Below are positions 1 to 64,000 of a stretch of DNA of 64,000 bases, one piece after another (position 1 is the stretch's first letter; each line of letters begins with the position of its first letter). Under the pieces are notes generated by a model, which worked only from the letters and a program-made list of their open reading frames with translations, searched no databases and was not told the DNA's origin. Source of the stretch: Dehalococcoidia bacterium (GTDB lineage: Bacteria; Chloroflexota; Dehalococcoidia; DSTF01; JACRBR01); contig JBBDXE010000025.1 of assembly GCA_040902505.1 (NCBI GenBank), positions 16,221-80,220 of the forward strand, read 5' to 3'. Made by a program: the position numbers and the translations under genes.

Positions 1-98
1 GCCGCGGCCTCCTCCACCCCCTCGCCAACCTCAACGGCGGCCTCGACGCCTGGCGCTCCGCCTCCCTCCCCGTGACCCTCCCGGGCGAGGATCGCTGA
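1..98 (+). CDS. rhodanese-domain protein, 3' end (partial; gene starts upstream of window)
   Basis: The frame beginning at position 3 reads ...HPLANLNGGLDAWRSASLPVTLPGEDR then TGA at 96-98. NLxGG(L/I)xAW is the typical rhodanese-domain C-terminus. Confidence 0.5.
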   Translation, partial: RGLLHPLANLNGGLDAWRSASLPVTLPGEDR

Positions 99-269
99 CC
101 GCCGCCCCCCTTTCTGGCGGCATGCTCCGCGACCCGCCCGTCGCGAGGCAGCGCCGCGGGATCGCCGGACGGCGCAACAACGTCGAAACACCTTGCCCCT
201 CGCCTCGAGCCTTCTGTCGATCTACAATCGCCTGCCCGATAGGACGCGACTACCGCGAAGGAGACGCAC

Positions 270-1328
270 ATGACCACGCAGCAGATCGACGAAGCCAAAC
301 TGATGGAGTTCGTGGGGCAGGCCGTGAGCGACATGGGCGCGGTGCTGCTCGGAAACCTCGTGGCCATCGGCGACAAGCTGGGGCTGTACCGCGGCCTCGC
401 CGGGGCCGCGCCGATGACCCCCGGCGAGCTGGCGCAGAAGACCGGCACCGCCGAGCGCTACATCCGCGAGTGGCTCAACGCGCAGTCGGCCGGCGGGTAC
501 GTCACCTACACCGGCGACGGACGCTACACCCTCTCGCCCGAGCAGACCGAGGCCCTCACGAACGAAGAGAGCCCCGCCTTCGTGCTGGGCGGCTTCCAGG
601 GCATGACCGCCGCGACGATGGCCCGCCCCCGCCTCATCGAGGCGTTCAAGAGCGGCAAGGGCGTGGGATGGGACGAGCACGACCCGGACCTGTTCCAGGG
701 CACCGAGCGCTTCTTCCGCCCCGGCTACGCCGCCAACCTCGTCGCCGCGTGGCTCCCCGCGCTCGACGGCGTCGTGCCGAAGCTCGAGGCCGGTGCGTCC
801 GTCGCCGACGTCGGCTGCGGCCACGGCGCCTCGACGATCATCATGGCCCGCGCCTACCCGAAGTCGAAGTTCACCGGCTTCGACTACCACGCTCCGTCGA
901 TCGAGGCGGCGCGCAAGGCGGCGAAGGACGCCGGGGTGACGAACTGCGACTTCCAGGTCGCCTCCGCGAAGGACTACCCCGGCTCGTACGACCTCGTCTG
1001 CCACTTCGACTGCCTGCACGACATGGGCGATCCCGCCGGCGCCGCCGCCTACACGCTGAAGTCGCTCAAGCCCGGTGGCACCTGGATGCTCGTCGAGCCC
1101 TTCGCGAACGACGATGTCGCGGACAACCTGAACCTCGTCGGGAAGGTCTTCTACTCCGCGTCGACGTTCATCTGCACGCCGGCGTCGCTGGCGCAGGAAG
1201 TGGGGACGGCGCTGGGCGCGCAGGCGGGCGAGAAGCGCCTCGGCGAAGTCGCGCGGCAGGCCGGCTTCACCCGCTTCCGCCGCGCCGCCGAGACCCCCTT
1301 CAACCTCATCCTCGAAGCCCGCGCCTGA
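270..1328 (+). CDS. class I SAM-dependent methyltransferase
   Basis: 352-aa ORF with the Gly-rich SAM motif I VADVGCGHGAS, an acidic loop FDYHAPSIEAARKAA, the post-II motif LKPGGTWML and a DCLHDMGDP motif. Clean ATG start. High-GC codon usage with third-position G/C. Confidence 0.8.
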   Translation: MTTQQIDEAKLMEFVGQAVSDMGAVLLGNLVAIGDKLGLYRGLAGAAPMTPGELAQKTGTAERYIREWLNAQSAGGYVTYTGDGRYTLSPEQTEALTNEESPAFVLGGFQGMTAATMARPRLIEAFKSGKGVGWDEHDPDLFQGTERFFRPGYAANLVAAWLPALDGVVPKLEAGASVADVGCGHGASTIIMARAYPKSKFTGFDYHAPSIEAARKAAKDAGVTNCDFQVASAKDYPGSYDLVCHFDCLHDMGDPAGAAAYTLKSLKPGGTWMLVEPFANDDVADNLNLVGKVFYSASTFICTPASLAQEVGTALGAQAGEKRLGEVARQAGFTRFRRAAETPFNLILEARA

Positions 1329-1381
1329 GGGCGAAGACGCCGCTCACTCCCCCCCGCCGCCCGCGCGGGGGAGGCACTGCG

Positions 1382-1515
1382 ACGATCGTTCACTGCGGCC
1401 ACGGCGAGTGGGCAGCCACAGCCGTCTCGCTGCTGAAGCGCCACGGCCTGCACCCCCTCACCAACCTCAAGGGCCCCGACGCCAGGCGCTCCGGCCGCCC
1501 GCCCCCTCGCCCTCT
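1382..1515 (+). pseudogene. rhodanese-domain 3' fragment (duplicated remnant)
   Basis: Reads TIVHCGHGEWAATAVSLLKRHGLHPLTNLKGPDARRS with no start codon. At nucleotide level it is about 85% similar to the rhodanese 3' end at 15-60. Confidence 0.45.
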
Positions 1516-1590
1516 TTACCCCCAGCAACAGCCGCCGTGGCCGGACGAGGTAGCCAGCCCACGATGCCCATAGTCGAGCCGAGGTTGAAC

Positions 1591-2499
1591 CTACGTGCCC
1601 AGTGGCAAAACCCGAACCCGGCCTGCATCCAAGTCAAGCTCGACGCGGCCACCGCCCTGAGCGTTGATGTCGTTCCAAGCCCTGAAGCCCTGCATTATCG
1701 CGTCTTCCCACTCGCCGGCTGTTCGGCGACTCACTTCTAGGTGATCCGTCATCGTCTTGACCGTACGCAATAGCTCGTAGTCAAGCCGAATCAAGCCGCG
1801 AAGGAAGTCTCGCCGCTCCGCATAGCTGAACACCAAGGCAGTGATGCCTTCCTCGATGACGATTGCACGACCACCATCTTCCACCTCGTCAACTGTTGGG
1901 TCGCTTCTGCGCTTCCGGTCAAGAAACTTTCGTGTTAGCGGCGACCAGCCCAACACAGCGGCGTATGCCAGGTGCAGAACATCGTGGAATCGATACCCGT
2001 CTTCCACGTGACGATTGTCCGTGAGCGGATCTCCAAAGGGGGCACCATCGACGGTTGTCCTCGTGCGTGCCTCGCCACTTTCCGCGGCAAAGAACTCAGC
2101 GACCATTCGCCTAGAAAGCCGCTCGGTTGAGGGGAAACCCTCATCCAGCGATTGACGCGGGATCGGCAACTTCATCTGGTCGTGGCCTACTTGTTCCCAG
2201 CGCGCGCGACACTTCTGCAGATTGCCCTCTGCGACATCGGATAGGCGGAGCCCGAGTTTGGATGTCGAGCACGCGAGATACCAGAGGAGGTCGCCGAGTT
2301 CCTCGCGTGCCCTATCACGGAAGAGGAGGTACGCCTCACCGTCCCTCACATATTTCTTGTACTCGCTCAGGATCTCGCCCACCTCTCCAGCGAGCCCTAA
2401 GAGTGGAATCACGACGGCTGCAGCTGACTTCTCATCGCCTAGCGTCTTAGACACTTGATCCGTGTCAAGAGCCCTTGCCTGATACTCGTCTATGTCCAT
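1591..2499 (-). CDS. MazG-like all-alpha NTP pyrophosphohydrolase domain protein with uncharacterised C-terminal domain
   Basis: N-terminal region contains LGLAGEVGEILSEYKK...EELGDLLWYLA...NLQKCRARW, i.e. the EExxE/ELGDLL metal-binding helices of MazG/HisE-type pyrophosphatases. C-terminal ~170 aa unrecognised. Lies in the AT-richer island. Confidence 0.7.
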   Translation of the reverse strand: MDIDEYQARALDTDQVSKTLGDEKSAAAVVIPLLGLAGEVGEILSEYKKYVRDGEAYLLFRDRAREELGDLLWYLACSTSKLGLRLSDVAEGNLQKCRARWEQVGHDQMKLPIPRQSLDEGFPSTERLSRRMVAEFFAAESGEARTRTTVDGAPFGDPLTDNRHVEDGYRFHDVLHLAYAAVLGWSPLTRKFLDRKRRSDPTVDEVEDGGRAIVIEEGITALVFSYAERRDFLRGLIRLDYELLRTVKTMTDHLEVSRRTAGEWEDAIMQGFRAWNDINAQGGGRVELDLDAGRVRVLPLGT

Positions 2500-2603
2500 G
2501 GCCTACCTCCAGGTGGGACCGCGCATCCCCCTAGCTGCTACTGGAACTGCCGTGCATGTAGGCGCCAGCTTGCCAACGCCCGATCAAGGCGTAAACTGGC
2601 CAC

Positions 2604-3275
2604 GTGCAGTTCGAGCGCCGCGTGCTCTCGTTTGTCAGCTCCCTTACGGAAGCCGACTTGCCATCGCACTTCACGAATCCCTACAAGACCGGCCACACTG
2701 CTCGGAACCTCCTGCTCTTTCTCACACGGCGGGATCGTCTTGCTTGGACGCTCTTGGCGATCGGCGAGGCCCCTGGCTACCGCGGCGCAGTGATGTCAGG
2801 CGTCCCTCTCAGTTCTCTCGCAACGCTTGCGGATCCATGGGGCGATCCTTGGGAGTCGTTCGGTCCGTCCAAAGGGTATAGCTTCCCGCCGAACCCGTTG
2901 TACTGGCGAGAAGCAACGGCCACGATCATATGGGAATCCTTCGCGATGCACCTTGCCGACTCACCCCTTCCACTCACATGGAACGCCGTGCCATTTCATC
3001 CGCAGAAAAACGGCCGCGCTTCGAACGCGTCGCTGCGCGCAAATCAATTGCACATTGGCCAACCGTGGATCGAGCGGCTTCTCGAGCTCTTCCCAAACGT
3101 CTTCCCTGTTGCAGTTGGCCGGCGTGCCTGCGAAACGCTATGCCAGCTGAAGGTCGACCATGAGGCAATTCGCCATCCGTCACGAGGCGGGAAGCAAGAG
3201 TTCAGCATGGGACTCGCTCGTGTTCGCTCTCTGATGTCACCTCCTCCTGCAACGAGCTCGCTAACGGTCGCATGA
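2604..3275 (+). CDS. uracil-DNA glycosylase superfamily protein (family 4/5-like)
   Basis: Motif A AIGEAPGYRG (GE[AG]PG) about 55 aa from the N-terminus and motif B EAIRHPSRGG (HPS) near the C-terminus, with spacing as in the UDG fold. Confidence 0.65.
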   Translation: MQFERRVLSFVSSLTEADLPSHFTNPYKTGHTARNLLLFLTRRDRLAWTLLAIGEAPGYRGAVMSGVPLSSLATLADPWGDPWESFGPSKGYSFPPNPLYWREATATIIWESFAMHLADSPLPLTWNAVPFHPQKNGRASNASLRANQLHIGQPWIERLLELFPNVFPVAVGRRACETLCQLKVDHEAIRHPSRGGKQEFSMGLARVRSLMSPPPATSSLTVA

Positions 3276-3972
3276 CGCCGATCCTCCCGAGGCGCGCATC
3301 CGTGCTCACGACAACCAGCCCGCCGCAAGTGAGCCTGGACTCCGCCGCCACAAGTTGCTGCAATCGTGCTAAGCCAACGAAGTTACCATACGCTTTTTCA
3401 TGATAGTAATGGGAACGGTAGACAGCGGTCACAACCAGCTCGTCGGCATCGCGATGAAACTGAACTTCTGAGAGGCATGGGAACCCAACTCGTGCGATGG
3501 CCGTCCGTCCGGGGCGTTCAAGCACGATGGGCCCTGGATCTGCCCATTTGCCACCGTCTGGTGTTCGATGGTTGAGCGCATCGATCACATCCCTAATCTG
3601 ATTGACGTTGGTGCCGTCCCCTTCATAGTCCACCATGCGCCGAAAATACGAGTTGGTTGGCAACTTGGGTAAGAGACGGAAGCCGACTCGCTCCCAATCG
3701 ACTGCTCGTGCCACAGTTAGTGGCAAGATCGTGCGGGCGACGACCCTAACGCGATCTGTGGCAGCCGCGCCCAATGCAGCATCCAGACGGCGAGCAAACG
3801 CGGAGCAGTCAGCCTGCGGCTCGGCGATCGACACAACCAAATTACGGATCCGGTGACCCGGTTGTCTCAACAGCGCGAGCACCGCTGCTCTCCACGCATC
3901 CTCCAACGTGCGGGCATCGACCAGAACCGCACCCCTCACGGCACGGCTCCCGCGTCGGGAAGTACGCGACAA
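3202..3972 (-). CDS. divergent thymidylate synthase / dCMP hydroxymethylase-fold protein
   Basis: By-eye alignment to ThyA: VGFRLLPKLPT matches DGFPLVTTKR, TNVNQI matches TNIAYL, GFPCLSEVQF matches LPPCHALFQF (catalytic Cys), VYRSH matches LYQRSC, AYGNFVGLARL matches GLPFNIASYALL, CGGLVVVSTDARL matches VGDFVWTGGDTHL. An alternative GTG start at 3939 overlaps the upstream stop by 4 nt (GTGA). Confidence 0.65.
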   Translation of the reverse strand: MSRTSRRGSRAVRGAVLVDARTLEDAWRAAVLALLRQPGHRIRNLVVSIAEPQADCSAFARRLDAALGAAATDRVRVVARTILPLTVARAVDWERVGFRLLPKLPTNSYFRRMVDYEGDGTNVNQIRDVIDALNHRTPDGGKWADPGPIVLERPGRTAIARVGFPCLSEVQFHRDADELVVTAVYRSHYYHEKAYGNFVGLARLQQLVAAESRLTCGGLVVVSTDARLGRIGVMRPLASSLQEEVTSESEHERVPC

Positions 3973-4976
3973 TCACTCATTAGCTGCGGGGCCTTGGCCG
4001 CGAGCCGACGCGCCACGCTCTCGGTCACCGCTCTGAACACAGGCGCTCCCGCCGCCATGTTGTCGTCCCTCTTGGGCGGCCCAATTCTGCGCAGCACTCT
4101 GGCCTCTGCAGCTCCCAGCAACCTCAATGCCCGCAGCCGGCTGATCGTGGCGGCGTGACTGACCCCGAACCTAGATCCAAGCTCGTGAATCCGGTCCAGA
4201 TTCAGAGCCCGGTGGCCGAGGCACTCGCGCACTGCCCTCTGCGGTAGCAGGAACGCCGCCGCGAACACGTCCGCGCGCAACTCGATCCTCTGGCGGGGTC
4301 CCGGCCTTGGCAATTCGGCGGCAGCGCACGCGTATCCGCCGCCCTCGCGATCCAACAAGAAATGCGCTAATTCGTGGGCTAGTGTGAACCGCTGTCTTAC
4401 CGGTGGGTGGTTACTGTTGACAAGCACCGCACTCGATGCGCTGTCTGTAACCACTATGCACCCGGAAATCGACGAACTGACCGGAAGTCGGGCAAGCACC
4501 ACTCCCACGCCTGCCTCCTGAACGAATCCTGACAGTGGAATCACCGGATCCTCTGCTGACAACCCCGTTGCACCACGGAACCAACGTGCGGCCAGTTCGC
4601 CGGCTTGTACTGGAGGAAGCCGGGACACCCGTGGGGGAATAGATAGAGGCATCCAATGCGGATCTGATCCTAGCGCGGACTGAACGGCCGAGAACCAAGC
4701 AAGTTGCGGTTCGTCGTCCGCATGTATGGTTACGCCTCTTAGCCTCATTTTAGGTAGAACTGGACGGCCTCCCTCCCGCGGCGTCAGAAGCAGGTCTGGG
4801 GTTACAGCCAGCAGCGCCGCTAGCCTCACCAACTCCGCAGCCGTGACTGGTCTCGTACCCCGCTCCATACGGCTAACGACCGTCCGGTCGAGGCCTAAGG
4901 CTCTCGCTAGGTCAGACTGGTTCCAACCCCGGCGATAGCGCGCCTGCTGGATATTCCATCCAATTTGTGTGTCCAC
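3936..4976 (-). CDS. fused HTH-XRE DNA-binding / ImmA-IrrE (DUF955) metallopeptidase-domain regulator
   Basis: N-terminal QQARYRRGWNQSDLARALGLDRTVVSRMERGTRPVTAAELVRLAALL is a Cro/C1-type HTH. C-terminal AHELAHFLLD (HExxH) plus RADVFAAAFLLP is typical of ImmA/IrrE. A Pro/Arg-rich linker lies between the two domains. Confidence 0.75.
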   Translation of the reverse strand: MDTQIGWNIQQARYRRGWNQSDLARALGLDRTVVSRMERGTRPVTAAELVRLAALLAVTPDLLLTPREGGRPVLPKMRLRGVTIHADDEPQLAWFSAVQSALGSDPHWMPLSIPPRVSRLPPVQAGELAARWFRGATGLSAEDPVIPLSGFVQEAGVGVVLARLPVSSSISGCIVVTDSASSAVLVNSNHPPVRQRFTLAHELAHFLLDREGGGYACAAAELPRPGPRQRIELRADVFAAAFLLPQRAVRECLGHRALNLDRIHELGSRFGVSHAATISRLRALRLLGAAEARVLRRIGPPKRDDNMAAGAPVFRAVTESVARRLAAKAPQLMSDCRVLPDAGAVP

Positions 4977-5245
4977 GGACGCAGACTAGACGACGGCGCA
5001 CGAGTCATGCAATAGATCTCTCGATAGTGTGCTAGATCAGCACATCACGCGGGACGCGATTCTCTTGAAACTGCCATCCGCCCATCCTTGACCCCTTACA
5101 CCCCCCGCCGCTACCCTTCCCCCACGATGAACCTCCACCGCATGGCGATGCCTCTGCCCCGGGAGAGCCGGGGCGCCCGTCTGGGATAGCGCCAGCATCC
5201 CCCGGCCACCCCCTGCGGCGGCCGGAGCCACGGAGGTCACACGCC

Positions 5246-6493
5246 ATGCCGTTCGCCCAGTCCCTGCGTTGCCGCGAGTGCAACCGTGAGTATCCCCTCG
5301 AGCCCCTGCACGTCTGCGAGTTCTGCTTCGGCCCCCTCGAAGTCGCCTACGACTACACCGCGATGCACCGCACCGTCACCCGCGAGTCCATCGAGCGCGG
5401 GCCCAACTCCGTCTGGCGCTACGCAGACCTCCTCCCCGCCGACCCCGCTCAGGCCGTCGACATCAACGCCGGCTTCACCCCCCTCGTCCGCGCCCGCAAC
5501 CTGGGCGAGCACCTGGGCCTGCGCAACCTCTGGCTCAAGAACGACTGCGCCAACCCCACCTGGTCCTTCAAGGACCGCGTCGTCACCGTCGCCGCGACGA
5601 AGGCCCGCGAGTTCGGCTTCGACACCCTCGCCTGCGCCTCCACCGGCAACCTCGCGAACAGCGTCTCCGCCCACGCCGCCGCCGCCGGCCTGAAATCGAT
5701 CGTCTTCATCCCCCACGACCTCGAGCGCGGCAAGATCCTCGGCTCCAGCGTCTACGGCGCCACCCTCGTCGCCGTCGACGGCAACTACGACGACGTCAAC
5801 CGCCTCTGCTCCGAGCTGGCCGACAGCTACCCGTGGGCGTTCGTCAACATCAACATGCGGCCGTACTACGCCGAGGGCAGCAAGACCCTCGGCTACGAGG
5901 TCGCCGAACAGCTCGGCTGGCGCGCCCCGGAGCACGTCGTCGTGCCGATGGCGTCGGGCTCGCTGTACGTGAAGATCTGGAAGGGGCTGCAGGAGCTGGC
6001 CCGCCTCTGGCTCATCGACAGCGTGCAGACGAAGATGTCCGGCGCCCAGGCCCGCGGCTGCTCCCCCATCGTCACCGCCTACGAGGCCGGCACCACCAAC
6101 GTCCGCCCCGTCCGGCCCGACACCATCGCCAAGTCGCTGGCCATCGGCAACCCCGCCGACGGCTACTACGCCCTCAAGGTCATGCAGGAGTCCGGCGGCT
6201 ACGGCGTCGCCGCCTCCGACGACGAGATCATCGACGGGATCAAGCTCCTCGCCGAGTCCGAGGGCATCTTCGCCGAGACCGCCGGCGGCGTCGTCACCGC
6301 CTGCCTGAAGAAGCTCGCCCAGGCCGGACGCATCGCCCCCGACGAGGTCACCGTCGCCTACATCACCGGCTCCGGCCTGAAGACGCAGGAGGCCGTCGAG
6401 GACCACGTCGCCCAGCCCGTCCACATCGCCCCCACCATCGCGTCGTTCGAGGAGCTGGTGCGCCCCCGCGAGCGCGAGCTGGCGGCATCATGA
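5246..6493 (+). CDS. threonine synthase family PLP enzyme (ThrC/MetM-like) with N-terminal Cys4 zinc ribbon
   Basis: CRECNREYPLEPLHVCEFC zinc ribbon. PLP lysine region NPTWSFKDR, Gly-rich loop ASTGNLANS and an ITGSGLK C-terminal motif are typical of ThrC-family fold-type II enzymes. Confidence 0.85.
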   Translation: MPFAQSLRCRECNREYPLEPLHVCEFCFGPLEVAYDYTAMHRTVTRESIERGPNSVWRYADLLPADPAQAVDINAGFTPLVRARNLGEHLGLRNLWLKNDCANPTWSFKDRVVTVAATKAREFGFDTLACASTGNLANSVSAHAAAAGLKSIVFIPHDLERGKILGSSVYGATLVAVDGNYDDVNRLCSELADSYPWAFVNINMRPYYAEGSKTLGYEVAEQLGWRAPEHVVVPMASGSLYVKIWKGLQELARLWLIDSVQTKMSGAQARGCSPIVTAYEAGTTNVRPVRPDTIAKSLAIGNPADGYYALKVMQESGGYGVAASDDEIIDGIKLLAESEGIFAETAGGVVTACLKKLAQAGRIAPDEVTVAYITGSGLKTQEAVEDHVAQPVHIAPTIASFEELVRPRERELAAS

Positions 6494-6691
6494 AGCCGCA
6501 CCCCACCATCGCTCACCCCTCCCACCACCCCTTCCCTTCAGGGAAGGGGCTGGGGTTAGGTCCGGGGCGGAGCGGGGCCGTAGCAATCCCTGACGTCGGC
6601 GGCGTCTGTGGTTCCCCAACTCCCACGGCCCCCGTACACTGCGACCTGCACGCCCGCGCGCCCCGCGCGCACACCCACGAGCGAGGCCCAC

Positions 6692-6934
6692 ATGGCACGC
6701 CAGCGCGTTAAGTTCACCTTCCCGCAAGAACTCATCACCCTGCCCCTCATCTACGAGCTGGGCAAGAACTTCACCCTCGTCACCAACATCCGCCGCGCCG
6801 ACGTCACCGAGGACCGCGGCTGGATCGTCCTCGAGGTCGAGGGCGACCTGACGGAGATCGAGCGGGCGCTGGACTGGGTCTCGGCGAAGGGCGTCCGCGT
6901 CGACCCCGTCCCCGGCGACATCGTCGAAGGCTAA
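6692..6934 (+). CDS. NIL-domain small protein
   Basis: 81 aa: MARQRVKFTFPQELITLPLIYELGKNFTLVTNIRRADVTEDRGWIVLEVEGDLTEIERALDWVSAKGVRVDPV. Ferredoxin-like NIL domain pattern, as at the MetN C-terminus. Confidence 0.6.
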   Translation: MARQRVKFTFPQELITLPLIYELGKNFTLVTNIRRADVTEDRGWIVLEVEGDLTEIERALDWVSAKGVRVDPVPGDIVEG

Positions 6935-7030
6935 CGAGCGGTCAGCCATCAGCCAGTCAGCAGTCAGCAGCGACCGATGAGCAGCCACCACGGACCAGCA
7001 ACCGGCGACCAGTAACCAGGACACCAGACC

Positions 7031-7312
7031 ATGGCCCAGATCCGCATCCCGGCACCGCTCCGCAAGCTCACGAACGACATCGAGATCGTGCAGGCGGAGG
7101 CCGCCACCCTCGCCGAGGCCATCGACCGCCTCGAGGGCGACTTCCCCGGCATGAAGGAGCGCCTCTGCGACGAGACCGGCCAGCTCCGCCGCTTCGTCAA
7201 CGTGTACGTCAACGGCGAAGACGTCCGCTTCCTCGACAACCTCGGCACGCCGCTGAAGCCCGGCGACGAGGTGAGCATCGTCCCCGCCGTCGCGGGCGGG
7301 TCCGGGGCGTAG
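7031..7312 (+). CDS. MoaD/ThiS/CysO-family sulfur-carrier protein (GG followed by SGA extension)
   Basis: 93-aa beta-grasp pattern FVNVYVNGEDV...LKPGDEVSIVPAVAGGSGA. The Gly-Gly is followed by three extra residues. Confidence 0.7.
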   Translation: MAQIRIPAPLRKLTNDIEIVQAEAATLAEAIDRLEGDFPGMKERLCDETGQLRRFVNVYVNGEDVRFLDNLGTPLKPGDEVSIVPAVAGGSGA

Positions 7313-7469
7313 CGCCGGCCCGGTCAGCGCGCCAGCCGTCGTCAGGCGGTCAGCCCCCGCGTCCCCCGTGGCGAGGGGGCTCTTGATTGGCCAATTGCAT
7401 TCGGCGAAAATCCGGGCCTTTCGGGGGTCTGCGGATTCGGGGCGGGGGGCGTTTGGCTTGATTGGGTTA

Positions 7470-7870
7470 GCGCGCATGGGCGTCGACCTCACCCCCGGCC
7501 TTCGGCCTGGCCTCGCCGAGGCGAGTCTGCGACCTCTCCACACGATGGAGAGGGAGGAGTGGTGGAGGGCGTTCATTGGGGGCCTCCGCGGTCGAGGGAC
7601 TGGAGGTGGCGGAGGATGGTGTTGCGGAGGCGCATCTTGCGGGCGACGTCGAGGGGCGGGGCGCGGCGAACCTCACCCCCGGCCTTCGGCCTGGCCCTCT
7701 CCACATCGTGGAGAGGGAGGAGGGGAGCGGGGCTTTCGTCGAGCGCACCGCCGGCCGGGGGCCCACACCCGATTTCGGCGTCGAGGGACTGGAGGTGGAG
7801 GTAGATGGCGTTGCGGAGGCGCTCTTTGCGGACGGGGTCGAGGGGCGGGCGGCGGCGGGGGGCACGGCGG
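7470..7870. repeat. tandem direct repeat, about 190-bp unit x ~2 copies with internal hairpins
   Basis: Unit acctcacccccggccttcggcctggcc...ctctccaca[ct][cg][ag]tggagagggaggag...tcgagggactggaggtgg.ggaggatggtgttgcggaggcgc.tcttgcgg at about 7476-7665 and 7666-7860. ggccttcggcc and ctctcca/tggagag are hairpin-forming. Spans the 3' end of CDS 7573-8232 and continues beyond its stop. Confidence 0.6.
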
Positions 7871-8232
7871 AGGGGCCGACCGGTGAGGGCGTCGCGGTTG
7901 GAGGCGTGCTCGTAGTCCGCGACGGAATTCTGGTGGCGGTTGGCGGCGTCGTCGCGGGCGGCGTCGTCGAGGGCGGTGGTGATGCGGCGGCGGAAGTTGA
8001 GGGCGACGGGGCGCTCGCCGAGGATGCGGAGGGCGTCGATGACGGTCTCGCGGATGCGGCCGTCGCGGAGGGCGTTGCGGCGGCCGAGGCCGAGGAGGAC
8101 GCTGCGGGCGACGGGGTCCTGCATGAGGGCGTAGATGACGGCGCGGACGCGGGGGGAGTAGCGGCCGGACTTGAGGCCGTTGAGGTTGCCTTTGGGGGCG
8201 CCGGCGCCGGGGCGGGATCCTCCGTGGGGCAT
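7573..8232 (-). CDS. hypothetical protein, paralog A (conserved N-terminus GAGAPKGNLNxLKSGRYSPRVRAV; C-terminus encoded by tandem repeats)
   Basis: N-terminal ~110 aa are homologous to the ORF at 11915-12421; the 5' ends are also similar at the DNA level. The C-terminal half reads through the 190-bp tandem repeat (PLLPLHDVERARPKAGGEV repeated), so the true stop is uncertain. Confidence 0.45.
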   Translation of the reverse strand: MPHGGSRPGAGAPKGNLNGLKSGRYSPRVRAVIYALMQDPVARSVLLGLGRRNALRDGRIRETVIDALRILGERPVALNFRRRITTALDDAARDDAANRHQNSVADYEHASNRDALTGRPLRRAPRRRPPLDPVRKERLRNAIYLHLQSLDAEIGCGPPAGGALDESPAPLLPLHDVERARPKAGGEVRRAPPLDVARKMRLRNTILRHLQSLDRGGPQ

Positions 8233-8237
8233 CGCGA

Positions 8238-8333
8238 GTCTCGCAGTCTGTCAGTCTGCCGGTCTGTCAGTCGGTCAGTCGGTCAGTCGGTCAGTCTGTC
8301 GGGCGGTCAGGCGGTCAGGCGGTCAGGCGGTCA
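8238..8333. repeat. octamer microsatellite (GGTCAG[TG]C)n, about 11 copies, immediately 5' of the start of CDS 7573-8232
   Basis: tctgtcagtctgccggtctgtcagtcggtcagtcggtcagtcggtcagtctgtcgggcggtcaggcggtcaggcggtcaggcggtca. Confidence 0.7.
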
Positions 8334-8571
8334 TAGTGTGGCGGTGTGGCGGGGGAACTCGAAGCGGTGGGTGACACTGGCGGCCGTGAGCGGTGAGCCG
8401 TGAGCCGTGAGCGGCGGGGGCGGGCGCGCGGGTGTGGCGCCTGGGCCCCGCCCCGGACGCAGCTGAAGCCTACGTCCCTACGAGATCCGGCCCGGTCCGG
8501 GAGCCAGCCCTCACCGGCCTCCGCCTACGTCCGACATCCGACTTCCAGCCGCCCTGCCGTATCATCCCGCC

Positions 8572-9381
8572 ATGACCGACGACCTGACCCGCCGCGCCCT
8601 CGCCGTGAACGAGGCCCAGCTCGCGCTCGCCAGCCTCGCCTTCGACACCGACGGCGCCCACTTCGTCCGCAACCCGGACTTCCCCCGCGTGCACGACGCC
8701 AACCACGCGTCGCACGTCACGGCCGCCACCCCCGACGAGATCGACCGCCTCCTCGCGCGCGTCGAGCGGGAGTTCGCCGGCCTCGCGCATCGCGTCTTCC
8801 ACACAGACGCCACCACGCCACCCGCCTTCGAGGCGCGGCTCGCGCTCGAGGGCTACGCGCCCAGTGACACTATCGTGATGCTCCTCGAGGGACCGTTGCG
8901 ATTCTTCCGAGGAAGGACCCCGGCCTGCGACATCCGCCCCGCCGGCGATGAGGCCAGATGGGCCGCGTACGCCGCCCTCCGCCTGCTCGACGGGGACGAG
9001 TACCTGCGCCGCACCGGCCGCAGCCCCGACCCCGCCTTCACCGCCGAGATGACCACCAACCGCCGCCGCATGTCGCCGCCCGTGCGCGTCTGGCTCGCCC
9101 ACGCCGATGGCGCTCCGGTCGGCTACTGCAGCTCGTGGGAGGGGACGGAGGGCGTCGGCCTGGTCGAGGACCTGTTCGTGCACCCCGACGCGCGCCGCCG
9201 CGGGATCGCCACCGCGCTGCTGCACCACTGCGTCGCCGACGCTCGCGCGTCGATGCCGACCGGCGACGGCCCCGTCGTCATCACCGCCGACCCCACCGAT
9301 ACGCCCGGCCGCATCTACGCCAACCTCGGCTGGCGCCCCACCGCCCTCAAGCGCTCCTGGCTGCGCATCGTCGAGCCGTGA
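8572..9381 (+). CDS. GNAT family N-acetyltransferase
   Basis: Motif A VGLVEDLFVHPDARRRGIATALL (acetyl-CoA binding Q/RxxGxG/A) in the C-terminal half of a 269-aa ORF. Confidence 0.8.
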   Translation: MTDDLTRRALAVNEAQLALASLAFDTDGAHFVRNPDFPRVHDANHASHVTAATPDEIDRLLARVEREFAGLAHRVFHTDATTPPAFEARLALEGYAPSDTIVMLLEGPLRFFRGRTPACDIRPAGDEARWAAYAALRLLDGDEYLRRTGRSPDPAFTAEMTTNRRRMSPPVRVWLAHADGAPVGYCSSWEGTEGVGLVEDLFVHPDARRRGIATALLHHCVADARASMPTGDGPVVITADPTDTPGRIYANLGWRPTALKRSWLRIVEP

Positions 9382-9673
9382 GCCCCGAGCCGTAAACGCC
9401 GGGAGGCGGCCATGGGACCCGCGGGGACGCCGCCGGGGACGAGGGGGAACCACAGATTTCACAGATGGCCACAGATTCTCCACCTCCACCACCCCCGGCG
9501 CCGTAGCGACAGGTCTTCAGACCTGTCCGCCTCCACCCGTCGCGTACGCGTACCCCGGAGGCAGCGCGAAGCGCGGGGCATCCGCCCGGGGCGGCTCCCC
9601 GGCCGTGCCTCCGCCCGGGCACACACCACCCCGCGTACGGGGTCCTCTCTGGGCCCAACTGATGCGCTAAGCG

Positions 9674-9867
9674 ATCGTCATCGAGAAGGCGGACGGCAAC
9701 TACTCCGCCTACGTCCCCGACCTCCCCGGCTGCATCGCCACCGGCGCCACCCCTGCGGAGACCGAAGACCAGATCCGCGAGGCCATCCGCTTCCACCTCG
9801 AAGGCCTCCGCGACGACGGCCTCCCCTCCCTCCTCCCACCACTGTCATCGACTACATCGAGCCCTGA
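9674..9867 (+). pseudogene. HicB-family antitoxin remnant (no start codon, internal frameshift)
   Basis: Reads IVIEKADGNYSAYVPDLPGCIATGATPAETEDQIREAIRFHLEGLRDDGLP, the HicB/UPF0150 signature. It then shifts frame in a C-run (ccctccctcctccc) into ...LPPPTTVIDYIEP*. It is preceded by ATG-CGC-TAA only. Confidence 0.55.
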
Positions 9868-9912
9868 CCCCACCCAACTCCCGGCCTCCGCCCTCTATCA
9901 GCCCATGTCCAA

Positions 9913-9995
9913 CACCCCCGGCCACATCTACGCCCACCTAGGCTGGCGGCCCGCCGCCAGCAACGTTCCTGGCTCGGCCCGGCGTTGGTCCGTAG
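9913..9995 (+). repeat. duplicated 3' fragment of the GNAT gene (direct repeat of 9301-9381)
   Basis: acccccggccacatctacgcccacctaggctggcggcccgccgcc compared with acgcccggccgcatctacgccaacctcggctggcgccccaccgcc. Encodes GHIYAHLGWRPAA versus GRIYANLGWRPTA. Confidence 0.5.
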
Positions 9996-10088
9996 CATCA
10001 CACCCGCGTCCGCCTGGGGCTGTATCGGCGTGCCGGCGAGGGCCTGTACACTGGCCTTAAGCGCGTCGCAGGCCGAGGCATCGTCGGT

Positions 10089-11820
10089 GTGGATCGCCAT
10101 GGCGTCGGTGTGAATGAGGATGGACATGTGACGACCGAGCAAGGCAGTGCGACGCTGGCGCAGTCAGCCCTGGCCCTTATCGTCCTGACCCTGGTCTTTG
10201 TGTCAGGCATTGGACTTCTCGCGTTTGCATCTTTTGTTGCATTCCGAGATGGCTTCGCTAACGCCCTCGTTGTTCTGTATATGCTCGGCATACTTTGTCT
10301 CGCTGGCACGCTCGTTGCCCTAAACATGGTCGGCTCTCTGACAGTGAAGCACAATGATACCGAGGTCAAACTCGAACAACCTCGGCCGCGGCCCGCGTCA
10401 TCAAACCCAAACGTTGAGGCAGCCCCCGGCACTGCTGAACCTGAAAGAAGGAGGGACGATTCCGCCAGCGAGGCTGCCACGGCAGCTGCTCCAACAGATG
10501 GCGGCAAGAGCTTGTTCTCCGAAGCAATCGACGCGTGGGCAAATCATGACTATGCGTCATTCGACCTGAAGATGATCGCCTACATAGAACAGCAGCAGGA
10601 GGGAGATAAGGCTACGTTCGACGCCTTTCGGCTGTCTTGGCTGTATGAGGCCGGCCAAGGACGCCGACTCCAAGAATTGCATGCCCTCCGCAGGGACAAT
10701 CCCTCTGCTCCCGCGGTTCTGCTTCGACTCGCCGAGGCCTACATGTTTACTGATCAGCCAAAGGTCGCCCTAGATCTCTACGAGCAGGGCGCCGCCCTTT
10801 CAGGCCTCTCTGTGGATCATCGCCGTGAAATTCTGACCGGCCAAGTTCGCGCGCGGATCAAACTTAAGGAATACGAGGCGTCTGAAGGACGCCTGAGGGT
10901 TGCTGAGTTGGAAGACCCAGCACCCCAGTGGCAACACTCCATCCACAAACTGTTCGCCGAGGTCTACGACGCTTGGGATGATCAAGTGCGTAAGCATTGG
11001 CATCTTGAGCAGGCGGGTGGAGGCGAATCCCGGCGACCTCTCTACACGGTTCGACCTGGCCTACAGCTATGGACGTTCCGGCGACAGCCTCTTGTCTCTG
11101 TACCACTACGAGATCTTACGCCGCCAACGCGCTTACGCCATGGAGATAAATAATCTCGGCGTTGCTCTCCAACAGATGGACATGCCAATAACCGCGGCCT
11201 TCTACTACAAGGAAGCGATTGACAAAGGGAACACGTTGTCTTCGGCGAACCTCGCTCGGGTCATGCTCAAGAGTGGCCTCGTGGTCGAAGCGAAACAAGT
11301 GTTGGACGCGGCGCTCTCCCTCAAGGACAGCGAGGGTGAAGCCGTCGAAGTCGATGACAACGTTCATGAAGCACACGCTGTAATCACGCGGGCTGAGGAG
11401 GAAGAGCGCGAGAGGATGATACGAATTGTTGAGGCCAGCCGCCTAGAGCGGCAACTCTTTCTTGCATCGATGGAGAAAGATCAAGTCGCAACAACCATTC
11501 TTCGAGACGACGAGTTCTTGGGTGAGTGGGACACGAACTTTGGCAAGCTAACATTTGCCAAGGAAGGACCCGATTACTCGGCAGCCTTCAAGACGGACGA
11601 CCTTTGGGATTGGTCGCTCAGTGGTGGAATCGATCGCAAAAGGAGAACCTTTACGTTCCGATGGAGCACCAACAAGCACGACTACCGCCGTCCCGATAAC
11701 GACGAAGGCACTGGCTACTTCGTGTTCCGCGAGAACACGTTCGAGGGCTTCCTTCGGAACAGGCCTGACAAGGGAGAAGTCATGGCCGTTACGGGCCGCC
11801 ACCCCTCAGACACCCCCTAA
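10089..11820 (+). pseudogene. membrane-anchored TPR-repeat protein, apparently frameshifted near 11000-11020 (two overlapping ORFs 10089-11153 and 10900-11820)
   Basis: GTG start. Two N-terminal TM helices (LALIVLTLVFVSGIGLLAFASFVAF; LVVLYMLGILCLAGTLVAL), then TPR-like helices (LLRLAEAYMFTDQPKVALDLYEQ). The +1-frame ORF continues with further TPR-like repeats (DLAYSYGRSGDSLLSLYHYEI; NNLGVALQQMDMPITAAFYYKEAIDKGN). AT-richer than surroundings. Confidence 0.5.
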
Positions 11821-11914
11821 TCGGCGGAGTGACACAACCCGATAAGAGATCCGCCCCCGCCTCCTCCACGATCCCTCCAGGCTGACCCGCTGACAGACTG
11901 ACAGGCTCACACCA

Positions 11915-12421
11915 ATGCCAAGAGGAGGCCGCCGCCCCGGAGCCGGAGCCCCGAAGGGCAACCTCAACGCCCTCAAGTCCGGGCGCTACTCCCCGCGCGT
12001 CCGCGCCGTCCTCTACGCTCTCGTCGATGACCCCACCACCCGCTCCGTCCTCCTCCAGGTGGGCCTCCGCGGCGCCGCCCCCCGCGGCCGCCTGCGTGAC
12101 ACCATCACCGACACCATCCGCCTCCTCCACGACCGCCCCGTCTCCGACGAGTTCCGGGCCCGCGTCCGCGCCCTCCTCGGCCGCGACGACGACGCCCGGA
12201 TCGCCCGCCGCGTCCAGAGCGCCATGGACAGCTACCGCAAAGGGACCGGTCAGAGCGCCCTCGCCGAAGGTCCCCTCCGCCGGGGCACCACGCCCGCGGT
12301 AAAGCCGCCGCGCCCGCCGCGCGTCCGCTACCGTCCCGTCCTCCCCCCCGGGCCGCATCTTCTGGGTGGACCTGGAGGAGCCGCCGGAAGCCTCCACCAC
12401 CCCGCCCGAAGCGTGAGGTGA
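11915..12421 (+). CDS. hypothetical protein, paralog B (N-terminus GAGAPKGNLNALKSGRYSPRVRAVLYAL)
   Basis: 168-aa ORF. N-terminal ~110 aa are homologous to paralog A (7573-8232, opposite strand). C-terminus is Pro/Arg-rich. Confidence 0.45.
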   Translation: MPRGGRRPGAGAPKGNLNALKSGRYSPRVRAVLYALVDDPTTRSVLLQVGLRGAAPRGRLRDTITDTIRLLHDRPVSDEFRARVRALLGRDDDARIARRVQSAMDSYRKGTGQSALAEGPLRRGTTPAVKPPRPPRVRYRPVLPPGPHLLGGPGGAAGSLHHPARSVR

Positions 12422-12490
12422 TGCACATGCGCTTCAAGACAATCGGTCCGGCTGCGCATATTGCGGAACCTCAGACCCCCCGAAACGCCC

Positions 12491-12523
12491 CGTTTTTTTC
12501 GAAAGACAATCCCGCAATCAAAG
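12491..12523 (+). promoter_or_regulatory. conserved upstream element cgtttttt.cg..aga.aatcccgcaatcaaa (copy 1, upstream of argC)
   Basis: About 50 nt similar to 56465-56513 upstream of tsaB. Contains a small hairpin aaacg-ccc-cgttt followed by a T-run. Not in a shared reading frame. Confidence 0.3.
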
Positions 12524-12612
12524 CCTCCGGCCTCCCCGCCCCGGGCATGCGCGGTCATCTGTGTAATCTGTGGATGGGCGCGGCTATACTGGCGGTTTCC
12601 GAGAGGGGCGCA

Positions 12613-13631
12613 TGGTGACGACGGTCGGGATTCTGAACGTCACGGGGTACGCGGGGAGCGAGCTGGCGCGGCTGGTGCACGGGCATCCGGGGGTGCGGCT
12701 GGCGGGGGTGACGGGGCGGTCGGCGGCGGGGAAGCGGCTGGGGGAGGTGTTCCCGCACCTCTGGGCGCTGGACCTGCCGATCGTGGAGGAGCTGCCGGCG
12801 GTGGACGTGGTGCTCTCGACGCTGCCCCACGCGGCGGCGGCGGCGCAGCTGGTCCCGTACATCGAGGCGGGGGTGCCCGTCATCGACCTGAGCGCCGACT
12901 TCCGGCTGAAGCGCGTCGAGGCGTACGAGGCGGCCTACCAGACGACGCATCCGGCGGCGGGGCTGCTGGGGCGGGCGGTGTACGGGCTGCCGGAGCTGCA
13001 CCGGGGGGAGATCCCGCCGGCGAAGCTCGTCGCGGCGCCGGGGTGCCACGCGGCGGGGGTGATCCTGGCGCTTGCGCCGGCGATCGCGCGGGGGCTGATC
13101 GAGCCGGAGGTGATCGCCGACACGAAGACAGGGCTGTCGGGGGCGGGGCGGACGCTGGGGCTGAGCGTGCACTTCTCGGAGGCGGACGAGTCGGTGGCGC
13201 CGTACGGGCTGGAGGGGCACCGGCATCACCCGGAGATGGTGCAGGAGCTGTCGCTGCTGGCGGAGGCGCCGGCGCCCTCGATCACGTTCGTGCCGCACTA
13301 TGTGCCGATGACACGCGGCATCCTCTCGACGTGCTACGGGACGCTGCGGCGGCCGATGACGCGGGAGCAGCTGCGGGAGGCGTATCGCGAGTTCTACGCC
13401 GATGCGCCGTTCGTGCACGTCGCGGACGCGCCGCCATCGACGAAGCACGTGGCGGGGACGAACTACTGCATCGTGCACCCGACGATCGACCAGACGACGG
13501 GGCGGGCGGTGCTGGTGAGCGCGCTCGACAATCTGGGGAAGGGTGCGGCGGGGGCGATGGTGCAGTGCCTGAACCTGATGCTGGGGCTGCCGGAAGACAC
13601 GGGGCTGCAGCAGCTCGGGATGTTCCCGTAG
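12613..13631 (+). CDS. argC: N-acetyl-gamma-glutamyl-phosphate reductase
   Basis: MVTTVGILNVTGYAGSELARLV start, catalytic Cys region AAPGCHAAGVILALAP, C-terminal NLGKGAAGAMVQCLNLMLG. First gene of the argC-argJ-argB operon. Confidence 0.9.
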
Positions 13632-14861
13632 GTGGCGAAGGCGCGCCCGGGCGGCGCGGTCAGGCTCATCGACGGGGGGAGCGTCACCAGCCCGCAGGGG
13701 TTCGTCGCCGGGGGCGTGTACGCGGGCATCAAGGCGGCGGGCAAAGGCAAGCTGGACCTGGGCATCCTGGCGTCGGAGCGGCCGGCGGCCTGCGCGGCGA
13801 TGTTCACGCGGAGCACGGTCAAGGGCTTTGGGGTGCTGGTGTCGGCGATGCACGCGCGGAGGGGCGCGGCGCGGGCGGTGATCGTGAACTCCGGGTGCTC
13901 GAACGTGGCGACGGGGCGGCAGGGGATGCTGGACGCGCTGGAGATGGCGGAGCTGGCAGCGGCGCGGCTGGGCATCGCGGGGGCGGAGGTGCTGGTGGGG
14001 AGCACCGGCGTCATCGGGAGGCCGCTGCCGATGCCGCTCATCCGGGACGGGGCGCCGCGCATCAAGCTGGGGGCGGACGGGGGGGCGGCGTTCGCGCGGG
14101 CGATCATCACGACGGACACCTACGCGAAGACGCTGGCGGTGCGCTTCCGGGCGGGCGGGCGGGAGTATCGCATCGGGGCGGCGGCGAAGGGGTCGGGGAT
14201 GATCCATCCGGACATGGCGACGATGTTCTGCTTCCTGACGACTGACGCGCCGGTGGAGCTGGCGTTCCTGCGGCGGACGCTCCGGGAGGCCGTCGGCGAC
14301 TCGCTGAACATGATCAGCGTGGACAACGACACGAGCACCAGCGATACGGTGGCGATCTTCGCGAACGGGGCGGCGGGAGGCGCGGCGATCTACGCGGGGT
14401 CGCCGGGGGCGGCGGCGTTCGCCTCGGCGCTGCCGGATGTGTGCGTGCGCGTCGCGAAGCTGCTGGCACGGGACGGCGAGGGGGCGAAGAAGCTCATCGA
14501 GGCGCGGGTAGAGGGGGCGGGGAGCGCGGGGGAGGCGCGGGCGGCGGCGCGTACGATCACGGCGTCGCCGCTGGTGAAGACGGCGGTGCACGGCAACGAC
14601 CCGAACTGGGGGCGGCTGCTTATGGCGGTGGGGCGGAGCGGGGCGGGCATCGACCTGGAGCGGGCGCGGGCGTGGATCGGGCCGACGATGGTGTATCGGG
14701 GGGAGCCGGTGCGCTTCGACGAGCGGGCGGTGAGCCGGTACCTGCGGGGGGAGGAGGTGGTGCTGCGGGTGGATCTGGGGCGTGGCTTCGACAGCGCGAC
14801 GGCGTGGGGGTGTGACATGACGCCGGAGTACGTGCACATCAATGCGGACTATCGGACGTGA
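13632..14861 (+). CDS. argJ: bifunctional glutamate N-acetyltransferase / amino-acid acetyltransferase
   Basis: GTG start 1 nt after the argC stop. GFVAGGVYAGIKAAGKG, the autoprocessing region ATMFCFLTTDAPV (ATML-type Thr) and a HGNDPNWGR motif. Confidence 0.9.
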   Translation: MAKARPGGAVRLIDGGSVTSPQGFVAGGVYAGIKAAGKGKLDLGILASERPAACAAMFTRSTVKGFGVLVSAMHARRGAARAVIVNSGCSNVATGRQGMLDALEMAELAAARLGIAGAEVLVGSTGVIGRPLPMPLIRDGAPRIKLGADGGAAFARAIITTDTYAKTLAVRFRAGGREYRIGAAAKGSGMIHPDMATMFCFLTTDAPVELAFLRRTLREAVGDSLNMISVDNDTSTSDTVAIFANGAAGGAAIYAGSPGAAAFASALPDVCVRVAKLLARDGEGAKKLIEARVEGAGSAGEARAAARTITASPLVKTAVHGNDPNWGRLLMAVGRSGAGIDLERARAWIGPTMVYRGEPVRFDERAVSRYLRGEEVVLRVDLGRGFDSATAWGCDMTPEYVHINADYRT

Positions 14862-14906
14862 GCGGGGAGTGGTGAGTTCTGAGCCTTGAGCCGTGAGCAG
14901 GCTGGG

Positions 14907-15686
14907 ATGAGCGAACGTCCTATCGTGGTGAAGGTGGGGGGGTCGACGCTGGGCGCGCACGACACGTCGCTGCGGGATATCGCGGGGGCGCGGCGCGCGG
15001 GACGGGCGGTGGTGGTGGTGCACGGGGGAGGGGCGACGGTCAGCGCGTGGCTGGAGCGGATGGGGATGACGGCGACGTTCGTGCGGGGGCTGCGGGTCAC
15101 GGACGCGGCGACACTCGACGTGGTGGTGGCGGTGCTGGCGGGGCTGGTGAATACGCAGCTGGTGGCGGAGCTGGGGGCGCTGGGCGCGCCGGCAGTCGGG
15201 CTGAGCGGCGCCGATGGGATGATGCTGCAGGCGCACCGCTTCGACGAGGAGCTGGGGTTCGTGGGGCGGATCCACGCCGTCAACGCGCGGCCGGTCGAAG
15301 AGCTGCTGCGGCTGGGACAGCTGCCGCTGATCGCGCCGATCGCGGTGGCGACGGACGCGGCGGGCGGGCAGTTGCTGAACACGAACGCGGATACGGCGGC
15401 GGGGGAGCTGGCGGCGGCACTGCACGCGGAGCAGCTGGTGTTCCTGACGGACGTCGAGGGGGTGCTGGACGAGGAGAAGCGGGTGCTGCCGCGTCTGACG
15501 GCGGCGCAGGCGGGGGAGCTGGTGGCGTCGGGCGTGGCGAGTGGCGGGATGGTCCCGAAGCTCGAGGCGGCGGTGCGGGCAGCGTCATCCGGGTGCGCGA
15601 CGCGCATCGTCGACGGGACGGCGGAGGGGGCGCTGGCGCGGGTGCTGCGCGGGGAGGCGGTGGGGACGACGGTGGCGGCGGGGTGA
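14907..15686 (+). CDS. argB: acetylglutamate kinase
   Basis: IVVKVGGSTL...VVVVHGGG...NTNADTAAGELAAAL...GGMVPKLEAA, the amino-acid kinase family signature. Confidence 0.9.
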   Translation: MSERPIVVKVGGSTLGAHDTSLRDIAGARRAGRAVVVVHGGGATVSAWLERMGMTATFVRGLRVTDAATLDVVVAVLAGLVNTQLVAELGALGAPAVGLSGADGMMLQAHRFDEELGFVGRIHAVNARPVEELLRLGQLPLIAPIAVATDAAGGQLLNTNADTAAGELAAALHAEQLVFLTDVEGVLDEEKRVLPRLTAAQAGELVASGVASGGMVPKLEAAVRAASSGCATRIVDGTAEGALARVLRGEAVGTTVAAG

Positions 15687-15737
15687 TCCGCAACCCTTTT
15701 TCTATTGCACGCTCGACAGCGCCGATGCAGTTTCTGG

Positions 15738-16100
15738 CTAGTTACGGGTGATGATCCATGTCTTGTCATCCTCCTCTGTCACGACGAGATCATGGGCCCG
15801 CGCCACGGCCACGAATTTCTCAGACAGACGTGTGGGAAGGTTCATGAAGACGAGACGCATGCCCTTGCCTTCATCTCGAGCCGTGATCTCGGTCACGACG
15901 TGGAGCGCCTCATCTATGAACGAGGGCGTGATCGCCTCGATGTTCGAGAAGTCCAGGTCGATTTCCACGCCAGCTGCGCTTGTCTCAAGCGCACGGTCGA
16001 GCACATGTTGAACCTTGCGTGCCGATTCTCTTGTCACGAGCACGCGCCTGCCCAACAACTCGAAAAGACCTATGCTGACAGCGTTCACGTCAGATCTCAT
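15738..16100 (-). CDS. STAS-like (DUF4325-type) domain protein
   Basis: 120 aa: ...VEIDLDFSNIEAITPSFIDEALHVVTE... The anti-sigma-antagonist-like pattern. AT-richer islet. Overlaps the upstream GHKL gene by 4 nt. Confidence 0.6.
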   Translation of the reverse strand: MRSDVNAVSIGLFELLGRRVLVTRESARKVQHVLDRALETSAAGVEIDLDFSNIEAITPSFIDEALHVVTEITARDEGKGMRLVFMNLPTRLSEKFVAVARAHDLVVTEEDDKTWIITRN

Positions 16101-16957
16101 GTCGCGATGGAGACATACGCAAGCGTCCCAGGAAAGAGCGTGGTCCGCTGGGACTGATCCTCAGCATCGCCGCTGCTTACGGAGACGGTCCCCTGGCCCG
16201 AGTGGATGATCAATTGTCTACCGGTCTGCCGCATGTCTTGAGCGATACCATACAGGCCAATGCCTCTCGTCCTTTCGCCTGTGCCGGTAACTCGCTCACG
16301 CAGAGCAAGCTTGATCGCGTCCCAGTCGTAAGGCACCGAGTCGCGAAGCGCCGGGTTGCGCTCTAATGCGCGCCGTATACCGATGCCGCCGTCTGCCACC
16401 GCGCAGATGAACCGCTTACCCCGCTCGAACTGATAGAACTGTATCAGCCCCAGCCCTCCTATCGGCGATTCGGCGTGCTGAACCGCGTTAAGGGCAAGCT
16501 CAGCGAACGCTTCGCTCACGATAGGGTGGATGTTAGCGGAACCGAGTCCAGCCTGCGACAGAGTATCGAGCGCCGTCTCCGCAAGATTCTCAACATCATC
16601 CGCGCTGAAGAACCGCGTGAGTGGAAGTATGCTCTGAGGGTTCACCTGATCCCGAATCCCGCGATCATCAACCTCCACGCCGACCTCTTGAAGCATGCCA
16701 AACAACCCCAGTGACTTGAGGTACACACAAACGCCGACGTTCTCGGGTACCAGGAGCCTGCATTGCCGCGCCCGCCGGGCAGCGAGCATCGGGTAGATCG
16801 CGCACCAGAGGACCGCTGCTGGCCGGACAAATTCGCAGGCCCGCATATCGATGTCGACCAGATCCTCCCGAAACGAAGGCTCTCGTGGATCTCGCGACGC
16901 ATCGCGCGGCGAAAGCAACCCCGCGTGATAAAAGTCCGCCGGCGTGGTGATGTTCAT
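16097..16957 (-). CDS. GHKL-family ATPase (RsbW/anti-sigma-regulatory-factor-like HATPase_c) with N-terminal extension
   Basis: N-box ELALNAVQHA, G1 DGGIGI and G2 GIGLYG. Start taken at the internal Met (MNITTPADFY) to avoid a 29-nt overlap with the CoA-transferase stop; the ORF track extends to 16993. Confidence 0.65.
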   Translation of the reverse strand: MNITTPADFYHAGLLSPRDASRDPREPSFREDLVDIDMRACEFVRPAAVLWCAIYPMLAARRARQCRLLVPENVGVCVYLKSLGLFGMLQEVGVEVDDRGIRDQVNPQSILPLTRFFSADDVENLAETALDTLSQAGLGSANIHPIVSEAFAELALNAVQHAESPIGGLGLIQFYQFERGKRFICAVADGGIGIRRALERNPALRDSVPYDWDAIKLALRERVTGTGERTRGIGLYGIAQDMRQTGRQLIIHSGQGTVSVSSGDAEDQSQRTTLFPGTLAYVSIAT

Positions 16958-16964
16958 CAGATGG

Positions 16965-18266
16965 CTATTCGGAGAGGCCGCGGCCGAGGACACCCTTCGC
17001 GCGGAGGGTGGCGATGCGGGCTTCGTCGAAGCCGAGTTCGCGGAGGACTTCGTCGGTGTGCTGGCCGAGGGTGGGGGAGGAGCCCTGCACGCGCAGGGGG
17101 GTCTCGCTCATCTGCATCATGGGACCGACCATGCGGACGGGGCCCATCATGGGGTGTTCAACTTCGGTCACGAAGCCGTTCTCGATGACCTGCGGATCGT
17201 CGAGCAGCTCCTCGGTGAACTTCAGGGGACCAGCGGGCACGCCGGCGTCATCGAGGATGCGCAGCCACTGCTCGGTGGGCTTCGCGATGAAGATCGCCTC
17301 GGCCTTCGCGACAAGCTCCTTCCCGTAGGCCTGCACCGTCGGGTCGGCTACGTCGATCTCGTCCGGGCGCTTGCCGATGCGCCAGTCCTCCATGCCGATG
17401 GCGCCGAGGAGCTTCTTGCGGAGGGGGGTGCTCAGGCAGCCGACGGCGACGAAGCCATCGGCGGTGCGGTAGCAGCGGTAGTAGATGTTCCCCACGACGG
17501 GGTGGATGCCGGCGATGATCTCCCGCTGTTCCTTGTAGGAGCCGCCGGTGTGACGCAGCTCGTCCACGCGGTCGATGGCGGCCAGGCGCTGCTCGGTGTC
17601 GACGGCCTCGATGGACATGAAGCGTCCGGACTGGATCGCCAGTGCGCTGGCCATGAGGGCGGTGCTGATGGACTGGCCGCGGCCGGTGCGCTCGCGCGCG
17701 TAGAGGGCGGCGCAGATGCCCCAGGCGATGGCGAGGCCGGTCGAGAGGTCGGCGGAGGGGAGGGCGTTCAGCAGCGGGACGCCGTTCTCCTCGCGGCCCT
17801 CGACGGACATGAGGCCGGTGACGGCCTGGGCGATGAGGTCGTAGCCAGGGCGGTGGGCGTAGGGGCCGCGGCGGCCGAAGGCGGTGTTGTCGCAGTAGAT
17901 GAGGCGCGGGTTCAGGGCGGAGAGGGTGGCGTAGTCGATGCCGAGCTTCGCCGAGACGTCGGGGCGGTAGTTGATGATGACGGCGTCGGAGCGGGCGGCG
18001 AGGGCGTGGGCGATCTCGCGGGCCTCGGGGGTGTTGAGGTCGAGGGTGATGCCGCGCTTGCCGCGGTTGAGGGCGATGTAGCCGCGGCTCTCGCGCAGGC
18101 CGAGGGGCTGGAAGCCGCGCCAGGGCTCGCCGGAGGGGGGTTCGACCTTGATGACGTCGGCGCCCATGTCGGAGAGCATCATGCCGCCGAAGGGGGCGGC
18201 GATGATCTCGGAGAACTCGAGGACCTTCACGCCCGAGAGGGGGCCGGGGTGTGGGTCGTGAGTCAC
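16965..18266 (-). CDS. CoA-transferase family III (CaiB/BaiF) protein
   Basis: GVKVLEFSEIIAAPFGGMMLSDMGADVIKVE...NYRP...GYDLIAQAVTGLMS, the characteristic family III signature. Confidence 0.85.
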   Translation of the reverse strand: MTHDPHPGPLSGVKVLEFSEIIAAPFGGMMLSDMGADVIKVEPPSGEPWRGFQPLGLRESRGYIALNRGKRGITLDLNTPEAREIAHALAARSDAVIINYRPDVSAKLGIDYATLSALNPRLIYCDNTAFGRRGPYAHRPGYDLIAQAVTGLMSVEGREENGVPLLNALPSADLSTGLAIAWGICAALYARERTGRGQSISTALMASALAIQSGRFMSIEAVDTEQRLAAIDRVDELRHTGGSYKEQREIIAGIHPVVGNIYYRCYRTADGFVAVGCLSTPLRKKLLGAIGMEDWRIGKRPDEIDVADPTVQAYGKELVAKAEAIFIAKPTEQWLRILDDAGVPAGPLKFTEELLDDPQVIENGFVTEVEHPMMGPVRMVGPMMQMSETPLRVQGSSPTLGQHTDEVLRELGFDEARIATLRAKGVLGRGLSE

Positions 18267-18530
18267 TGTCGCCTCCGCCGCTGGGATGCTCGCGAGGTGG
18301 GCTTAGTATAGGGAAAGGGTGACGGCGAGGGGTGAATCGCACGTGGGCGCTTCGCATCCCTTTGGGCTGCTCCGCTTCAAGAAGTTGTTGATGGATGGGG
18401 GACACCCCCACACCCCCGGCAGGGGAGGGCCCCTGCACGCCCAGCGTTGAACCGCCCACCGACCGCATTGGGAGAGACAGAACTCGACACGCGTAGCTTC
18501 GGCACTTGTTGACGTGTCGAGCGAGTGGGT

Positions 18531-18854
18531 TTACACGCGGACCGATGAGGCGCGGAGGGCCCATTCGCGGAGGAGGGTGGGGTCGGCGAGGACGCCGGGC
18601 GGGACTTCGAAGTGGCGGTCGACGGTCCGGGGGCCACGGGGGCGGTGGCGGGGCTGGAGCGGGGGCATGCCGCGCTGGACATACGCGGGGCGGGTCTCGT
18701 CGTCGGTGCGGAAGTAGAGGACGCCATCGAAGATCACGGCGAAGAAGCGATCCTCGAGGTAGAAGCCGAGGCCGCCGAACAGGCGTCGCGACCGGACAGG
18801 GAGCGGCGCGAGCGCGTCCAGCACGCGCTCGCGCAGATCTTCGCCGGGGGTCAC
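18531..18854 (-). CDS. TfoX/Sxy N-terminal domain protein
   Basis: RRLFGGLGFYLEDRFFAVIFDGVLYFRTD matches the TfoX_N consensus (MFGGxGxYxxGxxFAxxxDGxLYLK). Confidence 0.6.
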   Translation of the reverse strand: MTPGEDLRERVLDALAPLPVRSRRLFGGLGFYLEDRFFAVIFDGVLYFRTDDETRPAYVQRGMPPLQPRHRPRGPRTVDRHFEVPPGVLADPTLLREWALRASSVRV

Positions 18855-20896
18855 GCGGGGACGGGCGTGCGGGTGCGGCTCCGGCGGGCTCGGCGCGGGG
18901 CGGCGGGACGGGCGGTGCGGCGAGGCCTGGCGGGGGCGTGGGCGGCGTACCAGGCGAGGATGCGCTCATCGCCATCGACCTGCTGGGAGGGGGTGTGGGT
19001 GGCGAAGGTGTGGAAGCCGCCGGGGTAGCGGACGAACTCCACTTCTTTCCCCATCACCTTCAGCCCCTGGAAGATCTCCTCGGCCTGGCTGATCGGACAG
19101 CGCAGGTCGCCCTCGTGATGCATGAGGAGGACGGGCGTCTTCACGTTGGGCAGGTAGGTGGTGGCGGAGTGCTTCCGGTAGCCGTCCGGGTTGCTCCAGG
19201 GCGTGCCGCCGATCTCGTAGATGGCGAAACGAGGGATGTCGGTGGTGCCGAACATGCTGACCTCGTCGGCGGCGGGTGCGCCGATGACGCCGGCGCGGAA
19301 GCGGTCGGTGTGGCCGACGACCCAGGTGGTCATGAAGCCGCCGTAGGAGTAGCCCTGGACGTAGAGCTGCGCGGGGTCGGCGACGCCGCGGCGCACGAGC
19401 GCATCGACAGTGGCCATGAGGTCCTCATAGTCTTTGCCGCCCCAGTCGCGGACGCAGCCGGCGGCGAAGGACTCGCCGTAGCCGGTGCTGCCGCGGGGGT
19501 TGGGCATGACGACGACGTAGCCGGCGGCGGCGAGCGACTGGAAGCGCATCCGGAACTGGAAGGGGTGGGTGCCGTGGGGCCCGCCGTGGATGTCGAGCAC
19601 GAGGGGGTAGCGACGGCCGCGCTTGTAGCCGGGCGGGAAGAGCACGAACGACTCGACCTCGAGGCCGTCGGGCGCGCGGACGGACATGCGTCGGGTGGGG
19701 GCGTATTCGACCTGCGCTCGCAGATCGTCGTTGGCGTGGCTGAGGTTGCGTTCGCGGGCGCGCTCGCCGAGGGCGGTGACGTAGAGCTCCGCCGGCTCGG
19801 ACGCCCACTGGGCGGAGAAGGCGACGTGCTGGCCGTCGGGGGTGAGGGCGAAGGCGTCGATCTGGCGCTCACCGTCGAGGACCTTGCTAACGGAGCCGTT
19901 GGCGACGCCGGCGCGGAACAGCGCGATGGTGCCGCGGTCAGAGGCGAGGAAGAGCACGCCTTCTCCGCGAGGCAGCCAGGCGAACGTGCGGCCGGCGGCG
20001 GCGGGGAAGCCGAAGGCGGGGCGGTCGAGGGAGGCGCTGAGGGAGCGGGGCGGGGCGCCCCCGGCCACGGGCACCACAAGCAGGTGCGTGTTCTTGTCGC
20101 CGGCGTCGCCGTTCTCGTGGCCGACGAATGCGACCTTACGGCCGTCAGGGGAGAAGGCGGGGTAGGCGGCGCCGCCCTTGCCGCGGGTGAGCTTGCGGGC
20201 GCGGCCGCCGGCCGACGGCACGACCCAGACGTCGGTGCGCCAGTGACGCTGGTGGCGGTTGCGGTCGCGGTCGGAGACGAAGGCGATGCACTTGCCGTCG
20301 GGCGACCACGACGGCTGGTCGTCGAACCAGTCGCCGCCGGTGATCTGCGTCTCGGCGCCGGTCTCGACGTCAACGGTAAAGATGTGAATGCGGCGGACGT
20401 CGAAGTAGCCGATGCCGTCGAGGCGGTAGCGGAGGTCGCGGATGACGCGGGGGGCGGCGCGCTCGGCGGGTTTGCGCTCCTTCGACTCCTTGTAGTCGCC
20501 GGTGCGGGCGGTGTAGGCGATGCGGGCACCGTCAGGGGACCAGGCGGGGCTCATGACGCCGAACTTTGCCTTCGTGACCTGGCGCGCTTCGCCGCCATCG
20601 AGGGGGGCGATGAAGATCTGGTTCTTCTCGCCGCGGTCGGAGACGAAGGCGAGGTAGCGGCCGTCGGGGGACCAGCGGGGGCTGTGGTCGCGCTTCCCGA
20701 AGGTAAAGCGGCGAGCGGGGCGCTTGCCGTCGACAGGGGCGACGTGGACAGCGATGCGCATCTCGTCGACCTCGCGGTCGCTTGTGGCGACGACGTAGGC
20801 GACCTGCTTGCCATCGGGTGAGATCTGGGGGTCGGTGACGGTGCGGAGGTCGTAGAAGTCGCCGGGTTGGGCGGTCCGCCTGCTGGTCTGGGGCAT
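18851..20896 (-). CDS. S9 family serine peptidase (acylaminoacyl-peptidase/prolyl-oligopeptidase type) with N-terminal beta-propeller
   Basis: Repeated SPDGK/SPDGR beta-propeller blades (PQISPDGKQVAY, PRWSPDGRYLAF, PAWSPDGARIAY, PSWSPDGKCIAF, PAFSPDGRKVAF). C-terminal alpha/beta hydrolase with GYSYGG nucleophile elbow and ...HHEGD... Confidence 0.85.
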   Translation of the reverse strand: MPQTSRRTAQPGDFYDLRTVTDPQISPDGKQVAYVVATSDREVDEMRIAVHVAPVDGKRPARRFTFGKRDHSPRWSPDGRYLAFVSDRGEKNQIFIAPLDGGEARQVTKAKFGVMSPAWSPDGARIAYTARTGDYKESKERKPAERAAPRVIRDLRYRLDGIGYFDVRRIHIFTVDVETGAETQITGGDWFDDQPSWSPDGKCIAFVSDRDRNRHQRHWRTDVWVVPSAGGRARKLTRGKGGAAYPAFSPDGRKVAFVGHENGDAGDKNTHLLVVPVAGGAPPRSLSASLDRPAFGFPAAAGRTFAWLPRGEGVLFLASDRGTIALFRAGVANGSVSKVLDGERQIDAFALTPDGQHVAFSAQWASEPAELYVTALGERARERNLSHANDDLRAQVEYAPTRRMSVRAPDGLEVESFVLFPPGYKRGRRYPLVLDIHGGPHGTHPFQFRMRFQSLAAAGYVVVMPNPRGSTGYGESFAAGCVRDWGGKDYEDLMATVDALVRRGVADPAQLYVQGYSYGGFMTTWVVGHTDRFRAGVIGAPAADEVSMFGTTDIPRFAIYEIGGTPWSNPDGYRKHSATTYLPNVKTPVLLMHHEGDLRCPISQAEEIFQGLKVMGKEVEFVRYPGGFHTFATHTPSQQVDGDERILAWYAAHAPARPRRTARPAAPRRARRSRTRTPVPA

Positions 20897-21099
20897 GAGT
20901 GCACCTCCTGATGTGCGGAAGGCTACGATAGCACCTTCGGGCGGCTACCTCACCTCCTGCCCTCACCACGGCGAGTCTACGACCTCCCCGGACTTCGCGG
21001 AGAAGGGGGCGGCCGGCGTGGCGGCATGCGTGGGTCTCGCGCGGGCTGAAAGGCCGCGCGGCCGCGCCACATCTGACACGCAGGCGCCCGTGCAACGGC

Positions 21100-21528
21100 C
21101 TACGGGAGCTGCTTCTCCATGGCGACGTGGGGGATGCCGACTTCGTCGTAGATGTCGCCGTCGCGGCGGTAGCCAGCGCGCTCGTAGAAGTCCGAGGCGT
21201 GGAGCTGGGCGCTCAGCCGCAAGACAGGTGCGCCGCGGGCCGCGGCCTCCCGCTCGAGGGCTTCGAGGATGAGGCGGCCGATGCCCTCTCCGCGGCGGGG
21301 AGGAAGCACGGCCATGCGGCCGACCTTCGCGTAGCCGTCCGAGAGGAGGAGGCGGCCTGCGCCGACGGGGGTGGGGCCGTCGTAGGCGACGCAGTGGACG
21401 GCGGTCGCGTCGTGGTCGTCCAACTCCTCGTTGCTAGGGATGCCCTGCTCGTCGACGAAGACGGCGATACGGACGGCGAAGGCGTCGTCGCGTTGCTGCG
21501 GCGTCCCCGCGAGGACGACCGCGATCAC
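21100..21528 (-). CDS. GNAT family N-acetyltransferase (small)
   Basis: GTG start (VIAVVLAG...). Motif A MAVLPPRRGEGIGRLILEALEREAAARGA. About 142 aa. Confidence 0.75.
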   Translation of the reverse strand: MIAVVLAGTPQQRDDAFAVRIAVFVDEQGIPSNEELDDHDATAVHCVAYDGPTPVGAGRLLLSDGYAKVGRMAVLPPRRGEGIGRLILEALEREAAARGAPVLRLSAQLHASDFYERAGYRRDGDIYDEVGIPHVAMEKQLP

Positions 21529-22141
21529 GCGCCGCCCTGCGCCATTTTGCGACGCCGGAGATCGCTGGCGCTCCGTTGAGCCGGAAGTGATCGATCCTGG
21601 CGATGCCGAAGCCGGCGTCGCGCATTGCCTGCTCGGTACGCCTGTTGGCGTGGCAGCCGGCGGAGACCCAGCCGTACACCGGCTGCACCACGTCAAGGAG
21701 GCGCCCGAAGAGGCCCTCCGGCCGAACGTGCTCGATGAACCGATATTCGCCACCGGGGCGGAGCACGCGCCGGATCTCGCCGAGGGACGCGCGCTGGTCC
21801 TGGACCGTGCAGAGCGAGATCGTGCACACGACCGCATCGAACGAGGCGTCCGGGAAGGGCAGCTTCTCGGCGGGGGCTTCACGCAGATCGACGATCGCAG
21901 ACGTTCGCTTTGATTCGGCGCGGCGGAGCATGTACGGATCGGGATCAGTCGCGGTGACGCGCGCCTCCGGGGGATAATGCGCGAAGTTCGCGCCCGTGCC
22001 GGCACCGATCTCGAGTACGTCGCCCCTGATCCCGGCAAGCAGTTCGCGCCGCTTCGCTCCCAGCACGCGCCTCTCGGTGCGGGCCATGAACCGGTCGTAC
22101 ATCCCGGCGAACCATCGGTGTCCTGTCATACCCCTGATCAT
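21434..22141 (-). CDS. class I SAM-dependent methyltransferase (Methyltransf_11/25-like)
   Basis: VLEIGAGTGANFAHY motif I, DAVVCTISLC, LRPGGEYRFIEH. The C-terminal about 30 codons overlap the downstream GNAT gene (about 95 nt); a frameshift or earlier stop is possible. Confidence 0.7.
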   Translation of the reverse strand: MIRGMTGHRWFAGMYDRFMARTERRVLGAKRRELLAGIRGDVLEIGAGTGANFAHYPPEARVTATDPDPYMLRRAESKRTSAIVDLREAPAEKLPFPDASFDAVVCTISLCTVQDQRASLGEIRRVLRPGGEYRFIEHVRPEGLFGRLLDVVQPVYGWVSAGCHANRRTEQAMRDAGFGIARIDHFRLNGAPAISGVAKWRRAARDRGRPRGDAAATRRRLRRPYRRLRRRAGHP

Positions 22142-22266
22142 AGATCGTGAAGACGGGGAGGGCGCGGCGAGCCGCGCCCCTACGCGCCGGAATCCGAAGC
22201 GATGGATCGGCAAAGGAGGGGCGGACACGCTGGTCCGCCCCTTCGATCAGCTTGTCGGCGACATGC

Positions 22267-23754
22267 CTAGTTGAGCTTGAGCTGGATGGCCTTGGTCTCC
22301 ATGTATTCCTCGAGGCCTTCGTGGCCGAGCTCGCGGCCGATGCCGCTTTGCTTGTAGCCGCCGTAGGGCATGTGCGGAAGGCCAGCGCTGTGATACGTGT
22401 TCACCCACACCGTGCCGGCCTGGATGCCCTTCGCCATCTTGAAGGCGGTGTCGACGTTCTTCGTCCACACCGCCGCGGCGAGGCCGTAGATGGTGTCGTT
22501 GGCGATGCGGAGGGCGTCGTCAGTGTCCTTGAAGGTGATGACGGAGAGCACCGGCCCGAAGATCTCTTCCCGGGCGATCTTCATGGAGTTGTCCACGTTA
22601 TCGAAGATCGTGGGCTGGGCGAAGAGGCCATCGTCGTAGCCCTCGCCGGTGAGGCGGCCGCCACCGCAGAGCATCTCGGCGCCTTCCTCCTGGCCGGCGT
22701 GCACGTAGCCGACGACCTTCTGGAGCTGCGCCTCGTTGATCACGGGGCCCATGGTGACGGAGGGGTCCTCGGGGTTGCCGACCTTGATGGTCCTGGTGAA
22801 GGCGGTGAGCTTTGCCATGAACTCGTCCTTCACGGACTCCTGGACGAGGAGGCGGGAGCCGGCCTGGCAGACCTGGCCAGTGTTGAGGTAGATGCCGAAG
22901 AAGGAGCCGCCGACGGCCTGGTCGACGTTGGCGTCAGCGAAGACGACGTTGGGAGACTTGCCACCCAGCTCGAGCGAGATCTTCTTGAGGTTACCGGAGG
23001 CCGCCTGCATGATGGTCTTGCCGACGGCGGTGGATCCGGTGAAGGCGATCTTGTCGACCCTGGGGCTCGACGCCAGCTCGGCGCCGACGACGGGGCCGGG
23101 GCCGGTGACGACGTTGATCACGCCCTTCGGGGCGCCCGCCTCGGTGACGATGCGCGCCAGCTCGAACGTAGTGCCGGCGGTGAACTCCGACGGCTTGGCG
23201 ACGATGGTGCAGCCCGCGGCGAGGGCGGGGCCGAGCTTCCAGCTGATCAGCAGCACGGGGAAGTTCCACGGCGTGATGACGCCGACGACGCCGACCGGCT
23301 CGTGGACAGTGAGGCCGACGGCGTCCGGGACGAAGTTGGTGATAGCGTCGCCCTTGATATCGAGTGCGAGGCCGGCGTAGTAGTCGTACACGTCGGCGGA
23401 CATGGCGATTTCGGCGATGGCCATGTTCTGCGGCTTGCCGACCTCCTTCGAGAGGAGCTGCGCGAGCGGCACCATCTCCTGGCGCAGCTTCGCGGCGACG
23501 TTGCGCAGGACGGTGGCGCGGGTGGTGGCCGGTGCCTTCGCCCATGTGCCGGCGTCGAACGCCGCGCGGGCGGCGTCGATGCCCCGGCGGGCGTCTTCTA
23601 CGCCGCCCCAGGGGATGGTCTCGACCGGGGCGCCGTTGGCGGGGTTGAGGCGGGTGTAGGTCTCACCGGACGCCGACGGGACCTGCTCGCCGCCGATGAA
23701 CTGCTGGTAGGTGCGGGCTTCCGCCGTCTTCGGGTCTTTCGTCTCGACAACCAT
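22267..23754 (-). CDS. NAD(P)-dependent aldehyde dehydrogenase
   Basis: Hallmarks VITPWNFP, GGKSP, catalytic LELGGKSPNVVFADA... and Cys region NTGQVCQAGSRLLV (ALDH Cys active site), EEIFGPV. Confidence 0.9.
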   Translation of the reverse strand: MVVETKDPKTAEARTYQQFIGGEQVPSASGETYTRLNPANGAPVETIPWGGVEDARRGIDAARAAFDAGTWAKAPATTRATVLRNVAAKLRQEMVPLAQLLSKEVGKPQNMAIAEIAMSADVYDYYAGLALDIKGDAITNFVPDAVGLTVHEPVGVVGVITPWNFPVLLISWKLGPALAAGCTIVAKPSEFTAGTTFELARIVTEAGAPKGVINVVTGPGPVVGAELASSPRVDKIAFTGSTAVGKTIMQAASGNLKKISLELGGKSPNVVFADANVDQAVGGSFFGIYLNTGQVCQAGSRLLVQESVKDEFMAKLTAFTRTIKVGNPEDPSVTMGPVINEAQLQKVVGYVHAGQEEGAEMLCGGGRLTGEGYDDGLFAQPTIFDNVDNSMKIAREEIFGPVLSVITFKDTDDALRIANDTIYGLAAAVWTKNVDTAFKMAKGIQAGTVWVNTYHSAGLPHMPYGGYKQSGIGRELGHEGLEEYMETKAIQLKLN

Positions 23755-23770
23755 TGATGCCTCCCGTTCT

Positions 23771-23796
23771 ACGTTATGCTCAATTCAGCATAACGT
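23771..23796. promoter_or_regulatory. perfect 10-6-10 inverted repeat ACGTTATGCTcaattcAGCATAACGT in the aldH/hpf divergent intergenic region
   Basis: Perfect 10-bp arms with a 6-bp spacer, 17 nt upstream of the ALDH start. A partial second half-site (gctcaatt) sits at about 23825. Confidence 0.45.
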
Positions 23797-23919
23797 CCTT
23801 CACCGCCACGAGCCACCTTAGCGGTCGCTCAATTAACGATCATACGGGGCACGGACAGCCCGGGCAATCCGGGCTCCTCCGATTGCCGGCCTCGTCGCCG
23901 CGCGGCTACACTCGCCGGG

Positions 23920-24486
23920 ATGGACCTTACCGTCCGCTCCCACCACGCATCCATCGACGACGGGTTCCGCGACCACGCGGAGAAGAAGCTGGGCCGGCTG
24001 GAGCGGCTCCTGCCCCGCATCGGCGACGTGATCGTCGAAGTGGAGCACGAAGAGACGCGGGCCGCATCCCACCGGTACAGCGTGCAGGTGACGGTGCACG
24101 CGGGCGGGTCGGTGCTGCGGGCGGAGGAGCACGGGCCTGACGCCCGAGTGGCGCTCGACCTGGTGTCGGAGGTGCTCCTGATGCAGGCGCGCCGGCACAA
24201 GCAGCGTCTGCAGGAACGCAACCGGGGGCCGGGCGGGAAGGAAGCGATCCCGCCAGCAGCCTCTGCGCCGACCGAAGGCGACGGCGAGGACGATGAGGTG
24301 CTGGACCGCATCGTGCGGGTGAAGCATTTCGAGGCAAAGCCGATGCCGCCAGAGGAAGCACTGGCGCAGATGGACCTGCTGGGGCACGACTTCTTCCTGT
24401 TCCTGGACGCGGAGACGGACGACTACGCGCTGCTGTACCGGCGCCGGAACGGCGACGTCGGCATGTTGAGTCCTCGACGCGCGTAG
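23920..24486 (+). CDS. hpf: ribosome hibernation-promoting factor, long form
   Basis: N-terminal MDLTVRSHHASIDDGFRDHAEKKLGRLERL (S30AE/RaiA fold) and C-terminal RIVRVKHFEAKPMPPEEALAQMDLLGHDFFLFLDAETD dimerisation domain. Confidence 0.85.
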   Translation: MDLTVRSHHASIDDGFRDHAEKKLGRLERLLPRIGDVIVEVEHEETRAASHRYSVQVTVHAGGSVLRAEEHGPDARVALDLVSEVLLMQARRHKQRLQERNRGPGGKEAIPPAASAPTEGDGEDDEVLDRIVRVKHFEAKPMPPEEALAQMDLLGHDFFLFLDAETDDYALLYRRRNGDVGMLSPRRA

Positions 24487-24598
24487 CTGATGTCCGTGGC
24501 GCTGGACACTGGAGGATAGAGGCCGGAAGGGCCGAGCCGGGTTCGCTGTTGCGGACCTTAGCTCTGCGCTGACCACCTGTCACGAAGTTGGTGAGCGG

Positions 24599-25405
24599 AT
24601 GAGCCACGTCGAGCGGTACTACGACGAGCACGCGGAGCAGGAGTGGCTGCGGCTGGAGCGCGACCGCACAGAGTTCGCGCTGACGATACGGGCGCTGGCG
24701 GAGTACCTGCCGCCGGCGCCGGCGAGCGTGCTCGACATCGGCGGGGGGCCGGGGCGGTACGCGATTGCGCTGGCGCAGCGGGGTTACGCGGTGACGCTGG
24801 CGGACCTCTCGCAGGCGGAGCTGGATGTGGCGGCGGCGAAGGCGGTGGAGGCCGGCGTCGTCCTGGATGCGTGCGTGCGGGCCGACGTGCGGGACCTCTC
24901 GCGCTTCGAGGATGAGGTGTTCGACGCAGTGGTGCTGATGGGGCCGCTGTACCACCTGCTGGAGGAGGACGACCGGCTGCGGGCGGTGCGCGAGGGGCTG
25001 AGGGTGCTGCGGGCGGGCGGCGTGCTCTTCGCGGCGTTCATCTCGCGGTACGCGGCGATCCGCTACTGGGCGAAGTACGACCCGATGCAGGTGGTCAACG
25101 ACCTTCCGCGCTACGAGAGCCAGATCGCGACCGGGCAAACCGCGCAGGCGGTGGGGTTCACGGACTTGTACCTCGCGCACCCGACGGAGGTGCAACCGTT
25201 CATGGAGCGTGCGGGGGCCGAGACGCTCGATCTGATCGGCGTCGAGGGGGTGATCAGCATGATCCGCGACAAGGTCCAGGAGCTGACGGGGGAGGCCTGG
25301 GAGCGCTGGATGGACCTGAACTACCGGCTGGGCAGGGATCCCTCGACGCATGGCGGGGCGGAGCACCTGCTGTACGTGGGGCGGAAGGCTTCGGGATCCG
25401 GCTGA
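24599..25405 (+). CDS. class I SAM-dependent methyltransferase
   Basis: VLDIGGGPGRYAIALAQRGYAVTLADLS motif I, DAVVLMGPLYHL, LRAGGVLFAAF. Confidence 0.8.
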   Translation: MSHVERYYDEHAEQEWLRLERDRTEFALTIRALAEYLPPAPASVLDIGGGPGRYAIALAQRGYAVTLADLSQAELDVAAAKAVEAGVVLDACVRADVRDLSRFEDEVFDAVVLMGPLYHLLEEDDRLRAVREGLRVLRAGGVLFAAFISRYAAIRYWAKYDPMQVVNDLPRYESQIATGQTAQAVGFTDLYLAHPTEVQPFMERAGAETLDLIGVEGVISMIRDKVQELTGEAWERWMDLNYRLGRDPSTHGGAEHLLYVGRKASGSG

Positions 25406-25636
25406 TCTTGCGTTGACCACGGGCGGATCGAACGGCTACGCTGCGCCCGATATGTGCGGCAGTGGCGTGAGGCAGCGACTCTAGCACCCGCCCGGATGGC
25501 GGGTCACCCGGCCGGTTCTCCGGCTGGATCGCTGTGTCGCAGGACTGAAGAGGCCTGCTGACGACGCCGATGCCGCGCACTGTTTCACGCCGCTTTTGAT
25601 CATGAACGTCCTTGCGCATCGCCGTCCTCAGCGGGC

Positions 25637-26614
25637 GTGGAGGACGGCATGCATCATCGAAGACCACCACGATCATCACGCGCGCTTCGGCGGCAGCCGG
25701 AGCTATCGCAGCATTTCCTGCGGGACCGGGCGCTGGTGCGGCGGCTCGTCGACCTGATGGAGCTGCGCCCGGACGAGCCGGTGCTGGAGCCGGGGCCCGG
25801 CCACGGCATGATCACCGAGGAGCTGGCACGCCGCGGGCTTCGCGTCATGGCCGTCGAGAAGGACGTGCGGCTGTACCGGGCGCTGCGGGAGCGGCTGATC
25901 GGCCGGACGAACGTCGAGTGTCATCTCGGCGACGTGCTGACGATGGCTCTTCCGCAGGGACGCTATGCCGTGGTGTCCAGCGTCCCATACGGCATTACGG
26001 CGGCGCTGGTGCGGCGGCTGCTGGAGGCGCGGACGCCACCGGAGCGGGCGTACCTCATCGTGCAGCGGGAGGCGGCGGAGAAGTTCGCGGGCGCGCCGCG
26101 GGAGACGCTGTTCTCGTTGCTGCACAAGCCCTGGTTCGCACTCGAGATCGTGGCATCGCTTCGTCGGACGGACTTTGCGCCGCCGCCATCCGTCGAGAGC
26201 GCGCTGCTGCGCATCGAGCGACGCGGGGTGCCGCTGGTGGAAGGCTCGTCGCAGGCCGCGTACCAGGCGTTCGTCCGGCGGACGTTCGGGCGGGGGCCGG
26301 ACGCGGGGCGGTCGCTGCGGGCGTGCTTCACGTCGCGGCAGGTCGCCCGGCTCGCACGCGAGCTGGGGTTCTCGATGCGCGCGCGGCCGTCGGAGCTGAC
26401 GTTCGGGCAGTGGCTGTCGCTGTGGCGGTTTTTCGAGCACGAGTGCCTGCCGCGGTCGGACGATGGCGGCGGAAGGGGACGGCTGGAAGATGGACGATGG
26501 AGGCTGGAGGCGGTCTGGTCGTTGGAAGTTGGAGGTTGGAGGGGTCCGGTTATTTGCAGGTTAGAGGCGGCGGGCGATGCTAGCGGAAGAGATCTCGTTC
26601 GGGGGGGCGGATGA
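25637..26614 (+). CDS. rRNA adenine N6-methyltransferase family protein (Erm/KsgA-like)
   Basis: LSQHFLRDRALVRRLVDL...VLEPGPGHGMITEELARRGLRVMAVEKDVRLYRALRE... and SVPYGITAALVRRLLE match the family signatures GQNFL, the Gly-rich SAM loop and NxPY. The start could be a later Met. The last about 35 nt overlap convergent cofE. Confidence 0.7.
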   Translation: MEDGMHHRRPPRSSRALRRQPELSQHFLRDRALVRRLVDLMELRPDEPVLEPGPGHGMITEELARRGLRVMAVEKDVRLYRALRERLIGRTNVECHLGDVLTMALPQGRYAVVSSVPYGITAALVRRLLEARTPPERAYLIVQREAAEKFAGAPRETLFSLLHKPWFALEIVASLRRTDFAPPPSVESALLRIERRGVPLVEGSSQAAYQAFVRRTFGRGPDAGRSLRACFTSRQVARLARELGFSMRARPSELTFGQWLSLWRFFEHECLPRSDDGGGRGRLEDGRWRLEAVWSLEVGGWRGPVICRLEAAGDASGRDLVRGGG

Positions 26615-27332
26615 GGGCGCGGACGGAGCCGTCCCCGGCGGTGAAGGTGACGCCTCGGACGATGGCGACGGGGACGCGGTCAAGCTTGCCCTGCACCAGT
26701 TCGGCGGCGGCGGCCAGCTCGTCGGCGATGGCGATCTGGGTGACGCGCAGCTCGTAGCCGGCGGGGTCGACCTGACCGGCGTAGTTGACGATGGGCTCCA
26801 TGCCGGCGACACCGACGGCGAAGTTCACGTGCCCCTCCCGCCAGGGGCGGCCGAAGGTGTCGGAGACGATCACCGCCGCGCGCACGCCGAGCGCGTCGTG
26901 GATGCGGTTGTGGATGCGGCGGGCCGAGACGTCGGAGTCGGCGGGGAGGAGGCACACGGTGCCGGTGGTCTCGACGTTCGAGGCGTCGACGCCGGCGTTC
27001 GCGCAGACGAAGCCGTGGTGGGTCTCGCAGATCATGACGCCGCGCTCCATGCGGACGATGCGCTTCGTCTCGGAGAGGACGACTTCCACCTGCCGGGGAT
27101 CCTTGTCCCACGCCGCCGCGATCGCCGTTGCGAAGGGTGAGGGGGTGACGGTCGCGAGGTCGACAATCCGGCCTTCCGCCTTCGAGACGACCTTCTGGGT
27201 GACGACGAGCACGTCGCCGTCGAGGATCTCGATGCTGCTGGCGCGGGCAGCCTCGACGATCAGCGCGGGGAGGTCGTCGCCGGCGTGCACCTCGGGCAGG
27301 CCGGGCAGGCCGATGATGCGGACTTCGCTCAC
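26580..27332 (-). CDS. cofE: coenzyme F420-0:L-glutamate ligase
   Basis: VSEVRIIGLPGLPEVHAGDDL...VLVVTQKVVSKAEGR...FVCANAGVDASNV...VIVSDTFGRPWREG, the CofE/FbiB N-domain signature. GTG start overlaps the fno stop (GTGA). Confidence 0.8.
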   Translation of the reverse strand: MSEVRIIGLPGLPEVHAGDDLPALIVEAARASSIEILDGDVLVVTQKVVSKAEGRIVDLATVTPSPFATAIAAAWDKDPRQVEVVLSETKRIVRMERGVMICETHHGFVCANAGVDASNVETTGTVCLLPADSDVSARRIHNRIHDALGVRAAVIVSDTFGRPWREGHVNFAVGVAGMEPIVNYAGQVDPAGYELRVTQIAIADELAAAAELVQGKLDRVPVAIVRGVTFTAGDGSVRALIRPPERDLFR

Positions 27333-27982
27333 GGCAGCCCCGCGATGCGGATCCCCGCCTTGGTCTTGTAGGCGCGGTTGATGCTCACCAGCAGGACCGT
27401 GATGCCTTCGACCATCATGGCGTTGGCAAGCGCACCGCCGTCGACGCCGCGCACGCCCTCGATGCACTCGGCCAGCTCCATGATGCGCCGCCGCGCGTCG
27501 GCGTCATCGGCGCAGACGACGACGTCGGCATCGACGCGGCCGTCGTCGAGGAGCTTCTTCGCGCTGAGGTTCTGGAACGCCGCGACGACGGTGGCGCCGG
27601 GGAGGAGCGTCTGCTCCTGTTGCGCCGCCGAGCCCTCGGGGACGGCGAGGAGTGATGCACGGCCCTTCTCGAAGACAATGGGGACGACGGTGCTGACGAC
27701 GATCTTGTCGCGGACGGCGGCCGCGAGGGACGGGAGAGTGCCGACCTGCGCGGCGTAGGGCGTGGTGACGACGACGATCTCTGCGGCGGCCGCGGCATCG
27801 GCGTTCGAGGCGCCGTCAAGGGGGAGTGATGCGCCTTTCGCGCGCAGCTCGTCGACGGCGGCCTGCGCGCGGTCGGCGCTGCGGGAGCCGATCGTGCAGG
27901 GATGACCGGCCTTCGCGAAGCGGTAGGCCAGCCCCTTGCCTTCGTCGCCGGTGCCGCCGATGAAGCCGATCCTCACGGGTCG
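27329..27982 (-). CDS. fno: NADPH-dependent F420 reductase
   Basis: VRIGFIGGTGDEGKGLAYRFAKAGHPCTIGSRSADRAQ Rossmann start typical of Fno/NpdG. GTG start. Confidence 0.8.
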   Translation of the reverse strand, partial: RPVRIGFIGGTGDEGKGLAYRFAKAGHPCTIGSRSADRAQAAVDELRAKGASLPLDGASNADAAAAAEIVVVTTPYAAQVGTLPSLAAAVRDKIVVSTVVPIVFEKGRASLLAVPEGSAAQQEQTLLPGATVVAAFQNLSAKKLLDDGRVDADVVVCADDADARRRIMELAECIEGVRGVDGGALANAMMVEGITVLLVSINRAYKTKAGIRIAGLP

Positions 27983-28121
27983 CGCCGCTCCGCGTCGCTT
28001 CGACAACAAACAACGGACAACACACAACAAGGGGACGTGCGGCAGGGCTGGTCATCTCGACACCAGCGCATCACTCGAACCTCCTTGTTGTTGGTTGCCT
28101 CTTGTTGCGAACCGGAGAGCG

Positions 28122-28901
28122 CTAGTGCATCTCCGAGCCGCCGGTCACGTTGAGGGCCTCGCCGGTGATGTTGTCCTCGCGGCAGAGGAAGACGACGGCG
28201 CGGCCGATATCCTCGGCGGTCTGGGCGCGGCCGAGGGGCACGCGATCCTTGATGAAGCCATCGAAGGCCTCCGGGACGGTGACGCCGCGGGCGGCCGCAA
28301 TGGCGGGCGAGAGCACCTCGCGCCACATGTAGGAGTCGACCTCGCCGGGACAGACGGCGTTCACGGTGACGTTGAAGGGGGCAAGCTCATGCGCGAGCGA
28401 TTGGGTGAAGCCGATCACGCCGAACTTGGAGGCGCAGTAGTGGGAGACGCCGGCGGAGCCGGTCTTGCCGGCCATGGAGGCAAGGTTGACGATGCGGCCG
28501 GTGCGCCGCTGCATCATGTGGGGGGCAACCGCCTTCGCGCAGAGGAACGTGCCTTTGAGGTTCACGTCGAGCACGCGATCCCACTCCTCTTCGGAGAGCA
28601 TGGCGACGATGCCGACGGAGATGACGCCGGCGTTGTTCACGAGGATGTCCACCTGGCTCCACTTATCGACAGCCGCCTGCACCATGGCCTGGGCCTGCGC
28701 GAGGTCGCGGACATCGACATCGACGGGGATGGCGTCTGAGCCGAGGGTGCGGACATTGGCGATGGTCTCGTCGCGGTCGGCGGCGACGGAGGGGAGGTCG
28801 GCGACGGCGATGCGCGCGCCGGCCTTCGCGAGTTCGTAGACGATGCCGCGGCCGATGCCGCGCGAGCCCCCGGTGACGATGGCGACAGCGCCGTTGAGGT
28901 C
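28122..28901 (-). CDS. SDR family oxidoreductase (3-oxoacyl-ACP reductase-like)
   Basis: TGGSRGIGRG cofactor motif, NNAG, catalytic S...YCASK (YxxxK). Confidence 0.85.
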   Translation of the reverse strand, partial: DLNGAVAIVTGGSRGIGRGIVYELAKAGARIAVADLPSVAADRDETIANVRTLGSDAIPVDVDVRDLAQAQAMVQAAVDKWSQVDILVNNAGVISVGIVAMLSEEEWDRVLDVNLKGTFLCAKAVAPHMMQRRTGRIVNLASMAGKTGSAGVSHYCASKFGVIGFTQSLAHELAPFNVTVNAVCPGEVDSYMWREVLSPAIAAARGVTVPEAFDGFIKDRVPLGRAQTAEDIGRAVVFLCREDNITGEALNVTGGSEMH

Positions 28902-29087
28902 CATTGAGGTGCGCTCCTTGTCAGCGGGGGGATTGTGCCGCAGGCGGAGGCTAGAAGCTAGAAGGTGGAGGTTGGAGCGAGACGGAAGTGCGTGAAGGTG
29001 GTGGGTTGCGTCGTCACGCCCCACCCGGCCCTTCGGGCCACCCTTTCGCGCACGGAGGGGGTTCGGCGCGGCGCTAGTGGCGGTGGG

Positions 29088-29177
<90 letters not shown>

Positions 29178-29253
29178 GCGGCGGCCGGGAAGACGCGCGC
29201 GCCGGGCGCCGGGGCATCGTCCCCGGGTCACCGGCGCGGCGGGTCGATTCAGA

Positions 29254-29340
29254 TGGCGGAGAGGGTGGGATTCGAACCCACGAGGCTCATCGCCTACCGC
29301 TTTTCGAGAGCGGCACCTTCAACCACTCGGACACCTCTCC
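29254..29340 (-). tRNA. tRNA-Ser (anticodon CGA)
   Basis: Reverse complement GGAGAGGTGTCCGAGTGGTTGAAGGTGCCGCTCTCGAAAAGCGGTAGGCGATGAGCCTCGTGGGTTCGAATCCCACCCTCTCCGCCA. Anticodon loop CTCGAAA, long variable arm, encoded CCA. Confidence 0.85.
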
Positions 29341-29400
29341 GAGCGTCAGGCCCGCTCTTGCGGGCCCGACGGACGAAAGTATAGCACCGGCTGGCGCGGC

Positions 29401-30027
29401 TCAGCCGCCGTGCGTGAGCTCCTGGAAGCGGCGCTCCTGCTCGTCCTGCGCCTCGCGGGAGGCGCGCCTTCCGGCGCGGACGGCGCGGCCGACGCGTCCG
29501 CGCGCGCGGGCGAGGAAGCCTTGCGGCTGGGCGACGGGCTGGGGCTCTGGCTCCGGCTCGTTCTGGAACTCCGGCGGGATGGGCTCCTCTTCCAGCTCTT
29601 CGGGCTTCGGGGAGCTGAAGAGCCAGATGGCGATGGCGACCGCCACGGCGACCAGGGCGAACGCCAGCAGGACGATGAGCAGTTTCCCGCCGCCGCGGCG
29701 GGAGGGCTCGCCGGTGGCGGACTCGCGCTTCGCGGCCTTGCGTGCGGCCTTATCGGCGGCGCGGGCGGCATCGAGTTCGGCCTTCTCGTGGCGCTTGCGG
29801 TCCTTCTCCTCCTTGCGGGAGGTGGGCTCGAACTCGAGCTCGATCTTCCCGAAGGGGGTCTGGAACTCTATCTCGCGCTCGTCGTCCTCGTCCTTCTTGC
29901 GCTTCTTGTCCTTCTTCCTGTCTTCCTTCTGGCGCTCGCGGACGGCGGCACGCACGGCATCGTCGTCCCGGGGCCGCTCCATCGTCGCGACGGAGCCTTC
30001 GGTGGTGGTGGCTTCATCCGCTGCCAT
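29401..30027 (-). CDS. hypothetical low-complexity K/E/D/R-rich protein with one TM helix
   Basis: Highly charged N-terminal half (KEDRKKDKKRKKDEDDERE), TM helix LLIVLLAFALVAVAVAIAIWLF, Pro/Glu-rich tail. No family recognised; the coding status rests on length and the lack of a better frame. Confidence 0.4.
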   Translation of the reverse strand: MAADEATTTEGSVATMERPRDDDAVRAAVRERQKEDRKKDKKRKKDEDDEREIEFQTPFGKIELEFEPTSRKEEKDRKRHEKAELDAARAADKAARKAAKRESATGEPSRRGGGKLLIVLLAFALVAVAVAIAIWLFSSPKPEELEEEPIPPEFQNEPEPEPQPVAQPQGFLARARGRVGRAVRAGRRASREAQDEQERRFQELTHGG

Positions 30028-30069
30028 GTCTGTCCCTCCATGGTGAACTAGAGGCGTGAGGGGTGATGA

Positions 30070-30429
30070 CTACTCTTTCGGCTTGTCGCCGCCGGCGCCG
30101 GTGAGGCCGGTGAGCACGCCTGCTGCGCGCCGGACGCCGGCGACGACGCCGTAGGTGCGCACGATCGGCGTCACAGCGGCCTTCGAAACGTAACTGGCGG
30201 TGCCTTTCACCTGATCCGTGGTCTCCTTCATGCTGTCGAGCAGCGGCTTCATGTTCTCGTCGAGAAGGACGGTGACCTTGCGGAGCAGGGACCGCAGCAG
30301 CAGCCCCAGCACGAGCGTGATCACGAGAGCCACGACGAAGAACGCCGCGACGGCGATCCCCATGAAGATGATCACCCAGTCGCGGAATGTGGCGACGAAC
30401 AGCAGCGAGGTCAGGGCGGCAATGTCCAA
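30070..30429 (-). CDS. small membrane protein (DUF948-like)
   Basis: N-terminal TM segment followed by a coiled region: LLDENMKPLLDSMKETTDQVKGTASYVSKAA, pattern as in DUF948 proteins. Confidence 0.5.
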   Translation of the reverse strand: MDIAALTSLLFVATFRDWVIIFMGIAVAAFFVVALVITLVLGLLLRSLLRKVTVLLDENMKPLLDSMKETTDQVKGTASYVSKAAVTPIVRTYGVVAGVRRAAGVLTGLTGAGGDKPKE

Positions 30430-30481
30430 CAGGCACCTCTGTGAGAGCGATCGGGATCATAGCATGTGCCCGCCAGCCCGC

Positions 30482-31093
30482 CTACTGCCGGGGTAGCGTC
30501 CGGCCCCGGAAGGCGTACAGGCGCCATGCGACCGTCACATAGCTGAAGGCGCCGACGACGGCGAGCGCCCAGTAGGCCTGCCCGAGCACCGCGCCAACGG
30601 CTAGGGCCAGAAGGCGCACGTCGCGGGAGGCAAAGCCGAGGAGGGCCGATGCTGCCTCGCGGCCGCCCTCGCGTTCGAGGCGGGCGCGGGAGTAGGAGAC
30701 CATCAGGAAGCCTATGGCGGCGGCCAGCCCGACGAGCAGGGGTTGCGGCCAGTCCTCGTACTCGATGGCGTACCAGGCGAGGCCGCCAGCGACGGCGGCG
30801 TCGGCGTAGCGGTCGAGGACACTGTCCAAGATGCCGCCGAAGCGGGTGGCCATGGCCTTCGCGCGGGCGAGGTCGCCGTCGGCGCCGTCGACGATGGAAG
30901 ACGCCTGGATCAGCACGCCCGCCTCGATGTTCCGGCCTGCGGCAAGGAGGGCGAGGGCGCCGAACGCCATCAGCAGCGCCAGCACGGAGACCTGATTCGG
31001 CGTGACGGGAGTGCGGGCGAGGGCGCGGGCGAGGGGGACGGAGAGCCGGCGGTTCAGGTGGCGGGAGACCGGCCCATCAAGCGAGCCGGCCAT
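30482..31093 (-). CDS. CDP-alcohol phosphatidyltransferase family protein
   Basis: Signature DGADGDLARAKAMATRFGGILDSVLDRYAD (D-G-x2-A-R-x8-G-x3-D-x3-D) plus multiple TM helices. Confidence 0.75.
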   Translation of the reverse strand: MAGSLDGPVSRHLNRRLSVPLARALARTPVTPNQVSVLALLMAFGALALLAAGRNIEAGVLIQASSIVDGADGDLARAKAMATRFGGILDSVLDRYADAAVAGGLAWYAIEYEDWPQPLLVGLAAAIGFLMVSYSRARLEREGGREAASALLGFASRDVRLLALAVGAVLGQAYWALAVVGAFSYVTVAWRLYAFRGRTLPRQ

Positions 31094-31787
31094 CGGCGCC
31101 GATCATCGCGTCCGCCTGGCGGAGGTCCTCGGCCGTGTCGATGTCGATCCAGCGCCGGCCGGTGACGTCGACGGCGTCGAGGCCGCCGGACCGGGCGAGC
31201 GACGCGAAGACGTCGCCGAGTTCGCCGTCGCGCATGGCGGGCGTGATCGCGTCGAAGACGCCCTGGCTGCACCAGAAGGCGCCGGTGTCGAGGGCGTTCC
31301 AGCGGGGGATCGCCTTCCCCAGATCGACGACGAGCCCGCCTTCCACCTGCGCGCGGGTGGCCTCGTCCACCCGGCGGCCATCGGCGACGCTGTGGTCGAC
31401 GGCGAGGCGGCAGCGGCCGTCAGCCTGGTGTACGAGCGAGCGGAGGAGGGAAGGGTCGAAGATGTGGTCGGACATGGCGAGGACGAAGGAGCCGGCGAGG
31501 GCTTCGCGCGCGGCCCAGAGTGAGCGCGCGTTGCCGGCGAGGTAGTCGTCGTTTTCGACGAAGCGGAGGCGCATGCCGCAGGGCGAGAGATCCGCGAGGG
31601 CGCGTCTCACCTGATCGCCGCAGTAGCCGACGACGATGACAGCGTCATCGACGCCGGCGGCCTGGAGGGCATCGAGGACGTGGTTGATGATGAGCCGGCC
31701 GCGCAGCGGCAGCAGCGCCTTGGGGCGGTCGGAGGTGTAGGGCTGGAGCCGGCCGCCGTCGCCGGCGGCGAGCACAACTGCCTGCAT
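31077..31787 (-). CDS. sugar/alcohol-phosphate nucleotidyltransferase (NTP_transferase family)
   Basis: AVVLAAGDGGRLQPYTSDRPKALLPL, the GxGxR(L) nucleotidyltransferase N-terminus. Overlaps the downstream CDP-alcohol phosphatidyltransferase gene by 17 nt. Confidence 0.75.
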   Translation of the reverse strand: MQAVVLAAGDGGRLQPYTSDRPKALLPLRGRLIINHVLDALQAAGVDDAVIVVGYCGDQVRRALADLSPCGMRLRFVENDDYLAGNARSLWAAREALAGSFVLAMSDHIFDPSLLRSLVHQADGRCRLAVDHSVADGRRVDEATRAQVEGGLVVDLGKAIPRWNALDTGAFWCSQGVFDAITPAMRDGELGDVFASLARSGGLDAVDVTGRRWIDIDTAEDLRQADAMIGADGRLA

Positions 31788-32065
31788 GTGTTGTAGCTCC
31801 TTCAGCCCGCCGCGACGGCGGGTTGCACATGCGTCGAAGGTACGCGCGGGGGCAGCGGAGTGTCAACCGGCTGGTGTCAACGGAGATTGCGTTCCGCTTG
31901 CGGCGGACGCACAGCCGGGTCTCAACGGCGAATCTGCGAAGCGGCTCTGCCACATGCTTCGCAATCGGGCAGCGGCAGAGCGTGCCGCGCAGGCTGGAAG
32001 CCCGCGCTCTGGGGTGGCGGCATGGCGCGAACCCACAGAGCGTGGTGTGCGCCGATGTTCGCGCT

Positions 32066-33151
32066 CTAGCCAGCGCTTCGCTCGGCGCGATCGATGACGG
32101 CGCCGCCGAGGACTTCGTCGCCGGCGTAGAAGACGGCGGCCTGACCGGGGGTGATCGCGCGTTGCGGCGCGTCAAAGTGCACGCGCACACGGCGGGCGTC
32201 GAGCTGGGTGACGGTAGCGGGGGCGGCAGGCGTGCGGTAGCGCACCTTGACGTCCGCGCGGAACGGCCCGCCCGGTGCGTCGCCGGTCCAACGCACGTCG
32301 CCGGCGAGGAGTACGCCGGAGAGCAAGTGCTCCTCCGGGCCGACGGTGATGACGTTCAGGTCGGGGTCGATCGCGGTCACGAAGCGGCGCTCGCCGACGG
32401 CGACGCCGAGGCCTCGCCGCTGCCCGACCGTGAACCCGCCGATGCCGTCGTGTTCTCCGAGGCGGCGGCCGTCGGTATCGACGATGGCGCCGGCCGGTTG
32501 GGGGAGGCGCTCACGCACGAAGGCGCGATAGTCGCCGTCGGGGACGAAGCAGATGTCGGCGCTGTCGGGCTTTTCGGCGAGGTCCAGCCGCATCTCGCGG
32601 GCCAGCTCGCGAATCTCGCCCTTCGGTCGTACGCCAACAGGGAAGAGCGTGCGGGCCAGTTCCGCCTGCCCGAGCGTGTAGAGGACGTACGACTGGTCCT
32701 TCGCCGGGTCGAAGGCGCGCAGGAGCCGCGAGCGGGCGCCGGAGCGATCGATGCGCGCGTAGTGCCCCGTCGCGAGGAAGTCAGCATCGAGGGCGAGGGC
32801 TCGGTCGAGGAGCGCGCGGAACTTCACGTGCTCGTTGCAGGCGAGGCAGGGGTTGGGGGTGCGGCCGCGGCCGTACTCGGCGACGAAGTAGTTGACGACG
32901 CGATCGTGGAACTCGCGCTCCATGTTGAGGACGTAGTGGGGGATGGCGATGGCGTCGGCGGCGCGGCGGGCGTCGTCGGTGTCCTCGACGGAGCAGCAGC
33001 GCCGCTTGCCGACGGGCGCGGCAGGGTCGTCGAGCGTCCAGAGGCGCATGGTGATGCCGATGACCTCGTAGCCCTCGCGGGCGAGGAGTCCCGCCGCGAC
33101 CGCCGAATCGACGCCGCCGCTCATGGCCACGACCACGCGCTGTCTGCTCAT
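32066..33151 (-). CDS. mnmA: tRNA-specific 2-thiouridylase
   Basis: VVVAMSGGVDSAVAA PP-loop, CCS...C region, DxxxCF. Conserved throughout. Confidence 0.9.
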   Translation of the reverse strand: MSRQRVVVAMSGGVDSAVAAGLLAREGYEVIGITMRLWTLDDPAAPVGKRRCCSVEDTDDARRAADAIAIPHYVLNMEREFHDRVVNYFVAEYGRGRTPNPCLACNEHVKFRALLDRALALDADFLATGHYARIDRSGARSRLLRAFDPAKDQSYVLYTLGQAELARTLFPVGVRPKGEIRELAREMRLDLAEKPDSADICFVPDGDYRAFVRERLPQPAGAIVDTDGRRLGEHDGIGGFTVGQRRGLGVAVGERRFVTAIDPDLNVITVGPEEHLLSGVLLAGDVRWTGDAPGGPFRADVKVRYRTPAAPATVTQLDARRVRVHFDAPQRAITPGQAAVFYAGDEVLGGAVIDRAERSAG

Positions 33152-33241
33152 CGTGGGCCCAGCGTAGCGCACGAGCGCGAAGGGCTGCCATGCTATACTC
33201 GCGGCCCAAGGGAGGTATCCGGGACGACGGGAGCACGCCTA

Positions 33242-33586
33242 CTGGAAGCCGCAGAGCTGGCCCAGCGCATCGCCGACATCCTCTCCGACCGCCAGGCCGA
33301 AGACATCGTGCTGATGGACATCAGCAAGCTGGCGACGTTCACCGACTATTTCGTGGTGGCGACAGCGACGAACCCGCGGCAGATGAACGCGCTCATCGAG
33401 TCACTGGACCGCGACCTTCGCGGGGAGGGGCTGCGGCCGCGGAAGCAGGAAGGCACGCCGGACTCGGGGTGGGTCCTGGTGGACTTCGGCGACGCGATCG
33501 TGCACCTGTTCGCGCCGGAGGAGCGGCGGTACTACAACATCGAGGAGCTGTGGTCGAAGGGCGTGTCGGTTGTGCACCTGCAGTAG
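33242..33586 (+). CDS. rsfS: ribosome silencing factor (Iojap family)
   Basis: LEAAELAQRIADILSDRQAEDIVLMDIS...TDYFVVATATNPRQMNALIESL...VLVDFGDAIVHLF. No canonical ATG in frame; the start is probably CTG/TTG after a GGGAGG Shine-Dalgarno sequence, so the coordinate is approximate. Confidence 0.7.
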   Translation: MEAAELAQRIADILSDRQAEDIVLMDISKLATFTDYFVVATATNPRQMNALIESLDRDLRGEGLRPRKQEGTPDSGWVLVDFGDAIVHLFAPEERRYYNIEELWSKGVSVVHLQ

Positions 33587-33678
33587 GGCCTCACCCCAGG
33601 CACGATCGACCGCACACGAAGCGGAGGGCGGGGACCGCCGCACCTCCCCTCCCCGCGGGCGCAGCTGAAGCCACGCCG

Positions 33679-34158
33679 CTACGGGCCGTTGGAGACGGGA
33701 CGCGGCGCGAGCGCGCGGGCAATCTCGTCGTAGCGGGCGGCGTGGGGTTCGATCTCGACCGTGCGGGCGCGGGCGGTGTCGTAGGCGAGGCGGACGAGGA
33801 GGTGGTCGCGGGGCAGCTCGTCCGGGGCGCGCTCCGGCCACTCCAGGACGAGGACGCCGCCGGACGCCAGCTCGCCGAGGGCAAGCTCCGCGACCTGCGC
33901 GGGATCTTCGAGGCGGTAGAGGTCGGCGTGGTACAGACGCACGCGGCCGGCGTACTCGTTCATGATCACGAACGACGAACTCTTGATCGGGTCGGTGACT
34001 CCGAGGCCGCGGCCGATGCCCTGCGCCAGCACGGTCTTCCCGGCGCCCAGCTCGCCGGAGAGCAGGACGACGTCGCCGGCGCGCAGGCGCCGGCCGATAC
34101 GCTCGCCGATGCGGCGCGTCTCGCCGGGGGTCTTCGTGTGCAGCGTGATCTGCGTCAT
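33679..34158 (-). CDS. tsaE: tRNA t6A37 threonylcarbamoyladenosine biosynthesis protein TsaE
   Basis: Walker A LLSGELGAGKTVLAQGI and the SPTF-like SSSFVIMNEY motif. Confidence 0.8.
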   Translation of the reverse strand: MTQITLHTKTPGETRRIGERIGRRLRAGDVVLLSGELGAGKTVLAQGIGRGLGVTDPIKSSSFVIMNEYAGRVRLYHADLYRLEDPAQVAELALGELASGGVLVLEWPERAPDELPRDHLLVRLAYDTARARTVEIEPHAARYDEIARALAPRPVSNGP

Positions 34159-35153
34159 CGGCGCGCGAAGTGGTCCCAGCCGGCTGCATCGAAGCGCACC
34201 TCGGCGCCGGTCGCGTCGAGCGCGTACACGCGATGCTCCGGCGCCTCGACCATGCGCCCGACGACGGTCAGGGGCTGCCGGAGCGCCTCGCCGGCGTGGC
34301 GGAGGACACCCTCCGGCGCGATGAGCAGCAGCTCGTAGTCCTCGCCGCCGGTCGCGGCCATGCGCGCAGCGTCGTCCGCGTAGAGCTGCGCGAGCGCGGG
34401 TTCGAGAGGGACGTCCGCCAGCAGAAGCTCCGCCGCGAGGCCGCTCGCGTCGCAGATGTGGCCGAGATCCTGCACCAGCCCATCGCTGACGTCGATGCCG
34501 CAGCGTGCGCCCGCCTCGATCGCCGCACGGCCAGCATCGACGCGAGGGCGGGGCCGCAAGTGGCGCTCGACGAGCGCACGGACGGCGTCGGAGCGGAGGG
34601 CGCCCTCCCGGAGCGCGCGGAGGCCGCCCGCGGAGCCGCCGAGAGGGCCGGTGACGGCGACGAGATCGCCGGGGCGGGCGGCGTCGCGGCGCAGGAGCAG
34701 CGGGGCGCCGTCCGGGGCGGCGGCTTCGCCGCAGAGGGCGACGGTGATGGCGAGCACATCAGACGCGACAATGTCGCCGCCGGCGATGGTGACGCCGTAC
34801 TCGCGGGCACACTCGGCGAGCCCCTCGTACAGCTCGTCGACGTGCGCCGCGTGGGTGTCGGGCGGGAGGCAGAGGGTCACGAGCGCGAAGGAGGGTGTCC
34901 CGCCCATGGCGGCTACGTCGCTGACGTTGACGGCGAGCGCCTTCCAGCCGATGCGGCGCCACTCGCCCCATTCGGGGAGGAAGTGCACACCCGCAACCAG
35001 GGTGTCGGTCGTGGCGATGACGTATGCGTCGCTGGCGCGGCAGACGGCGGCGTCGTCGCCGATGCCGACGATCAGGCGCTCGTCGGCGGGTGGGGGGAGG
35101 ATGCCGCGGAGGCGCTCGATCAGGGGGAATTCGCCGAGGTCGCGGACGTCCAT
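34155..35153 (-). CDS. thiL: thiamine-monophosphate kinase
   Basis: GEFPLIERL, GDDAAV, ATTDTLVAGVHF and DxSDGL, the AIR-synthase-related ThiL signature. Confidence 0.85.
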   Translation of the reverse strand: MDVRDLGEFPLIERLRGILPPPADERLIVGIGDDAAVCRASDAYVIATTDTLVAGVHFLPEWGEWRRIGWKALAVNVSDVAAMGGTPSFALVTLCLPPDTHAAHVDELYEGLAECAREYGVTIAGGDIVASDVLAITVALCGEAAAPDGAPLLLRRDAARPGDLVAVTGPLGGSAGGLRALREGALRSDAVRALVERHLRPRPRVDAGRAAIEAGARCGIDVSDGLVQDLGHICDASGLAAELLLADVPLEPALAQLYADDAARMAATGGEDYELLLIAPEGVLRHAGEALRQPLTVVGRMVEAPEHRVYALDATGAEVRFDAAGWDHFARR

Positions 35154-35230
35154 GGTGTCAGTATAGGTGGGGGTGGCCGCTCTTCTGGCGGCGGCGGCGC
35201 ACGGAGAGGCCCGCTGCGGGCGGTGCTACC

Positions 35231-35974
35231 ATGCGTCCCATGCGGATCGCTGTGGTGTCGGACGTGCATGCGAATCTCGCGGCGCTGGAGGCGGTGCTGC
35301 GGCACGCGGAGGCGAGCGGGGCGGTGGACGGGGTGTGGTGCCTGGGCGACATCGTGGGCTACGGGCCGGAGCCGGGCGAGGTGATCGCGGAGCTGCGGCG
35401 GCGTGCGCTGGCAGCGGTCGCGGGGAACCACGACCGGGCGGCGTGCGGGCTGATGGACATCGACGACTTCAACCCGTCCGCGGCCTCGGCGGTGCTCTGG
35501 ACGGCGGCGCAGCTGGCGGCGGAAGACCGAGACTTTCTTGCGTTACTGCCGCTGACGCGCGTCGAGGGCGCGTTCACGCTCGTGCACGGGAGCCTGCGGG
35601 CCCCGGAGTGGGAGTACCTGCTGACGCCGGAGCAGGCGGAGGCGCAGCTGGCGCGGCAGGAGACGCCGTACAGCCTGATCGGCCATTCGCACCTGCAGCT
35701 CCGGTTCGAGGAGCGGCCGGGGCGGGAGCCGGAGCTGGTGGAGGCGAGGGATGGGGACTGCGTCGAACTCGGGGCCACGCGGCTCATCCTGAATCCGGGA
35801 GGGTGCGGGCAGCCGCGCGACGGCGACCCGCGCGCGCCGTACGCGCTGTACGATGAGGGCACCGGCACGTTCACCTGGCACCGGGTGGCCTACGAGATCG
35901 GCGCGACGCAGGCGAAGATGCGGGACGCTGGCCTCGACCCGTGGCTGATCGACCGGCTGGCGTTGGGGAGATGA
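35231..35974 (+). CDS. metallophosphoesterase (calcineurin-like, YfcE-type)
   Basis: MRIAVVSDVHANL...CLGDIVGYGP...GNHD...GHSH, the phosphoesterase metal-binding motifs. Confidence 0.75.
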   Translation: MRPMRIAVVSDVHANLAALEAVLRHAEASGAVDGVWCLGDIVGYGPEPGEVIAELRRRALAAVAGNHDRAACGLMDIDDFNPSAASAVLWTAAQLAAEDRDFLALLPLTRVEGAFTLVHGSLRAPEWEYLLTPEQAEAQLARQETPYSLIGHSHLQLRFEERPGREPELVEARDGDCVELGATRLILNPGGCGQPRDGDPRAPYALYDEGTGTFTWHRVAYEIGATQAKMRDAGLDPWLIDRLALGR

Positions 35975-35993
35975 CGATCGTGAGCACAGGGCG

Positions 35994-37088
35994 ATGAGCT
36001 GGACGCTGGTGGGGCAGGAGCGGGCGACGACGGCGCTCTCGGCCGCGGTGAAGAGCGGGCGCGTCGCGCACGCGTACCTTTTCGCGGGGCCGCGACATGT
36101 CGGCAAGTCGCTGGCGGCGATGCAGTTCGCGCAGGCGCTGAACTGCGAGAGCGACGATCCCCCCTGCGGCGGCTGTCGCGCGTGCGAGCGCATCGCGTCG
36201 GGCATGCACCCCGACGTCGAGACGGTGGGGCTGGGCGGCGCGTGCGACGAGGCGGAGCACCGGCACACCGCCGACGACTCGCGCTTCATCAGGATCTGTC
36301 AGGTGCGGCGGCTGGAGCGCATCGTCAGCCGGGCGCCGTTCGAGGGGCGTCAGCGCGTGCTGATCATCGAGCCGGCCGACGCCGTGGGCCCCGAGGCGGC
36401 GGCGGCGCTGCTGAAGACGCTGGAGGAGCCGCCGCCGAACGTCGTCATGGTGCTGTTGACGGACCGCGAGGAAATGCTGCTGGACACGATCCGGTCGCGG
36501 ACGCGGCGGGTGGCGTTCGGCGGGATCCCGCAGGAGAAGGTGGAGCAGGCGCTGCGCAACCGGTGGGACGCGGAGCCGCAGCAGGCGGCGGAGCTGGCGC
36601 GGATGGCCGGGGGGCGGCTGGGGCAGGCGGTGCTGGCCTTGCGCGACCCGGAAGGCGCCGAGCGCCGCGTCGAGGCCCTGAAGAGCGCTGAGGCGATGGC
36701 GCAGGCCCCGCTCAGCGAGCGCTTCGTGTTCGCGGACCGGCTGGGGACCGGATACGGGCGGAATCGCTCCGCCGTGCAGGCGACGCTGGAAGCGTGGCAG
36801 GAGTGGTGGCGGGACGTGCTGCTCGTAGCATCGGGTCGGGAGGAGCAGGCGGTCCACCGGGGGGGATTGGACACGCTGCGGGCGATCGCGGCACAATGCG
36901 GCGCACGCCCGGCGGCGCGCGCCCTGCGCGCCATTACCGATGCGCGACAACAGCTCGAGGAGAACGCGAGCCCGGTGCTCGCCCTCGAGGCGATGATGCT
37001 GACGCTCCCGCGGACGCAACCAAATGCGGTCTCGGAGCGGCTGGCGAGCAGGCAGGGGGGCAACGGCGTGCCATCGCGCGCGCCCTGA
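35994..37088 (+). CDS. holB: DNA polymerase III subunit delta'
   Basis: AYLFAGPRHVGKSLAAMQFAQALNCE (Walker A-like) plus Cys4 zinc module CGGCRAC. Followed by ricT, as in the conserved holB-ricT arrangement. Confidence 0.8.
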   Translation: MSWTLVGQERATTALSAAVKSGRVAHAYLFAGPRHVGKSLAAMQFAQALNCESDDPPCGGCRACERIASGMHPDVETVGLGGACDEAEHRHTADDSRFIRICQVRRLERIVSRAPFEGRQRVLIIEPADAVGPEAAAALLKTLEEPPPNVVMVLLTDREEMLLDTIRSRTRRVAFGGIPQEKVEQALRNRWDAEPQQAAELARMAGGRLGQAVLALRDPEGAERRVEALKSAEAMAQAPLSERFVFADRLGTGYGRNRSAVQATLEAWQEWWRDVLLVASGREEQAVHRGGLDTLRAIAAQCGARPAARALRAITDARQQLEENASPVLALEAMMLTLPRTQPNAVSERLASRQGGNGVPSRAP

Positions 37089-37091
37089 TCC

Positions 37092-38138
37092 ATGTCAGAC
37101 CACCAACGCGTACCGGTCGGCGTACGCTTCAAGGAAGCCGGAAAGATCTACTACTTCGACGCGGGGGAGATCGACCTCGACGTCGGGAATTACGTCGTGG
37201 TCGAGACGTCGCACGGGTTGGAGGTGGGGCGCGTCGTCATCTCCAACGACCAGGTGATCGCCAGCGAGATCACGGAGTCGCTCAAGCCGATCCTGCGCCG
37301 GGCGACGGAGGAGGACCTCTCGCGCTCCCGGGAGCTGCGGGATCGAGCAGCCGGCGACCTCCGCACGGCGAAGCACCTTGCGGCCGAGCAGGATCTGGAC
37401 ATGCAGATCGTGTCCGGGGACTACAACCTCGACGGGTCGCAGATCACGTTCTATTTCACGGCCGCCGACCGGGTCGACTTCCGCTCGCTGGTGCGGGACC
37501 TGTCGGAGCAGGTGGGGGCGAAGGTGCAACTGCTGCAGGTCGGAGAGCGCGACCGTGCCAAGCTCCTCGACGGCTATGACGTGTGCGGGCAGCGGTTGTG
37601 CTGCTCTTCGTGGCAGACGCAGTTCCCCTCGGTGTCGATCAAGATGGCGAAGGAGCAGGATCTGCCGCTGAACCCGCAGAAGATCTCCGGCGTCTGCGGG
37701 CGTCTCTACTGCTGCCTGACGTTCGAGTACGACGCGTACCGGGAGCTGCGGGGGAAGATGCCGAAGGCCGGGAGCATGGTCTCGACGCCGGCCGGCGAGG
37801 CGAAGGTGAACAGCGTGAACGTGCTGAAGAACACGGTCACGCTGTGGTTGCTCGACCAGAAGCAGGTCGTGGAGATGCCCGTCATCGAGCTACAGATGCA
37901 GTACGGGCTGACGGTACGGCCGATGGAGTTGGTGCGCGAGATCGAAGCGCCGCTGAAGGAGCCGCAGGCAGCGGCGAGCGAGCCCGTAGCGCCGGCGGGT
38001 GCGGAGCAGCCAGCATCAGCACCGGGGGGCGAGCAAGCCGTGGACGGAGATGCGCGCCGGCGGCGTCGTGGACGGCGGGGCGGGCGCAACCGGCGGCGTG
38101 GCGGCGGGCCTCCCGCGGGCGGACCTCCGGGGGCGTAG
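37092..38138 (+). CDS. ricT: PSP1 domain protein (RicT/YaaT-like)
   Basis: YYFDAGEIDLDVGNYVVVETSHGLEVGRVV and Cys cluster CGQRLCCSSW...CGRLYCCLTFE. Arg/Gly-rich tail. Confidence 0.8.
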   Translation: MSDHQRVPVGVRFKEAGKIYYFDAGEIDLDVGNYVVVETSHGLEVGRVVISNDQVIASEITESLKPILRRATEEDLSRSRELRDRAAGDLRTAKHLAAEQDLDMQIVSGDYNLDGSQITFYFTAADRVDFRSLVRDLSEQVGAKVQLLQVGERDRAKLLDGYDVCGQRLCCSSWQTQFPSVSIKMAKEQDLPLNPQKISGVCGRLYCCLTFEYDAYRELRGKMPKAGSMVSTPAGEAKVNSVNVLKNTVTLWLLDQKQVVEMPVIELQMQYGLTVRPMELVREIEAPLKEPQAAASEPVAPAGAEQPASAPGGEQAVDGDARRRRRGRRGGRNRRRGGGPPAGGPPGA

Positions 38139-38164
38139 GCGCCCCGGGGGCGTGGGCGCTCCGG

Positions 38165-39007
38165 CTAGAGTGCGCGCTCGGTCAGCACGACGGCCATCAC
38201 CAGCAGGCCTACGGCGACGCGGTAGTACACGAACGGGCGCAGGGTGTTCGCCGTCAGGAAGCGCAGCAGGAATGCGATGGCGGCGTAGCCGACGATCCCC
38301 GCGCAGACGAAGCCCGTCGCGAAGAACGCCAGATCCTCGCCACCCAGCGTGCCCTCCGCAAGGTCGCGGGCGAACTTCCACACCTCCGTGGAGCCGGCGC
38401 CGGCGATGATGGGCGCGGAGAGCAGGAACGCATAGTCGGCCGAGGCGCGGCGCTCGACGTCACGGAAGAGGCCGGCGCTAATGGTCGCGCCGGAACGGGA
38501 GACGCCCGGGACCAGGGCCAGCGCCTGGGCGAAGCCGACGATGAGAGCGTCGATCCAGGTGAGGGCGGCGATCGTGCGGGTGCGACGGCCGACGGCCTCG
38601 GCGGCGAGGAAGACGGCGCTGAAGGCGATGAGCATCGACGCCACGAGGAGCGGTGAGCGGAAGGCGTCCTCGATCTGGTCCTGCAGCAGGAAACCGATAA
38701 TGGCGGCGGGGACGGTGCCGAGCACGATCAGCCAGGCGAGGCGCCCGTCGTCATCCGCGAAGCTGCGGCGGGCGACGGCCTGCAGGCCGCCCCGCGCGAG
38801 ACGCAGCCACCTCCCGCCGTAGAACCAGAGCAACGCTGTCAGCGTGCCCATGTGGAGGGCGGCATCGAAGGTGAGGCCGTAGCGGTCCTGGTCGACGTCG
38901 AGCAGGTCTTCGACGAGGATGAGGTGGCCGGTAGAGGAGACGGGGAGGAACTCCGTGAGCCCCTGCACGATGCCCAGGACCGCGGCCTTGAGCAGATCCT
39001 CGAGCAC
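38165..39007 (-). CDS. uppP: undecaprenyl-diphosphate phosphatase
   Basis: AVLGIVQGLTEFLPVSSTGHL and PGVSRSGATI, the BacA/UppP signatures. Eight TM segments. Confidence 0.9.
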   Translation of the reverse strand: MLEDLLKAAVLGIVQGLTEFLPVSSTGHLILVEDLLDVDQDRYGLTFDAALHMGTLTALLWFYGGRWLRLARGGLQAVARRSFADDDGRLAWLIVLGTVPAAIIGFLLQDQIEDAFRSPLLVASMLIAFSAVFLAAEAVGRRTRTIAALTWIDALIVGFAQALALVPGVSRSGATISAGLFRDVERRASADYAFLLSAPIIAGAGSTEVWKFARDLAEGTLGGEDLAFFATGFVCAGIVGYAAIAFLLRFLTANTLRPFVYYRVAVGLLVMAVVLTERAL

Positions 39008-39955
39008 CTATGTCTTCGATCCGCGGGTACGGGGGTCGAGGGCGTCGCGGAGGCCGTCGCCGACGAAGGTGAAGGAGAGCATGAGGACGGCGACGGCGGC
39101 GGCGGGGAAGACGACGTTCCAGGCGTTGCGGTTGACGAATGCGTAGCCGGACGCCACGAGGGTGCCCAGGCTGACGTCGGGGGGCGGCACGCCGAACCCG
39201 ACGAACCCGAGGGCGGCCTCGGCGAAGATGGCGTGGGGGATGCCGAAGGTGATGGCGACGATGACGGGGCCGAGCGTGTTCGGCAGCATGTGCTGGAAGA
39301 CGACGCGGGTGCGGGTGGCGCCCAGGGCCCGGGCGGCGATCACGAAGTCGCGCTCCGTGAGCGAGAGCATCTGTCCGCGCACGAGGCGCGCGATGATCGT
39401 CCAGTTCACCATAGCGATGGCGACGATGATGAGGAGCTTCGGGCTGCTGACGATGGGCAGATCCCGGCGCAGGAGGATCTCGCGGATGAGGATGATAAAC
39501 AGCAGGTCGGGAAAGGCGAAGGTGATGTCGGTCAGGCGCATCAGCAGATTGTCCGCGAGCTTGCCGCCGAGGATCGCGCCAGCCCCGACCAAGACACCGG
39601 TGATCAGCACGAGGATCTGCGTGCCCAGTCCGATCTGGAGCGAGACGCGGACGCCTTCCAGAACGCGCGCCCACAGGTCGCGGCCGAGCTGGTCGGTGCC
39701 GAACCAGTGGTCCCAGCTGGGGCCTGCCTGCCGCGTCGTCCGATCGATCTCGGTGGCCTCGTAGCGGCCGGTGATCCAGACGTCGGAGCCAAGGACCGCG
39801 ATCAGCGCCACCAGCGCCAGGACGACGAGTCCGACGACGGCCAGCCGGTTGCGGATGAGCCGCCGCCAGGCGTCGGACCAGAGTCCGCGTTGTCTTCGGA
39901 ACTCCAGCACTTCTCCGGGCGGGTTGGCCTCGACGGCGGCGGTGATGGTGGCCAT
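39008..39955 (-). CDS. ABC transporter permease (DppC/OppC-like, peptide/nickel family)
   Basis: Binding-protein-dependent transport motif AARALGATRTRVVFQHMLPN (EAA loop). ATGA overlap with the upstream permease. Confidence 0.85.
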   Translation of the reverse strand: MATITAAVEANPPGEVLEFRRQRGLWSDAWRRLIRNRLAVVGLVVLALVALIAVLGSDVWITGRYEATEIDRTTRQAGPSWDHWFGTDQLGRDLWARVLEGVRVSLQIGLGTQILVLITGVLVGAGAILGGKLADNLLMRLTDITFAFPDLLFIILIREILLRRDLPIVSSPKLLIIVAIAMVNWTIIARLVRGQMLSLTERDFVIAARALGATRTRVVFQHMLPNTLGPVIVAITFGIPHAIFAEAALGFVGFGVPPPDVSLGTLVASGYAFVNRNAWNVVFPAAAVAVLMLSFTFVGDGLRDALDPRTRGSKT

Positions 39956-40914
39956 CAGCGATACCTGATCCGCGGGTCGACGACGGCGTACATGAGGTCG
40001 ACAACGAGGTTGGCCATGATGATGATGACGGTGTAGAGCAGGGTGACACCCATGATGAGGGAGTAGTCGCGGCGGCCGATCGAGTCGATGAACAGGCGTC
40101 CGACGCCGGGTATGAGGAACATGGACTCGAGGATGAACGAGCCGGTGAGCAGCGCCGCGGACAGCGGGCCAACGACGGTCAGCACGGGGATGAGCGCATT
40201 CTTGACGGTGTGGCGGAAGACGACGCGAGTCTCCGAGAGCCCCTTGGCGCGCGCGGTGCGGATGTAGTCCTGGTTGAGCACTTCCAGCATGGCCGCGCGG
40301 GTGACCCGCGCGATGTACGCGGCGGGGAGCCCGGCCAAGGCGATGACGGGGATGATGACCTTGCGCCAGTCCCAGTAGGCCGAGTCGAAGAACAGCTCGG
40401 GCTGAGGCGGACCACCCCAACCGACGATCTTGAGCCAGCCGAGGTTCACGGCAAAGATGATGGAGAGGAAGGTGGCCAGGATGAAGTGGGGCACGCTGGC
40501 GCCCAGCGTCGCGAAGGCCACGCCCAGATAGTCGAGCGGGCCGTTGTGGTTCAGCGCCGAGAGGGTACCGAGCGTCAGCCCCACGACCAGCGCCAGCAGG
40601 ATGGCCATCACGCCGAACTGGACCGTCACGAAGAAGCTGTCCGAGAGCACATCGGTCACGTCGCGGTCGTACTGGATCGAGAAGCCCAGGTCACCGTGGG
40701 AGATGTTCCAAAGGTAGAGGCCGTATTGCTCCGGGAGCGACTTGTCGAGGCCGTAGCGCTGATTGAGGTTCTGTTGTATGGCTTCGGGGATGTCCTTGTC
40801 CTGGGTGAAGGGGCCACCGGGGATGGCGTGCATGAGTAAGAACGTGATGGTGGCGACCGCCCAGAGGACGGGGAACACCACCAGTATGCGACGAAAGGCG
40901 TAGCCGGTCATCTG
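39955..40914 (-). CDS. ABC transporter permease (DppB/OppB-like)
   Basis: MTGYAFRRILVVFPVLWAVATITFLLMHAIPGGPF N-terminus and EAA loop ARAKGLSETRVVFRHTVKNAL. Confidence 0.85.
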   Translation of the reverse strand, partial: QMTGYAFRRILVVFPVLWAVATITFLLMHAIPGGPFTQDKDIPEAIQQNLNQRYGLDKSLPEQYGLYLWNISHGDLGFSIQYDRDVTDVLSDSFFVTVQFGVMAILLALVVGLTLGTLSALNHNGPLDYLGVAFATLGASVPHFILATFLSIIFAVNLGWLKIVGWGGPPQPELFFDSAYWDWRKVIIPVIALAGLPAAYIARVTRAAMLEVLNQDYIRTARAKGLSETRVVFRHTVKNALIPVLTVVGPLSAALLTGSFILESMFLIPGVGRLFIDSIGRRDYSLIMGVTLLYTVIIIMANLVVDLMYAVVDPRIRYR

Positions 40915-40973
40915 GTTGGACACCGGCGGGGAGGCGGCGCATCGCCGCCTCCCCGTTCCGGCTTCCCTGGGCC

Positions 40974-42689
40974 TTACTCGGCCTTCACGAACCAGCACTC
41001 CACGCAGGCATTGCCGGCCATGCCGGCATCGATCACGCCGTTAGCGGTTACGCCACCGATGGTGGAGCGAACCATGAACGGCTGGGCGAGCTGCGTAATC
41101 GGCGTTGTGCCGCAGAGCTTGGTGACGACCAGTGTCTCGACCTCCTGGTAGGCCGCGATGCGGGCCTCTTCGGTCGTGGCAGCGATCGCCTCGTCGAAGG
41201 CGGCGTCGATGTCCGTGTCGGAGCAGTTGTAGTGGTTATTCCCACCCCCGGTGTTGAAGAGACCGAGCAGGGGGTTTTCGATATCCGGGTAGTCGGTTTG
41301 CCAGCCGCCACGGAACAGCTGGAAGTCCTCGGTGTTGAACCGCGATGAGCGTGTGGGGCCGTCGACGAACTCGGCCTCGACGGTGATGCCCAGCACGTCC
41401 TGCCACCCCTGCTGCAGGAAGTCGAACAGGTTGCGCTGCACGGGGTCATCGCGCATGACGATGCTGAGGGTCGGGAAGCCCTGGCCGCCGGGGTAACCGG
41501 CATCGGACAGCGCTTGCTGCGCGGCGGCCTCGTCGAACCCGATGATCGGGTCGAACGGTTCGTTCCCCTGGAATCCGGTGAGCCCCCGGACGATCCAGTA
41601 GGTAGCCGGCGTGCTCACACCGTCGTAGATGACCTCGTTCAGGGTCTCGCGGTCGATGGCGCGCGCGAGGGCGAGCCGCACGTTGGGTTCCGCGAGCGTC
41701 GGGTCGGCGAGGTTCATGTGGATTGCGTCGATACGGGAACTCTGCAGCAAGATGAGCTGCGGGTCGTCCGCGACGGTCACGACGTCGGTCTCCTGGATCC
41801 GCGTCATGTCCAGCTCATCCGTCTGGAAGGCGCGGAAAGCGGCGGAGAAGTCATCGTAGAAGCGGATGGTGATCTCCTGGATCGCCGGGGTTTGTCCGGC
41901 GGTCCAGTTCTCGTTCGGCACCAGGACGGCCCGGTCGCCGGGGATCACCTGCGACAGGGTGTAGGGTCCGTTGGTGACAATGTTCCCGGGGTCAGTCCAG
42001 GCCTGGCCGAACTCCTCGATCACGTCCTGCCGCGCGGGGAAGGTCACCCAGAGCGCAGCGATGGTGGTGAACCGCCCGTTCGGCTGGTTGAGCTCGACGA
42101 CGAACGTGGTGTCGTCCGTAGCCGAAACGGCGACCGCGGCGAGCAGCGCCTGCTGCTGCGCCGCGTCTTCGTTAGTCAGGGATTCGTTGCAGCCCGCGAC
42201 GTCGAGGAAGCCTTCCCCGAGCAGGTAGCCGTAGGTGGCGGCGACCGTGGGGTCACAGCCGCGCCGCCAGCCGTACACGAAGTCGGCGGCGGTTAGCGGT
42301 TCGCCGTCCGACCACTTGAGCCCGGATTTCAGCGTGATGGTGTATGTGTTGCCGTCTATGACGGGATCCGACGCCGCCATCATCGGCACGACCTCGACGC
42401 CGCCCTCGCCGTCATCGACGAGGTTGTAGAGGCCACGGAAGAGCATGCGCTCGACGCCGATGTCCTGCTCGAAGTTCGAGCGGTGGGGGTCGTAGAGTTC
42501 GGGTTCGACGGACTGGATGGTGATCTTCTGCTGGTCGGCGGGCGCCTGGCCGCCCGTTGCGCTGGTGGCGGCCGGGGTCGCCCCTCCGCCGTCGCCGTCG
42601 TCATCGTCGTCGCCGCAGGCCGCGCCGAAAGTCAGCACGACCGAGAGCAGCCCCGCGAAGAGCAGGAACCACCTGTTTCGTATGTTCAC
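40974..42689 (-). CDS. ABC transporter substrate-binding protein, family 5 (peptide/nickel), lipoprotein
   Basis: GTG start after GGAGGG. Signal/lipobox LLSVVLTFGAACGDD. Typical SBP_bac_5 length and WSDGEP, GPY motifs. Confidence 0.85.
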   Translation of the reverse strand: MNIRNRWFLLFAGLLSVVLTFGAACGDDDDDGDGGGATPAATSATGGQAPADQQKITIQSVEPELYDPHRSNFEQDIGVERMLFRGLYNLVDDGEGGVEVVPMMAASDPVIDGNTYTITLKSGLKWSDGEPLTAADFVYGWRRGCDPTVAATYGYLLGEGFLDVAGCNESLTNEDAAQQQALLAAVAVSATDDTTFVVELNQPNGRFTTIAALWVTFPARQDVIEEFGQAWTDPGNIVTNGPYTLSQVIPGDRAVLVPNENWTAGQTPAIQEITIRFYDDFSAAFRAFQTDELDMTRIQETDVVTVADDPQLILLQSSRIDAIHMNLADPTLAEPNVRLALARAIDRETLNEVIYDGVSTPATYWIVRGLTGFQGNEPFDPIIGFDEAAAQQALSDAGYPGGQGFPTLSIVMRDDPVQRNLFDFLQQGWQDVLGITVEAEFVDGPTRSSRFNTEDFQLFRGGWQTDYPDIENPLLGLFNTGGGNNHYNCSDTDIDAAFDEAIAATTEEARIAAYQEVETLVVTKLCGTTPITQLAQPFMVRSTIGGVTANGVIDAGMAGNACVECWFVKAE

Positions 42690-43092
42690 GTTTTCCCTCC
42701 CTGGAACGGCATGGCGGGGAGCCCTGCCGTTTTTCATCCTCCAACGGAATCCGAGTTGGTTATCGAGACTGCGGGTTTCGGTCTCGGCCCACCTCCTCAC
42801 GCATTGAGAGCCCCCCAACTGTTAAGCCGCATGGATCGTATCAGCCGGTGTCAAGGGCGGGCAATTCGGAGGCGGCGACCGCAGCTATACCTCACGTTCT
42901 GGTTACGTTGACGGGTGCGTCTTTAGATTCGGCACGCCGGGGCGGAGAATCCACCCCTCGGCGGCCTTCGGAGGCGTCCATAGAGTCGAAGAGGAGGCCG
43001 TGCGGGGCGGTGCGGCAGGCGGGGACGGCGCTGTATGCTTGCCTCGCCCGCCACAGGACGCCGATCCGGACGAGACTCGGAGGCCCGCGACC

Positions 43093-44343
43093 ATGCCCAC
43101 CGCCACGAAGGACCTGTACGAGCTTGGGGAGACGCCGCCGCTCGGGCACGTGCCGCCGAAGATGCATGCCATGACCATCCGGCGGGAGAACTTCGGCGCC
43201 CCGGAGAGCGCCTTCCGGGCCGAGGTCGTCGACACGCCGCAGCCGGGCCCGCGCGAGGTGCTGGTCTACGTGCTGGCGGCGGGGGTGAACTACAACAACG
43301 TGTGGGCGGCGCTGGGCATCCCTGTCGACGTGGTGCGGGTGCACGCGCAGTCCGGCGACGACTCCGGCTTCCACATCGGCGGGAGCGACGCGTCCGGGAT
43401 CGTCTACGCCGTGGGCGAGCGCGTCACGAACGTGAAGGCCGGCGACGAGGTGGTCATCCACTGCGGCGCCTGGGACCCGGAAGCGCCGGACGTGAAAGCG
43501 TCGGAGGACCCGATGTTCGCGCGGTCGTTCCAGATCTGGGGGTATGAGACGAACTGGGGGAGTTTCGCGCAGTTCACGAAGGTGTGGGCGCACCAGTGCA
43601 TGCCGAAGGCGAAGCACCTGACGTGGGAGGAGGCGGCGGCGCCGACGCTCGTGGGCTCGACCGTACAGCGGATGCTCACGCACTGGACGCCGCACAACGT
43701 CCGGCAGGGCGACGTGGTGCTGGTGTGGGGCACGGGGGGCCTGGGGTCGATGGCGATCCAGATCACGCGGGCGCTGGGCGGCACGCCGGTGGCGGTCGTC
43801 TCGAGCGAGGCGAAGGGCGAGTACGCGAAGAAGCTGGGCGCGGCGGCGTGGGTGAACCGCAAGGACTTCCACCACTGGGGCCTGATGCCGCACTGGCAGG
43901 ACGAGGCGAAGTACAACGAGTGGATCACGAGCGTGCGCGGCTTCCAGAAGGCAATCTGGGACGCCATCGGGGAGAGGCGCAGCCCGCGCATCGTCTTCGA
44001 GCATCCGGGGGAGGACACGATCCCGACGTCGATCGTCGTCGCGGACACGGGGGGGATGGTGGTGATCTGCGCCGGGACGACGGGCTACAGCGCCGGCGTC
44101 GACCTGCGGTATCTGTGGATGCGGCAGAAGCGGCTACAGGGCTCGCACTTCGCGAACGACGATGAAGCGTACGCGTTCAACCGGCTGGTGGTCGACGGAA
44201 AGATCGACCCGTGCCTGGCGCGGACGTTCAGGTTCGAGGAGACGGGGCTGTGCCATCAGCTGATGTACGAGGGGAAGAATCCCGAGGGGAACATGGCGAT
44301 CCTCGTGGGGGCGCCACGTGAGGGGATGAAGGACGTCCCGTAG
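43093..44343 (+). CDS. ccr: crotonyl-CoA carboxylase/reductase family enoyl reductase
   Basis: [46 protein letters not shown] (NADPH loop) are distinctive for the Ccr clade of MDR reductases. Confidence 0.8.
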
Positions 44344-44502
44344 CTGTCGCGCCTGGCTCCACACCACTGGCAGGGCGCCTTTTGCCGCGCCACCCCCGCC
44401 CACCTTACTCCCTGCCCCTTCCCTGGAAGGAGGAAGGGGGACTCCGCTACGTTGCACGGAACGTAAGCCGGGCGATTGTCGCCGGATCGCGTGCCGCATA
44501 GG

Positions 44503-45411
44503 ATGGCGGCGATGACGTCCTGTGTGCTGGTCCACAATCCAGTGTCCCGTGCGTCGATGCGGCGGGAGCAGATCAACGACGTGATAGCGATCGCGCGGAT
44601 CGCGGGCTGGCGCGTCACGCCACGGACGACGGATGCCGCGGGGCACGCGACGGCGCTCGCCCGGGAGGCGGCGGAGCATGAGGTGGACGTGCTGCTGGTG
44701 AACGGCGGCGACGGCACGGTCAACGAGGTGGTGAACGGGCTGGCGGGGACGCGGACGGCGCTGGCGGTGCTGCCGGGGGGGACGGCGAACGTCTGGGCGA
44801 AGGAGATCGGGTTGAGCCGGAAGCCGATGCACGCGCTGCGGGCGGCGCTGGACGGGGAGCGGAGGAGCGTCGACCTGGGGCGGGCGGGGGAGCGCTACTT
44901 CCTGCTGATGGCGGGCGTGGGGCTCGACGCGGAGATCGTGCCGCGCGTGGGGTCCCGGCTGAAGCGGCGGGCAGGCGCGCTGGCGTACATCACCGCGGGG
45001 GCAGGGCCGGCGCTGCGGGGGAAGAGTCACGCCACGCGGATGACGATCGATGGGGCGGCGAAGGAGACGGGGCTGCACTGGATGATCGTCGGGAACACGC
45101 GGTCGTACGGGGGGCTGGTGCGGATCACGCATCGCGCGACGGTTACGGACGGGCGGCTGGACATGGCGCTGATGCACCGGGGGGGGATCCGGCGGCTGAT
45201 CGTCGACGGGGTGCGGGTGCTGCGGGGGCGTCACGAGCGTTCGCTGAATGTGACGTATGTGCAGGCGGCGTCGATCGACGTGGAGACGGCGGGGATCCCG
45301 GTACAGGTTGACGGCGAAGCGCACGGGGTGACGCCGATGCGCTTCGAGGCGGTGCCGGGGGCGCTGGAGGTGATCGTGCCGGTGGGACTGCGGAGTCCAT
45401 TGTTTGGGTAG
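44503..45411 (+). CDS. diacylglycerol-kinase-family lipid kinase (YegS/DagK-like)
   Basis: VDVLLVNGGDGTVNEVVNGL...LAVLPGGTANVWA...MAGVGLDAEIV, the DAGK_cat signature. The start could be 44476, 44503 or 44512. Confidence 0.8.
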   Translation: MAAMTSCVLVHNPVSRASMRREQINDVIAIARIAGWRVTPRTTDAAGHATALAREAAEHEVDVLLVNGGDGTVNEVVNGLAGTRTALAVLPGGTANVWAKEIGLSRKPMHALRAALDGERRSVDLGRAGERYFLLMAGVGLDAEIVPRVGSRLKRRAGALAYITAGAGPALRGKSHATRMTIDGAAKETGLHWMIVGNTRSYGGLVRITHRATVTDGRLDMALMHRGGIRRLIVDGVRVLRGRHERSLNVTYVQAASIDVETAGIPVQVDGEAHGVTPMRFEAVPGALEVIVPVGLRSPLFG

Positions 45412-45550
45412 CGGTCGGTCGGTCAGTCAGCGGGTCGTGTAGGGGCGCTGCTTGCCGCGCCGGTGTATGCGCGTGCCGGAGATCCGTGCAGGCGGATCAG
45501 ATCCTTCGCTTCGCTCAGGATGACAATTCGACACTCAGGATGACAGTGCG
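45411..45550. repeat. dispersed intergenic element, copy A: (CGGTCAGTC)-rich head plus GGATCAGATCCTTCGCTTCGCTCAGGATGACA core, with duplicated CTCAGGATGACA
   Basis: gcggtcggtcggtcagtcagcgggtcg...ggatcagatccttcgcttcgctcaggatgacaattcgacactcaggatgaca. Starts at the stop codon of the 44503-45411 CDS. Confidence 0.6.
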
Positions 45551-45633
45551 GCGGCGGCCACAAGATGCACGACGGCTCCGCGTGTGGCGGAGCCGTCGAG
45601 GGGATCACGCTGCCTGATTCGCTTGGACTCGGG

Positions 45634-45795
45634 CTAGCCCTGCGGTTGCGGGACGTAGCTGGAGCCGAACTCGTCGTCGTCCTTGCTCCGGAAGAACTTC
45701 AAGGCGCCATATGCAGCCGCCGCGAAGCCCAGGAGCACCACGATCTTCTTCAATCCCGTCACCTCCTTGACGATGCCGTGCGTGGGGTGAGACAT
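45634..45795 (-). CDS. small membrane protein (about 40-53 aa)
   Basis: Strong Shine-Dalgarno sequence AAGGAGGTGA placed 6 nt before TTG-AAG-AAG (LKKIVVLLGFAAAAYGALKFFRSKDDDEFGSSYVPQPQG). An upstream in-frame ATG (MSHPTHG...) is also possible. One TM helix. Confidence 0.3.
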   Translation of the reverse strand: MSHPTHGIVKEVTGLKKIVVLLGFAAAAYGALKFFRSKDDDEFGSSYVPQPQG

Positions 45796-46022
45796 CCCTA
45801 CTGTACCGCGATGCACCTCGGGCCGCCACGGCGGGTTATCCCTCGCAACGGTTCTGTAATGCACCGATCGGGCAGGGTGATCCCCTTATGATCATCTAAG
45901 ACTCTCCGCGACGACATCTCGTCCGCCATGTCGGTGACTGCGGAGCCGGTCTCGCCCAAGAACTCGTCAGCGCGACCGAATACCGCGTAGCCGCCGGGCG
46001 GGGGGCGGCGTACCATCACAGT

Positions 46023-47315
46023 ATGACGGACTACGTGACGCTCCCGGAGCAGCGGGTGCCGGTTGTCGCGGCGTGCGACGTGCTGGTGGTGGGCGGGGGG
46101 TCGGCGGGGATGGCGGCGGCGATCGCGGCGGCGCGGCAGGGCGCCGACGTGATGCTGGTCGAGCGGTACGGGTACCTCGGGGGGCTGGCGTCGGGCGGGC
46201 TCATCGTGCTGCTGCTGACGCTCGACGACGGGGACGGGCGCCAGGTGGTGGCGGGGCTGTGCCAGGAGCTGGTGGAGCGCCTCGAAGCGCGCGGGGCATG
46301 CTTCTACCCTCCGCAGGGCGAGTGGGGGGACTACGACGAGGCGCTGGTCGAGCGGTACCGGCGCTGGGGGCTGGTGTGGGGCTCGGGGCCGCACCGGGTG
46401 CGCTATTCCGTGGCGTACGACCCGGAGGAGTTCAAGTTCGTCGCGAACACGTGGGTGGCGGAGGCGAAGGTGCGGCTGCTGTACCACCGCTGGGCGAGTG
46501 ACGTGGTGTTCGAGGTGGACCGCCCGCACGGGCGGCCGGCGGGGCGCGTTTCGCACGTAGTGTTCACGTCGAAGGCGGGGCGGCAGGCGGTGCGGGCGTC
46601 GTATGTGATCGATGCGACGGGGGACGGCGACGTCTTCACGATGGCGGGGGAGGCGGGGGAGAAGGAGCAGGTGCATCCGTGGCTGTGGTTCCGCATGGCG
46701 GGGGTGAAGGACGCCGACGGGGCGCAGGCGGGGCGGGCGGGGTCCTTCTTCCGGACGGTGAAGCCGGGGCAGGTGCTGCTGCCGTGGGGCGCGGCCGAAC
46801 GCATCGAGCGGCGGATCGACGCGACGGACCCGGACGACCTGACGTTCGCGGAGGTGGAGTGCCGGCGGATGGTGATGGATGAGGTGGACCGGCTGCGCGC
46901 GCAGGTGCCGGGCTTCGAGGAGGCGTACCTGACTGACGTGGCGCTGACGCTGGGGATCACGGAGTCGCGGCGGCTGCAGGGGGCGTATGTGCTGGCGCGG
47001 GAGGACGTGGGGCGGGTGTTCGAGGATACGATCGCGACGACGGGGCACTGGACGAAGTACGGGGCGCTGTATCACGTGCCGTATCGCAGCCTGCTGCCGA
47101 AGCGCGCGTCGAACCTGCTGATAGCGGGGCGGTGCATCAGCGTCGACCATCGGGTGCACCACGCGACGAAGGAGATCCCGCCATGCTTCGCGACGGGGGA
47201 GGCGGCGGGGATCGCGGCGACGCTGGCGCTGGGGGCGGGGGCGTCGGTGCAGGACGTGGAGGTGGGTGCGTTGCAGGGGGCGCTGCGGGCGGCGGGGGCG
47301 TGGTTACCGGCGTAG
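46023..47315 (+). CDS. FAD-dependent oxidoreductase (FAD_oxidored family)
   Basis: CDVLVVGGGSAGMAAAIAAARQGADVMLVER dinucleotide-binding motif, DATGDGDV, and a GRCISVDH C-terminal motif. Confidence 0.75.
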   Translation: MTDYVTLPEQRVPVVAACDVLVVGGGSAGMAAAIAAARQGADVMLVERYGYLGGLASGGLIVLLLTLDDGDGRQVVAGLCQELVERLEARGACFYPPQGEWGDYDEALVERYRRWGLVWGSGPHRVRYSVAYDPEEFKFVANTWVAEAKVRLLYHRWASDVVFEVDRPHGRPAGRVSHVVFTSKAGRQAVRASYVIDATGDGDVFTMAGEAGEKEQVHPWLWFRMAGVKDADGAQAGRAGSFFRTVKPGQVLLPWGAAERIERRIDATDPDDLTFAEVECRRMVMDEVDRLRAQVPGFEEAYLTDVALTLGITESRRLQGAYVLAREDVGRVFEDTIATTGHWTKYGALYHVPYRSLLPKRASNLLIAGRCISVDHRVHHATKEIPPCFATGEAAGIAATLALGAGASVQDVEVGALQGALRAAGAWLPA

Positions 47316-47412
47316 GCGGTCGGTCAGTCAGTCGGTCGGGTTGTGGTGGCGCGGCGGAGCGAGGGACTGTGCTGGTGGATCAGATCCTTCGCGTCGCTCA
47401 GGATGACATGTG
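47316..47412. repeat. dispersed intergenic element, copy B
   Basis: ggcggtcggtcagtcagtcggtcggg...ggatcagatccttcgcgtcgctcaggatgaca. Lies between convergent CDSs (FAD oxidoreductase stop and citrate synthase stop). Confidence 0.6.
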
Positions 47413-47414
47413 CG

Positions 47415-48542
47415 CTAGGCGCGCTCTTCGATGGGTTTGTAGCGGAGGTGGCGGGGGCCGGCGTATTCGAGGAGCGGGCGGATCAGGACGTTGTCGGCGT
47501 ACTGCTCCAACACGTGGGCGACCCAGCCGGGCATGCGGCCGACGGCGAACATGGGGATGAACTGCTCGTCCGGGATGCCGAGCAGGGAGTAGACGGCGCC
47601 GGCGTAGAAGTCGACGTTGGGGTAAATGCCCTTCACGCGGTAGGGCTCCATGGCCTTCTCGATCTGCTGGAGGATCTGGAACCAGCGGTCGTTGCCCTTC
47701 CGGTGCCCCAGCTCGCGGGCGACGCCGCGCAGCTCCCGGGCGCGCGGGTCCTCGGTTTTGTAGACGCGGTGGCCGAAGCCCATGACCTTCTCGCCGGCCT
47801 CGATGCGCTCCTGGATGTACTCGATGGCGCGGTCGGGGTCGCCGATGGCCTCGACGTGCTTCTGGACGGCCTCGGCGGCGCCGCCGTGGAACGGGCCCTT
47901 CAGCGTGGCGATGGCGGCGACGATGGCGGAGCCGATGTCAGCGCCGGTGCCGGCGGCCACGCGGGCGGCGAACGTCGACGCGTTGGAGCTGTGCTCGGCG
48001 TGGAGGACGAGATCGAGGTCGATGATCTGCGCGTCCTCGGGGTCGGGCTCGCGGCCGAACATCATGTAGAGGAAGTTGGCGGCGTGGCCGAGGTCGTCGC
48101 GGGGGGCGACGGGGTCGAGGCCGGCGCGGATGCGGTGCATGGCGGCGACGATGGTCGCGACCTGCGAGATCAAGCGGACGCCGGCGGGGGTCGCGACTTC
48201 GACGGAGGCCTCGAGCGACGCCTCATCGAGGGCGACGGTGGCGGAGAGGGCGGTGCGGAGGACGTCCATGGGGTGGGCGGCCTTCACGCGTTCGATGATC
48301 TCGAGGACGGGCTGGGGGACGGGGCGGCCGGCGCGGAGCTGCGCCTGGAAGGCGGCGAGCTGCTTTGCGTTGGGGAGGTGGCCGTGGATCAGAAGGTAGG
48401 AGACCTCCTCGAAGCTGGCCTTCTGGGCGAGGTCGTGGATGTTGTAGCCGCGGTAGACGAGCTTCCCGGCCTCGCCGTCGATGAAGGCGATGCGGGTCTC
48501 GTCAAGGACGACGCCCTTGAGTCCGGTTCCGGTGCTGCTCAC
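47415..48542 (-). CDS. citrate synthase (small, type-I/2-methylcitrate synthase-like)
   Basis: GLKGVVLDETRI..., GFGHRVYKTEDPRA (catalytic His), HAEHSSNASTF and GRMPGWVAH signatures. Confidence 0.9.
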   Translation of the reverse strand: MSSTGTGLKGVVLDETRIAFIDGEAGKLVYRGYNIHDLAQKASFEEVSYLLIHGHLPNAKQLAAFQAQLRAGRPVPQPVLEIIERVKAAHPMDVLRTALSATVALDEASLEASVEVATPAGVRLISQVATIVAAMHRIRAGLDPVAPRDDLGHAANFLYMMFGREPDPEDAQIIDLDLVLHAEHSSNASTFAARVAAGTGADIGSAIVAAIATLKGPFHGGAAEAVQKHVEAIGDPDRAIEYIQERIEAGEKVMGFGHRVYKTEDPRARELRGVARELGHRKGNDRWFQILQQIEKAMEPYRVKGIYPNVDFYAGAVYSLLGIPDEQFIPMFAVGRMPGWVAHVLEQYADNVLIRPLLEYAGPRHLRYKPIEERA

Positions 48543-48589
48543 AGTCCCGCCCCCTGTCGCTACGCGGCTGAGCGGCGCAGCTAGCCGCT

Positions 48590-48978
48590 GTTGACATATT
48601 CGGACGGTGAATCGGTGCGATAGACCGGGTGAATCCTAGCACAGCCGGAGCGGCGTGTTCGGGCAGAATCGGCGCCAGCGGTCACACTTCACACAAACGT
48701 AGTGTTCTGTACGGAGCCGTATTGCAAACACCCGGGCACACTGATACCATGCTGTTCGCGTGCCCGGGGGCGCGCGGAGAATAGAAGAAACCTGAACGTC
48801 TCGAAGGGGAGACAACCAGGGGCCTGGCTGGCAGTGTTCGCGAAGTGCGGGCCTGTCGGGGGCCTTTTGCGTTGTCAGGGCAATGGACGACTGTAAACGC
48901 ACCGGCTTCACTTAGGGCCCCGGCATCGCCCGGGCATTCTGCCTCGCCGGGCAGTGGCGAGGATGAAGGGATACGAGA
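48590..48978 (+). promoter_or_regulatory. long AT-richer structured 5' leader upstream of speH (candidate cis-regulatory RNA)
   Basis: About 390 nt with no convincing ORF. Hairpins cccgggcac...gtgcccggg and ctgcctcgccgggcag. GC content clearly below the window average. Confidence 0.3.
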
Positions 48979-49398
48979 ATGCACGTTACGATCGATGGGT
49001 TCGGCGGCAAGTCCACGCAGCTTGCCGATGTGGCACTGGTCCGCAACCTCCTCGACCGCTACCCGGGCGAAATCGGAATGACGAAGATCTCCGAACCCCA
49101 CGTGTTCGAGTACCGCGGCACGAAGCCTGAGGACTGGGGCGTCTCAGGGTTCGTCCTCATCGCCGAAAGCCACATCGCCGTCCACACGTTCCCGGAGCAC
49201 GGCCAGGTGTGGGTCGACATCTTCTCGTGCAAGGGGTTCGATGACACCCCGGCCATCGACCGCATCGTCGAGGCGTTCGGCCTGGAGCACACGCGGGTGA
49301 ACCGGCTGGAGCGCGGGCTGGAGTACCCGCACGACGTCGGAGCGAGCATCCCTCTGAACCGCCGGGAGCGCCGCGAGGTCACGCCGGTCTCGGCATGA
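48979..49398 (+). CDS. speH: S-adenosylmethionine decarboxylase proenzyme (class 1, pyruvoyl-dependent)
   Basis: FVLIAESHIAVHTFPE contains the ES-S self-cleavage site. Typical length (about 139 aa). Confidence 0.85.
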   Translation: MHVTIDGFGGKSTQLADVALVRNLLDRYPGEIGMTKISEPHVFEYRGTKPEDWGVSGFVLIAESHIAVHTFPEHGQVWVDIFSCKGFDDTPAIDRIVEAFGLEHTRVNRLERGLEYPHDVGASIPLNRRERREVTPVSA

Positions 49399-49471
49399 CG
49401 CTTTGGCTCGCGTCTGACCTCCGGCGTTCGTGGAGTGATGCTGCCCTGCCTGTATTGAGGGCATCGCGCCC

Positions 49472-49500
49472 CAGGATGCTTCGCTTCGCTCAGAATGACA
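49472..49500. repeat. dispersed intergenic element, partial copy C (core only)
   Basis: caggatgcttcgcttcgctcagaatgaca compared with the core ggatcagatccttcgcttcgctcaggatgaca. Confidence 0.45.
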
Positions 49501-49600
49501 TACGTACCTGTTGTCTCGCCCCTCGCCACTCCCTGCACCATACAATTGACCCGGAGAGCGGCCCCCTCTGAGGAGGTGCGGCCTCTGACGAGGTGCGGCC

Positions 49601-50311
49601 ATGCCCATCATCACCGTCTCCGGCACGCTTGGCAGCGGCGCGCGGGAGATCGCGCAGGCGGCGGCGCGGGAGCTGGGGCTGGACTACGTGGACCAGGAGA
49701 TCCTCGTGGAGGCGGCACGCCGGCTGGGCGTGAGCGTGGCTGACGTTGAGAGCCGTGACGAGCCGGCGACCGGCCTGGGCGAGCGGCTGGCGTCGATCAT
49801 GCGCACGCTGATGGAGCGCTCGGCGGTGGCGGGGGCGTCGGATCCGATGAGCGGCGGCGGGCTGGAGATGATCCTCGGGCGGACGTACGGGGAGGCGGCG
49901 GATCTGCCGTCGGAAGCGGAGCGCGGCCAGCCGGACGACGAGCGGTACCTCAAGACACTCACGTCGGTGATCCGGGGGATCGCGGCACGGGGGAAGGTGG
50001 TGATCCTGGGGCGGGGAAGCCAGGCGATCCTCCAACACGAGCCGGAGGCGCTGCACGTGTACGTCGGCGCGCCCACGGAGCAGCGCATCGCGACGTTGGT
50101 GCAGCAGGAAGGGATGGAGCCGCAGGACGCGGAACGGCGGCTGAAGCAGAGCGACCAGAACCGGCAGGCGTTCCACCGGCGCTACTTCAAGATCGACGCC
50201 GACACTCCAAAGCTCTACGACCTGATGCTGCGATCGGACCGCATCCAGCCGGACCTGGCGGTGAAGCTGATCGCGCTGGCGGTACGCGACCGGACGCCGA
50301 GGCCCGGGTGA
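49601..50311 (+). CDS. cytidylate-kinase-like family P-loop protein
   Basis: IITVSGTLGSGAREIAQ (Walker A variant GxxGSG). Family Cytidylate_kin2-like. Lid region VILGRGSQAIL. Confidence 0.7.
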   Translation: MPIITVSGTLGSGAREIAQAAARELGLDYVDQEILVEAARRLGVSVADVESRDEPATGLGERLASIMRTLMERSAVAGASDPMSGGGLEMILGRTYGEAADLPSEAERGQPDDERYLKTLTSVIRGIAARGKVVILGRGSQAILQHEPEALHVYVGAPTEQRIATLVQQEGMEPQDAERRLKQSDQNRQAFHRRYFKIDADTPKLYDLMLRSDRIQPDLAVKLIALAVRDRTPRPG

Positions 50312-50312
50312 C

Positions 50313-50660
50313 ATGTATCTGAGCCCGGAGGCGCAGCGGCTCCTGGAGGACGTGCGGCGCGCGCACGAGGGGCTGATCACGCACTTCGGGGCGGACGAGT
50401 CGCACAAGCGCGCCTTCCGGGCCGTCTACGAGGCGCTGGAGTCGGCGCTGGGCGACGTGGACGACGCACACCTGGTGGCGCCGGTGCGCGGCGGCTGGTC
50501 GCCGGCCGCGGTGCTGGCGCACCTCGCGGAGCACGACCACGGGATCGAGGAGGCGACGCGCCGGGGTCTCGAACACATGGTGGAGCACGGGCTGGAGCAC
50601 GCGCGAAGCCTCTGGCAGGCCCGCATGTCCGACGACGCTCTCGCCGGCCCGCCCGACTGA
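50313..50660 (+). CDS. hypothetical protein (DinB/YfiT-like helical bundle?)
   Basis: 115 aa. GGWSPAAVLAHLAEHDH resembles the DinB_2 GxWSxxxxLxHL motif. Weak evidence. Confidence 0.4.
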   Translation: MYLSPEAQRLLEDVRRAHEGLITHFGADESHKRAFRAVYEALESALGDVDDAHLVAPVRGGWSPAAVLAHLAEHDHGIEEATRRGLEHMVEHGLEHARSLWQARMSDDALAGPPD

Positions 50661-50663
50661 GCG

Positions 50664-51335
50664 ATGCTGTTGTCGATCGGCGTCATCGCCGCTGCCTATG
50701 CCATCGGCTCGGTGCCGGTGGCGTATCTGGCGGGCAGGCTGACCAAAGGCGTCGACCTGCGTGAGCAGGGCAGCGGCAACGTCGGCGCATCGAACGTGTG
50801 GCAGAGCGTGTCACGCTCGCTGGTGGCGCCGGTGGGGCTGGCGCAGATAGGCCAGGGCGTGGCCGCCGTCGGCATCGCGAAGCTGGCGGGGGAGAGCGAC
50901 GGCGTGCAGGCCGCAGCTGGCGTCGCGGCGCTGGTCGCGAACAACTGGTGCCCGTGGCTGGGATTCGCGGGCGGCCGGGGCATCGGCCAGTCGATCGGGG
51001 TGCTGGGGTGGCTGTCGCCGGCGGCGCTGGCCGTGTTCATCGCTGTGTCGCTCGCGGGAGTCGTGCTGCGGACGATCCCGCAGGGGGTGGCGCTGGCCAT
51101 CGCGCTGGCGCCGATCGTGGCGGCGATCGCGGGGCAGGGCGGGGCAATCGTCGCGGGGTGTGGGGTGCTGGCGGCGATCGTGCTACTGAAGCGGCTGGTG
51201 GGGAATGGCGTGCCGGAGGCGCGGTACGCACGGCCGGCCGTGTGGGGATATCGCCTGCTGTACGACCGCGACGACCGGGACCGGGACGCCTGGGTGCGGC
51301 GGAATCTCGCCGATCCGGACGCTTCGGCGCGCTGA
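50664..51335 (+). CDS. plsY: glycerol-3-phosphate acyltransferase
   Basis: GSGNVGASNV (PlsY GSGNxGATN motif) plus five TM helices. Confidence 0.85.
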   Translation: MLLSIGVIAAAYAIGSVPVAYLAGRLTKGVDLREQGSGNVGASNVWQSVSRSLVAPVGLAQIGQGVAAVGIAKLAGESDGVQAAAGVAALVANNWCPWLGFAGGRGIGQSIGVLGWLSPAALAVFIAVSLAGVVLRTIPQGVALAIALAPIVAAIAGQGGAIVAGCGVLAAIVLLKRLVGNGVPEARYARPAVWGYRLLYDRDDRDRDAWVRRNLADPDASAR

Positions 51336-51393
51336 CGGCGTGACGGCGGCGTTCGCTACACTTCCCCAGTTGTACTCGCGCTTCAGCCCACAC

Positions 51394-52788
51394 GTGAACG
51401 CACTCCTCGCCTGGCCCCCCTCGCGCACGATCTGGGGCGGCGTCGTGGCGCTGGCGGTGATCGGCGCGTCGTGCGGCTCCGACTCTCCGCCGTCAGCCAC
51501 TCCTACGGGCACGGCGATCCCGGCGACGGCGACGCCAACAGGCCCTACGGCGACGCCCACGCCGGACCTGACCGTCCTCCTCCGGGACGGCGGCATCGCG
51601 ATTATCGAGAAGGCATACGACCGGCTGCTCGACCAGTACATCAACCCTGCGGACCCGGCGGCGCTGCTGGGAGCGGCGTGGTCGGGGGCGGCGAAGGAGG
51701 CGGCGGCGAAGGGCATCGCCGTCCCGGCGCGGCCGGCGCTCAGCGGCGACCGCGCGGGCGACTTCGCGGCGTTCCGCGAGGCGTGGGGGCGGCTGACGGG
51801 CGGTGTGGCCGACCCGAAGGAGATGCGCTTTGCGGCGATCCGGGTGATGGCGCAGAGCCTGAACGACTGCCATACATTCTTCCTCAACCCCGTCGCGAGC
51901 ACGACGCTCGAGGACCAGCGCACGGGCGCGGGGGTTGTGGGGGTGGGGATCGAGCTGGCGGGCGTGCCGCCACTGGTGACGGAAGTGATCTCCGGCAGCC
52001 CCGCCGGGGACGCTGGTGTGCTCGTCGGTGACCGGATCGCGTCGATCGACGGGGCCGACGCGTCGGCGTTCGGGCCGGCGGCGGCGTTCGACCTGATCAA
52101 CGGGGAGGAGGGCACGGCCGTCCGGTTGCGCCTGCGGCGGCCGGACGCGGGGACTCTGATCGAGGCCACGTTGACGCGTGCGCGGGTGACGCCGCCGATC
52201 GTCACCTCGCGCGTGGTGGGGGACGGGGTGGGCTACGTGCGGGTGCGCCAGTTCGTCGACGGAGGGATCAACGGGCAGCTGAAGTCGGCGCTGGAGGAGT
52301 TCGAGCGGCAGGGGGTGACCCGCTGGATCATCGACCTGCGCGACAACGCCGGCGGGCGCCTCGACACGGAGGCCATCAGCCTGTTCGTACAAACGGGCGT
52401 GGTGGCGCGGGACCGTAACCGGGAGGGCGACCTGCACGAAGACGTGGCGTCCGGGCACGTGCTGGCGGTCCTGCGGCCGACCGTGCTGCTCACGAACAAT
52501 CGCACAGGCTCCGTGTCGGAGGTGTTCGCGGCGGCGCTGCGCGAGTACGGGCTGGCATCGCTCGTCGGGGCGCCGACGAACGGCTGCGCAGGGTACACCG
52601 ACATCCAGCCGTTCGGCGACGGCTCCTCGATGGCGGTGACGACGCACGTGAACCTGGGGCCGGTGAGCAACACTCCGCTGAGCGGAACCGGCCTGTCGCC
52701 GGACGTATGGGTGGACCGCTCGCAGGACGACATCAGCAACGGCCGTGACCCCCAGCTCGAGGCGGCGATCGGCTATCTCGCGCCATGA
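51394..52788 (+). CDS. S41 family C-terminal processing peptidase with PDZ domain (lipoprotein)
   Basis: GTG start. Lipobox LAVIGASCGSD, T/P-rich linker, PDZ (GVVGVGIELAGVPPLVTEVISGSPAGDAGVLVGDRIASIDG), catalytic IDLRDNAGG...TGSVSEVFAAAL. Confidence 0.8.
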   Translation: MNALLAWPPSRTIWGGVVALAVIGASCGSDSPPSATPTGTAIPATATPTGPTATPTPDLTVLLRDGGIAIIEKAYDRLLDQYINPADPAALLGAAWSGAAKEAAAKGIAVPARPALSGDRAGDFAAFREAWGRLTGGVADPKEMRFAAIRVMAQSLNDCHTFFLNPVASTTLEDQRTGAGVVGVGIELAGVPPLVTEVISGSPAGDAGVLVGDRIASIDGADASAFGPAAAFDLINGEEGTAVRLRLRRPDAGTLIEATLTRARVTPPIVTSRVVGDGVGYVRVRQFVDGGINGQLKSALEEFERQGVTRWIIDLRDNAGGRLDTEAISLFVQTGVVARDRNREGDLHEDVASGHVLAVLRPTVLLTNNRTGSVSEVFAAALREYGLASLVGAPTNGCAGYTDIQPFGDGSSMAVTTHVNLGPVSNTPLSGTGLSPDVWVDRSQDDISNGRDPQLEAAIGYLAP

Positions 52789-53399
52789 GCGGAGAACATC
52801 ACCTGACGCTGCACTTCGTGCGGCACGGCGAAACGACGTGGAACGCGGAGCGTCGCATGCAGGGGCAACTCTACGAGGCGCCGCTGAGTGACCGAGGGCG
52901 CGAGCAGGCGCATGCGCTGGCGGAGCGGCTGGCAGGGTGCGGCGCCGAGGCGCTGATCTCGAGCGACCTGCTTCGGGCGCTCGATACGGCGCGCATCATC
53001 GGGTCGCGGATGGGGCTGGAGGTGGCGGAGGAGGCGGCGCTGCGGGAGCGGAGCTTCGGCGTGCTGCAGGGGCGGCTCTACGACGACCTGGAGCGAGAGC
53101 TGGGAGAGGAGCTGCGGCGGATCTGGCGCGAGCCGGACATCCGCCCCGATGAAGGGGAGAGCTGGCGCGACGTGTATCTGCGGGCCGGCGAGATGATCGA
53201 CCGGCTGCGCGAAGACCCGCCGGCGCGGGAGATGGTGCTGGTCACGCACGGCGGGACGATGAACGTCGCGCTGACGTATCTCGCCGGGCTGCCGCTCGAA
53301 CAGATGGAGTGGCGGCGGTTCGAGAACTGCGCGCTGGTGACGGTGCAGGCCGGCCCGGACGGCGTGCGTGTGGTCGCGGCGGCAGACGCGGCCTCGTAG
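52785..53399 (+). CDS. histidine phosphatase family protein (phosphoglycerate-mutase-like)
   Basis: LHFVRHGETTWN (RHGE catalytic motif) ... LVTHGGT. Confidence 0.8.
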   Translation: MSGEHHLTLHFVRHGETTWNAERRMQGQLYEAPLSDRGREQAHALAERLAGCGAEALISSDLLRALDTARIIGSRMGLEVAEEAALRERSFGVLQGRLYDDLERELGEELRRIWREPDIRPDEGESWRDVYLRAGEMIDRLREDPPAREMVLVTHGGTMNVALTYLAGLPLEQMEWRRFENCALVTVQAGPDGVRVVAAADAAS

Positions 53400-53435
53400 C
53401 GCCTCCGAAGGGCACACCCGTATACTCCACGCACC

Positions 53436-54761
53436 ATGCCCTTCGACCCCCGGTACGCCTCGATCTTCCCGCGCACGACGACCGTCCGCGACGGCCGGAT
53501 GAGCGCCGGCGGGCGCGATCTGGCGGAGCTGACGCGCGAGTTCGGATCGCCGCTGTACGTGTTCGACGAGGCGGAGCTTCGCGCGACCTGCCGCGAGTAC
53601 CTCTCGGCGTTCACGTCGCGCTACTCCGCCACGGAGGTCGTCTACGCCTCGAAGGCGTACCTGAGCCGCTGGATGGCGGCGCTGGCCGGGGAGGAGGGGC
53701 TGGGGATCGACGTGGTAGCCGGCGGTGAGCTGGCGGTGGTGCTGGCGGCGGGCTTCCCGGCGGGACGGTGCAGCTTCCACGGGAACAACAAGGGCGAGCT
53801 GGAGCTGCGGGAGGCGCTGGACGCCGGCATCGGGAGGGTGATCGTCGACAACTTCCACGAGCTGGCGCTGCTCGACCGCGTGGCCCGTTCGATGGGGACG
53901 GTGCAGCCGATCCTGCTCCGCCTCTCGCCGGGCGTCGACCCGCACACGCACGCCAAGACGACGACGGGGACGGTTGACAACAAGTTCGGCATCCCGATCG
54001 TCACCGGCGACGCCGAGCGCGCGGTGGTAGAGGCGATGCGGCTCGAGGGCGTGGAGCTGGTGGGGCTGCACTGCCACCTCGGTTCGCCCATCTTCGAGAC
54101 GGAGCCGTTCGTGTTGGCGAACGACGTGATGCTGGGCTTCGCGGCGGAGATGCGTGCGAAGCACGGCTTCGTGATGCGGGAGTACAGCCCTGGCGGAGGC
54201 TTCGCGGCGCAGTACGTGCGCGAGCGACCCGCTCCCGCTGTCGAGGTGTACGCCGATGCGGTGATCTCGTCGTTCCTGGCCGGCTGCGAGGAGCACGGGC
54301 TGCCGCTGCCGCGGCTGTTCGTGGAGCCGGGCCGGTCGCTGGTGGCGCGGGCGGGGGTGGCACTGTACACCGTGGGCGCGCGGAAGGACGTGCCGGGGCT
54401 ACGGAGCTGGATCTCGGTCGACGGGGGGATGGCAGACAACATCCGGCCGGCGATCTACGACGCGACGTACGAGGCGGTCGTGGTCAACCGGGCGGAGGAC
54501 GATCCGGTGGAGACGGTGACGATCGCCGGGAAGTATTGCGAATCGGGGGACCTGCTGGTGAAGGACGCGCGGCTGCCGCGGACGGAGCCGGGCGACGTGA
54601 TCGCGTTGCCGGCCTCGGGGGCGTACTGCATCGCCATGGGGAGCAACTACAACATGGCGCTGAAGCCGGCGGTGGTGGTCGTGAAGGACGGGCAGGCAAA
54701 GCTCATCCGGCGCCGCGAGACGTACGCCGACCTCCTGGTGACGGACGTGTGGGGGGAGTAG
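53436..54761 (+). CDS. lysA: diaminopimelate decarboxylase
   Basis: Fold-III PLP decarboxylase: YASKAY (PLP Lys), EPGRSLVA, CESGD, GAYC. Confidence 0.9.
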   Translation: MPFDPRYASIFPRTTTVRDGRMSAGGRDLAELTREFGSPLYVFDEAELRATCREYLSAFTSRYSATEVVYASKAYLSRWMAALAGEEGLGIDVVAGGELAVVLAAGFPAGRCSFHGNNKGELELREALDAGIGRVIVDNFHELALLDRVARSMGTVQPILLRLSPGVDPHTHAKTTTGTVDNKFGIPIVTGDAERAVVEAMRLEGVELVGLHCHLGSPIFETEPFVLANDVMLGFAAEMRAKHGFVMREYSPGGGFAAQYVRERPAPAVEVYADAVISSFLAGCEEHGLPLPRLFVEPGRSLVARAGVALYTVGARKDVPGLRSWISVDGGMADNIRPAIYDATYEAVVVNRAEDDPVETVTIAGKYCESGDLLVKDARLPRTEPGDVIALPASGAYCIAMGSNYNMALKPAVVVVKDGQAKLIRRRETYADLLVTDVWGE

Positions 54762-54829
54762 TGGTCAGTTATCGGTTGTGAGTTTTCAGTCCCCCACCCC
54801 ATCGTTAGCCGAGTGATCATCGAGAAGAC

Positions 54830-55882
54830 GTGATGATTGAGAAGTTGAACATTCTGATCTCCTTTGCGCTGGAACCGGAGCTGGTGGAGCAGATCCGTGC
54901 CGTCGATCCCGAGCGGATCGAGGTGGAGGTACTGGGGCGGGACCAGCGGCAGCTGTTGCGGGGGTTCCGGTATCCGAGCGAGCGCGAGCGCGCCGCCGTG
55001 GCGGGGGGGCTTCACGACGCCTTCTCGCAGGCGGAGGTGGTGTTCGGTTTCTGGGGGGCGGAGCTGCACCAGGCGTTCACGGGCCTCGGGTCGCTGGGGG
55101 AGGTGGCGCCGCACCTGAAGTGGGTGCAGCTCACCAGCGCCGGAGCGGACCGCCTTCTCAGCAGCGGCTTCATCGAGGAGGGGATCGTCGTCACGACGGT
55201 GAGCGGGCTGCACGCGACGCCGATCGGCGAATACGTGCTGGCGGCGATGCTGATGTTCGCGAAGGGCGCGCCGAAGTCGATGCGGGCGCAGCTGCGCCAT
55301 GAATGGGCGCGCTTCCTGCCGACGGAGCTGCGCGGCAAGACCGTCGGTATCGTGGGGATGGGGCACATCGGGGCGGAGGTGGCGCGGCTCTCGAAGGCGT
55401 TCGGGTGTCGCGTGCTGGCCAGCCGGCGTTCGGTCGAGGGGCCGTCGTCGGGTGGGCACGCGGACGAGCTGCTGCCGCCACGCGAGCTGCCGCGGCTGCT
55501 CGGCGAGAGCGACTACGTGGTGCTGTGCGTGCCGCTGACGCCCGAGACGCGCGGACTCATCGGCGAGGCGGAGCTGCGGGCGATGAGGCCGACCGCGGTG
55601 CTGGTGAACATCGCGCGAGGGCCCGTGGCGGTGGAGGCGGACCTGATCCGCGCGCTGCGGGAGGGCTGGATCGCGGGGGCGGCGCTTGACGTGTTCGAGA
55701 AGGAGCCGCTGGCTGAGGACAGTCCGCTGTGGGACATGGAGAACGTCATCGTGTCCCCGCACATCTCGGGCGGGACGGAGATCTACAACCAGCGGGCGGT
55801 AGAGATCTTCGTCGAGAACCTGCGGCGGTATCTGGCGGGCGAGCCGCAGCGGAACGTGGTGGATCCGGTGCGGGGCTATTAG
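54830..55882 (+). CDS. D-isomer-specific 2-hydroxyacid dehydrogenase family protein
   Basis: GKTVGIVGMGHIGAEVARL NAD-binding site, catalytic NIARGPVAVEADL..., SPHISG (His). Confidence 0.85.
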   Translation: MMIEKLNILISFALEPELVEQIRAVDPERIEVEVLGRDQRQLLRGFRYPSERERAAVAGGLHDAFSQAEVVFGFWGAELHQAFTGLGSLGEVAPHLKWVQLTSAGADRLLSSGFIEEGIVVTTVSGLHATPIGEYVLAAMLMFAKGAPKSMRAQLRHEWARFLPTELRGKTVGIVGMGHIGAEVARLSKAFGCRVLASRRSVEGPSSGGHADELLPPRELPRLLGESDYVVLCVPLTPETRGLIGEAELRAMRPTAVLVNIARGPVAVEADLIRALREGWIAGAALDVFEKEPLAEDSPLWDMENVIVSPHISGGTEIYNQRAVEIFVENLRRYLAGEPQRNVVDPVRGY

Positions 55883-55958
55883 AGGGGGGTTCACCGCACG
55901 TGCGCGGGGGAGAATTCCAGAAACCACAGAGGCACGGAGACACAGAAGGTCTTGAGGG

Positions 55959-56399
55959 TTGATGATGACGGCTCTTTCGGTTAACACGCTGAGTGAGCGG
56001 GTAATTGGGGCCTGCATTGAGATTCATAGGGCGCTGGGGCCGGGGCTCCTGGAGTCGGCCTACGAGGAGTGCCTATGTTATGAGCTGTCCCAGGCTGGGC
56101 TGGCGTTCGAGCGGCAGCGTGCCATTCCCGTGCGGTACAAGCAGGTGTTGCTGAACTGCGGCTACCGCGCTGATCTCATCGTCGATGATCGGTTGATCGT
56201 CGAACTCAAGACCGTCGATGCGATCAACAACATACACGTAGCGCAGCTGCTCACCTATCTACGGCTCACGGACATCGGGCTGGGCCTTGTCGTCAACTTC
56301 AACGTGGCGACGCTCCGGAGCGGCATCAAGCGGGTTGTGAGCGGGACGCCGGACAGAGATCGAAACGCGCAGGCGGACCATGTTGTCCGTCCTGTCTAA
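55959..56399 (+). CDS. GxxExxY family protein (PD-(D/E)xK-like)
   Basis: RVIGACIEIHRALGPGLLESAYEECLCYEL...YRADLIVDDRLIVELKTV matches the GxxExxY family layout. AT-richer than flanks. Confidence 0.7.
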   Translation: MMMTALSVNTLSERVIGACIEIHRALGPGLLESAYEECLCYELSQAGLAFERQRAIPVRYKQVLLNCGYRADLIVDDRLIVELKTVDAINNIHVAQLLTYLRLTDIGLGLVVNFNVATLRSGIKRVVSGTPDRDRNAQADHVVRPV

Positions 56400-56480
56400 C
56401 GTCAACCGCTTCTCCTCACATACGCGGCGTAACAACCAGACGGGTGCGCACGGCTTCCGGTTCCAGATCGCCCCGGAGCA

Positions 56481-56513
56481 CGTGTTTTCGCGGAGAACAA
56501 TCCCGCAATCAAA
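56481..56513 (+). promoter_or_regulatory. conserved upstream element (copy 2), 20 nt upstream of tsaB, adjacent to TTGACA
   Basis: cgtgttttcgcggagaacaatcccgcaatcaaa compared with cgtttttttcgaaagacaatcccgcaatcaaa at 12491-12523. Followed by ggcttgacatgg. Confidence 0.3.
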
Positions 56514-56532
56514 CGCGACGTACAGGCTTGAC

Positions 56533-57201
56533 ATGGAACTCGGGATCGACTGTGCGGACGACCGGCCCGGCATCGCGCTGGTGGGGGAGGGGGAGGTGGT
56601 GCGGATGGTGACGTGGGTGACGGAGCGGAATCACTCGGTAGAGCTGTTGCCGGCGATCGACCGGCTGCTGGCGGAGGGTGGCGTCGACAAGCACGCGCTG
56701 ACGGGTGTGCTGGTGGATGTGGGGCCGGGGGGGTACGCGGGGCTGCGGGTGGGGGTGAGCATCGCGAAGGCGCTGGCGCACGCGCTGGGCGCGGCGCTGG
56801 CGGGCGTGGGGCGGCTGGAGCTGGACGCGTACGCGGCCACGGAGGCGGGCGAGAGGCGGCGGACCGTCGCGGTGCACCGGGCGGGGCGGGGGGAGGTGGC
56901 GTGGGCGGCCTACGCGCCGGGCGACGGGGGCTGGCGGGAGGAGCTGGCGCCGCGCATCTCGAAGCCGGAGGCGCTGGCCGCGGCCATCGAGGCGGGAGAC
57001 GCTCTCACTGGCGATGTGGACGACGAGCTGCGAGCGGTGGCGGAGGGGCGGGGGGCGTCCGTGGTGGCGCCGGAGATGCATCGCGTGGCGGCGCTGGCGG
57101 CCCTGGGGCACCGTCGCATCGCGGAGGGGCGGACGGATGACCCTCGCGCGCTGGTGCCTCTATACTTGCGCGGGCCGGCGATCGGCCCGCAGCGGCCCTG
57201 A
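56533..57201 (+). CDS. tsaB: tRNA t6A37 threonylcarbamoyladenosine biosynthesis protein TsaB
   Basis: MELGIDCADDRPGIALV...LLPAIDRLLAEGGV...VDVGPGGYAGLRVGVSIAKALA (YeaZ signature). Confidence 0.75.
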   Translation: MELGIDCADDRPGIALVGEGEVVRMVTWVTERNHSVELLPAIDRLLAEGGVDKHALTGVLVDVGPGGYAGLRVGVSIAKALAHALGAALAGVGRLELDAYAATEAGERRRTVAVHRAGRGEVAWAAYAPGDGGWREELAPRISKPEALAAAIEAGDALTGDVDDELRAVAEGRGASVVAPEMHRVAALAALGHRRIAEGRTDDPRALVPLYLRGPAIGPQRP

Positions 57202-57222
57202 CATCTCGGAGAAGGAGCAGTC

Positions 57223-57672
57223 GTGGAGCGCACGCTCGTCCTCATCAAGCCCGACGCGATGCAGCGCGGCCTCGCCGGGGAGATCATCGCGCGGCTGGAG
57301 CGCCGGGGGCTGAAGATCGTGGCGATCCGGCTGCTCAAGGTGGGGAAGCCGCTGGCTCAGCGCCACTACGCCGAACACAAGGGCAAACCGTTCTTCGAGG
57401 GGCTGGTGGAGTACATCGCGTCGTCGCCGATCATCGCGGCGGTGTTCGAGGGCCGGAGCGCGATCGTGGCGACGCGGCAGACGATGGGGGCGACGTCTCC
57501 GACAGAGGCGGCGCCGGGCAGCGTCCGGGCGGACTTCGGACTGGAGCGCGGGCGGAATCTCACGCACGCGTCGGACTCGCGGGCGAGCGCGAAGCGAGAG
57601 ATCGCGCTGTTCTTCGGCGACACGCCGCCGATCGGGTGGGCGCGTGACACGGACCGCTGGGTGTTCGAGTAG
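57223..57672 (+). CDS. ndk: nucleoside-diphosphate kinase
   Basis: MERTLVLIKPDA...NLTHASDS (catalytic His in NxxHxSD). Confidence 0.9.
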   Translation: MERTLVLIKPDAMQRGLAGEIIARLERRGLKIVAIRLLKVGKPLAQRHYAEHKGKPFFEGLVEYIASSPIIAAVFEGRSAIVATRQTMGATSPTEAAPGSVRADFGLERGRNLTHASDSRASAKREIALFFGDTPPIGWARDTDRWVFE

Positions 57673-57686
57673 GAAGCGGGGCTGTA

Positions 57687-60512
57687 CTACCGGCGGCGCC
57701 GAGCAGGCTTCTTGGCCGGCTTCGAGGGTTTCTTCGGCGCCGCGGCCTTCTTCGCCGGTTTCTTCGCCGGCGCTGGCTTCTTGGACGCAGGCTTCTTCGA
57801 CGCTGACCGGCGCTTCACGGGCGCGGGCTTTGCGGGCGTCCGCGCCTTCGGGGCCGGCGAGGGCCTGGGCTTCGAAGCGCGGGCGGGCTGGGCACGGCCC
57901 TTCGGGGTGCGGCCGCGGATGGGCGTCGGCTTCGCGGGCTTCCGCTTCGCAGGAGGAGCGTCGAGGCCGGCGAGCGGTGGCTGCTTCGGGTCGGGGTCCT
58001 TTGGCGCGCCGTCCTTGCCGTTCGGGCCGCCCATCTCGATCGTCGAGAGCGACGCGACAGCGTCACCCTGAGCGACGTTGATCACGGAGACGCCCTGCGC
58101 GGCGCGGCCAGTGATGCGGATGCTGTCCATGCGGGTACGGATGACGATGCCGTCGCGGCTGATGACGATCAACTCCATCGACGAGTTCACCGAGCGGGAC
58201 GCGACGACGGGGCCGGTCTTCTTCGTGATCTCGTAGTTCCGGATGCCCATGCCACCACGGTGCTTCGGGGGGTAGTCGCCGAACGGGGTGCGCTTGCCGT
58301 AGCCGTTCTCGGTGATCGTGAGCAGCTCGTAGCCCTTCGTCACGACCTCGAGCGAGACGACCCGCGCGCCCTTGGCGAGGGTGATGCCGCGCACGCCGCC
58401 GGAGGTGCGGGACGCCGAGCGCAGCTCCTTGACGTTGAAGCGGATGGCCTGGCCGTTGGAGGTGATGACGACGATCTCGTCGTCCTCGTGAACAAGCTTC
58501 GCGGCGACGAATTGATCACCCTTCTCGAGGTTCATGGCGATCTTGCCGTTGCGGCGGACCTCCCGGAAGTCGGCGAGGGGTGTCTTCTTTACCTCGCCGC
58601 TGGCGGTGGCCATGACCATGTAGTCCCTATCGTAGTCGCGGATGGTGACGAGCGCGGTGACCGTTTCGCCGGGGTCGCAATCGATGATGTTGACCAGCGG
58701 GATGCCCTTGGCCTGCCGCTTGGCGTCGGGGAGGTCCCAAGCGCGGGACTGGAACACGCGGCCCCGCTCGGTGAAGAAGAGCACGCTGTCATGGGTATCG
58801 CAGACGATGAGGCGACTGACGGCGTCCTCCTCGCGTGTGACCATGCCGGTGATGCCCCTGCCGCCGCGGCGCTGGAGGCGGTAGGCCTCGAGCGGGATGC
58901 GCTTCACGTAGCCGCGGCTGGAGAGGGTGACGACGACCTCCTGATGCGGCACCAGATCCGCCTCGTCGATCTCCTCGACGCCGGTCTCGACGATCTGGGT
59001 GCGGCGCTCGTCGCCGTAGTCGCGCTTGAGTTCCGTCATGTCGGCTTGGATGAGGCTGTCGATCTTGCGGGGGCTCTTGAGGAGATCCTCCAGGTAGGAG
59101 ATGCGCTTCTGGAGTTCCTTGTACTCGTCCTCGATCTTGTCGCGCTCGAGCTTGGCCAGGCGGCGGAGCTGGAGGTCGAGGACGGCCTGCGCCTGCCTGT
59201 CGCTCATCTCCCAGGGCTTGGCCATGAGCTTCGCCTTAGCGTCGTCGGCGGAGGCGGCGCCGCGGATGGTGGCGATGATCTTATCGAGGTCTTTGAGGGC
59301 GATAAGGTAACCCTCGAGGATGTGCTCACGCTCGCGCGCCCGTTCGAGTTCGAATTCGGTGCGCTTGCGGATGACGACGCGGCGGTGTTCGATGAAGGCC
59401 TCAAGGAGCTTCTTGAGCCCCATGGTCTTCGGCTGGCCGGCATCGAGCGCCACCATGTTGACGGCGAAGGATGACTGCATGGCGGTGTGCTTGTAGAGTT
59501 GGTTGAGGACGCTGGCAGCCTGACCTTCGCGACTCAGCTCGATGACGATGCGCATCCCGTGGCGATCGGACTCGTCGCGGAGGTCGCTGATACCAACGAT
59601 CTTTCGGTCCTTAACCAGATCGGCCATCTTCTCGATCAGTGTCGCCTTGTTCACCTGGTAGGGGAGTTCGGTGACGACGATCTGCTCACGGTTGCCGCGG
59701 GCCATCTCCTCGATGCGGGCGCGCGCCTGCATGATGATGCGGCCGCGGCCATCGGCGTAGGCCTCGGTGATGGCATCGCGAGTGGTGTCGTGGCGCTTAC
59801 CCTCGTCGTCGAGGGTGGAGTCCTTGCGCATGCGGTAGATGATGCCGGCGGTGGGGAAGTCCGGGCCCTTGACGATCTGGGCCAGCTCCTCGGTGGTGGC
59901 GGCTGGCTTCTCGATGAGGAGCGCGACGGCATCGCAGACCTCGCGCAGGTTGTGGGGCGGGATGTTCGTGGCCATGCCGACGGCGATGCCGGAGGCGCCG
60001 TTGAGCAGGAGGTTAGGGATGCGCGCGGGGAGCACCCAAGGCTCCTGCCGGGAGTCGTCGTAGGTGGGGACGGTCTCGACGGTGTTGCTGTCGATGTCCG
60101 CCAGCAGCTCTTCGGCGATGCGGGCCATGCGGGCCTCGGTGTAGCGCATGGCGGCGGGGGGGTCGCCATCGATGCTGCCGAAGTTGCCTTGGCCGTCGAC
60201 AAGGGGGTAGCGCAGGGAGAAGTCCTGGGCGAGGCGGGCCATGGCCTCGTAGACGGGGCTGTCGCCGTGGGGGTGGTACTTCCCCAGCACGTCGCCGACG
60301 ATGGCGGCGGACTTCCGGTAGGCGACGGTGGGGCGGAGGTTCATGTCGTGCATCGCGAAGAGGATGCGGCGCTGCACGGGCTTAAGGCCGTCGCGGACGT
60401 CGGGGAGGGCGCGCGCGACGATGACGCTCATCGCGTAGTCGAGATACGAGGTGCGCATCTCGTCTTCGATGCCGCGCGACCGGATGGTGCCGATGCCGGA
60501 GTCCTGAGTCAT
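57687..60512 (-). CDS. gyrA: DNA gyrase subunit A with basic K/P/A-rich C-terminal tail
   Basis: [29 protein letters not shown] (active-site region), GyrA-box-like [10 protein letters not shown], six beta-pinwheel blades. Tail ...[84 protein letters not shown]. Confidence 0.9.
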
Positions 60513-60650
60513 GTGTGTTCTGTGCTACAAGCGGCCGCCGTAGGCGGCTCTATCTGACTAATCAATCTTAGCATTTCCGGGGCCTGCAGACAACGTTTGG
60601 GACGGCCCTCGGGCGACTAATTTGAATCTGGAACGGGCGCCGAACGGCCG

Positions 60651-61253
60651 CTAGACGGGGACCTCGGCGTAGGGGGGAGCGGGGTCATATTCCATGATGC
60701 GCTGGACCTTCCGGGCCTCGGCGGGGGAGGTGAGGACGCCGACCAGGTAGAGGGCCATATCGATCCCGGCGGAGACCCCGGCGGAGGTGATGACGTTGCC
60801 CTCGTGGACCCAGCGCTCGTCGACGACGGTCACGTCACCCAGTTCGGCCAGCTCCTTCTTCGCGGCCCAGTGGGTGGCGGCGCGGCGTCCCCTGAGGAAG
60901 CCCGCCCGATGCAGGAGCATGGCGCCGGTGCAGACGGAGGTGACGTACTCGGCGGACTGCCCGGTGCGGCGGATGTAGCCGACGAGCGCCTGGTTGTCCA
61001 TGCCGGGGCGAGTGCCGAGGCCGCCGGGGACGATGAGGATATCGGGCGTGGGGGCGTCGGTGTCAGCGAAGGTGTAGTCGGCCTGGACGGTGAGGCGGTT
61101 GAAGGCGGTGACGTTCTTCGCGGCGGCGATGGAGAAGACGCGCCAGTCCTTGTCGACGAATTTCGCGGCGGTGCCGAAAACCTCCCACGGGCCGGCGAAG
61201 TCCAGCTCCTCGAAGTCGGGGAAGAGCACAAAGCAGATGTTGCGGGCGGTCAC
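60651..61253 (-). CDS. DJ-1/PfpI family protein
   Basis: ILIVPGGLG...VTSVCTGAMLL (nucleophile Cys elbow) ... ITSAGVSAGIDMAL. Confidence 0.85.
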   Translation of the reverse strand: MTARNICFVLFPDFEELDFAGPWEVFGTAAKFVDKDWRVFSIAAAKNVTAFNRLTVQADYTFADTDAPTPDILIVPGGLGTRPGMDNQALVGYIRRTGQSAEYVTSVCTGAMLLHRAGFLRGRRAATHWAAKKELAELGDVTVVDERWVHEGNVITSAGVSAGIDMALYLVGVLTSPAEARKVQRIMEYDPAPPYAEVPV

Positions 61254-61345
61254 GGTGTACCTCCGAGCGTGAGATGCGGCAGCATAGCGCGCGAGGGACG
61301 CGCGCGCACGGAAACTTCCGCGACTTGTCTCGAGGAGAAGCGCGG

Positions 61346-62041
61346 CTATGTGGCCGGCGGCGGCAGGGCGATGTCGTCGATGCGCTCGGCCCGGACAACG
61401 AGCCGCTTGTCGTACTGATGGGTGGCGGAGTTGAAGGTCCCGCTGCAGGTGATGAGGGTAATGGTCTCCGTCGGCGTGGCGCCGACGATGTCGTCGACGG
61501 GGGCGGTGGCGGAGTCGTACTGGAGCAGGGACTTCACGGCGTAACGGTAGATCGTGCCGTCCTGGAGTTGAACCTCGATGATGTCGTCGGCCTTGAGGTC
61601 CTTGAGATCCCAGAAGACCGCCTTGCCGACGCGAATGTAGTCGACGTGGCCGGAGAAGACGGCGTTTCCGCCGAATCCCGGGCGGGCGCTGAAGTCGTAC
61701 CAGGCGGTGTCGTAGGCGTTGTCGGGGGCCTGCATGACGCCGGCGTTGTCCACGCCCTTCACGACGACCGGTGCATCGATCTCGACGCTGGGGATGACGA
61801 GCCGGGCGATGGGTGCGTTGGAGCCCGGGGGGAAGCGGTTGGTCGGCGTGGGCGAGGGGCCGGGCGTCGGGGTCTTGATCGGCTCACCGAAGCCCGGGAT
61901 GGTCACCAGATCGCTATTGCCGCTGGTCTCGTTCCCAATGACGTCGGCGGCGACGAGGGCCATGAGCACGACGGCCGCGACGATGAGCAGCGTGCCGATC
62001 GAGATCAGGGTGACGGACACCTTGTTCTGGCTCCACCTCAC
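61346..62041 (-). CDS. sortase family transpeptidase (class E/F-like), paralog 1
   Basis: N-terminal TM anchor, T/P-rich linker, FSGHVDY (catalytic His), ITLITCSG (TLxTC Cys), RxV tail (catalytic Arg). Confidence 0.8.
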   Translation of the reverse strand: MRWSQNKVSVTLISIGTLLIVAAVVLMALVAADVIGNETSGNSDLVTIPGFGEPIKTPTPGPSPTPTNRFPPGSNAPIARLVIPSVEIDAPVVVKGVDNAGVMQAPDNAYDTAWYDFSARPGFGGNAVFSGHVDYIRVGKAVFWDLKDLKADDIIEVQLQDGTIYRYAVKSLLQYDSATAPVDDIVGATPTETITLITCSGTFNSATHQYDKRLVVRAERIDDIALPPPAT

Positions 62042-62076
62042 AGCACCACGCTCCTCACGCCCAGAACTGCTCTCCG

Positions 62077-62943
62077 CTAGATGCGCACGCCGCGCACGAT
62101 CAGGCGGTTGCTGTAGTGTCCGGCGCTGAACTCGCCCACGCAGGTGACGAGGGTGATCGAGTCCTCGCCGGTCTTGGAGACGTATTGGCCGAAGTCTTCA
62201 GTCGGGCCGGCCCACGCGCTCCACTGGACCTGGTAGTTGTACGTACCCTGGGACGTGGTGACGGTCACGACGTCGCCGGCGGCCAGGTTCCGGATGCTAT
62301 AGAAGACAGCGGGCCCGACGCGGATGTAGTCCACGTGTCCGGCCATGACGACGTTGGCTCCGGCCTCTTCGGGGCGGCCACCCATGCCGCCGAAGCCGCT
62401 GAAGTCGTACCAGATGACGTCCCAGGCGCCGGCGGGGTTCCCCATCTGTCCGTTGCTGCCGACGTAGCGGCTGTAGACGGAGGCGTTCACGCCGATCTTC
62501 GGGACGGAGAGCCGCATGTCGGTGCCGACGATGGGGCCGGGGCCGGTGCCGCCGCGGTTGACGTAGGCGGAGCCGCCGCCTCCGCTGCTGGGGGCTGCAC
62601 CACCGCCGCCACCGCCAGACGATGCACGAGCCGGGGCGGTGGGAGTGGGCATAATGGCCGCCAGATAGCGGAGGAAGTCCTCGGCGGTGGGGGTGGGGGG
62701 CATGGGGGTGGAGGTGGGCGTGGCGGTCGGGACGGGCCCCTTCACGGTGGCATCGTCATCGCCGCCGGAGGCGACTGCTACGAAGGCGCCTCCGGCCAGA
62801 GCTACTACGACGATGGAGGCGCACCCTCCCGCCAGCAGCATCCGCTGGCGAGCCGCCATCCGGCGCCAGGCGCTCGCTATCGCATCGAACCGCATCTCCG
62901 GCATCCCTCCCAGTGTGATCCTCGGCTGCCGGCGAAGCGGCAA
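62077..62943 (-). CDS. sortase family transpeptidase, paralog 2
   Basis: TM anchor, T/P/G-rich linker, MAGHVDY, ITLVTCVG, LIVRGV. Confidence 0.8.
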   Translation of the reverse strand: MPLRRQPRITLGGMPEMRFDAIASAWRRMAARQRMLLAGGCASIVVVALAGGAFVAVASGGDDDATVKGPVPTATPTSTPMPPTPTAEDFLRYLAAIMPTPTAPARASSGGGGGGAAPSSGGGGSAYVNRGGTGPGPIVGTDMRLSVPKIGVNASVYSRYVGSNGQMGNPAGAWDVIWYDFSGFGGMGGRPEEAGANVVMAGHVDYIRVGPAVFYSIRNLAAGDVVTVTTSQGTYNYQVQWSAWAGPTEDFGQYVSKTGEDSITLVTCVGEFSAGHYSNRLIVRGVRI

Positions 62944-62959
62944 CGATTAGGCGATCTCC

Positions 62960-63787
62960 CTATACGCGCTGCGCCCAGATGATCTGGCGGTTGTTGTAAT
63001 GCCCGGCGGAGAACTCGCCGCCGCAGGTGATGAGGGTGAGCGACTCCTGGGCCGTGCCGGCGACGATCGCTTCCCAGGGCGCCACATCGGCGCCGATGGC
63101 CTTGTTGAACACGACCTCGTATTCGGCGATGGAGCCGTCGTTCAGGACGATCTGGACGCGGTCGCCGGCAGCGAGTGTGTGGAGGTCCCAGAAGACGGCG
63201 GGGCCGACGTTGATGTAGTCGACGTGCCCGGCGAGGACGATGTTCCCGCCCTGATTCGGGACGCCGCCGAGGCCGGGCCATCCGCTGAAGTCGTACCAGG
63301 CGACGTCCCATGGGCCGTTGGGGTTGGGCATCTGGCCGCTGCCGGGGACGACCCGGACCGTGAACTCGGCATCGACGCCGATCTTGGGGATGACGAGCCG
63401 CTGGCCCGTGAAGTCGCCACGACCGGCTTCGCCGGCGCCGCGGGCGGCCAGATCCTGGTCGGTGAGCGCGGAGCCGGGGCTGATGGGGATGGGGGTCTTG
63501 AGCCCGGCGTTGGCGCCCGGTGTGGGCGTGGCAGCGGCGGTCGTTGCCGCGGTGGCGGTTCCGCGGGCCGTCCGGCCGTCGTCGCTGCCGCCGCCAGCGA
63601 ACACTACGACAACGACCACGATCGCGGCGATGGCCGCGACGGCAACTACGGGGGCTCCGAAGATCATGATGTCCGGGCGGCCTCGGGATAGCCGCCGGAG
63701 GGTGTCGTTGGCGCGCAGACGGTCCAGTTGGTTTCGCATGTTCGCACGCAGGCGCGCCAGCAGGCCTTGGTTTTGGGGTCCGTTCAT
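62960..63787 (-). CDS. sortase family transpeptidase, paralog 3
   Basis: TM anchor, A/T-rich linker, LAGHVDY, LTLITCGG, IIWAQRV. Confidence 0.8.
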   Translation of the reverse strand: MNGPQNQGLLARLRANMRNQLDRLRANDTLRRLSRGRPDIMIFGAPVVAVAAIAAIVVVVVVFAGGGSDDGRTARGTATAATTAAATPTPGANAGLKTPIPISPGSALTDQDLAARGAGEAGRGDFTGQRLVIPKIGVDAEFTVRVVPGSGQMPNPNGPWDVAWYDFSGWPGLGGVPNQGGNIVLAGHVDYINVGPAVFWDLHTLAAGDRVQIVLNDGSIAEYEVVFNKAIGADVAPWEAIVAGTAQESLTLITCGGEFSAGHYNNRQIIWAQRV

Positions 63788-63956
63788 CGTTTCTTTGTCT
63801 CACTCCTCACCACGGCGCAGTCCGTCCAGGCGCCGCGGCGGCAGGTCCCGCCGGGGCACATCTTGCCATATTTCGCCCCGGGAAGCCCCTCAGGGAAGTC
63901 CCTATGTCCAGTCGCACATGGAGTGCTACGGGGGCGACTGGCGGGCGGATGCATCA

Positions 63957-64000
<44 letters not shown>

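Follow-up and report, generated by a model that had tools for sequence, protein, structure and literature searches.

Protein thiocarboxylates are the sulfur donors in several described routes to sulfur amino acids. In M. tuberculosis, the CysM/CysO/Mec/MoeZ system delivers the sulfur of such a thiocarboxylate to a PLP enzyme that acts on an O-phospho amino acid, with a JAMM hydrolase and an E1-like activator as partners and cysteine as the product. We know of no NIL partner for CysM/CysO. Similarly, the HcyS/HcyD/HcyF/MetY system of W. succinogenes forms homocysteine from a carrier thiocarboxylate, and a JAMM protease removes the extension that follows the Gly-Gly of its carrier. Closest to the locus described here is the MetM/MetO pathway of S. 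albulus, already known from work published in 2024, in which a ThrC-homologous PLP enzyme adjoins a MoaD/ThiS-type carrier. According to the secondary literature, this pathway works with the JAMM protein Mec and the E1 protein MoeZ (Hasebe et al., 2024), MetM is often misannotated as a threonine synthase, and a SAM riboswitch is reported upstream of S. albulus metM.

The locus analysed here lies in a 64-kb stretch of DNA from a Dehalococcoidia bacterium (the window; 70% GC). Three ORFs occupy the + strand within positions 5246-7312, with third-position GC values of 0.90-0.98, as real genes of this DNA typically have. The first (5246..6493) encodes a 415-aa ThrC-fold PLP enzyme with an N-terminal Cys4 zinc ribbon, a putative MetM-type homocysteine synthase. 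The second (6692..6934) encodes a stand-alone NIL-domain protein of 80 aa that may be a methionine-sensing or accessory subunit, and the third (7031..7312) a MetO-like, MoaD/ThiS-type beta-grasp carrier of 93 aa. This layout, including the AGG-SGA end of the carrier, is the one described in the original prediction, and both the ORFs and the domain models bear it out. Close homologues of each of the three proteins number in the thousands, so the arrangement is not a product of chance.

The features that surround these genes, all on the + strand, suggest the limits of a single operon. A short upstream ORF (uORF; 5127..5189) precedes the enzyme gene, and a terminator-like GC hairpin with a T-rich stretch behind it (7361..7380) marks a probable operon end, such that the transcript would run from the leader uORF through the ThrC-like enzyme, the NIL protein and the MoaD-like carrier to the terminator. 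The spacer between the enzyme and NIL genes is unusually long (198 nt, compared with mostly 0-80 nt in relatives) and carries a perfect 10-bp hairpin, CCCCTTCCCT-TC-AGGGAAGGGG, at 6528..6549, read directly from the sequence. No second copy of this hairpin occurs in the window, where it is therefore not a repeated element. Relative to S. albulus, the window operon shares the pairing of a ThrC homologue, usually annotated as threonine synthase, with a MoaD/ThiS-type carrier, but it has an additional NIL gene between the two, carries a Met-codon leader uORF in place of a SAM riboswitch, and has no Mec or MoeZ gene nearby.

The public annotations all read threonine synthase. Were this label correct, the enzyme would be an ordinary ThrC, the MoaD-like gene would belong to molybdopterin synthesis or to some other pathway, and NIL would be an unrelated neighbour. 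The Pfam PALP model matches the enzyme with 245 bits, and the cut-offs of two threonine synthase models are passed, by PRK08197 (NF006050, NCBIfam) at 308.8 against 303 and by TIGR00260 at 276 against 167. Also retained are the lysine for PLP and the ASTGN phosphate loop. However, the enzyme belongs to a clade whose members are 56-76% identical to it, whereas characterised threonine synthases reach 36-39%, and in a neighbour-joining tree this clade stands apart from characterised and solved ThrC proteins in 100/100 bootstraps. The original prediction had proposed phylogeny as a check, and the ThrC-like protein indeed falls outside the characterised ThrC enzymes. Evidently, the curated threonine-synthase models also capture the MetM-like clade.

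The clade is further distinguished by 21 specific substitutions relative to ThrC and by the added zinc-ribbon domain, which matches the Pfam 'NinF' model at residues 8-32. Among relatives, cysteines C9, C12, C24 and C27 of the ribbon and the Schiff-base lysine K109 (SFKDR) show little or no variation. Specifically, the position of Thermus ThrC R160 is a Tyr in the clade, with an Arg three residues earlier, ThrC GNPASW becomes GNPADG, and ThrC VNS-VNPxRxEGQKT becomes VNINMRPYYAEGSKT. An Aquificaceae genome carries this type of enzyme, whereas the threonine synthase solved from Aquifex aeolicus (PDB 2zsj) belongs to the canonical type, a difference that fits two distinct paralogue families and speaks against the threonine synthase label. 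Among more distant ThrC-like relatives are some with fused LeuA allosteric domains, and one representative protein is a ThiF-PALP fusion.

The connection to the characterised S. albulus MetM is indirect. Starting from a Micromonosporaceae protein, a homology search retrieved Micromonosporaceae only, with no Streptomyces protein. The window enzyme is 58% identical to a Microcystis homologue. For the M. aeruginosa enzyme, published work gives 51.6% identity to S. albulus MetM and an adjoining metO-like gene. Orthology to MetM would thus run by way of the Microcystis protein, and the likeness to the S. albulus system is drawn through this homologue and published descriptions. The Microcystis homologue is reported to form threonine weakly, to have threonine deaminase activity, and to give no clear homocysteine formation with sulfide. 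Its formation of some threonine in vitro counts in favour of the threonine synthase label.

Riboswitches upstream of the orthologues point in the opposite direction. A SAM-I riboswitch lies directly upstream of the enzyme gene in all of the actinobacterial orthologue loci tested (10/10), as in S. albulus, and also in the deltaproteobacterial locus L070. The window enzyme is 56-63% identical to homologues with this arrangement. Such control is not of a threonine type. Within the window itself, a search with Rfam families, including the SAM riboswitch, yielded no match even at E<=10, and the SAM riboswitch is a feature of certain lineages rather than a strict requirement of the MetM/MetO system.

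The carrier gene bears on the same question. The protein is matched by the ThiS model (70 bits), by SAMP1 (66.3 against a cut-off of 60) and by moaD_arch (54.8 against 49.5). Of 82 genome loci that represent about 12 phyla, 73 have its gene directly 3' of the enzyme gene. ThiF genes are found in 14/82 loci and JAB genes in 9/82, and genes of these two kinds join the cluster in Nitrospirota and other phyla. The conserved partner of the carrier is the ThrC-like gene, which is not the gene context of a MoaD of molybdopterin synthase. Pfam scans of about 50 window ORFs found no molybdopterin genes, MoaE included. The original prediction of a MetM/MetO-like enzyme rather than a plain threonine synthase is thus supported by comparison, through the separate clade, the synteny of the carrier with ThiF and JAB genes across phyla, the SAM riboswitches of orthologues and the lack of nearby Moco genes. 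We consider an ordinary threonine synthase very improbable.

The carrier ends in ...IVPAVAGG-SGA, with three residues past the Gly-Gly. Across relatives, this extension runs to between 0 and 7 residues, or even consists of an entire NIL domain. In this respect the carrier resembles that of the HcyS/HcyD/HcyF/MetY system, whose product is also homocysteine, although the condensing enzyme there, MetY, is an O-acetylhomoserine sulfhydrylase and not a ThrC homologue. It had been argued that carriers with such tails need a JAMM protease and that the window has none. The first point fits the observation that a JAB gene lies near each of the three genomic loci that encode carrier-GG-NIL fusions, and the second was confirmed by tblastn with JAB, ThiF and ThrC seeds, which found no JAMM/JAB, no ThiF and no second ThrC in the 64-kb window, and by the absence of JAMM from the Pfam scans of about 50 window ORFs.

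If a thiocarboxylate carrier is used, must the product be homocysteine? The substrate is not readable from sequence, and the enzyme could instead make cysteine from O-phosphoserine, in the manner of CysM/CysO, or another thiol metabolite. ThrC-fold relatives include cysteate synthase, which acts on O-phosphoserine and whose model matches the enzyme weakly, and some loci adjoin cysteine desulfurase or Cys/Met-PLP genes. The CysM/CysO pathway also shares the thiocarboxylate donor, a PLP enzyme acting on an O-phospho amino acid, and JAMM and E1-like partners. However, CysM is of the CysK fold-type and not a ThrC homologue, it makes cysteine, and its model scores only 37.9 on the window enzyme against a cut-off of 394. 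A Nitrospiraceae locus (L039) carries a separate PALP gene of CysK/CysM size, together with its own ThiF gene, upstream of the enzyme, which suggests a division of labour. The SAM riboswitches indicate methionine over cysteine, and the characterised relative MetM, as described in secondary sources, uses O-phosphohomoserine. A different sulfur product is therefore improbable, and we retain homocysteine as the favoured product.

For the NIL gene, the ORF called mechanically begins at a GTG at 6608. In a set of 120 NIL homologues, however, the proteins are 80 aa long and begin MA(K/R)QRVKF, so the real gene spans 6692-6934. The protein scores 46.7 bits with Pfam PF09383 (cut-off 24). Because it stands alone rather than forming the C-terminus of a methionine ABC-transporter ATPase, it is a member of the NIL domain family and not a MetN. 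In a metagenome scan based on a narrow NIL alignment, the enzyme gene lies directly upstream of NIL in 75 of 76 evaluable loci, and among the 82 genome loci NIL adjoins the enzyme gene in 33. In some phyla NIL precedes the carrier gene, in others it follows it, and three genomes encode it as an in-frame fusion that starts right behind the Gly-Gly of the carrier. In 21 loci the enzyme and NIL are encoded with no carrier gene. In 11 of these a cysteine desulfurase follows NIL, and in 7 there is also a NifU. NIL is thus a third, tightly linked component whose partner is the enzyme and not the carrier.

The predicted fold of NIL is that of a known methionine-binding domain. A single-sequence phmmer search against the PDB found nothing meaningful, but the profile of the NIL family matches the MetN C2 domain (3dhx) with E=4e-9. 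An AF2 model (pLDDT 75.7) has a beta-alpha-beta-beta-alpha-beta topology, and the top Foldseek matches are the MetN C2 domains 6cvl and 3dhx, followed by ACT domains. NIL N32 (at least 90% conserved) aligns to MetN N295, and the invariant A36 aligns to A299. In MetN, N295 hydrogen-bonds to bound L-Met and the N295A mutation abolishes binding, while A299, a strand alanine, is tied to dimer register (PMC6233128). NIL and the C2 domain of E. coli MetNI therefore share Pfam family, fold and the equivalents of N295 and A299, but NIL is free-standing, lacks four residues of a MetN loop, and carries an invariant Arg at the position of MetN I297. These last two differences mean that the ligand of NIL may not be methionine. 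A further parallel is the NIL-ferredoxin subunit of L-aspartate semialdehyde sulfurtransferase (MA1821/MA1822; the DUF39 system of Desulfovibrio), in which NIL is thought to mediate methionine feedback. There too a NIL domain accompanies a system that inserts sulfur to form homocysteine, but the chemistry and the partner enzyme are unrelated, and NIL is fused to a 4Fe-4S ferredoxin rather than standing alone beside a PLP enzyme. By analogy with these systems, NIL is most likely a small, ACT-like methionine-binding dimer that returns methionine status to the enzyme.

Alternatively, the homocysteine pathway may be as we propose while NIL serves as a structural or adaptor subunit needed for activity, which docks the carrier thiocarboxylate or the persulfide of a cysteine desulfurase or else stabilises the enzyme. 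The persistence of NIL beside the enzyme, whether the sulfur module is a carrier or a cysteine desulfurase with NifU, would agree with such a role, as would the carrier-NIL fusions and the presence of NIL domains in the unrelated L-aspartate-semialdehyde sulfurtransferase system. In many loci the NIL gene also begins only a few bases from the stop of the enzyme gene, or overlaps with it, an arrangement that stoichiometric subunits would be expected to have. Against this stands the conservation of MetN residues tied to methionine binding. Moreover, NIL is not adjacent to the enzyme gene in cyanobacterial and most actinobacterial loci, so it is not required by the whole family and would be dispensable for catalysis within it. 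We also considered NIL as a persulfide carrier and rejected this role, since NIL has no conserved cysteine and so cannot carry sulfur itself. An adaptor function is on balance unlikely, if still deserving of serious attention, and a methionine-feedback role for NIL remains our preferred reading.

A second potential link to methionine lies in the leader. Classical leader-peptide attenuators, such as the trp, thr and his leaders, the translational attenuation of the ermC type and the polycysteine uORFs of mycobacteria, combine a short uORF enriched in codons for the regulated amino acid with an RNA helix that couples its translation to the downstream gene. The uORF of the window, a candidate Met-codon leader peptide, encodes MNLHRMAMPLPRESRGARLG and includes an MAMP segment. 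At the same position, 10 Chloroflexota loci and additional relatives from metagenomes have uORFs with the pattern [R/L/T]-M-[A/I/F]-M-[P/T/L/S], in which the two ATG codons are preserved but the codon between them changes. Outside this group, ATGNNNATG was found in only 4 loci, at scattered positions. The uORF is rich in Met rather than Thr or Ile codons, which likewise argues against control of a threonine synthase.

In the minimum-free-energy fold, a predicted anti-initiation helix joins a 5' arm at 5140..5154, which overlaps the Met-Ala-Met codons of the uORF (5142-5150), to a 3' arm at 5234..5249 that contains the spacer after the GGAGG Shine-Dalgarno sequence and the start codon of the ThrC-like gene. 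Positions 5142-5150 pair with 5238-5247, and 5'-CGCCAUGC-3' (5241-5248) is complementary to 5'-GCAUGGCG-3' (5140-5147). The duplex has an energy of -16.7 kcal/mol and ranks best against 96 other leader windows, with the same top rank in 12 independent loci. Among the first 10 loci, 3 show a weak helix or none, and the fold z-score for the single sequence is only -1.76. Compared with known attenuators, this uORF contains just two internal Met codons, its helix sits directly on the start region of the main gene, and there is no evident terminator. A sigma-70 promoter placed by eye at 5088-5117 (TTGACC/TACCCT) was not supported by a consensus scan, which leaves the idea of a leaderless uORF only a suggestion.

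Enzyme expression is probably also set by methionine through the leader uORF. We infer the direction of this regulation: during a shortage of Met-tRNA, ribosomes would pause at the Met codons of the uORF and thereby make the start site of the enzyme accessible. The searchable literature yielded no account of a comparable Met-codon leader. We also considered whether NIL and the SAM riboswitch are mutually exclusive forms of methionine control. We rejected this idea because locus L070 combines a riboswitch (96 bits) with a carrier-NIL fusion.

Taken together, we think it likely that this operon encodes a protein-thiocarboxylate-dependent homocysteine synthase of the MetM/MetO type, with NIL as a methionine-feedback partner and with expression set by methionine. 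The sequence comparisons establish the gene layout, the homologies, the synteny and gene fusions, the riboswitches linked to orthologues and the predicted RNA pairing, whereas the substrates, the sulfur chemistry and the ligand of NIL in this proposal are deduced from family membership. Specifically, a JAMM/Mec-type peptidase, encoded elsewhere in the genome, would first remove the Ser-Gly-Ala of the carrier. A ThiF/MoeZ-type enzyme, also encoded elsewhere, would then adenylate and sulfurate the exposed Gly-Gly to give the carrier thiocarboxylate (carrier-COSH). Finally, the PLP enzyme would eliminate phosphate from O-phospho-L-homoserine and add the thiocarboxylate sulfur to form homocysteine, the precursor of methionine, while NIL would relay methionine status to the enzyme, much as its C2 homologue acts within the MetNI importer.

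A broader reading, which we put forward tentatively and as a whole, is that the conserved core is a two-subunit enzyme, composed of the ThrC-like PLP protein and the 80-aa NIL, that would take its sulfur from a MetO-type thiocarboxylate or, where a carrier gene is missing, from cysteine desulfurase/NifU. NIL would then count as a new subunit of homocysteine synthases, either responsive to methionine or obligatory, made in some bacteria as a carrier-GG-NIL precursor for ubiquitin-like JAMM cutting, and one Chloroflexota subclade would add a previously undescribed Met-codon leader that masks the enzyme start site. The tight linkage of NIL to the enzyme and the Met-codon leader go beyond what had been noted for this DNA, and the synteny of NIL, its phylum-dependent position, the GG-NIL fusions, the kept Asn and the Met-codon leader appear to be new.

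Thousands of genes now called threonine synthase in Chloroflexota, Nitrospirota, cyanobacteria, actinobacteria and other phyla probably make homocysteine, and the label distorts predictions of methionine and threonine auxotrophy for uncultured bacteria. NIL may be the missing component for reconstituting or regulating these enzymes. If so, one small sensor domain would link three methionine systems, namely MetNI import, the anaerobic aspartate-semialdehyde route and the thiocarboxylate route. The carrier-NIL fusions are a natural test case for the processing of precursors by JAMM proteases in bacteria, and the Met-codon leader, if true, would add methionine to the short list of amino acids that are sensed by leader peptides.

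The three genes named in the original prediction, encoding a ThrC-like enzyme, a NIL protein and a MoaD-like sulfur carrier, are genuine plus-strand genes as judged by domain models and by third-position GC, which is 0.90-0.98 for all three alike. The first (5246-6493) encodes a 415-residue PLP enzyme that matches the Pfam PALP family (245 bits), carries a Cys4 ribbon at residues 8-32 that is matched by the Pfam 'NinF' model, and narrowly passes the NCBI threonine synthase model PRK08197 (308.8 versus a cut-off of 303). A mechanical NIL ORF begins at GTG 6608, but the gene start must be revised to 6692 (6692-6934; PF09383, 46.7 bits) because the closest 120 NIL homologues are all approximately 80 residues long and begin with MA(K/R)QRVKF. 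The last gene (7031-7312) encodes a 93-residue ThiS/MoaD-type carrier that is recognised by the SAMP1 and moaD_arch models and ends in ...PAVAGG-SGA, and a terminator-like hairpin (7361-7380) lies 3′ of it. Homology searches assign the window to a Dehalococcoidia MAG, with P0001 and P0121 matching its proteins at 100% identity. The enzyme-NIL spacer (6494-6691) is 198 nt in the window versus mostly 0-80 nt in relatives, and includes a perfect 10-bp hairpin (6528-6549) seen nowhere else in the window.

The surroundings of the operon have features of their own. Just upstream, a lower-GC island (1591-4976, ~0.60 versus 0.70), possibly related to defence or mobile elements, encodes a MazG plus MazG_C protein (1591-2499, -), two ORFs without family match (2604-3275, +; 3202-3972, -) and an HTH plus M78 peptidase protein (3936-4976, -) resembling the CapH/CapP and RmrA regulators of defence systems. 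Downstream, paralogous ORFs without family match (7573-8232, -; 11915-12421, +), both starting MP.GG.RPGAGAPKGNLN.LKSGRYSPRVRAV, form 304-nt inverted arms of 73% identity that bracket a 3.7-kb segment with a GNAT gene (8572-9381) and low-GC TPR-like ORFs (10089-11820). Within or antisense to the first of these ORFs is a tandem duplication of ~185 nt (7486-7860), in which 27 nt are repeated exactly at 7486 and 7670 and copies of 78 nt are found at 7591 and 7780. Short repeats of the GTCAG/CAGTC type are seen at 6940-7000, 7320-7350 and 8237-8300. Farther along are an argC-argJ-argB cluster (12570-15686), whose equivalent lies near the operon on the opposite strand in one relative's locus (L001), and two tRNA genes (29091-29177 and 29257-29340, both -).

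Whether the enzyme is a plain threonine synthase can be judged from its relatives. A scan using one genome per species, queried with an alignment of diverse relatives, returned 80 loci (58-76% identity) from Chloroflexota, Acidimicrobiia and other Actinomycetota, Nitrospirota, Nitrospinota, cyanobacteria (including Microcystis), Planctomycetia, Deltaproteobacteria, Elusimicrobia, Methylomirabilota, Aquificaceae and others. A SAM-I riboswitch lies directly upstream on the same strand in 10/10 actinobacterial loci tested (two from Micromonosporaceae, eight from Acidimicrobiia or Actinomycetes; 53-73 bits) and also in a deltaproteobacterial locus (L070, 96 bits). In a distance-based neighbor-joining tree in which PDB sequences were represented by their aligned regions only, the window enzyme falls in a compact clade with riboswitch-linked, cyanobacterial and Nitrospira proteins, whereas 100/100 bootstrap replicates exclude from this clade the solved threonine synthases (B. 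subtilis, T. thermophilus, A. aeolicus, M. tuberculosis). With the riboswitch-linked proteins the window enzyme shares 56-63% identity, with the solved synthases 36-39%. Fixed differences of the clade from ThrC are the entire Zn-ribbon domain, replacement of VNS-VNPxRxEGQKT by VNINMRPYYAEGSKT, and GNPADG in place of GNPASW; the clade keeps the lysine and the ASTGN loop. Together with carrier synteny, the separate clade and the riboswitches of its orthologues support the proposal, at the level of sequence, that this is a MetM/MetO-like enzyme. More distant ThrC-like proteins (37-40% identity) carry C-terminal LeuA allosteric or PadR domains, and one representative is a ThiF-PALP fusion (P0329, P0341, P0376; P0300, P0328, P0374; P0377).

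According to secondary sources on the Streptomyces albulus pathway reported by Hasebe et al. (2024), MetM is a threonine-synthase homologue, frequently misannotated as such, that turns O-phosphohomoserine into homocysteine using thiocarboxylated MetO as the sulfur source, with Mec and MoeZ as helpers and a SAM riboswitch upstream. Among our 82 genome loci, the gene next downstream of the enzyme gene is MoaD-like in 73, ThiF is present in 14 and JAB in 9. Most carriers terminate at Gly-Gly, and many from Chloroflexota have 1-7 further residues, SGA in the window. A JAMM protease would trim this tail, an E1-type enzyme would then form the thiocarboxylate, and the PLP enzyme would carry out gamma-replacement on O-phosphohomoserine to yield homocysteine. 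A JAB gene also accompanies carriers that have no tail beyond Gly-Gly, which suggests a Mec-like role in product release besides tail trimming. The stated lack of a JAMM gene in the window holds: tblastn with JAB, ThiF and ThrC seeds and Pfam scans of ~50 window ORFs agree in finding no JAMM, E1 or second ThrC gene in the 64 kb. The Nitrospiraceae locus L039 (3166-8161) is ordered CysK-size PALP, ThiF, enzyme, carrier, NIL, ThiF, JAB, and might unite thiocarboxylate-based cysteine and homocysteine synthesis in one island. An 80-residue ORF is also found upstream of the enzyme gene there, with the CysK/CysM-size PALP and ThiF genes.

The NIL gene adjoins the enzyme gene in 33 of the 82 loci. 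Chloroflexota have it between the enzyme and carrier genes, whereas it comes behind the carrier gene in Nitrospirota, Planctomycetia, Deltaproteobacteria, Elusimicrobia and Methylomirabilota. In three loci, each with a JAB gene, the carrier Gly-Gly runs in frame straight into NIL, e.g. ...IIPAIAGG followed by SFLKRRVMLTFP... (L033, 6288-6803; L043, 6274-6846; and the riboswitch-bearing L070, 6275-6790). A metagenome scan with NIL gave 80 loci, of which 75 have a ThrC-like gene immediately upstream, four are truncated at the end of a contig, and one lacks it. At least 19 of these retain enzyme and NIL without a carrier gene, as do L013 and L015; thus, the constant partner of NIL is the enzyme, not the carrier. 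What follows NIL in carrier-less loci is a cysteine desulfurase in 11 (NifU in 7) or an AIR-synthase-like gene in nine. In the desulfurase loci (L110, L137-L139, L145-L147, L154-L156, L163), Aminotran_5 follows NIL, usually then NifU_N, and a Cys/Met-PLP gene is just upstream of the enzyme gene in eight carrier-less loci (L110, L138, L145-L147, L151, L154, L163). These neighborhoods suggest an alternative sulfur supply. The desulfurase-locus features lie at ~3244-4830 in most cases and further downstream in L138 and L156. Three Acidimicrobiia loci have a stand-alone, non-adjacent NIL gene ~3.5 kb downstream of the riboswitch-enzyme-carrier unit (L059, 6466-6711; L061, 9804-10124; L062, ~10000-10238); in L061, the only locus in which the genes between were scanned, it comes after genes for GroEL and a chlorite-dismutase-like protein, beside a weak PP-loop (NAD_synthase-like) ATPase gene.

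What might NIL contribute? Its family profile matches the MetN C2 domain (3dhx, E=4e-9), and an AF2 model (pLDDT 75.7) has a beta-alpha-beta-beta-alpha-beta fold whose best PDB matches are MetN C2 domains, then ACT domains. Two positions of MetNI have counterparts: N32 aligns with N295, which hydrogen-bonds bound L-Met and whose change to alanine abolishes binding, and invariant A36 aligns with A299, on the strand that shifts in register (PMC6233128). The NIL domain of the archaeal aspartate-semialdehyde route is likewise regarded as a methionine sensor in work on that pathway; only six papers in the searchable literature use the phrase 'NIL domain', and none deals with MetM. No conserved cysteine was found in NIL homologues. 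By analogy with MetN, we hypothesize that NIL is a methionine-binding regulatory subunit of the enzyme; an adaptor subunit is the alternative.

Alignment of upstream regions revealed a conserved leader uORF (5127-5189 in the window, encoding MNLHRMAMPLPRESRGARLG). Ten Chloroflexota loci share [R/L/T]-M-[A/I/F]-M-[P/T/L/S] (positions -76 to -137 relative to the enzyme gene start), with both ATG codons retained and the middle codon varying; outside that group ATGNNNATG occurs in only four loci (three non-Chloroflexota and Dehalococcoidia L063), at scattered positions. Minimum-free-energy folds pair the Met codons with the enzyme gene start region. The arrangement, with Met-Ala-Met as the complementary codons in the window (5127-5249), is shared by 12 independent loci from Chloroflexota and metagenomes, where the Met-X-Met segment forms the best duplex with the start region versus ~100 other leader windows. 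The helix fails in L007, L008 and L013, and the single-sequence fold of the window leader has a z-score of only -1.76. A ribosome pausing at the Met codons would unmask the enzyme start site, making the leader a candidate methionine-sensing translational attenuator that would stand in for the SAM riboswitch in this subclade; we found no description of such a Met-codon leader in the searchable literature. The pathway type is already known; this version of it is set apart by the association with NIL, by the carrier-NIL fusions, by alternative sulfur modules and by the leader.

Follow-up and report, generated by a model that had tools for sequence, protein, structure and literature searches.

Tagged hairpins at three intergenic sites of a Dehalococcoidia genome: probable relatives of CGTC-tagged REPs and Ssn-targeted repeats

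Repetitive extragenic palindromes carrying a CGTC-type tag were grouped into the families CGTC-1 to CGTC-4, including the dRS3 elements of Neisseria and RPE-4/-6 of Rickettsia, by Di Nocera, De Gregorio and Rocco (2013, BMC Genomics 14:522; PMC3733652). According to the part of that paper drawn on here, these repeats combine a CGTC or TGTC tag (CCTC is allowed), a stem of 8-9 paired bases that starts with A-T and T-A, a loop of 4-5 nt and an unpaired 3-nt tail with the consensus CCA, and they mostly form inverted dimers, seldom tandem ones. They are located between unidirectional or convergent ORFs in Proteobacteria, Chlorobi, Bacteroidetes, Spirochaetes and Thermotogae (PMC3733652).

More recently, a nuclease/hairpin pair acting on single-stranded DNA (ssDNA), SsnA/NTS of Neisseria, was tested by Chenal et al. 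(2025, Nat Commun 16:2388; PMC11893778). As described in the sections of that article used here, SsnA is a GIY-YIG protein of 94 amino acids (cd10448), NTS contains dRS3, and such repeats (SRM) are searched for with the pattern HGTCWYN(0-2)YYVSBRHN(0-5)WNVSBRGN(0-2)RNCYNB. Here we compare with these systems a motif that recurs in 64 kb of Dehalococcoidia DNA, the whole analysed stretch being referred to as the window.

The repeated core and the extent of the conserved unit

The first-pass annotation had described a dispersed element of 100-130 bp built around a conserved core, an observation of which the repeated core was confirmed and the long element was not. The core, CTTCGC[T/G]TCGCTCAG[G/A]ATGACA, occurs three times in the window, always on the + strand, while no occurrence is expected by chance. 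The 22-nt core is matched exactly at 45504-45525 and with one mismatch each at 47387-47408 and 49479-49500, and 100 dinucleotide shuffles yielded no match. A search of the 64 kb with the covariance model R1 likewise returned these three copies alone, the next match scoring 11 bits. Copies A and B have 40 nt in common at 93% identity, GGATCAGATCC included, and copy C shares only the core with them.

Copy A is a full module on the minus strand (45494..45527; R1 48.5 bits, E 3.8e-11), where it reads AT-TGTC-ATCCT-GA-GC-GAA-GC-GA-AGGAT-C-TGATCC, with five of five stem pairs complementary and both the GTC tag and the 3' C present; it lies 83 nt past the stop of a DAGK-like gene (44476-45411, +). 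Copy B, also a full minus-strand module (47377..47410; 46.1 bits, E 1.7e-10), is situated between two convergent genes that Pfam assigns to an FAD-oxidoreductase (46023-47315, +) and a citrate synthase (47415-48542, -), its tag being 6 nt from the citrate synthase stop codon. Copy C (49471..49502, minus strand; 39.9 bits), between an AdoMet-decarboxylase gene (48979-49398, +) and a cytidylate-kinase-like gene (49601-50311, +), is degenerate: its third stem pair is broken (ATTCT vs AGCAT, flagged in the alignment) and no fold was obtained under DNA parameters, with the tag, the GA-GCGAAGC-GA centre and the 3' C intact. Two of the window hairpins are intact and one is decaying; all are singletons in unidirectional or convergent gaps.

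The copies had been placed directly after stop codons. The cores in fact lie 71-92 nt past the + strand stop codons, and only microsatellites abut the stops. A spurious peptide had also been noted in two ORFs; ...VILSEAKDL... is indeed found in the translation of ORF 45423-45608 (-), whereas in ORF 49144-49626 (-) the core is read in another frame, as CHSERSEAS.

When 207 distinct sites of other genomes were compared, only some 27-32 nt proved conserved, and beyond (g)AGATY and the 22-mer the information content was 0 bits. This bears on the MITE-like reading, in which head, spacer and core together would form a composite 100-130 bp mobile element specific to this genome. Such a unit is suggested by copies A and B, in both of which a TAG stop is closely followed by an (NGTC)n run and, after a further 60-80 nt, by the core. 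Their spacers, however, differ in length by 18 nt and align poorly, and the 32-mer that includes GGATCAGATCC is flanked by unrelated sequence in each of four unrelated metagenome contigs. The supposed (CGGTCAGTC)-rich head turned out to be a sequence in its own right, a lineage-specific (NGTC)n tetranucleotide microsatellite, which stands without any core at 8244-8333 of the window and in the relative L190 and does not occur in 1.42 Mb of further loci with the module. Neither terminal inverted repeats nor target duplications were found in the flanks of copies A, B and C. The composite MITE is accordingly largely refuted, and we assign it next to no probability.

Hairpin architecture and stem covariation

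The informative strand is the minus strand of the window, TGTC-ATCCT-GA-GC-GAA-GC-GA-AGGAT-C. An unpaired (T/C)GTC tag is followed by a covarying 5-bp stem, always starting A-T, T-A, by two tandem G.A mismatches and by two G-C pairs that close a GNA triloop, in the manner of the d(GCGAAGC) mini-hairpin; the base right past the stem is a conserved C. Nine positions are stacked from the A-T and T-A pairs onwards, positions 6-7 being G.A/A.G instead of Watson-Crick pairs. The tag is TGTC in 220 of 250 relaxed matches, and the unpaired base past the stem carries 1.7 bits although the search left it unconstrained. The triloops of copies A, B and C are GAA, GAC and GAA, respectively, and the tails read CTG in A and B and CCT in C, compared with CTC, CTG and CCC across the family.

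At sites anchored solely on the 22-mer, which leaves the 5' partner unconstrained, the partner base was C opposite G in 102 of 104 cases and T opposite A in 96 of 97. A pattern without any complementarity requirement gave 398 matches in 1.49 Mb, 228 of them with 5/5 stems. The stem types comprise ATTCT/AGAAT, ATCCT/AGGAT, ACCCT/AGGGT, ATGCT/AGCAT, ATTCC/GGAAT, ATGTT/AACAT and GTCCT/AGGAC. In an alignment pre-selected for at least 4/5 pairing, changes on both sides were seen in six of seven pairs, and the observed values were reached in none of 500 shuffles. The hairpin is under selection, with compensatory changes in the stem; its tag and 3' C are conserved, and the module is sharply bounded.

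Predicted folding energies of -2.7 to -7.9 kcal/mol are ordinary compared with shuffled sequence (z about 0), and the thermodynamic models predict no more than a weak hairpin. The heptamer d(GCGAAGC) was reportedly found by Hirao and co-workers to fold into a DNA hairpin of unusual stability that contains a sheared G.A pair, and the module centre is exactly GCGAAGC or a GCGNAGC variant. That heptamer is an observation of physical chemistry and not a genetic element, and its stability is missed by the nearest-neighbour folding used here.

Distribution, gene context and neighbouring nucleases

The outcome named in the first-pass annotation as refuting, a core with neither further copies nor conservation elsewhere, was not obtained: over 120 stretches of GTDB genomes contain the core, as do 60 viral contigs. 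At least a dozen phyla share the same 22-mer, which extends to CPR bacteria and phage-like contigs, and the module-bearing phyla include Chloroflexota, Acidobacteriota, Nitrospirota, CPR, Bacillota and Cyanobacteriota. In the relative L191 a module with the canonical CGTC tag and a 4-nt GAAT loop was found. The site orthologous to that of copy A is empty in both L190 and L191, and L191 has a module in the opposite orientation downstream of its FAD-oxidoreductase gene, a pattern in favour of mobility.

A transcribed RNA hairpin in the 3' UTR, acting in transcription termination or in the protection of mRNA 3' ends, would agree with the placement of the module: all three copies are downstream of genes, and divergent, promoter-type regions are under-used (15 sites, vs 30 convergent and 85 tandem). 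E. coli REPs are moreover reported as 3'-UTR elements in the part of the literature drawn on here, and a similarity between a doublet-like sequence and the Rfam sRNA AaHKsRNA41 scored under the gathering threshold of the latter. Against this reading, there is no T-tract, a terminator scan gave no match at any copy, the folding energies are ordinary, and orientation relative to the upstream gene shows no preference (75 of 139 codirectional, in a survey of more than 200 sites). At site A a separate perfect 9-bp hairpin (45574-45596) already lies between the convergent genes. A loop, tag and tail that are invariant across phyla are not what a terminator requires, and SsnA does not bind RNA. We regard an RNA role as unlikely. 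Of the labels offered in the first-pass annotation, "terminator module" is not supported by these data, "MITE-like" is contradicted by the extent of conservation, and "REP-like" is borne out by a tagged palindromic REP-type hairpin that is dispersed genome-wide in many bacteria at non-divergent intergenic junctions.

Where two modules form a dimer, their tags mostly point outward (40, compared with 6 inward and 7 tandem); the dimer peptides of CGTC repeats (SFLRKQES...LDSRFRGND) also imply outward tags in the part of the 2013 paper drawn on here (PMC3733652). Inverted doublets able to form long hairpins were seen at loci L022 and L052.

Partial copies show a marked asymmetry. The second CTCAGGATGACA that had been noticed at copy A is present at 45534-45545 and constitutes a 5' half-copy on the minus strand, TGTCATCCTGAG, which comprises the tag, the 5' arm and GAG and lies on the tag side of the full module at a distance of 8 nt. 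Half-copies occur on the tag side of 28 of 272 modules and on the other side of 1 of 272, and clear arrays of them flank a Planktothrix GIY-YIG gene. They may be footprints of hairpin copying.

Around 209 sites, no neighbouring protein family was recurrent except GIY-YIG. Genes of this family are bracketed by the module at L052/L192, L069, L193, L194, L195, L196-201 and the Planktothrix plasmid L203; these loci are not fully independent, since L194, L195 and L196-201 have neighbouring gene families in common and all the proteins except those of L069 and L203 belong to one clade with 75-93% identity. The bracketed proteins are single-domain, with GIY-YIG (PF01541) as their sole Pfam match, and BLASTP aligned them over the full length to a 94-aa gonococcal GIY-YIG protein, whose gene is surrounded by 9 NTS repeats, at 48% (E 6e-28) and 40% identity (E 2e-20). 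Neither the 64-kb window nor five related loci, 57 kb in all, contained an ssn/GIY-YIG gene, so the cognate nuclease in this genome is only putative.

The same neighbourhoods weigh on a classical REP/REPIN origin, in which the module would be mobilised in trans by a RAYT (an IS200-like Y1 HUH transposase), as are GTAG-tagged REPs. The anatomy agrees, with tag and hairpin, inverted doublets and gene-end placement, and AAGCGAAGCG centres are found in enterobacterial REPs too (PMC2817692). Yet the tag is (T/C)GTC instead of GT[AG]G, no transposase-like neighbour recurs around the 209 sites, and the gene bracketed by the module encodes a GIY-YIG nuclease. For CGTC repeats, no tyrosine transposase flanked by them was reported in the part of the 2013 study drawn on here (PMC3733652). 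Mobilisation by a RAYT therefore appears very unlikely.

It is extremely unlikely that the module is primarily a recombination or integration target instead of a nuclease substrate. Precedents come from dRS3, described in the part of the article drawn on here as the target of a phage recombinase of Neisseria filamentous phage (PMC11893778), and from the insertion of ISPpu9 into REPs, which are IS110-family targets in the accounts drawn on here; no IS or prophage junction, however, abuts the three copies or the sampled modules. A function of this kind would be a secondary one, in harmony with the main explanation of the module as a nuclease target.

Interpretation and comparison with described systems

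Taken together, our results make it likely, by homology with the Neisseria pair, that the three sites are orphan copies of an Ssn-cognate tagged hairpin of about 27-32 nt, SRM-like and belonging to the CGTC/TGTC-tagged REP superfamily. The motif is probably the target of a small ssDNA-cutting enzyme (Ssn). Present in many phyla and a putative Ssn target, it would enlarge a recently described system by one member instead of representing a novel kind of element. By homology with SsnA/NTS, the minus strand would become single-stranded during replication, transformation or repair, upon which a cognate Ssn nuclease would bind the hairpin via the GTC tag and the 3' C and nick a few nucleotides upstream of the tag. 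Single-stranded TGTCATCCTGAGCGAAGCGAAGGATCT is a putative substrate of a cognate GIY-YIG protein, for instance Planktothrix WP_083616022.1 or P0137. Nuclease and hairpin could together make up a selfish or domesticated cassette, the hairpins accumulating where insertions are tolerated, at gene 3' ends.

A wider reading is possible but doubtful: the TGTC/tandem-G.A/GNA-triloop hairpin and its own clade of Ssn-like GIY-YIG proteins might form a single pan-bacterial selfish or domesticated system, in which the target stayed near-identical while the nuclease diverged to about 48% and the half-copies are footprints of copying. Half-copies of tag, 5' arm and spacer would then arise when DNA cut upstream of the tag is repaired by a templated or slipped process. 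If true, this would be among the most widely distributed REP-type families, outside the published SRM pattern, with a half-copy mechanism not described for REP-like elements; one-sided half-copies are in any case a testable clue to hairpin multiplication.

For annotation, the three intergenic sites and the spurious ORFs (VILSEAKDL or HSERSEAS peptides) can be labelled as REP/SRM hairpins instead of terminators or a new mobile element. Our analysis connects the CGTC-tagged REPs, "orphans" with no enzyme known in 2013, with the Ssn nucleases of 2025; the connection would include a hairpin variant that escapes the published search motif and is found here in Chloroflexota and a wide range of other phyla. 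Should the cognate enzyme cut in the predicted manner, another ready-made pair of sequence-specific ssDNA nuclease and target would be at hand.

Compared with GTAG REPs and the REPIN-RAYT system, the module is similar in being a short tagged palindrome, putatively recognised as an ssDNA hairpin by a small nuclease-type protein, with a single enzyme gene bracketed by repeats, inverted doublets and gene-end placement. It differs in the tag (GT[AG]G in those repeats) and in the enzyme, an HUH Y1 transposase as opposed to GIY-YIG; REP sequences are also usually lineage-specific, whereas the 22-mer is identical across phyla.

The likeness to CGTC REPs extends to the tag (TGTC in copies A, B and C, CGTC in L191), the predominance of inverted over tandem dimers, sites near 3' ends, the lack of an attached transposase and spurious peptides (VIPAKAGI, SFPRKRES and DSRFRGND vs VILSEAKDL, HPERSEGS and ILRFAQND of the module). 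In contrast to their 8-9 paired bases, the module has five Watson-Crick pairs, two G.A and two further Watson-Crick pairs around a 3-nt loop, with a CTN/CCN tail. The window copies (3 nt) thus fall short of the 4-5 nt loop of CGTC REPs, which L191 has (4 nt), and only the first C of the CCA tail is in common.

From SRM/NTS the module differs in its stem, broken by tandem G.A and capped by a GNA triloop, whereas NTS has a fully paired ATTCCCGC stem and a 4-nt loop. The SRM expression recognised the NTS control, but it missed the CGTC-tagged module of L191 as well as all three window copies. Among the groups with the module, Chloroflexota, Acidobacteriota, Nitrospirota, CPR, Bacillota and Cyanobacteriota are not named in the part of Chenal et al. 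(2025) drawn on here. SsnA/NTS was tested biochemically, whereas the module is described from sequence and the window has no ssn gene. Both are oriented hairpins of about 28 nt with hundreds of intergenic copies, in which an unpaired xGTC precedes a palindrome with an AT stem start and a conserved C follows directly past the stem; all three window copies have this TGTC and 3' C. Across the family, outside this window, the module also brackets a single-domain GIY-YIG gene for about 100 amino acids, module-gene-module, and the encoded proteins share 40-48% identity with the gonococcal homologue flanked by NTS.

Extent and distribution of the repeat

A 22-nt core, CTTCGC[T/G]TCGCTCAG[G/A]ATGACA, was found three times on the plus strand of the window, at 45504-45525 (copy A), 47387-47408 (copy B) and 49479-49500 (copy C), while 100 dinucleotide shuffles gave no match. 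The core at the three sites given in the first-pass annotation was confirmed, as was a partial duplication of the core in copy A, where an extra CTCAGGATGACA is located at 45534-45545. Copies A and B have 40 nt in common with 93% identity, and copy C has the core alone. A covariance model of 89 variants, run over the 64 kb, recovered just these three copies (48.5, 46.1 and 39.9 bits), the next match scoring 11 bits.

The core also recurs beyond the window, as the same 22-mer was present in 60 IMG/VR contigs and in more than 120 GTDB genome stretches among the matches listed. These listed GTDB matches belong to Acidobacteriota, Nitrospirota, Chloroflexota, Verrucomicrobiota, Bacteroidota, Bacillota, Gracilibacteria, Saccharimonadales, Planctomycetota, Gemmatimonadota, Eremiobacterota and Proteobacteria. 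The 22-mer was further found on plasmids or megaplasmids of Gloeothece, Planktothrix, Nostoc, Hymenobacter, Phocaeicola and Granulicella; the module had no match in the cultured-phage database.

The annotation had proposed a repeat of 100-130 bp with a (CGGTCAGTC)-rich head. However, when 207 distinct sites were aligned on the core, information was restricted to (g)AGATY and the 22-mer, with 0 bits outside. The 32-mer shared by copies A and B (GGATCAGATCC plus core) occurs in four metagenome contigs with flanks unrelated to the window. The supposed head is an (NGTC)n microsatellite, of which the plus strand of the window carries three arrays (0.02 expected) at 8244-8333, 45413-45428 and 47318-47337, the first extending over 90 nt in core-free surroundings. 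Since there is no information beyond the module, the flanks are unrelated and the microsatellite is separate, the composite is not a unit, and the real unit measures ~27-32 nt.

The arrays are tetranucleotide or octanucleotide microsatellites (e.g., CAGTCGGT x11), and two of the three begin 1-3 nt past TAG stop codons. Three more lie on the opposite strand of the Dehalococcoidia relative L190 (with array sequence at 5342-5421), and none was found in 1.42 Mb of other module-bearing loci; they are a lineage-specific feature, and the likeness of their unit to a string of xGTC tags may be a coincidence. The longest array coincides with a gene-strand switch and with a flip in GC skew (~8000-8400) from -0.09 over 1-8000 to between +0.06 and +0.16 over 8001-64000, which could be replication-related or purely a coding-strand effect. 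A replication origin at this ~8 kb switch was not supported by Pfam searches of the adjacent ORFs, which gave just a GNAT acetyltransferase. The window closes with 44 consecutive G (63957-64000), a poly-G run that most likely arose as an artefact of sequencing or assembly at a contig end.

According to Pfam, the copies lie among a DAGK-like gene (44476-45411, plus strand), an FAD-dependent oxidoreductase (46023-47315, plus), a citrate synthase (47415-48542, minus), an AdoMet decarboxylase (48979-49398, plus) and a cytidylate-kinase-like gene (49601-50311, plus). Copy A therefore occupies a unidirectional or convergent gap, copy B a convergent one and copy C a unidirectional one, and the divergent gap at 48543-48978 is without any copy. 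No record matching the called citrate synthase ORF exactly was found. At site A, a perfect 9-bp hairpin (CGGCTCCGC-GTGTG-GCGGAGCCG, 45574-45596) separates the DAGK-like gene from a small minus-strand ORF (~45634-45753, ...KKIVVLLGFAAAAYGALKFFRSKDDDEF...), which has a conserved 43-aa counterpart at the equivalent position in L190 and in a second relative, L191. This ORF probably encodes a real small membrane protein with the hairpin as its own terminator-like element.

Hairpin architecture and alternative identities

Read on the minus strand, the unit is TGTC-ATCCT-GA-GC-GAA-GC-GA-AGGAT-C, i.e., a tag followed by a stem with tandem G.A mismatches, a triloop and a 3' C. The base immediately 5' of the 22-mer was C in 102 of 104 sites with G as its partner and T in 96 of 97 sites with A, a test without selection bias since the sites were anchored on the 22-mer alone. 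Of the 398 matches to a pattern that left complementarity free, 228 paired perfectly at all five stem positions (5/5), and at least eight compensating stem types were seen. In a curated alignment whose sequences had been chosen for 4/5 pairing or better, six of seven pairs changed on both sides. Near-invariant parts are the GTC tag, the G-C pairs and the GA...GA mismatches, and the unpaired C 3' of the stem carries 1.7 bits at a position left free in the search. GCGAAGC is by far the commonest loop, followed by GCGCAGC, GCGGAGC, GCGTAGC and GCGACGC. Among DNA mini-hairpins, d(GCGAAGC) is famous for its stability, and good stacking is a property of tandem G.A pairs. With standard folding parameters, only a weak hairpin was predicted (-2.7 kcal/mol as DNA, -5.5 to -7.9 as RNA, z ~0). 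Copy C, whose third stem pair is broken and which does not fold, is accordingly a decaying copy.

Full modules are often preceded by tandem half-units consisting of the tag, the 5' arm, GAG and a 7-13 nt spacer. These half-copies are confined to the tag side, where 28 of 272 modules have them, versus 1 of 272 on the other side, and window copy A is one such case. No description of them was found in the accessible parts of PMC3733652 or PMC11893778.

The annotation had also suggested a terminator module. This was not borne out, as the terminator scan was negative at all copies, a T-tract is lacking, the folding z-score is ~0 and orientation is near random, the upstream gene being codirectional with the module in 75 of 139 cases (~200 sites, crude gene caller). 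The same caller placed fewer sites in divergent than in convergent gaps (15 versus 30). A hammerhead-like reading (CUGA...GAA, GUC) was rejected by eye for want of a CUGAnGA core and a stem I. A CsrA site in CAGGAUGA was ruled out because half of the family has CAGAAUGA instead, and ATGACA as a promoter -35 element had neither a conserved downstream -10 nor promoter-like sites. Rfam returned two tRNAs only for the whole window at the gathering threshold, with nothing at the copies, and no relevant match on 45300-49700 at E<=10. Literature string searches with the DNA core and the spurious peptides retrieved no paper, and all-against-all BLAST of 2434 ORFs near 209 sites revealed no specific neighbouring family.

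On module-rich loci, the sole Rfam match was sub-threshold, to AaHKsRNA41 (RF02901, Aggregatibacter sRNA 41), at an inverted module doublet in an IMG/VR contig (L022, 3007-3132; 50.9 bits versus a gathering score of 97). As the RF02901 consensus contains GCUGAGCUUGCCGAAGCAUC...GAUGGUUCGGCAAGCUCAGC, this 'sRNA' family may be built on a REP/SRM-type doublet.

A candidate GIY-YIG partner

Chenal et al. (PMC11893778) showed that the Neisseria protein SsnA, 94 aa long with a single GIY-YIG domain, binds the NTS (CGTCATTCCCGCGMAVGCGGGAATCYRG, containing dRS3) as single-stranded DNA only and cuts a few nucleotides upstream of it. There, the three bases 5' of the palindrome determine cleavage and the C after it binding, and NTS repeats flank ssnA on both sides.

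Solely through a targeted motif and jackhmmer search and fetched homologues, we found a comparable arrangement for the module. The search yielded module-bracketed GIY-YIG ORFs in two loci (L052 and L069), and the L052 protein has many homologues, together making up a large family of the 'putative endonuclease' type. All further fetched loci (L193, L194, L195 and L196-201), several of which have neighbouring genes in common and are thus not all independent, carry a high-scoring module on the coding strand, 12-55 nt ahead of the GIY-YIG gene, and at least one module at or just past its stop. The annotated GIY-YIG gene WP_083616022.1 on plasmid p1 of the cultured Planktothrix agardhii is bracketed as well, and the flanks of the Planktothrix gene hold arrays of two or three half-units. 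Compared over their full length with the 94-aa gonococcal protein, bracketed proteins showed 48% (E 6e-28) and 40% (E 2e-20) identity. The positive control was the gonococcal locus, where nine NTS repeats surround an ssnA-like gene within 2.7 kb; its source (NZ_CP119140.1) is the 2.17-Mb chromosome of a Neisseria gonorrhoeae, which PLSDB lists as a 'plasmid' and which is almost unannotated.

No GIY-YIG gene was found in the 64-kb window or related loci, and a two-sequence GIY-YIG alignment searched against viral contigs returned the query locus only. NCBIfam gave no family for the GIY-YIG proteins, and a PDB sequence search gave just a marginal match to UPF0213 protein BH0048. On plasmid p1 (NZ_LR882964.1, 14847-23116), the bracketed gene sits in a defence island, with an MmeI-type restriction-modification gene on one side and DISARM drmA on the other; on sister plasmids, modules lie inside or adjoining MmeI/PglX genes.

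By analogy with SsnA, the module is most likely the cognate site of an Ssn-family GIY-YIG nuclease that is encoded elsewhere in the genome or has been lost. A cognate protein (WP_083616022.1 or the GIY-YIG protein P0137) acting on single-stranded TGTCATCCTGAGCGAAGCGAAGGATCT would be expected to produce a strand-specific ssDNA nick a few nucleotides 5' of the tag.

Relation to CGTC-tagged REPs and SRMs

The syntenic relative L191 (83% protein identity) has three copies of CGTCATCCTGAGCGAATGCGAAGGATCTCC, whose tag is canonical and whose loop measures 4 nt. They follow the oxidoreductase gene, as copy B does in the window, but in reversed orientation. Neither L190 nor L191 has a copy at the site orthologous to copy A, so these are independent gains. 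The L191 copies and their flanks (cgcataaCGTCATCCTGAGCGAATGCGAAGGATCTCCtggcgcgacaatc) recur at 7400-7700 with a period of ~108 nt, a tandem amplification of a larger unit. In L190, the oxidoreductase and citrate synthase genes are separated by an inserted IS3-family transposase pair (HTH_Tnp_1, rve) together with additional genes (8177-9518), marking the copy B interval as a rearrangement-prone spot in this lineage. One intergenic cluster of a metagenome contig (Ga0316616_100628618) holds classical CGTC REPs (CGTCATTCCCCGGCTTGACCGGGG type) beside the tandem-G.A module, so different superfamily members coexist.

CGTC-tagged REPs, as defined by Di Nocera et al. (PMC3733652), carry a tag left unpaired, CGTC or often TGTC, on a stem that begins with A-T, T-A, and have loops of 4-5 nt and a 3-nt tail; they form inverted dimers and lie between unidirectional or convergent ORFs without an associated transposase. 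The peptides they encode, VIPAKAGI, SFPRKRES and LDSRFRGND, correspond to the module peptides VILSEAKDL, HPERSEGS and ILRFAQND, and tags-outward inverted pairs likewise dominate among module dimers (40 versus 6 and 7). Of the REP/MITE-like element originally suggested, the tagged REP-type hairpin therefore stands, whereas a 100-130 bp MITE does not.

Taken together, the observation holds, in a smaller and more ordinary form than first suggested. The window contains three orphan copies of a tagged ssDNA hairpin of the CGTC-REP/SRM kind, of which copy C is degenerate and the other two are intact. The module does not match the published SRM regular expression (PMC11893778). What mainly sets it apart is this position outside the search motif, along with the tandem-G.A architecture and a very wide spread across phyla.
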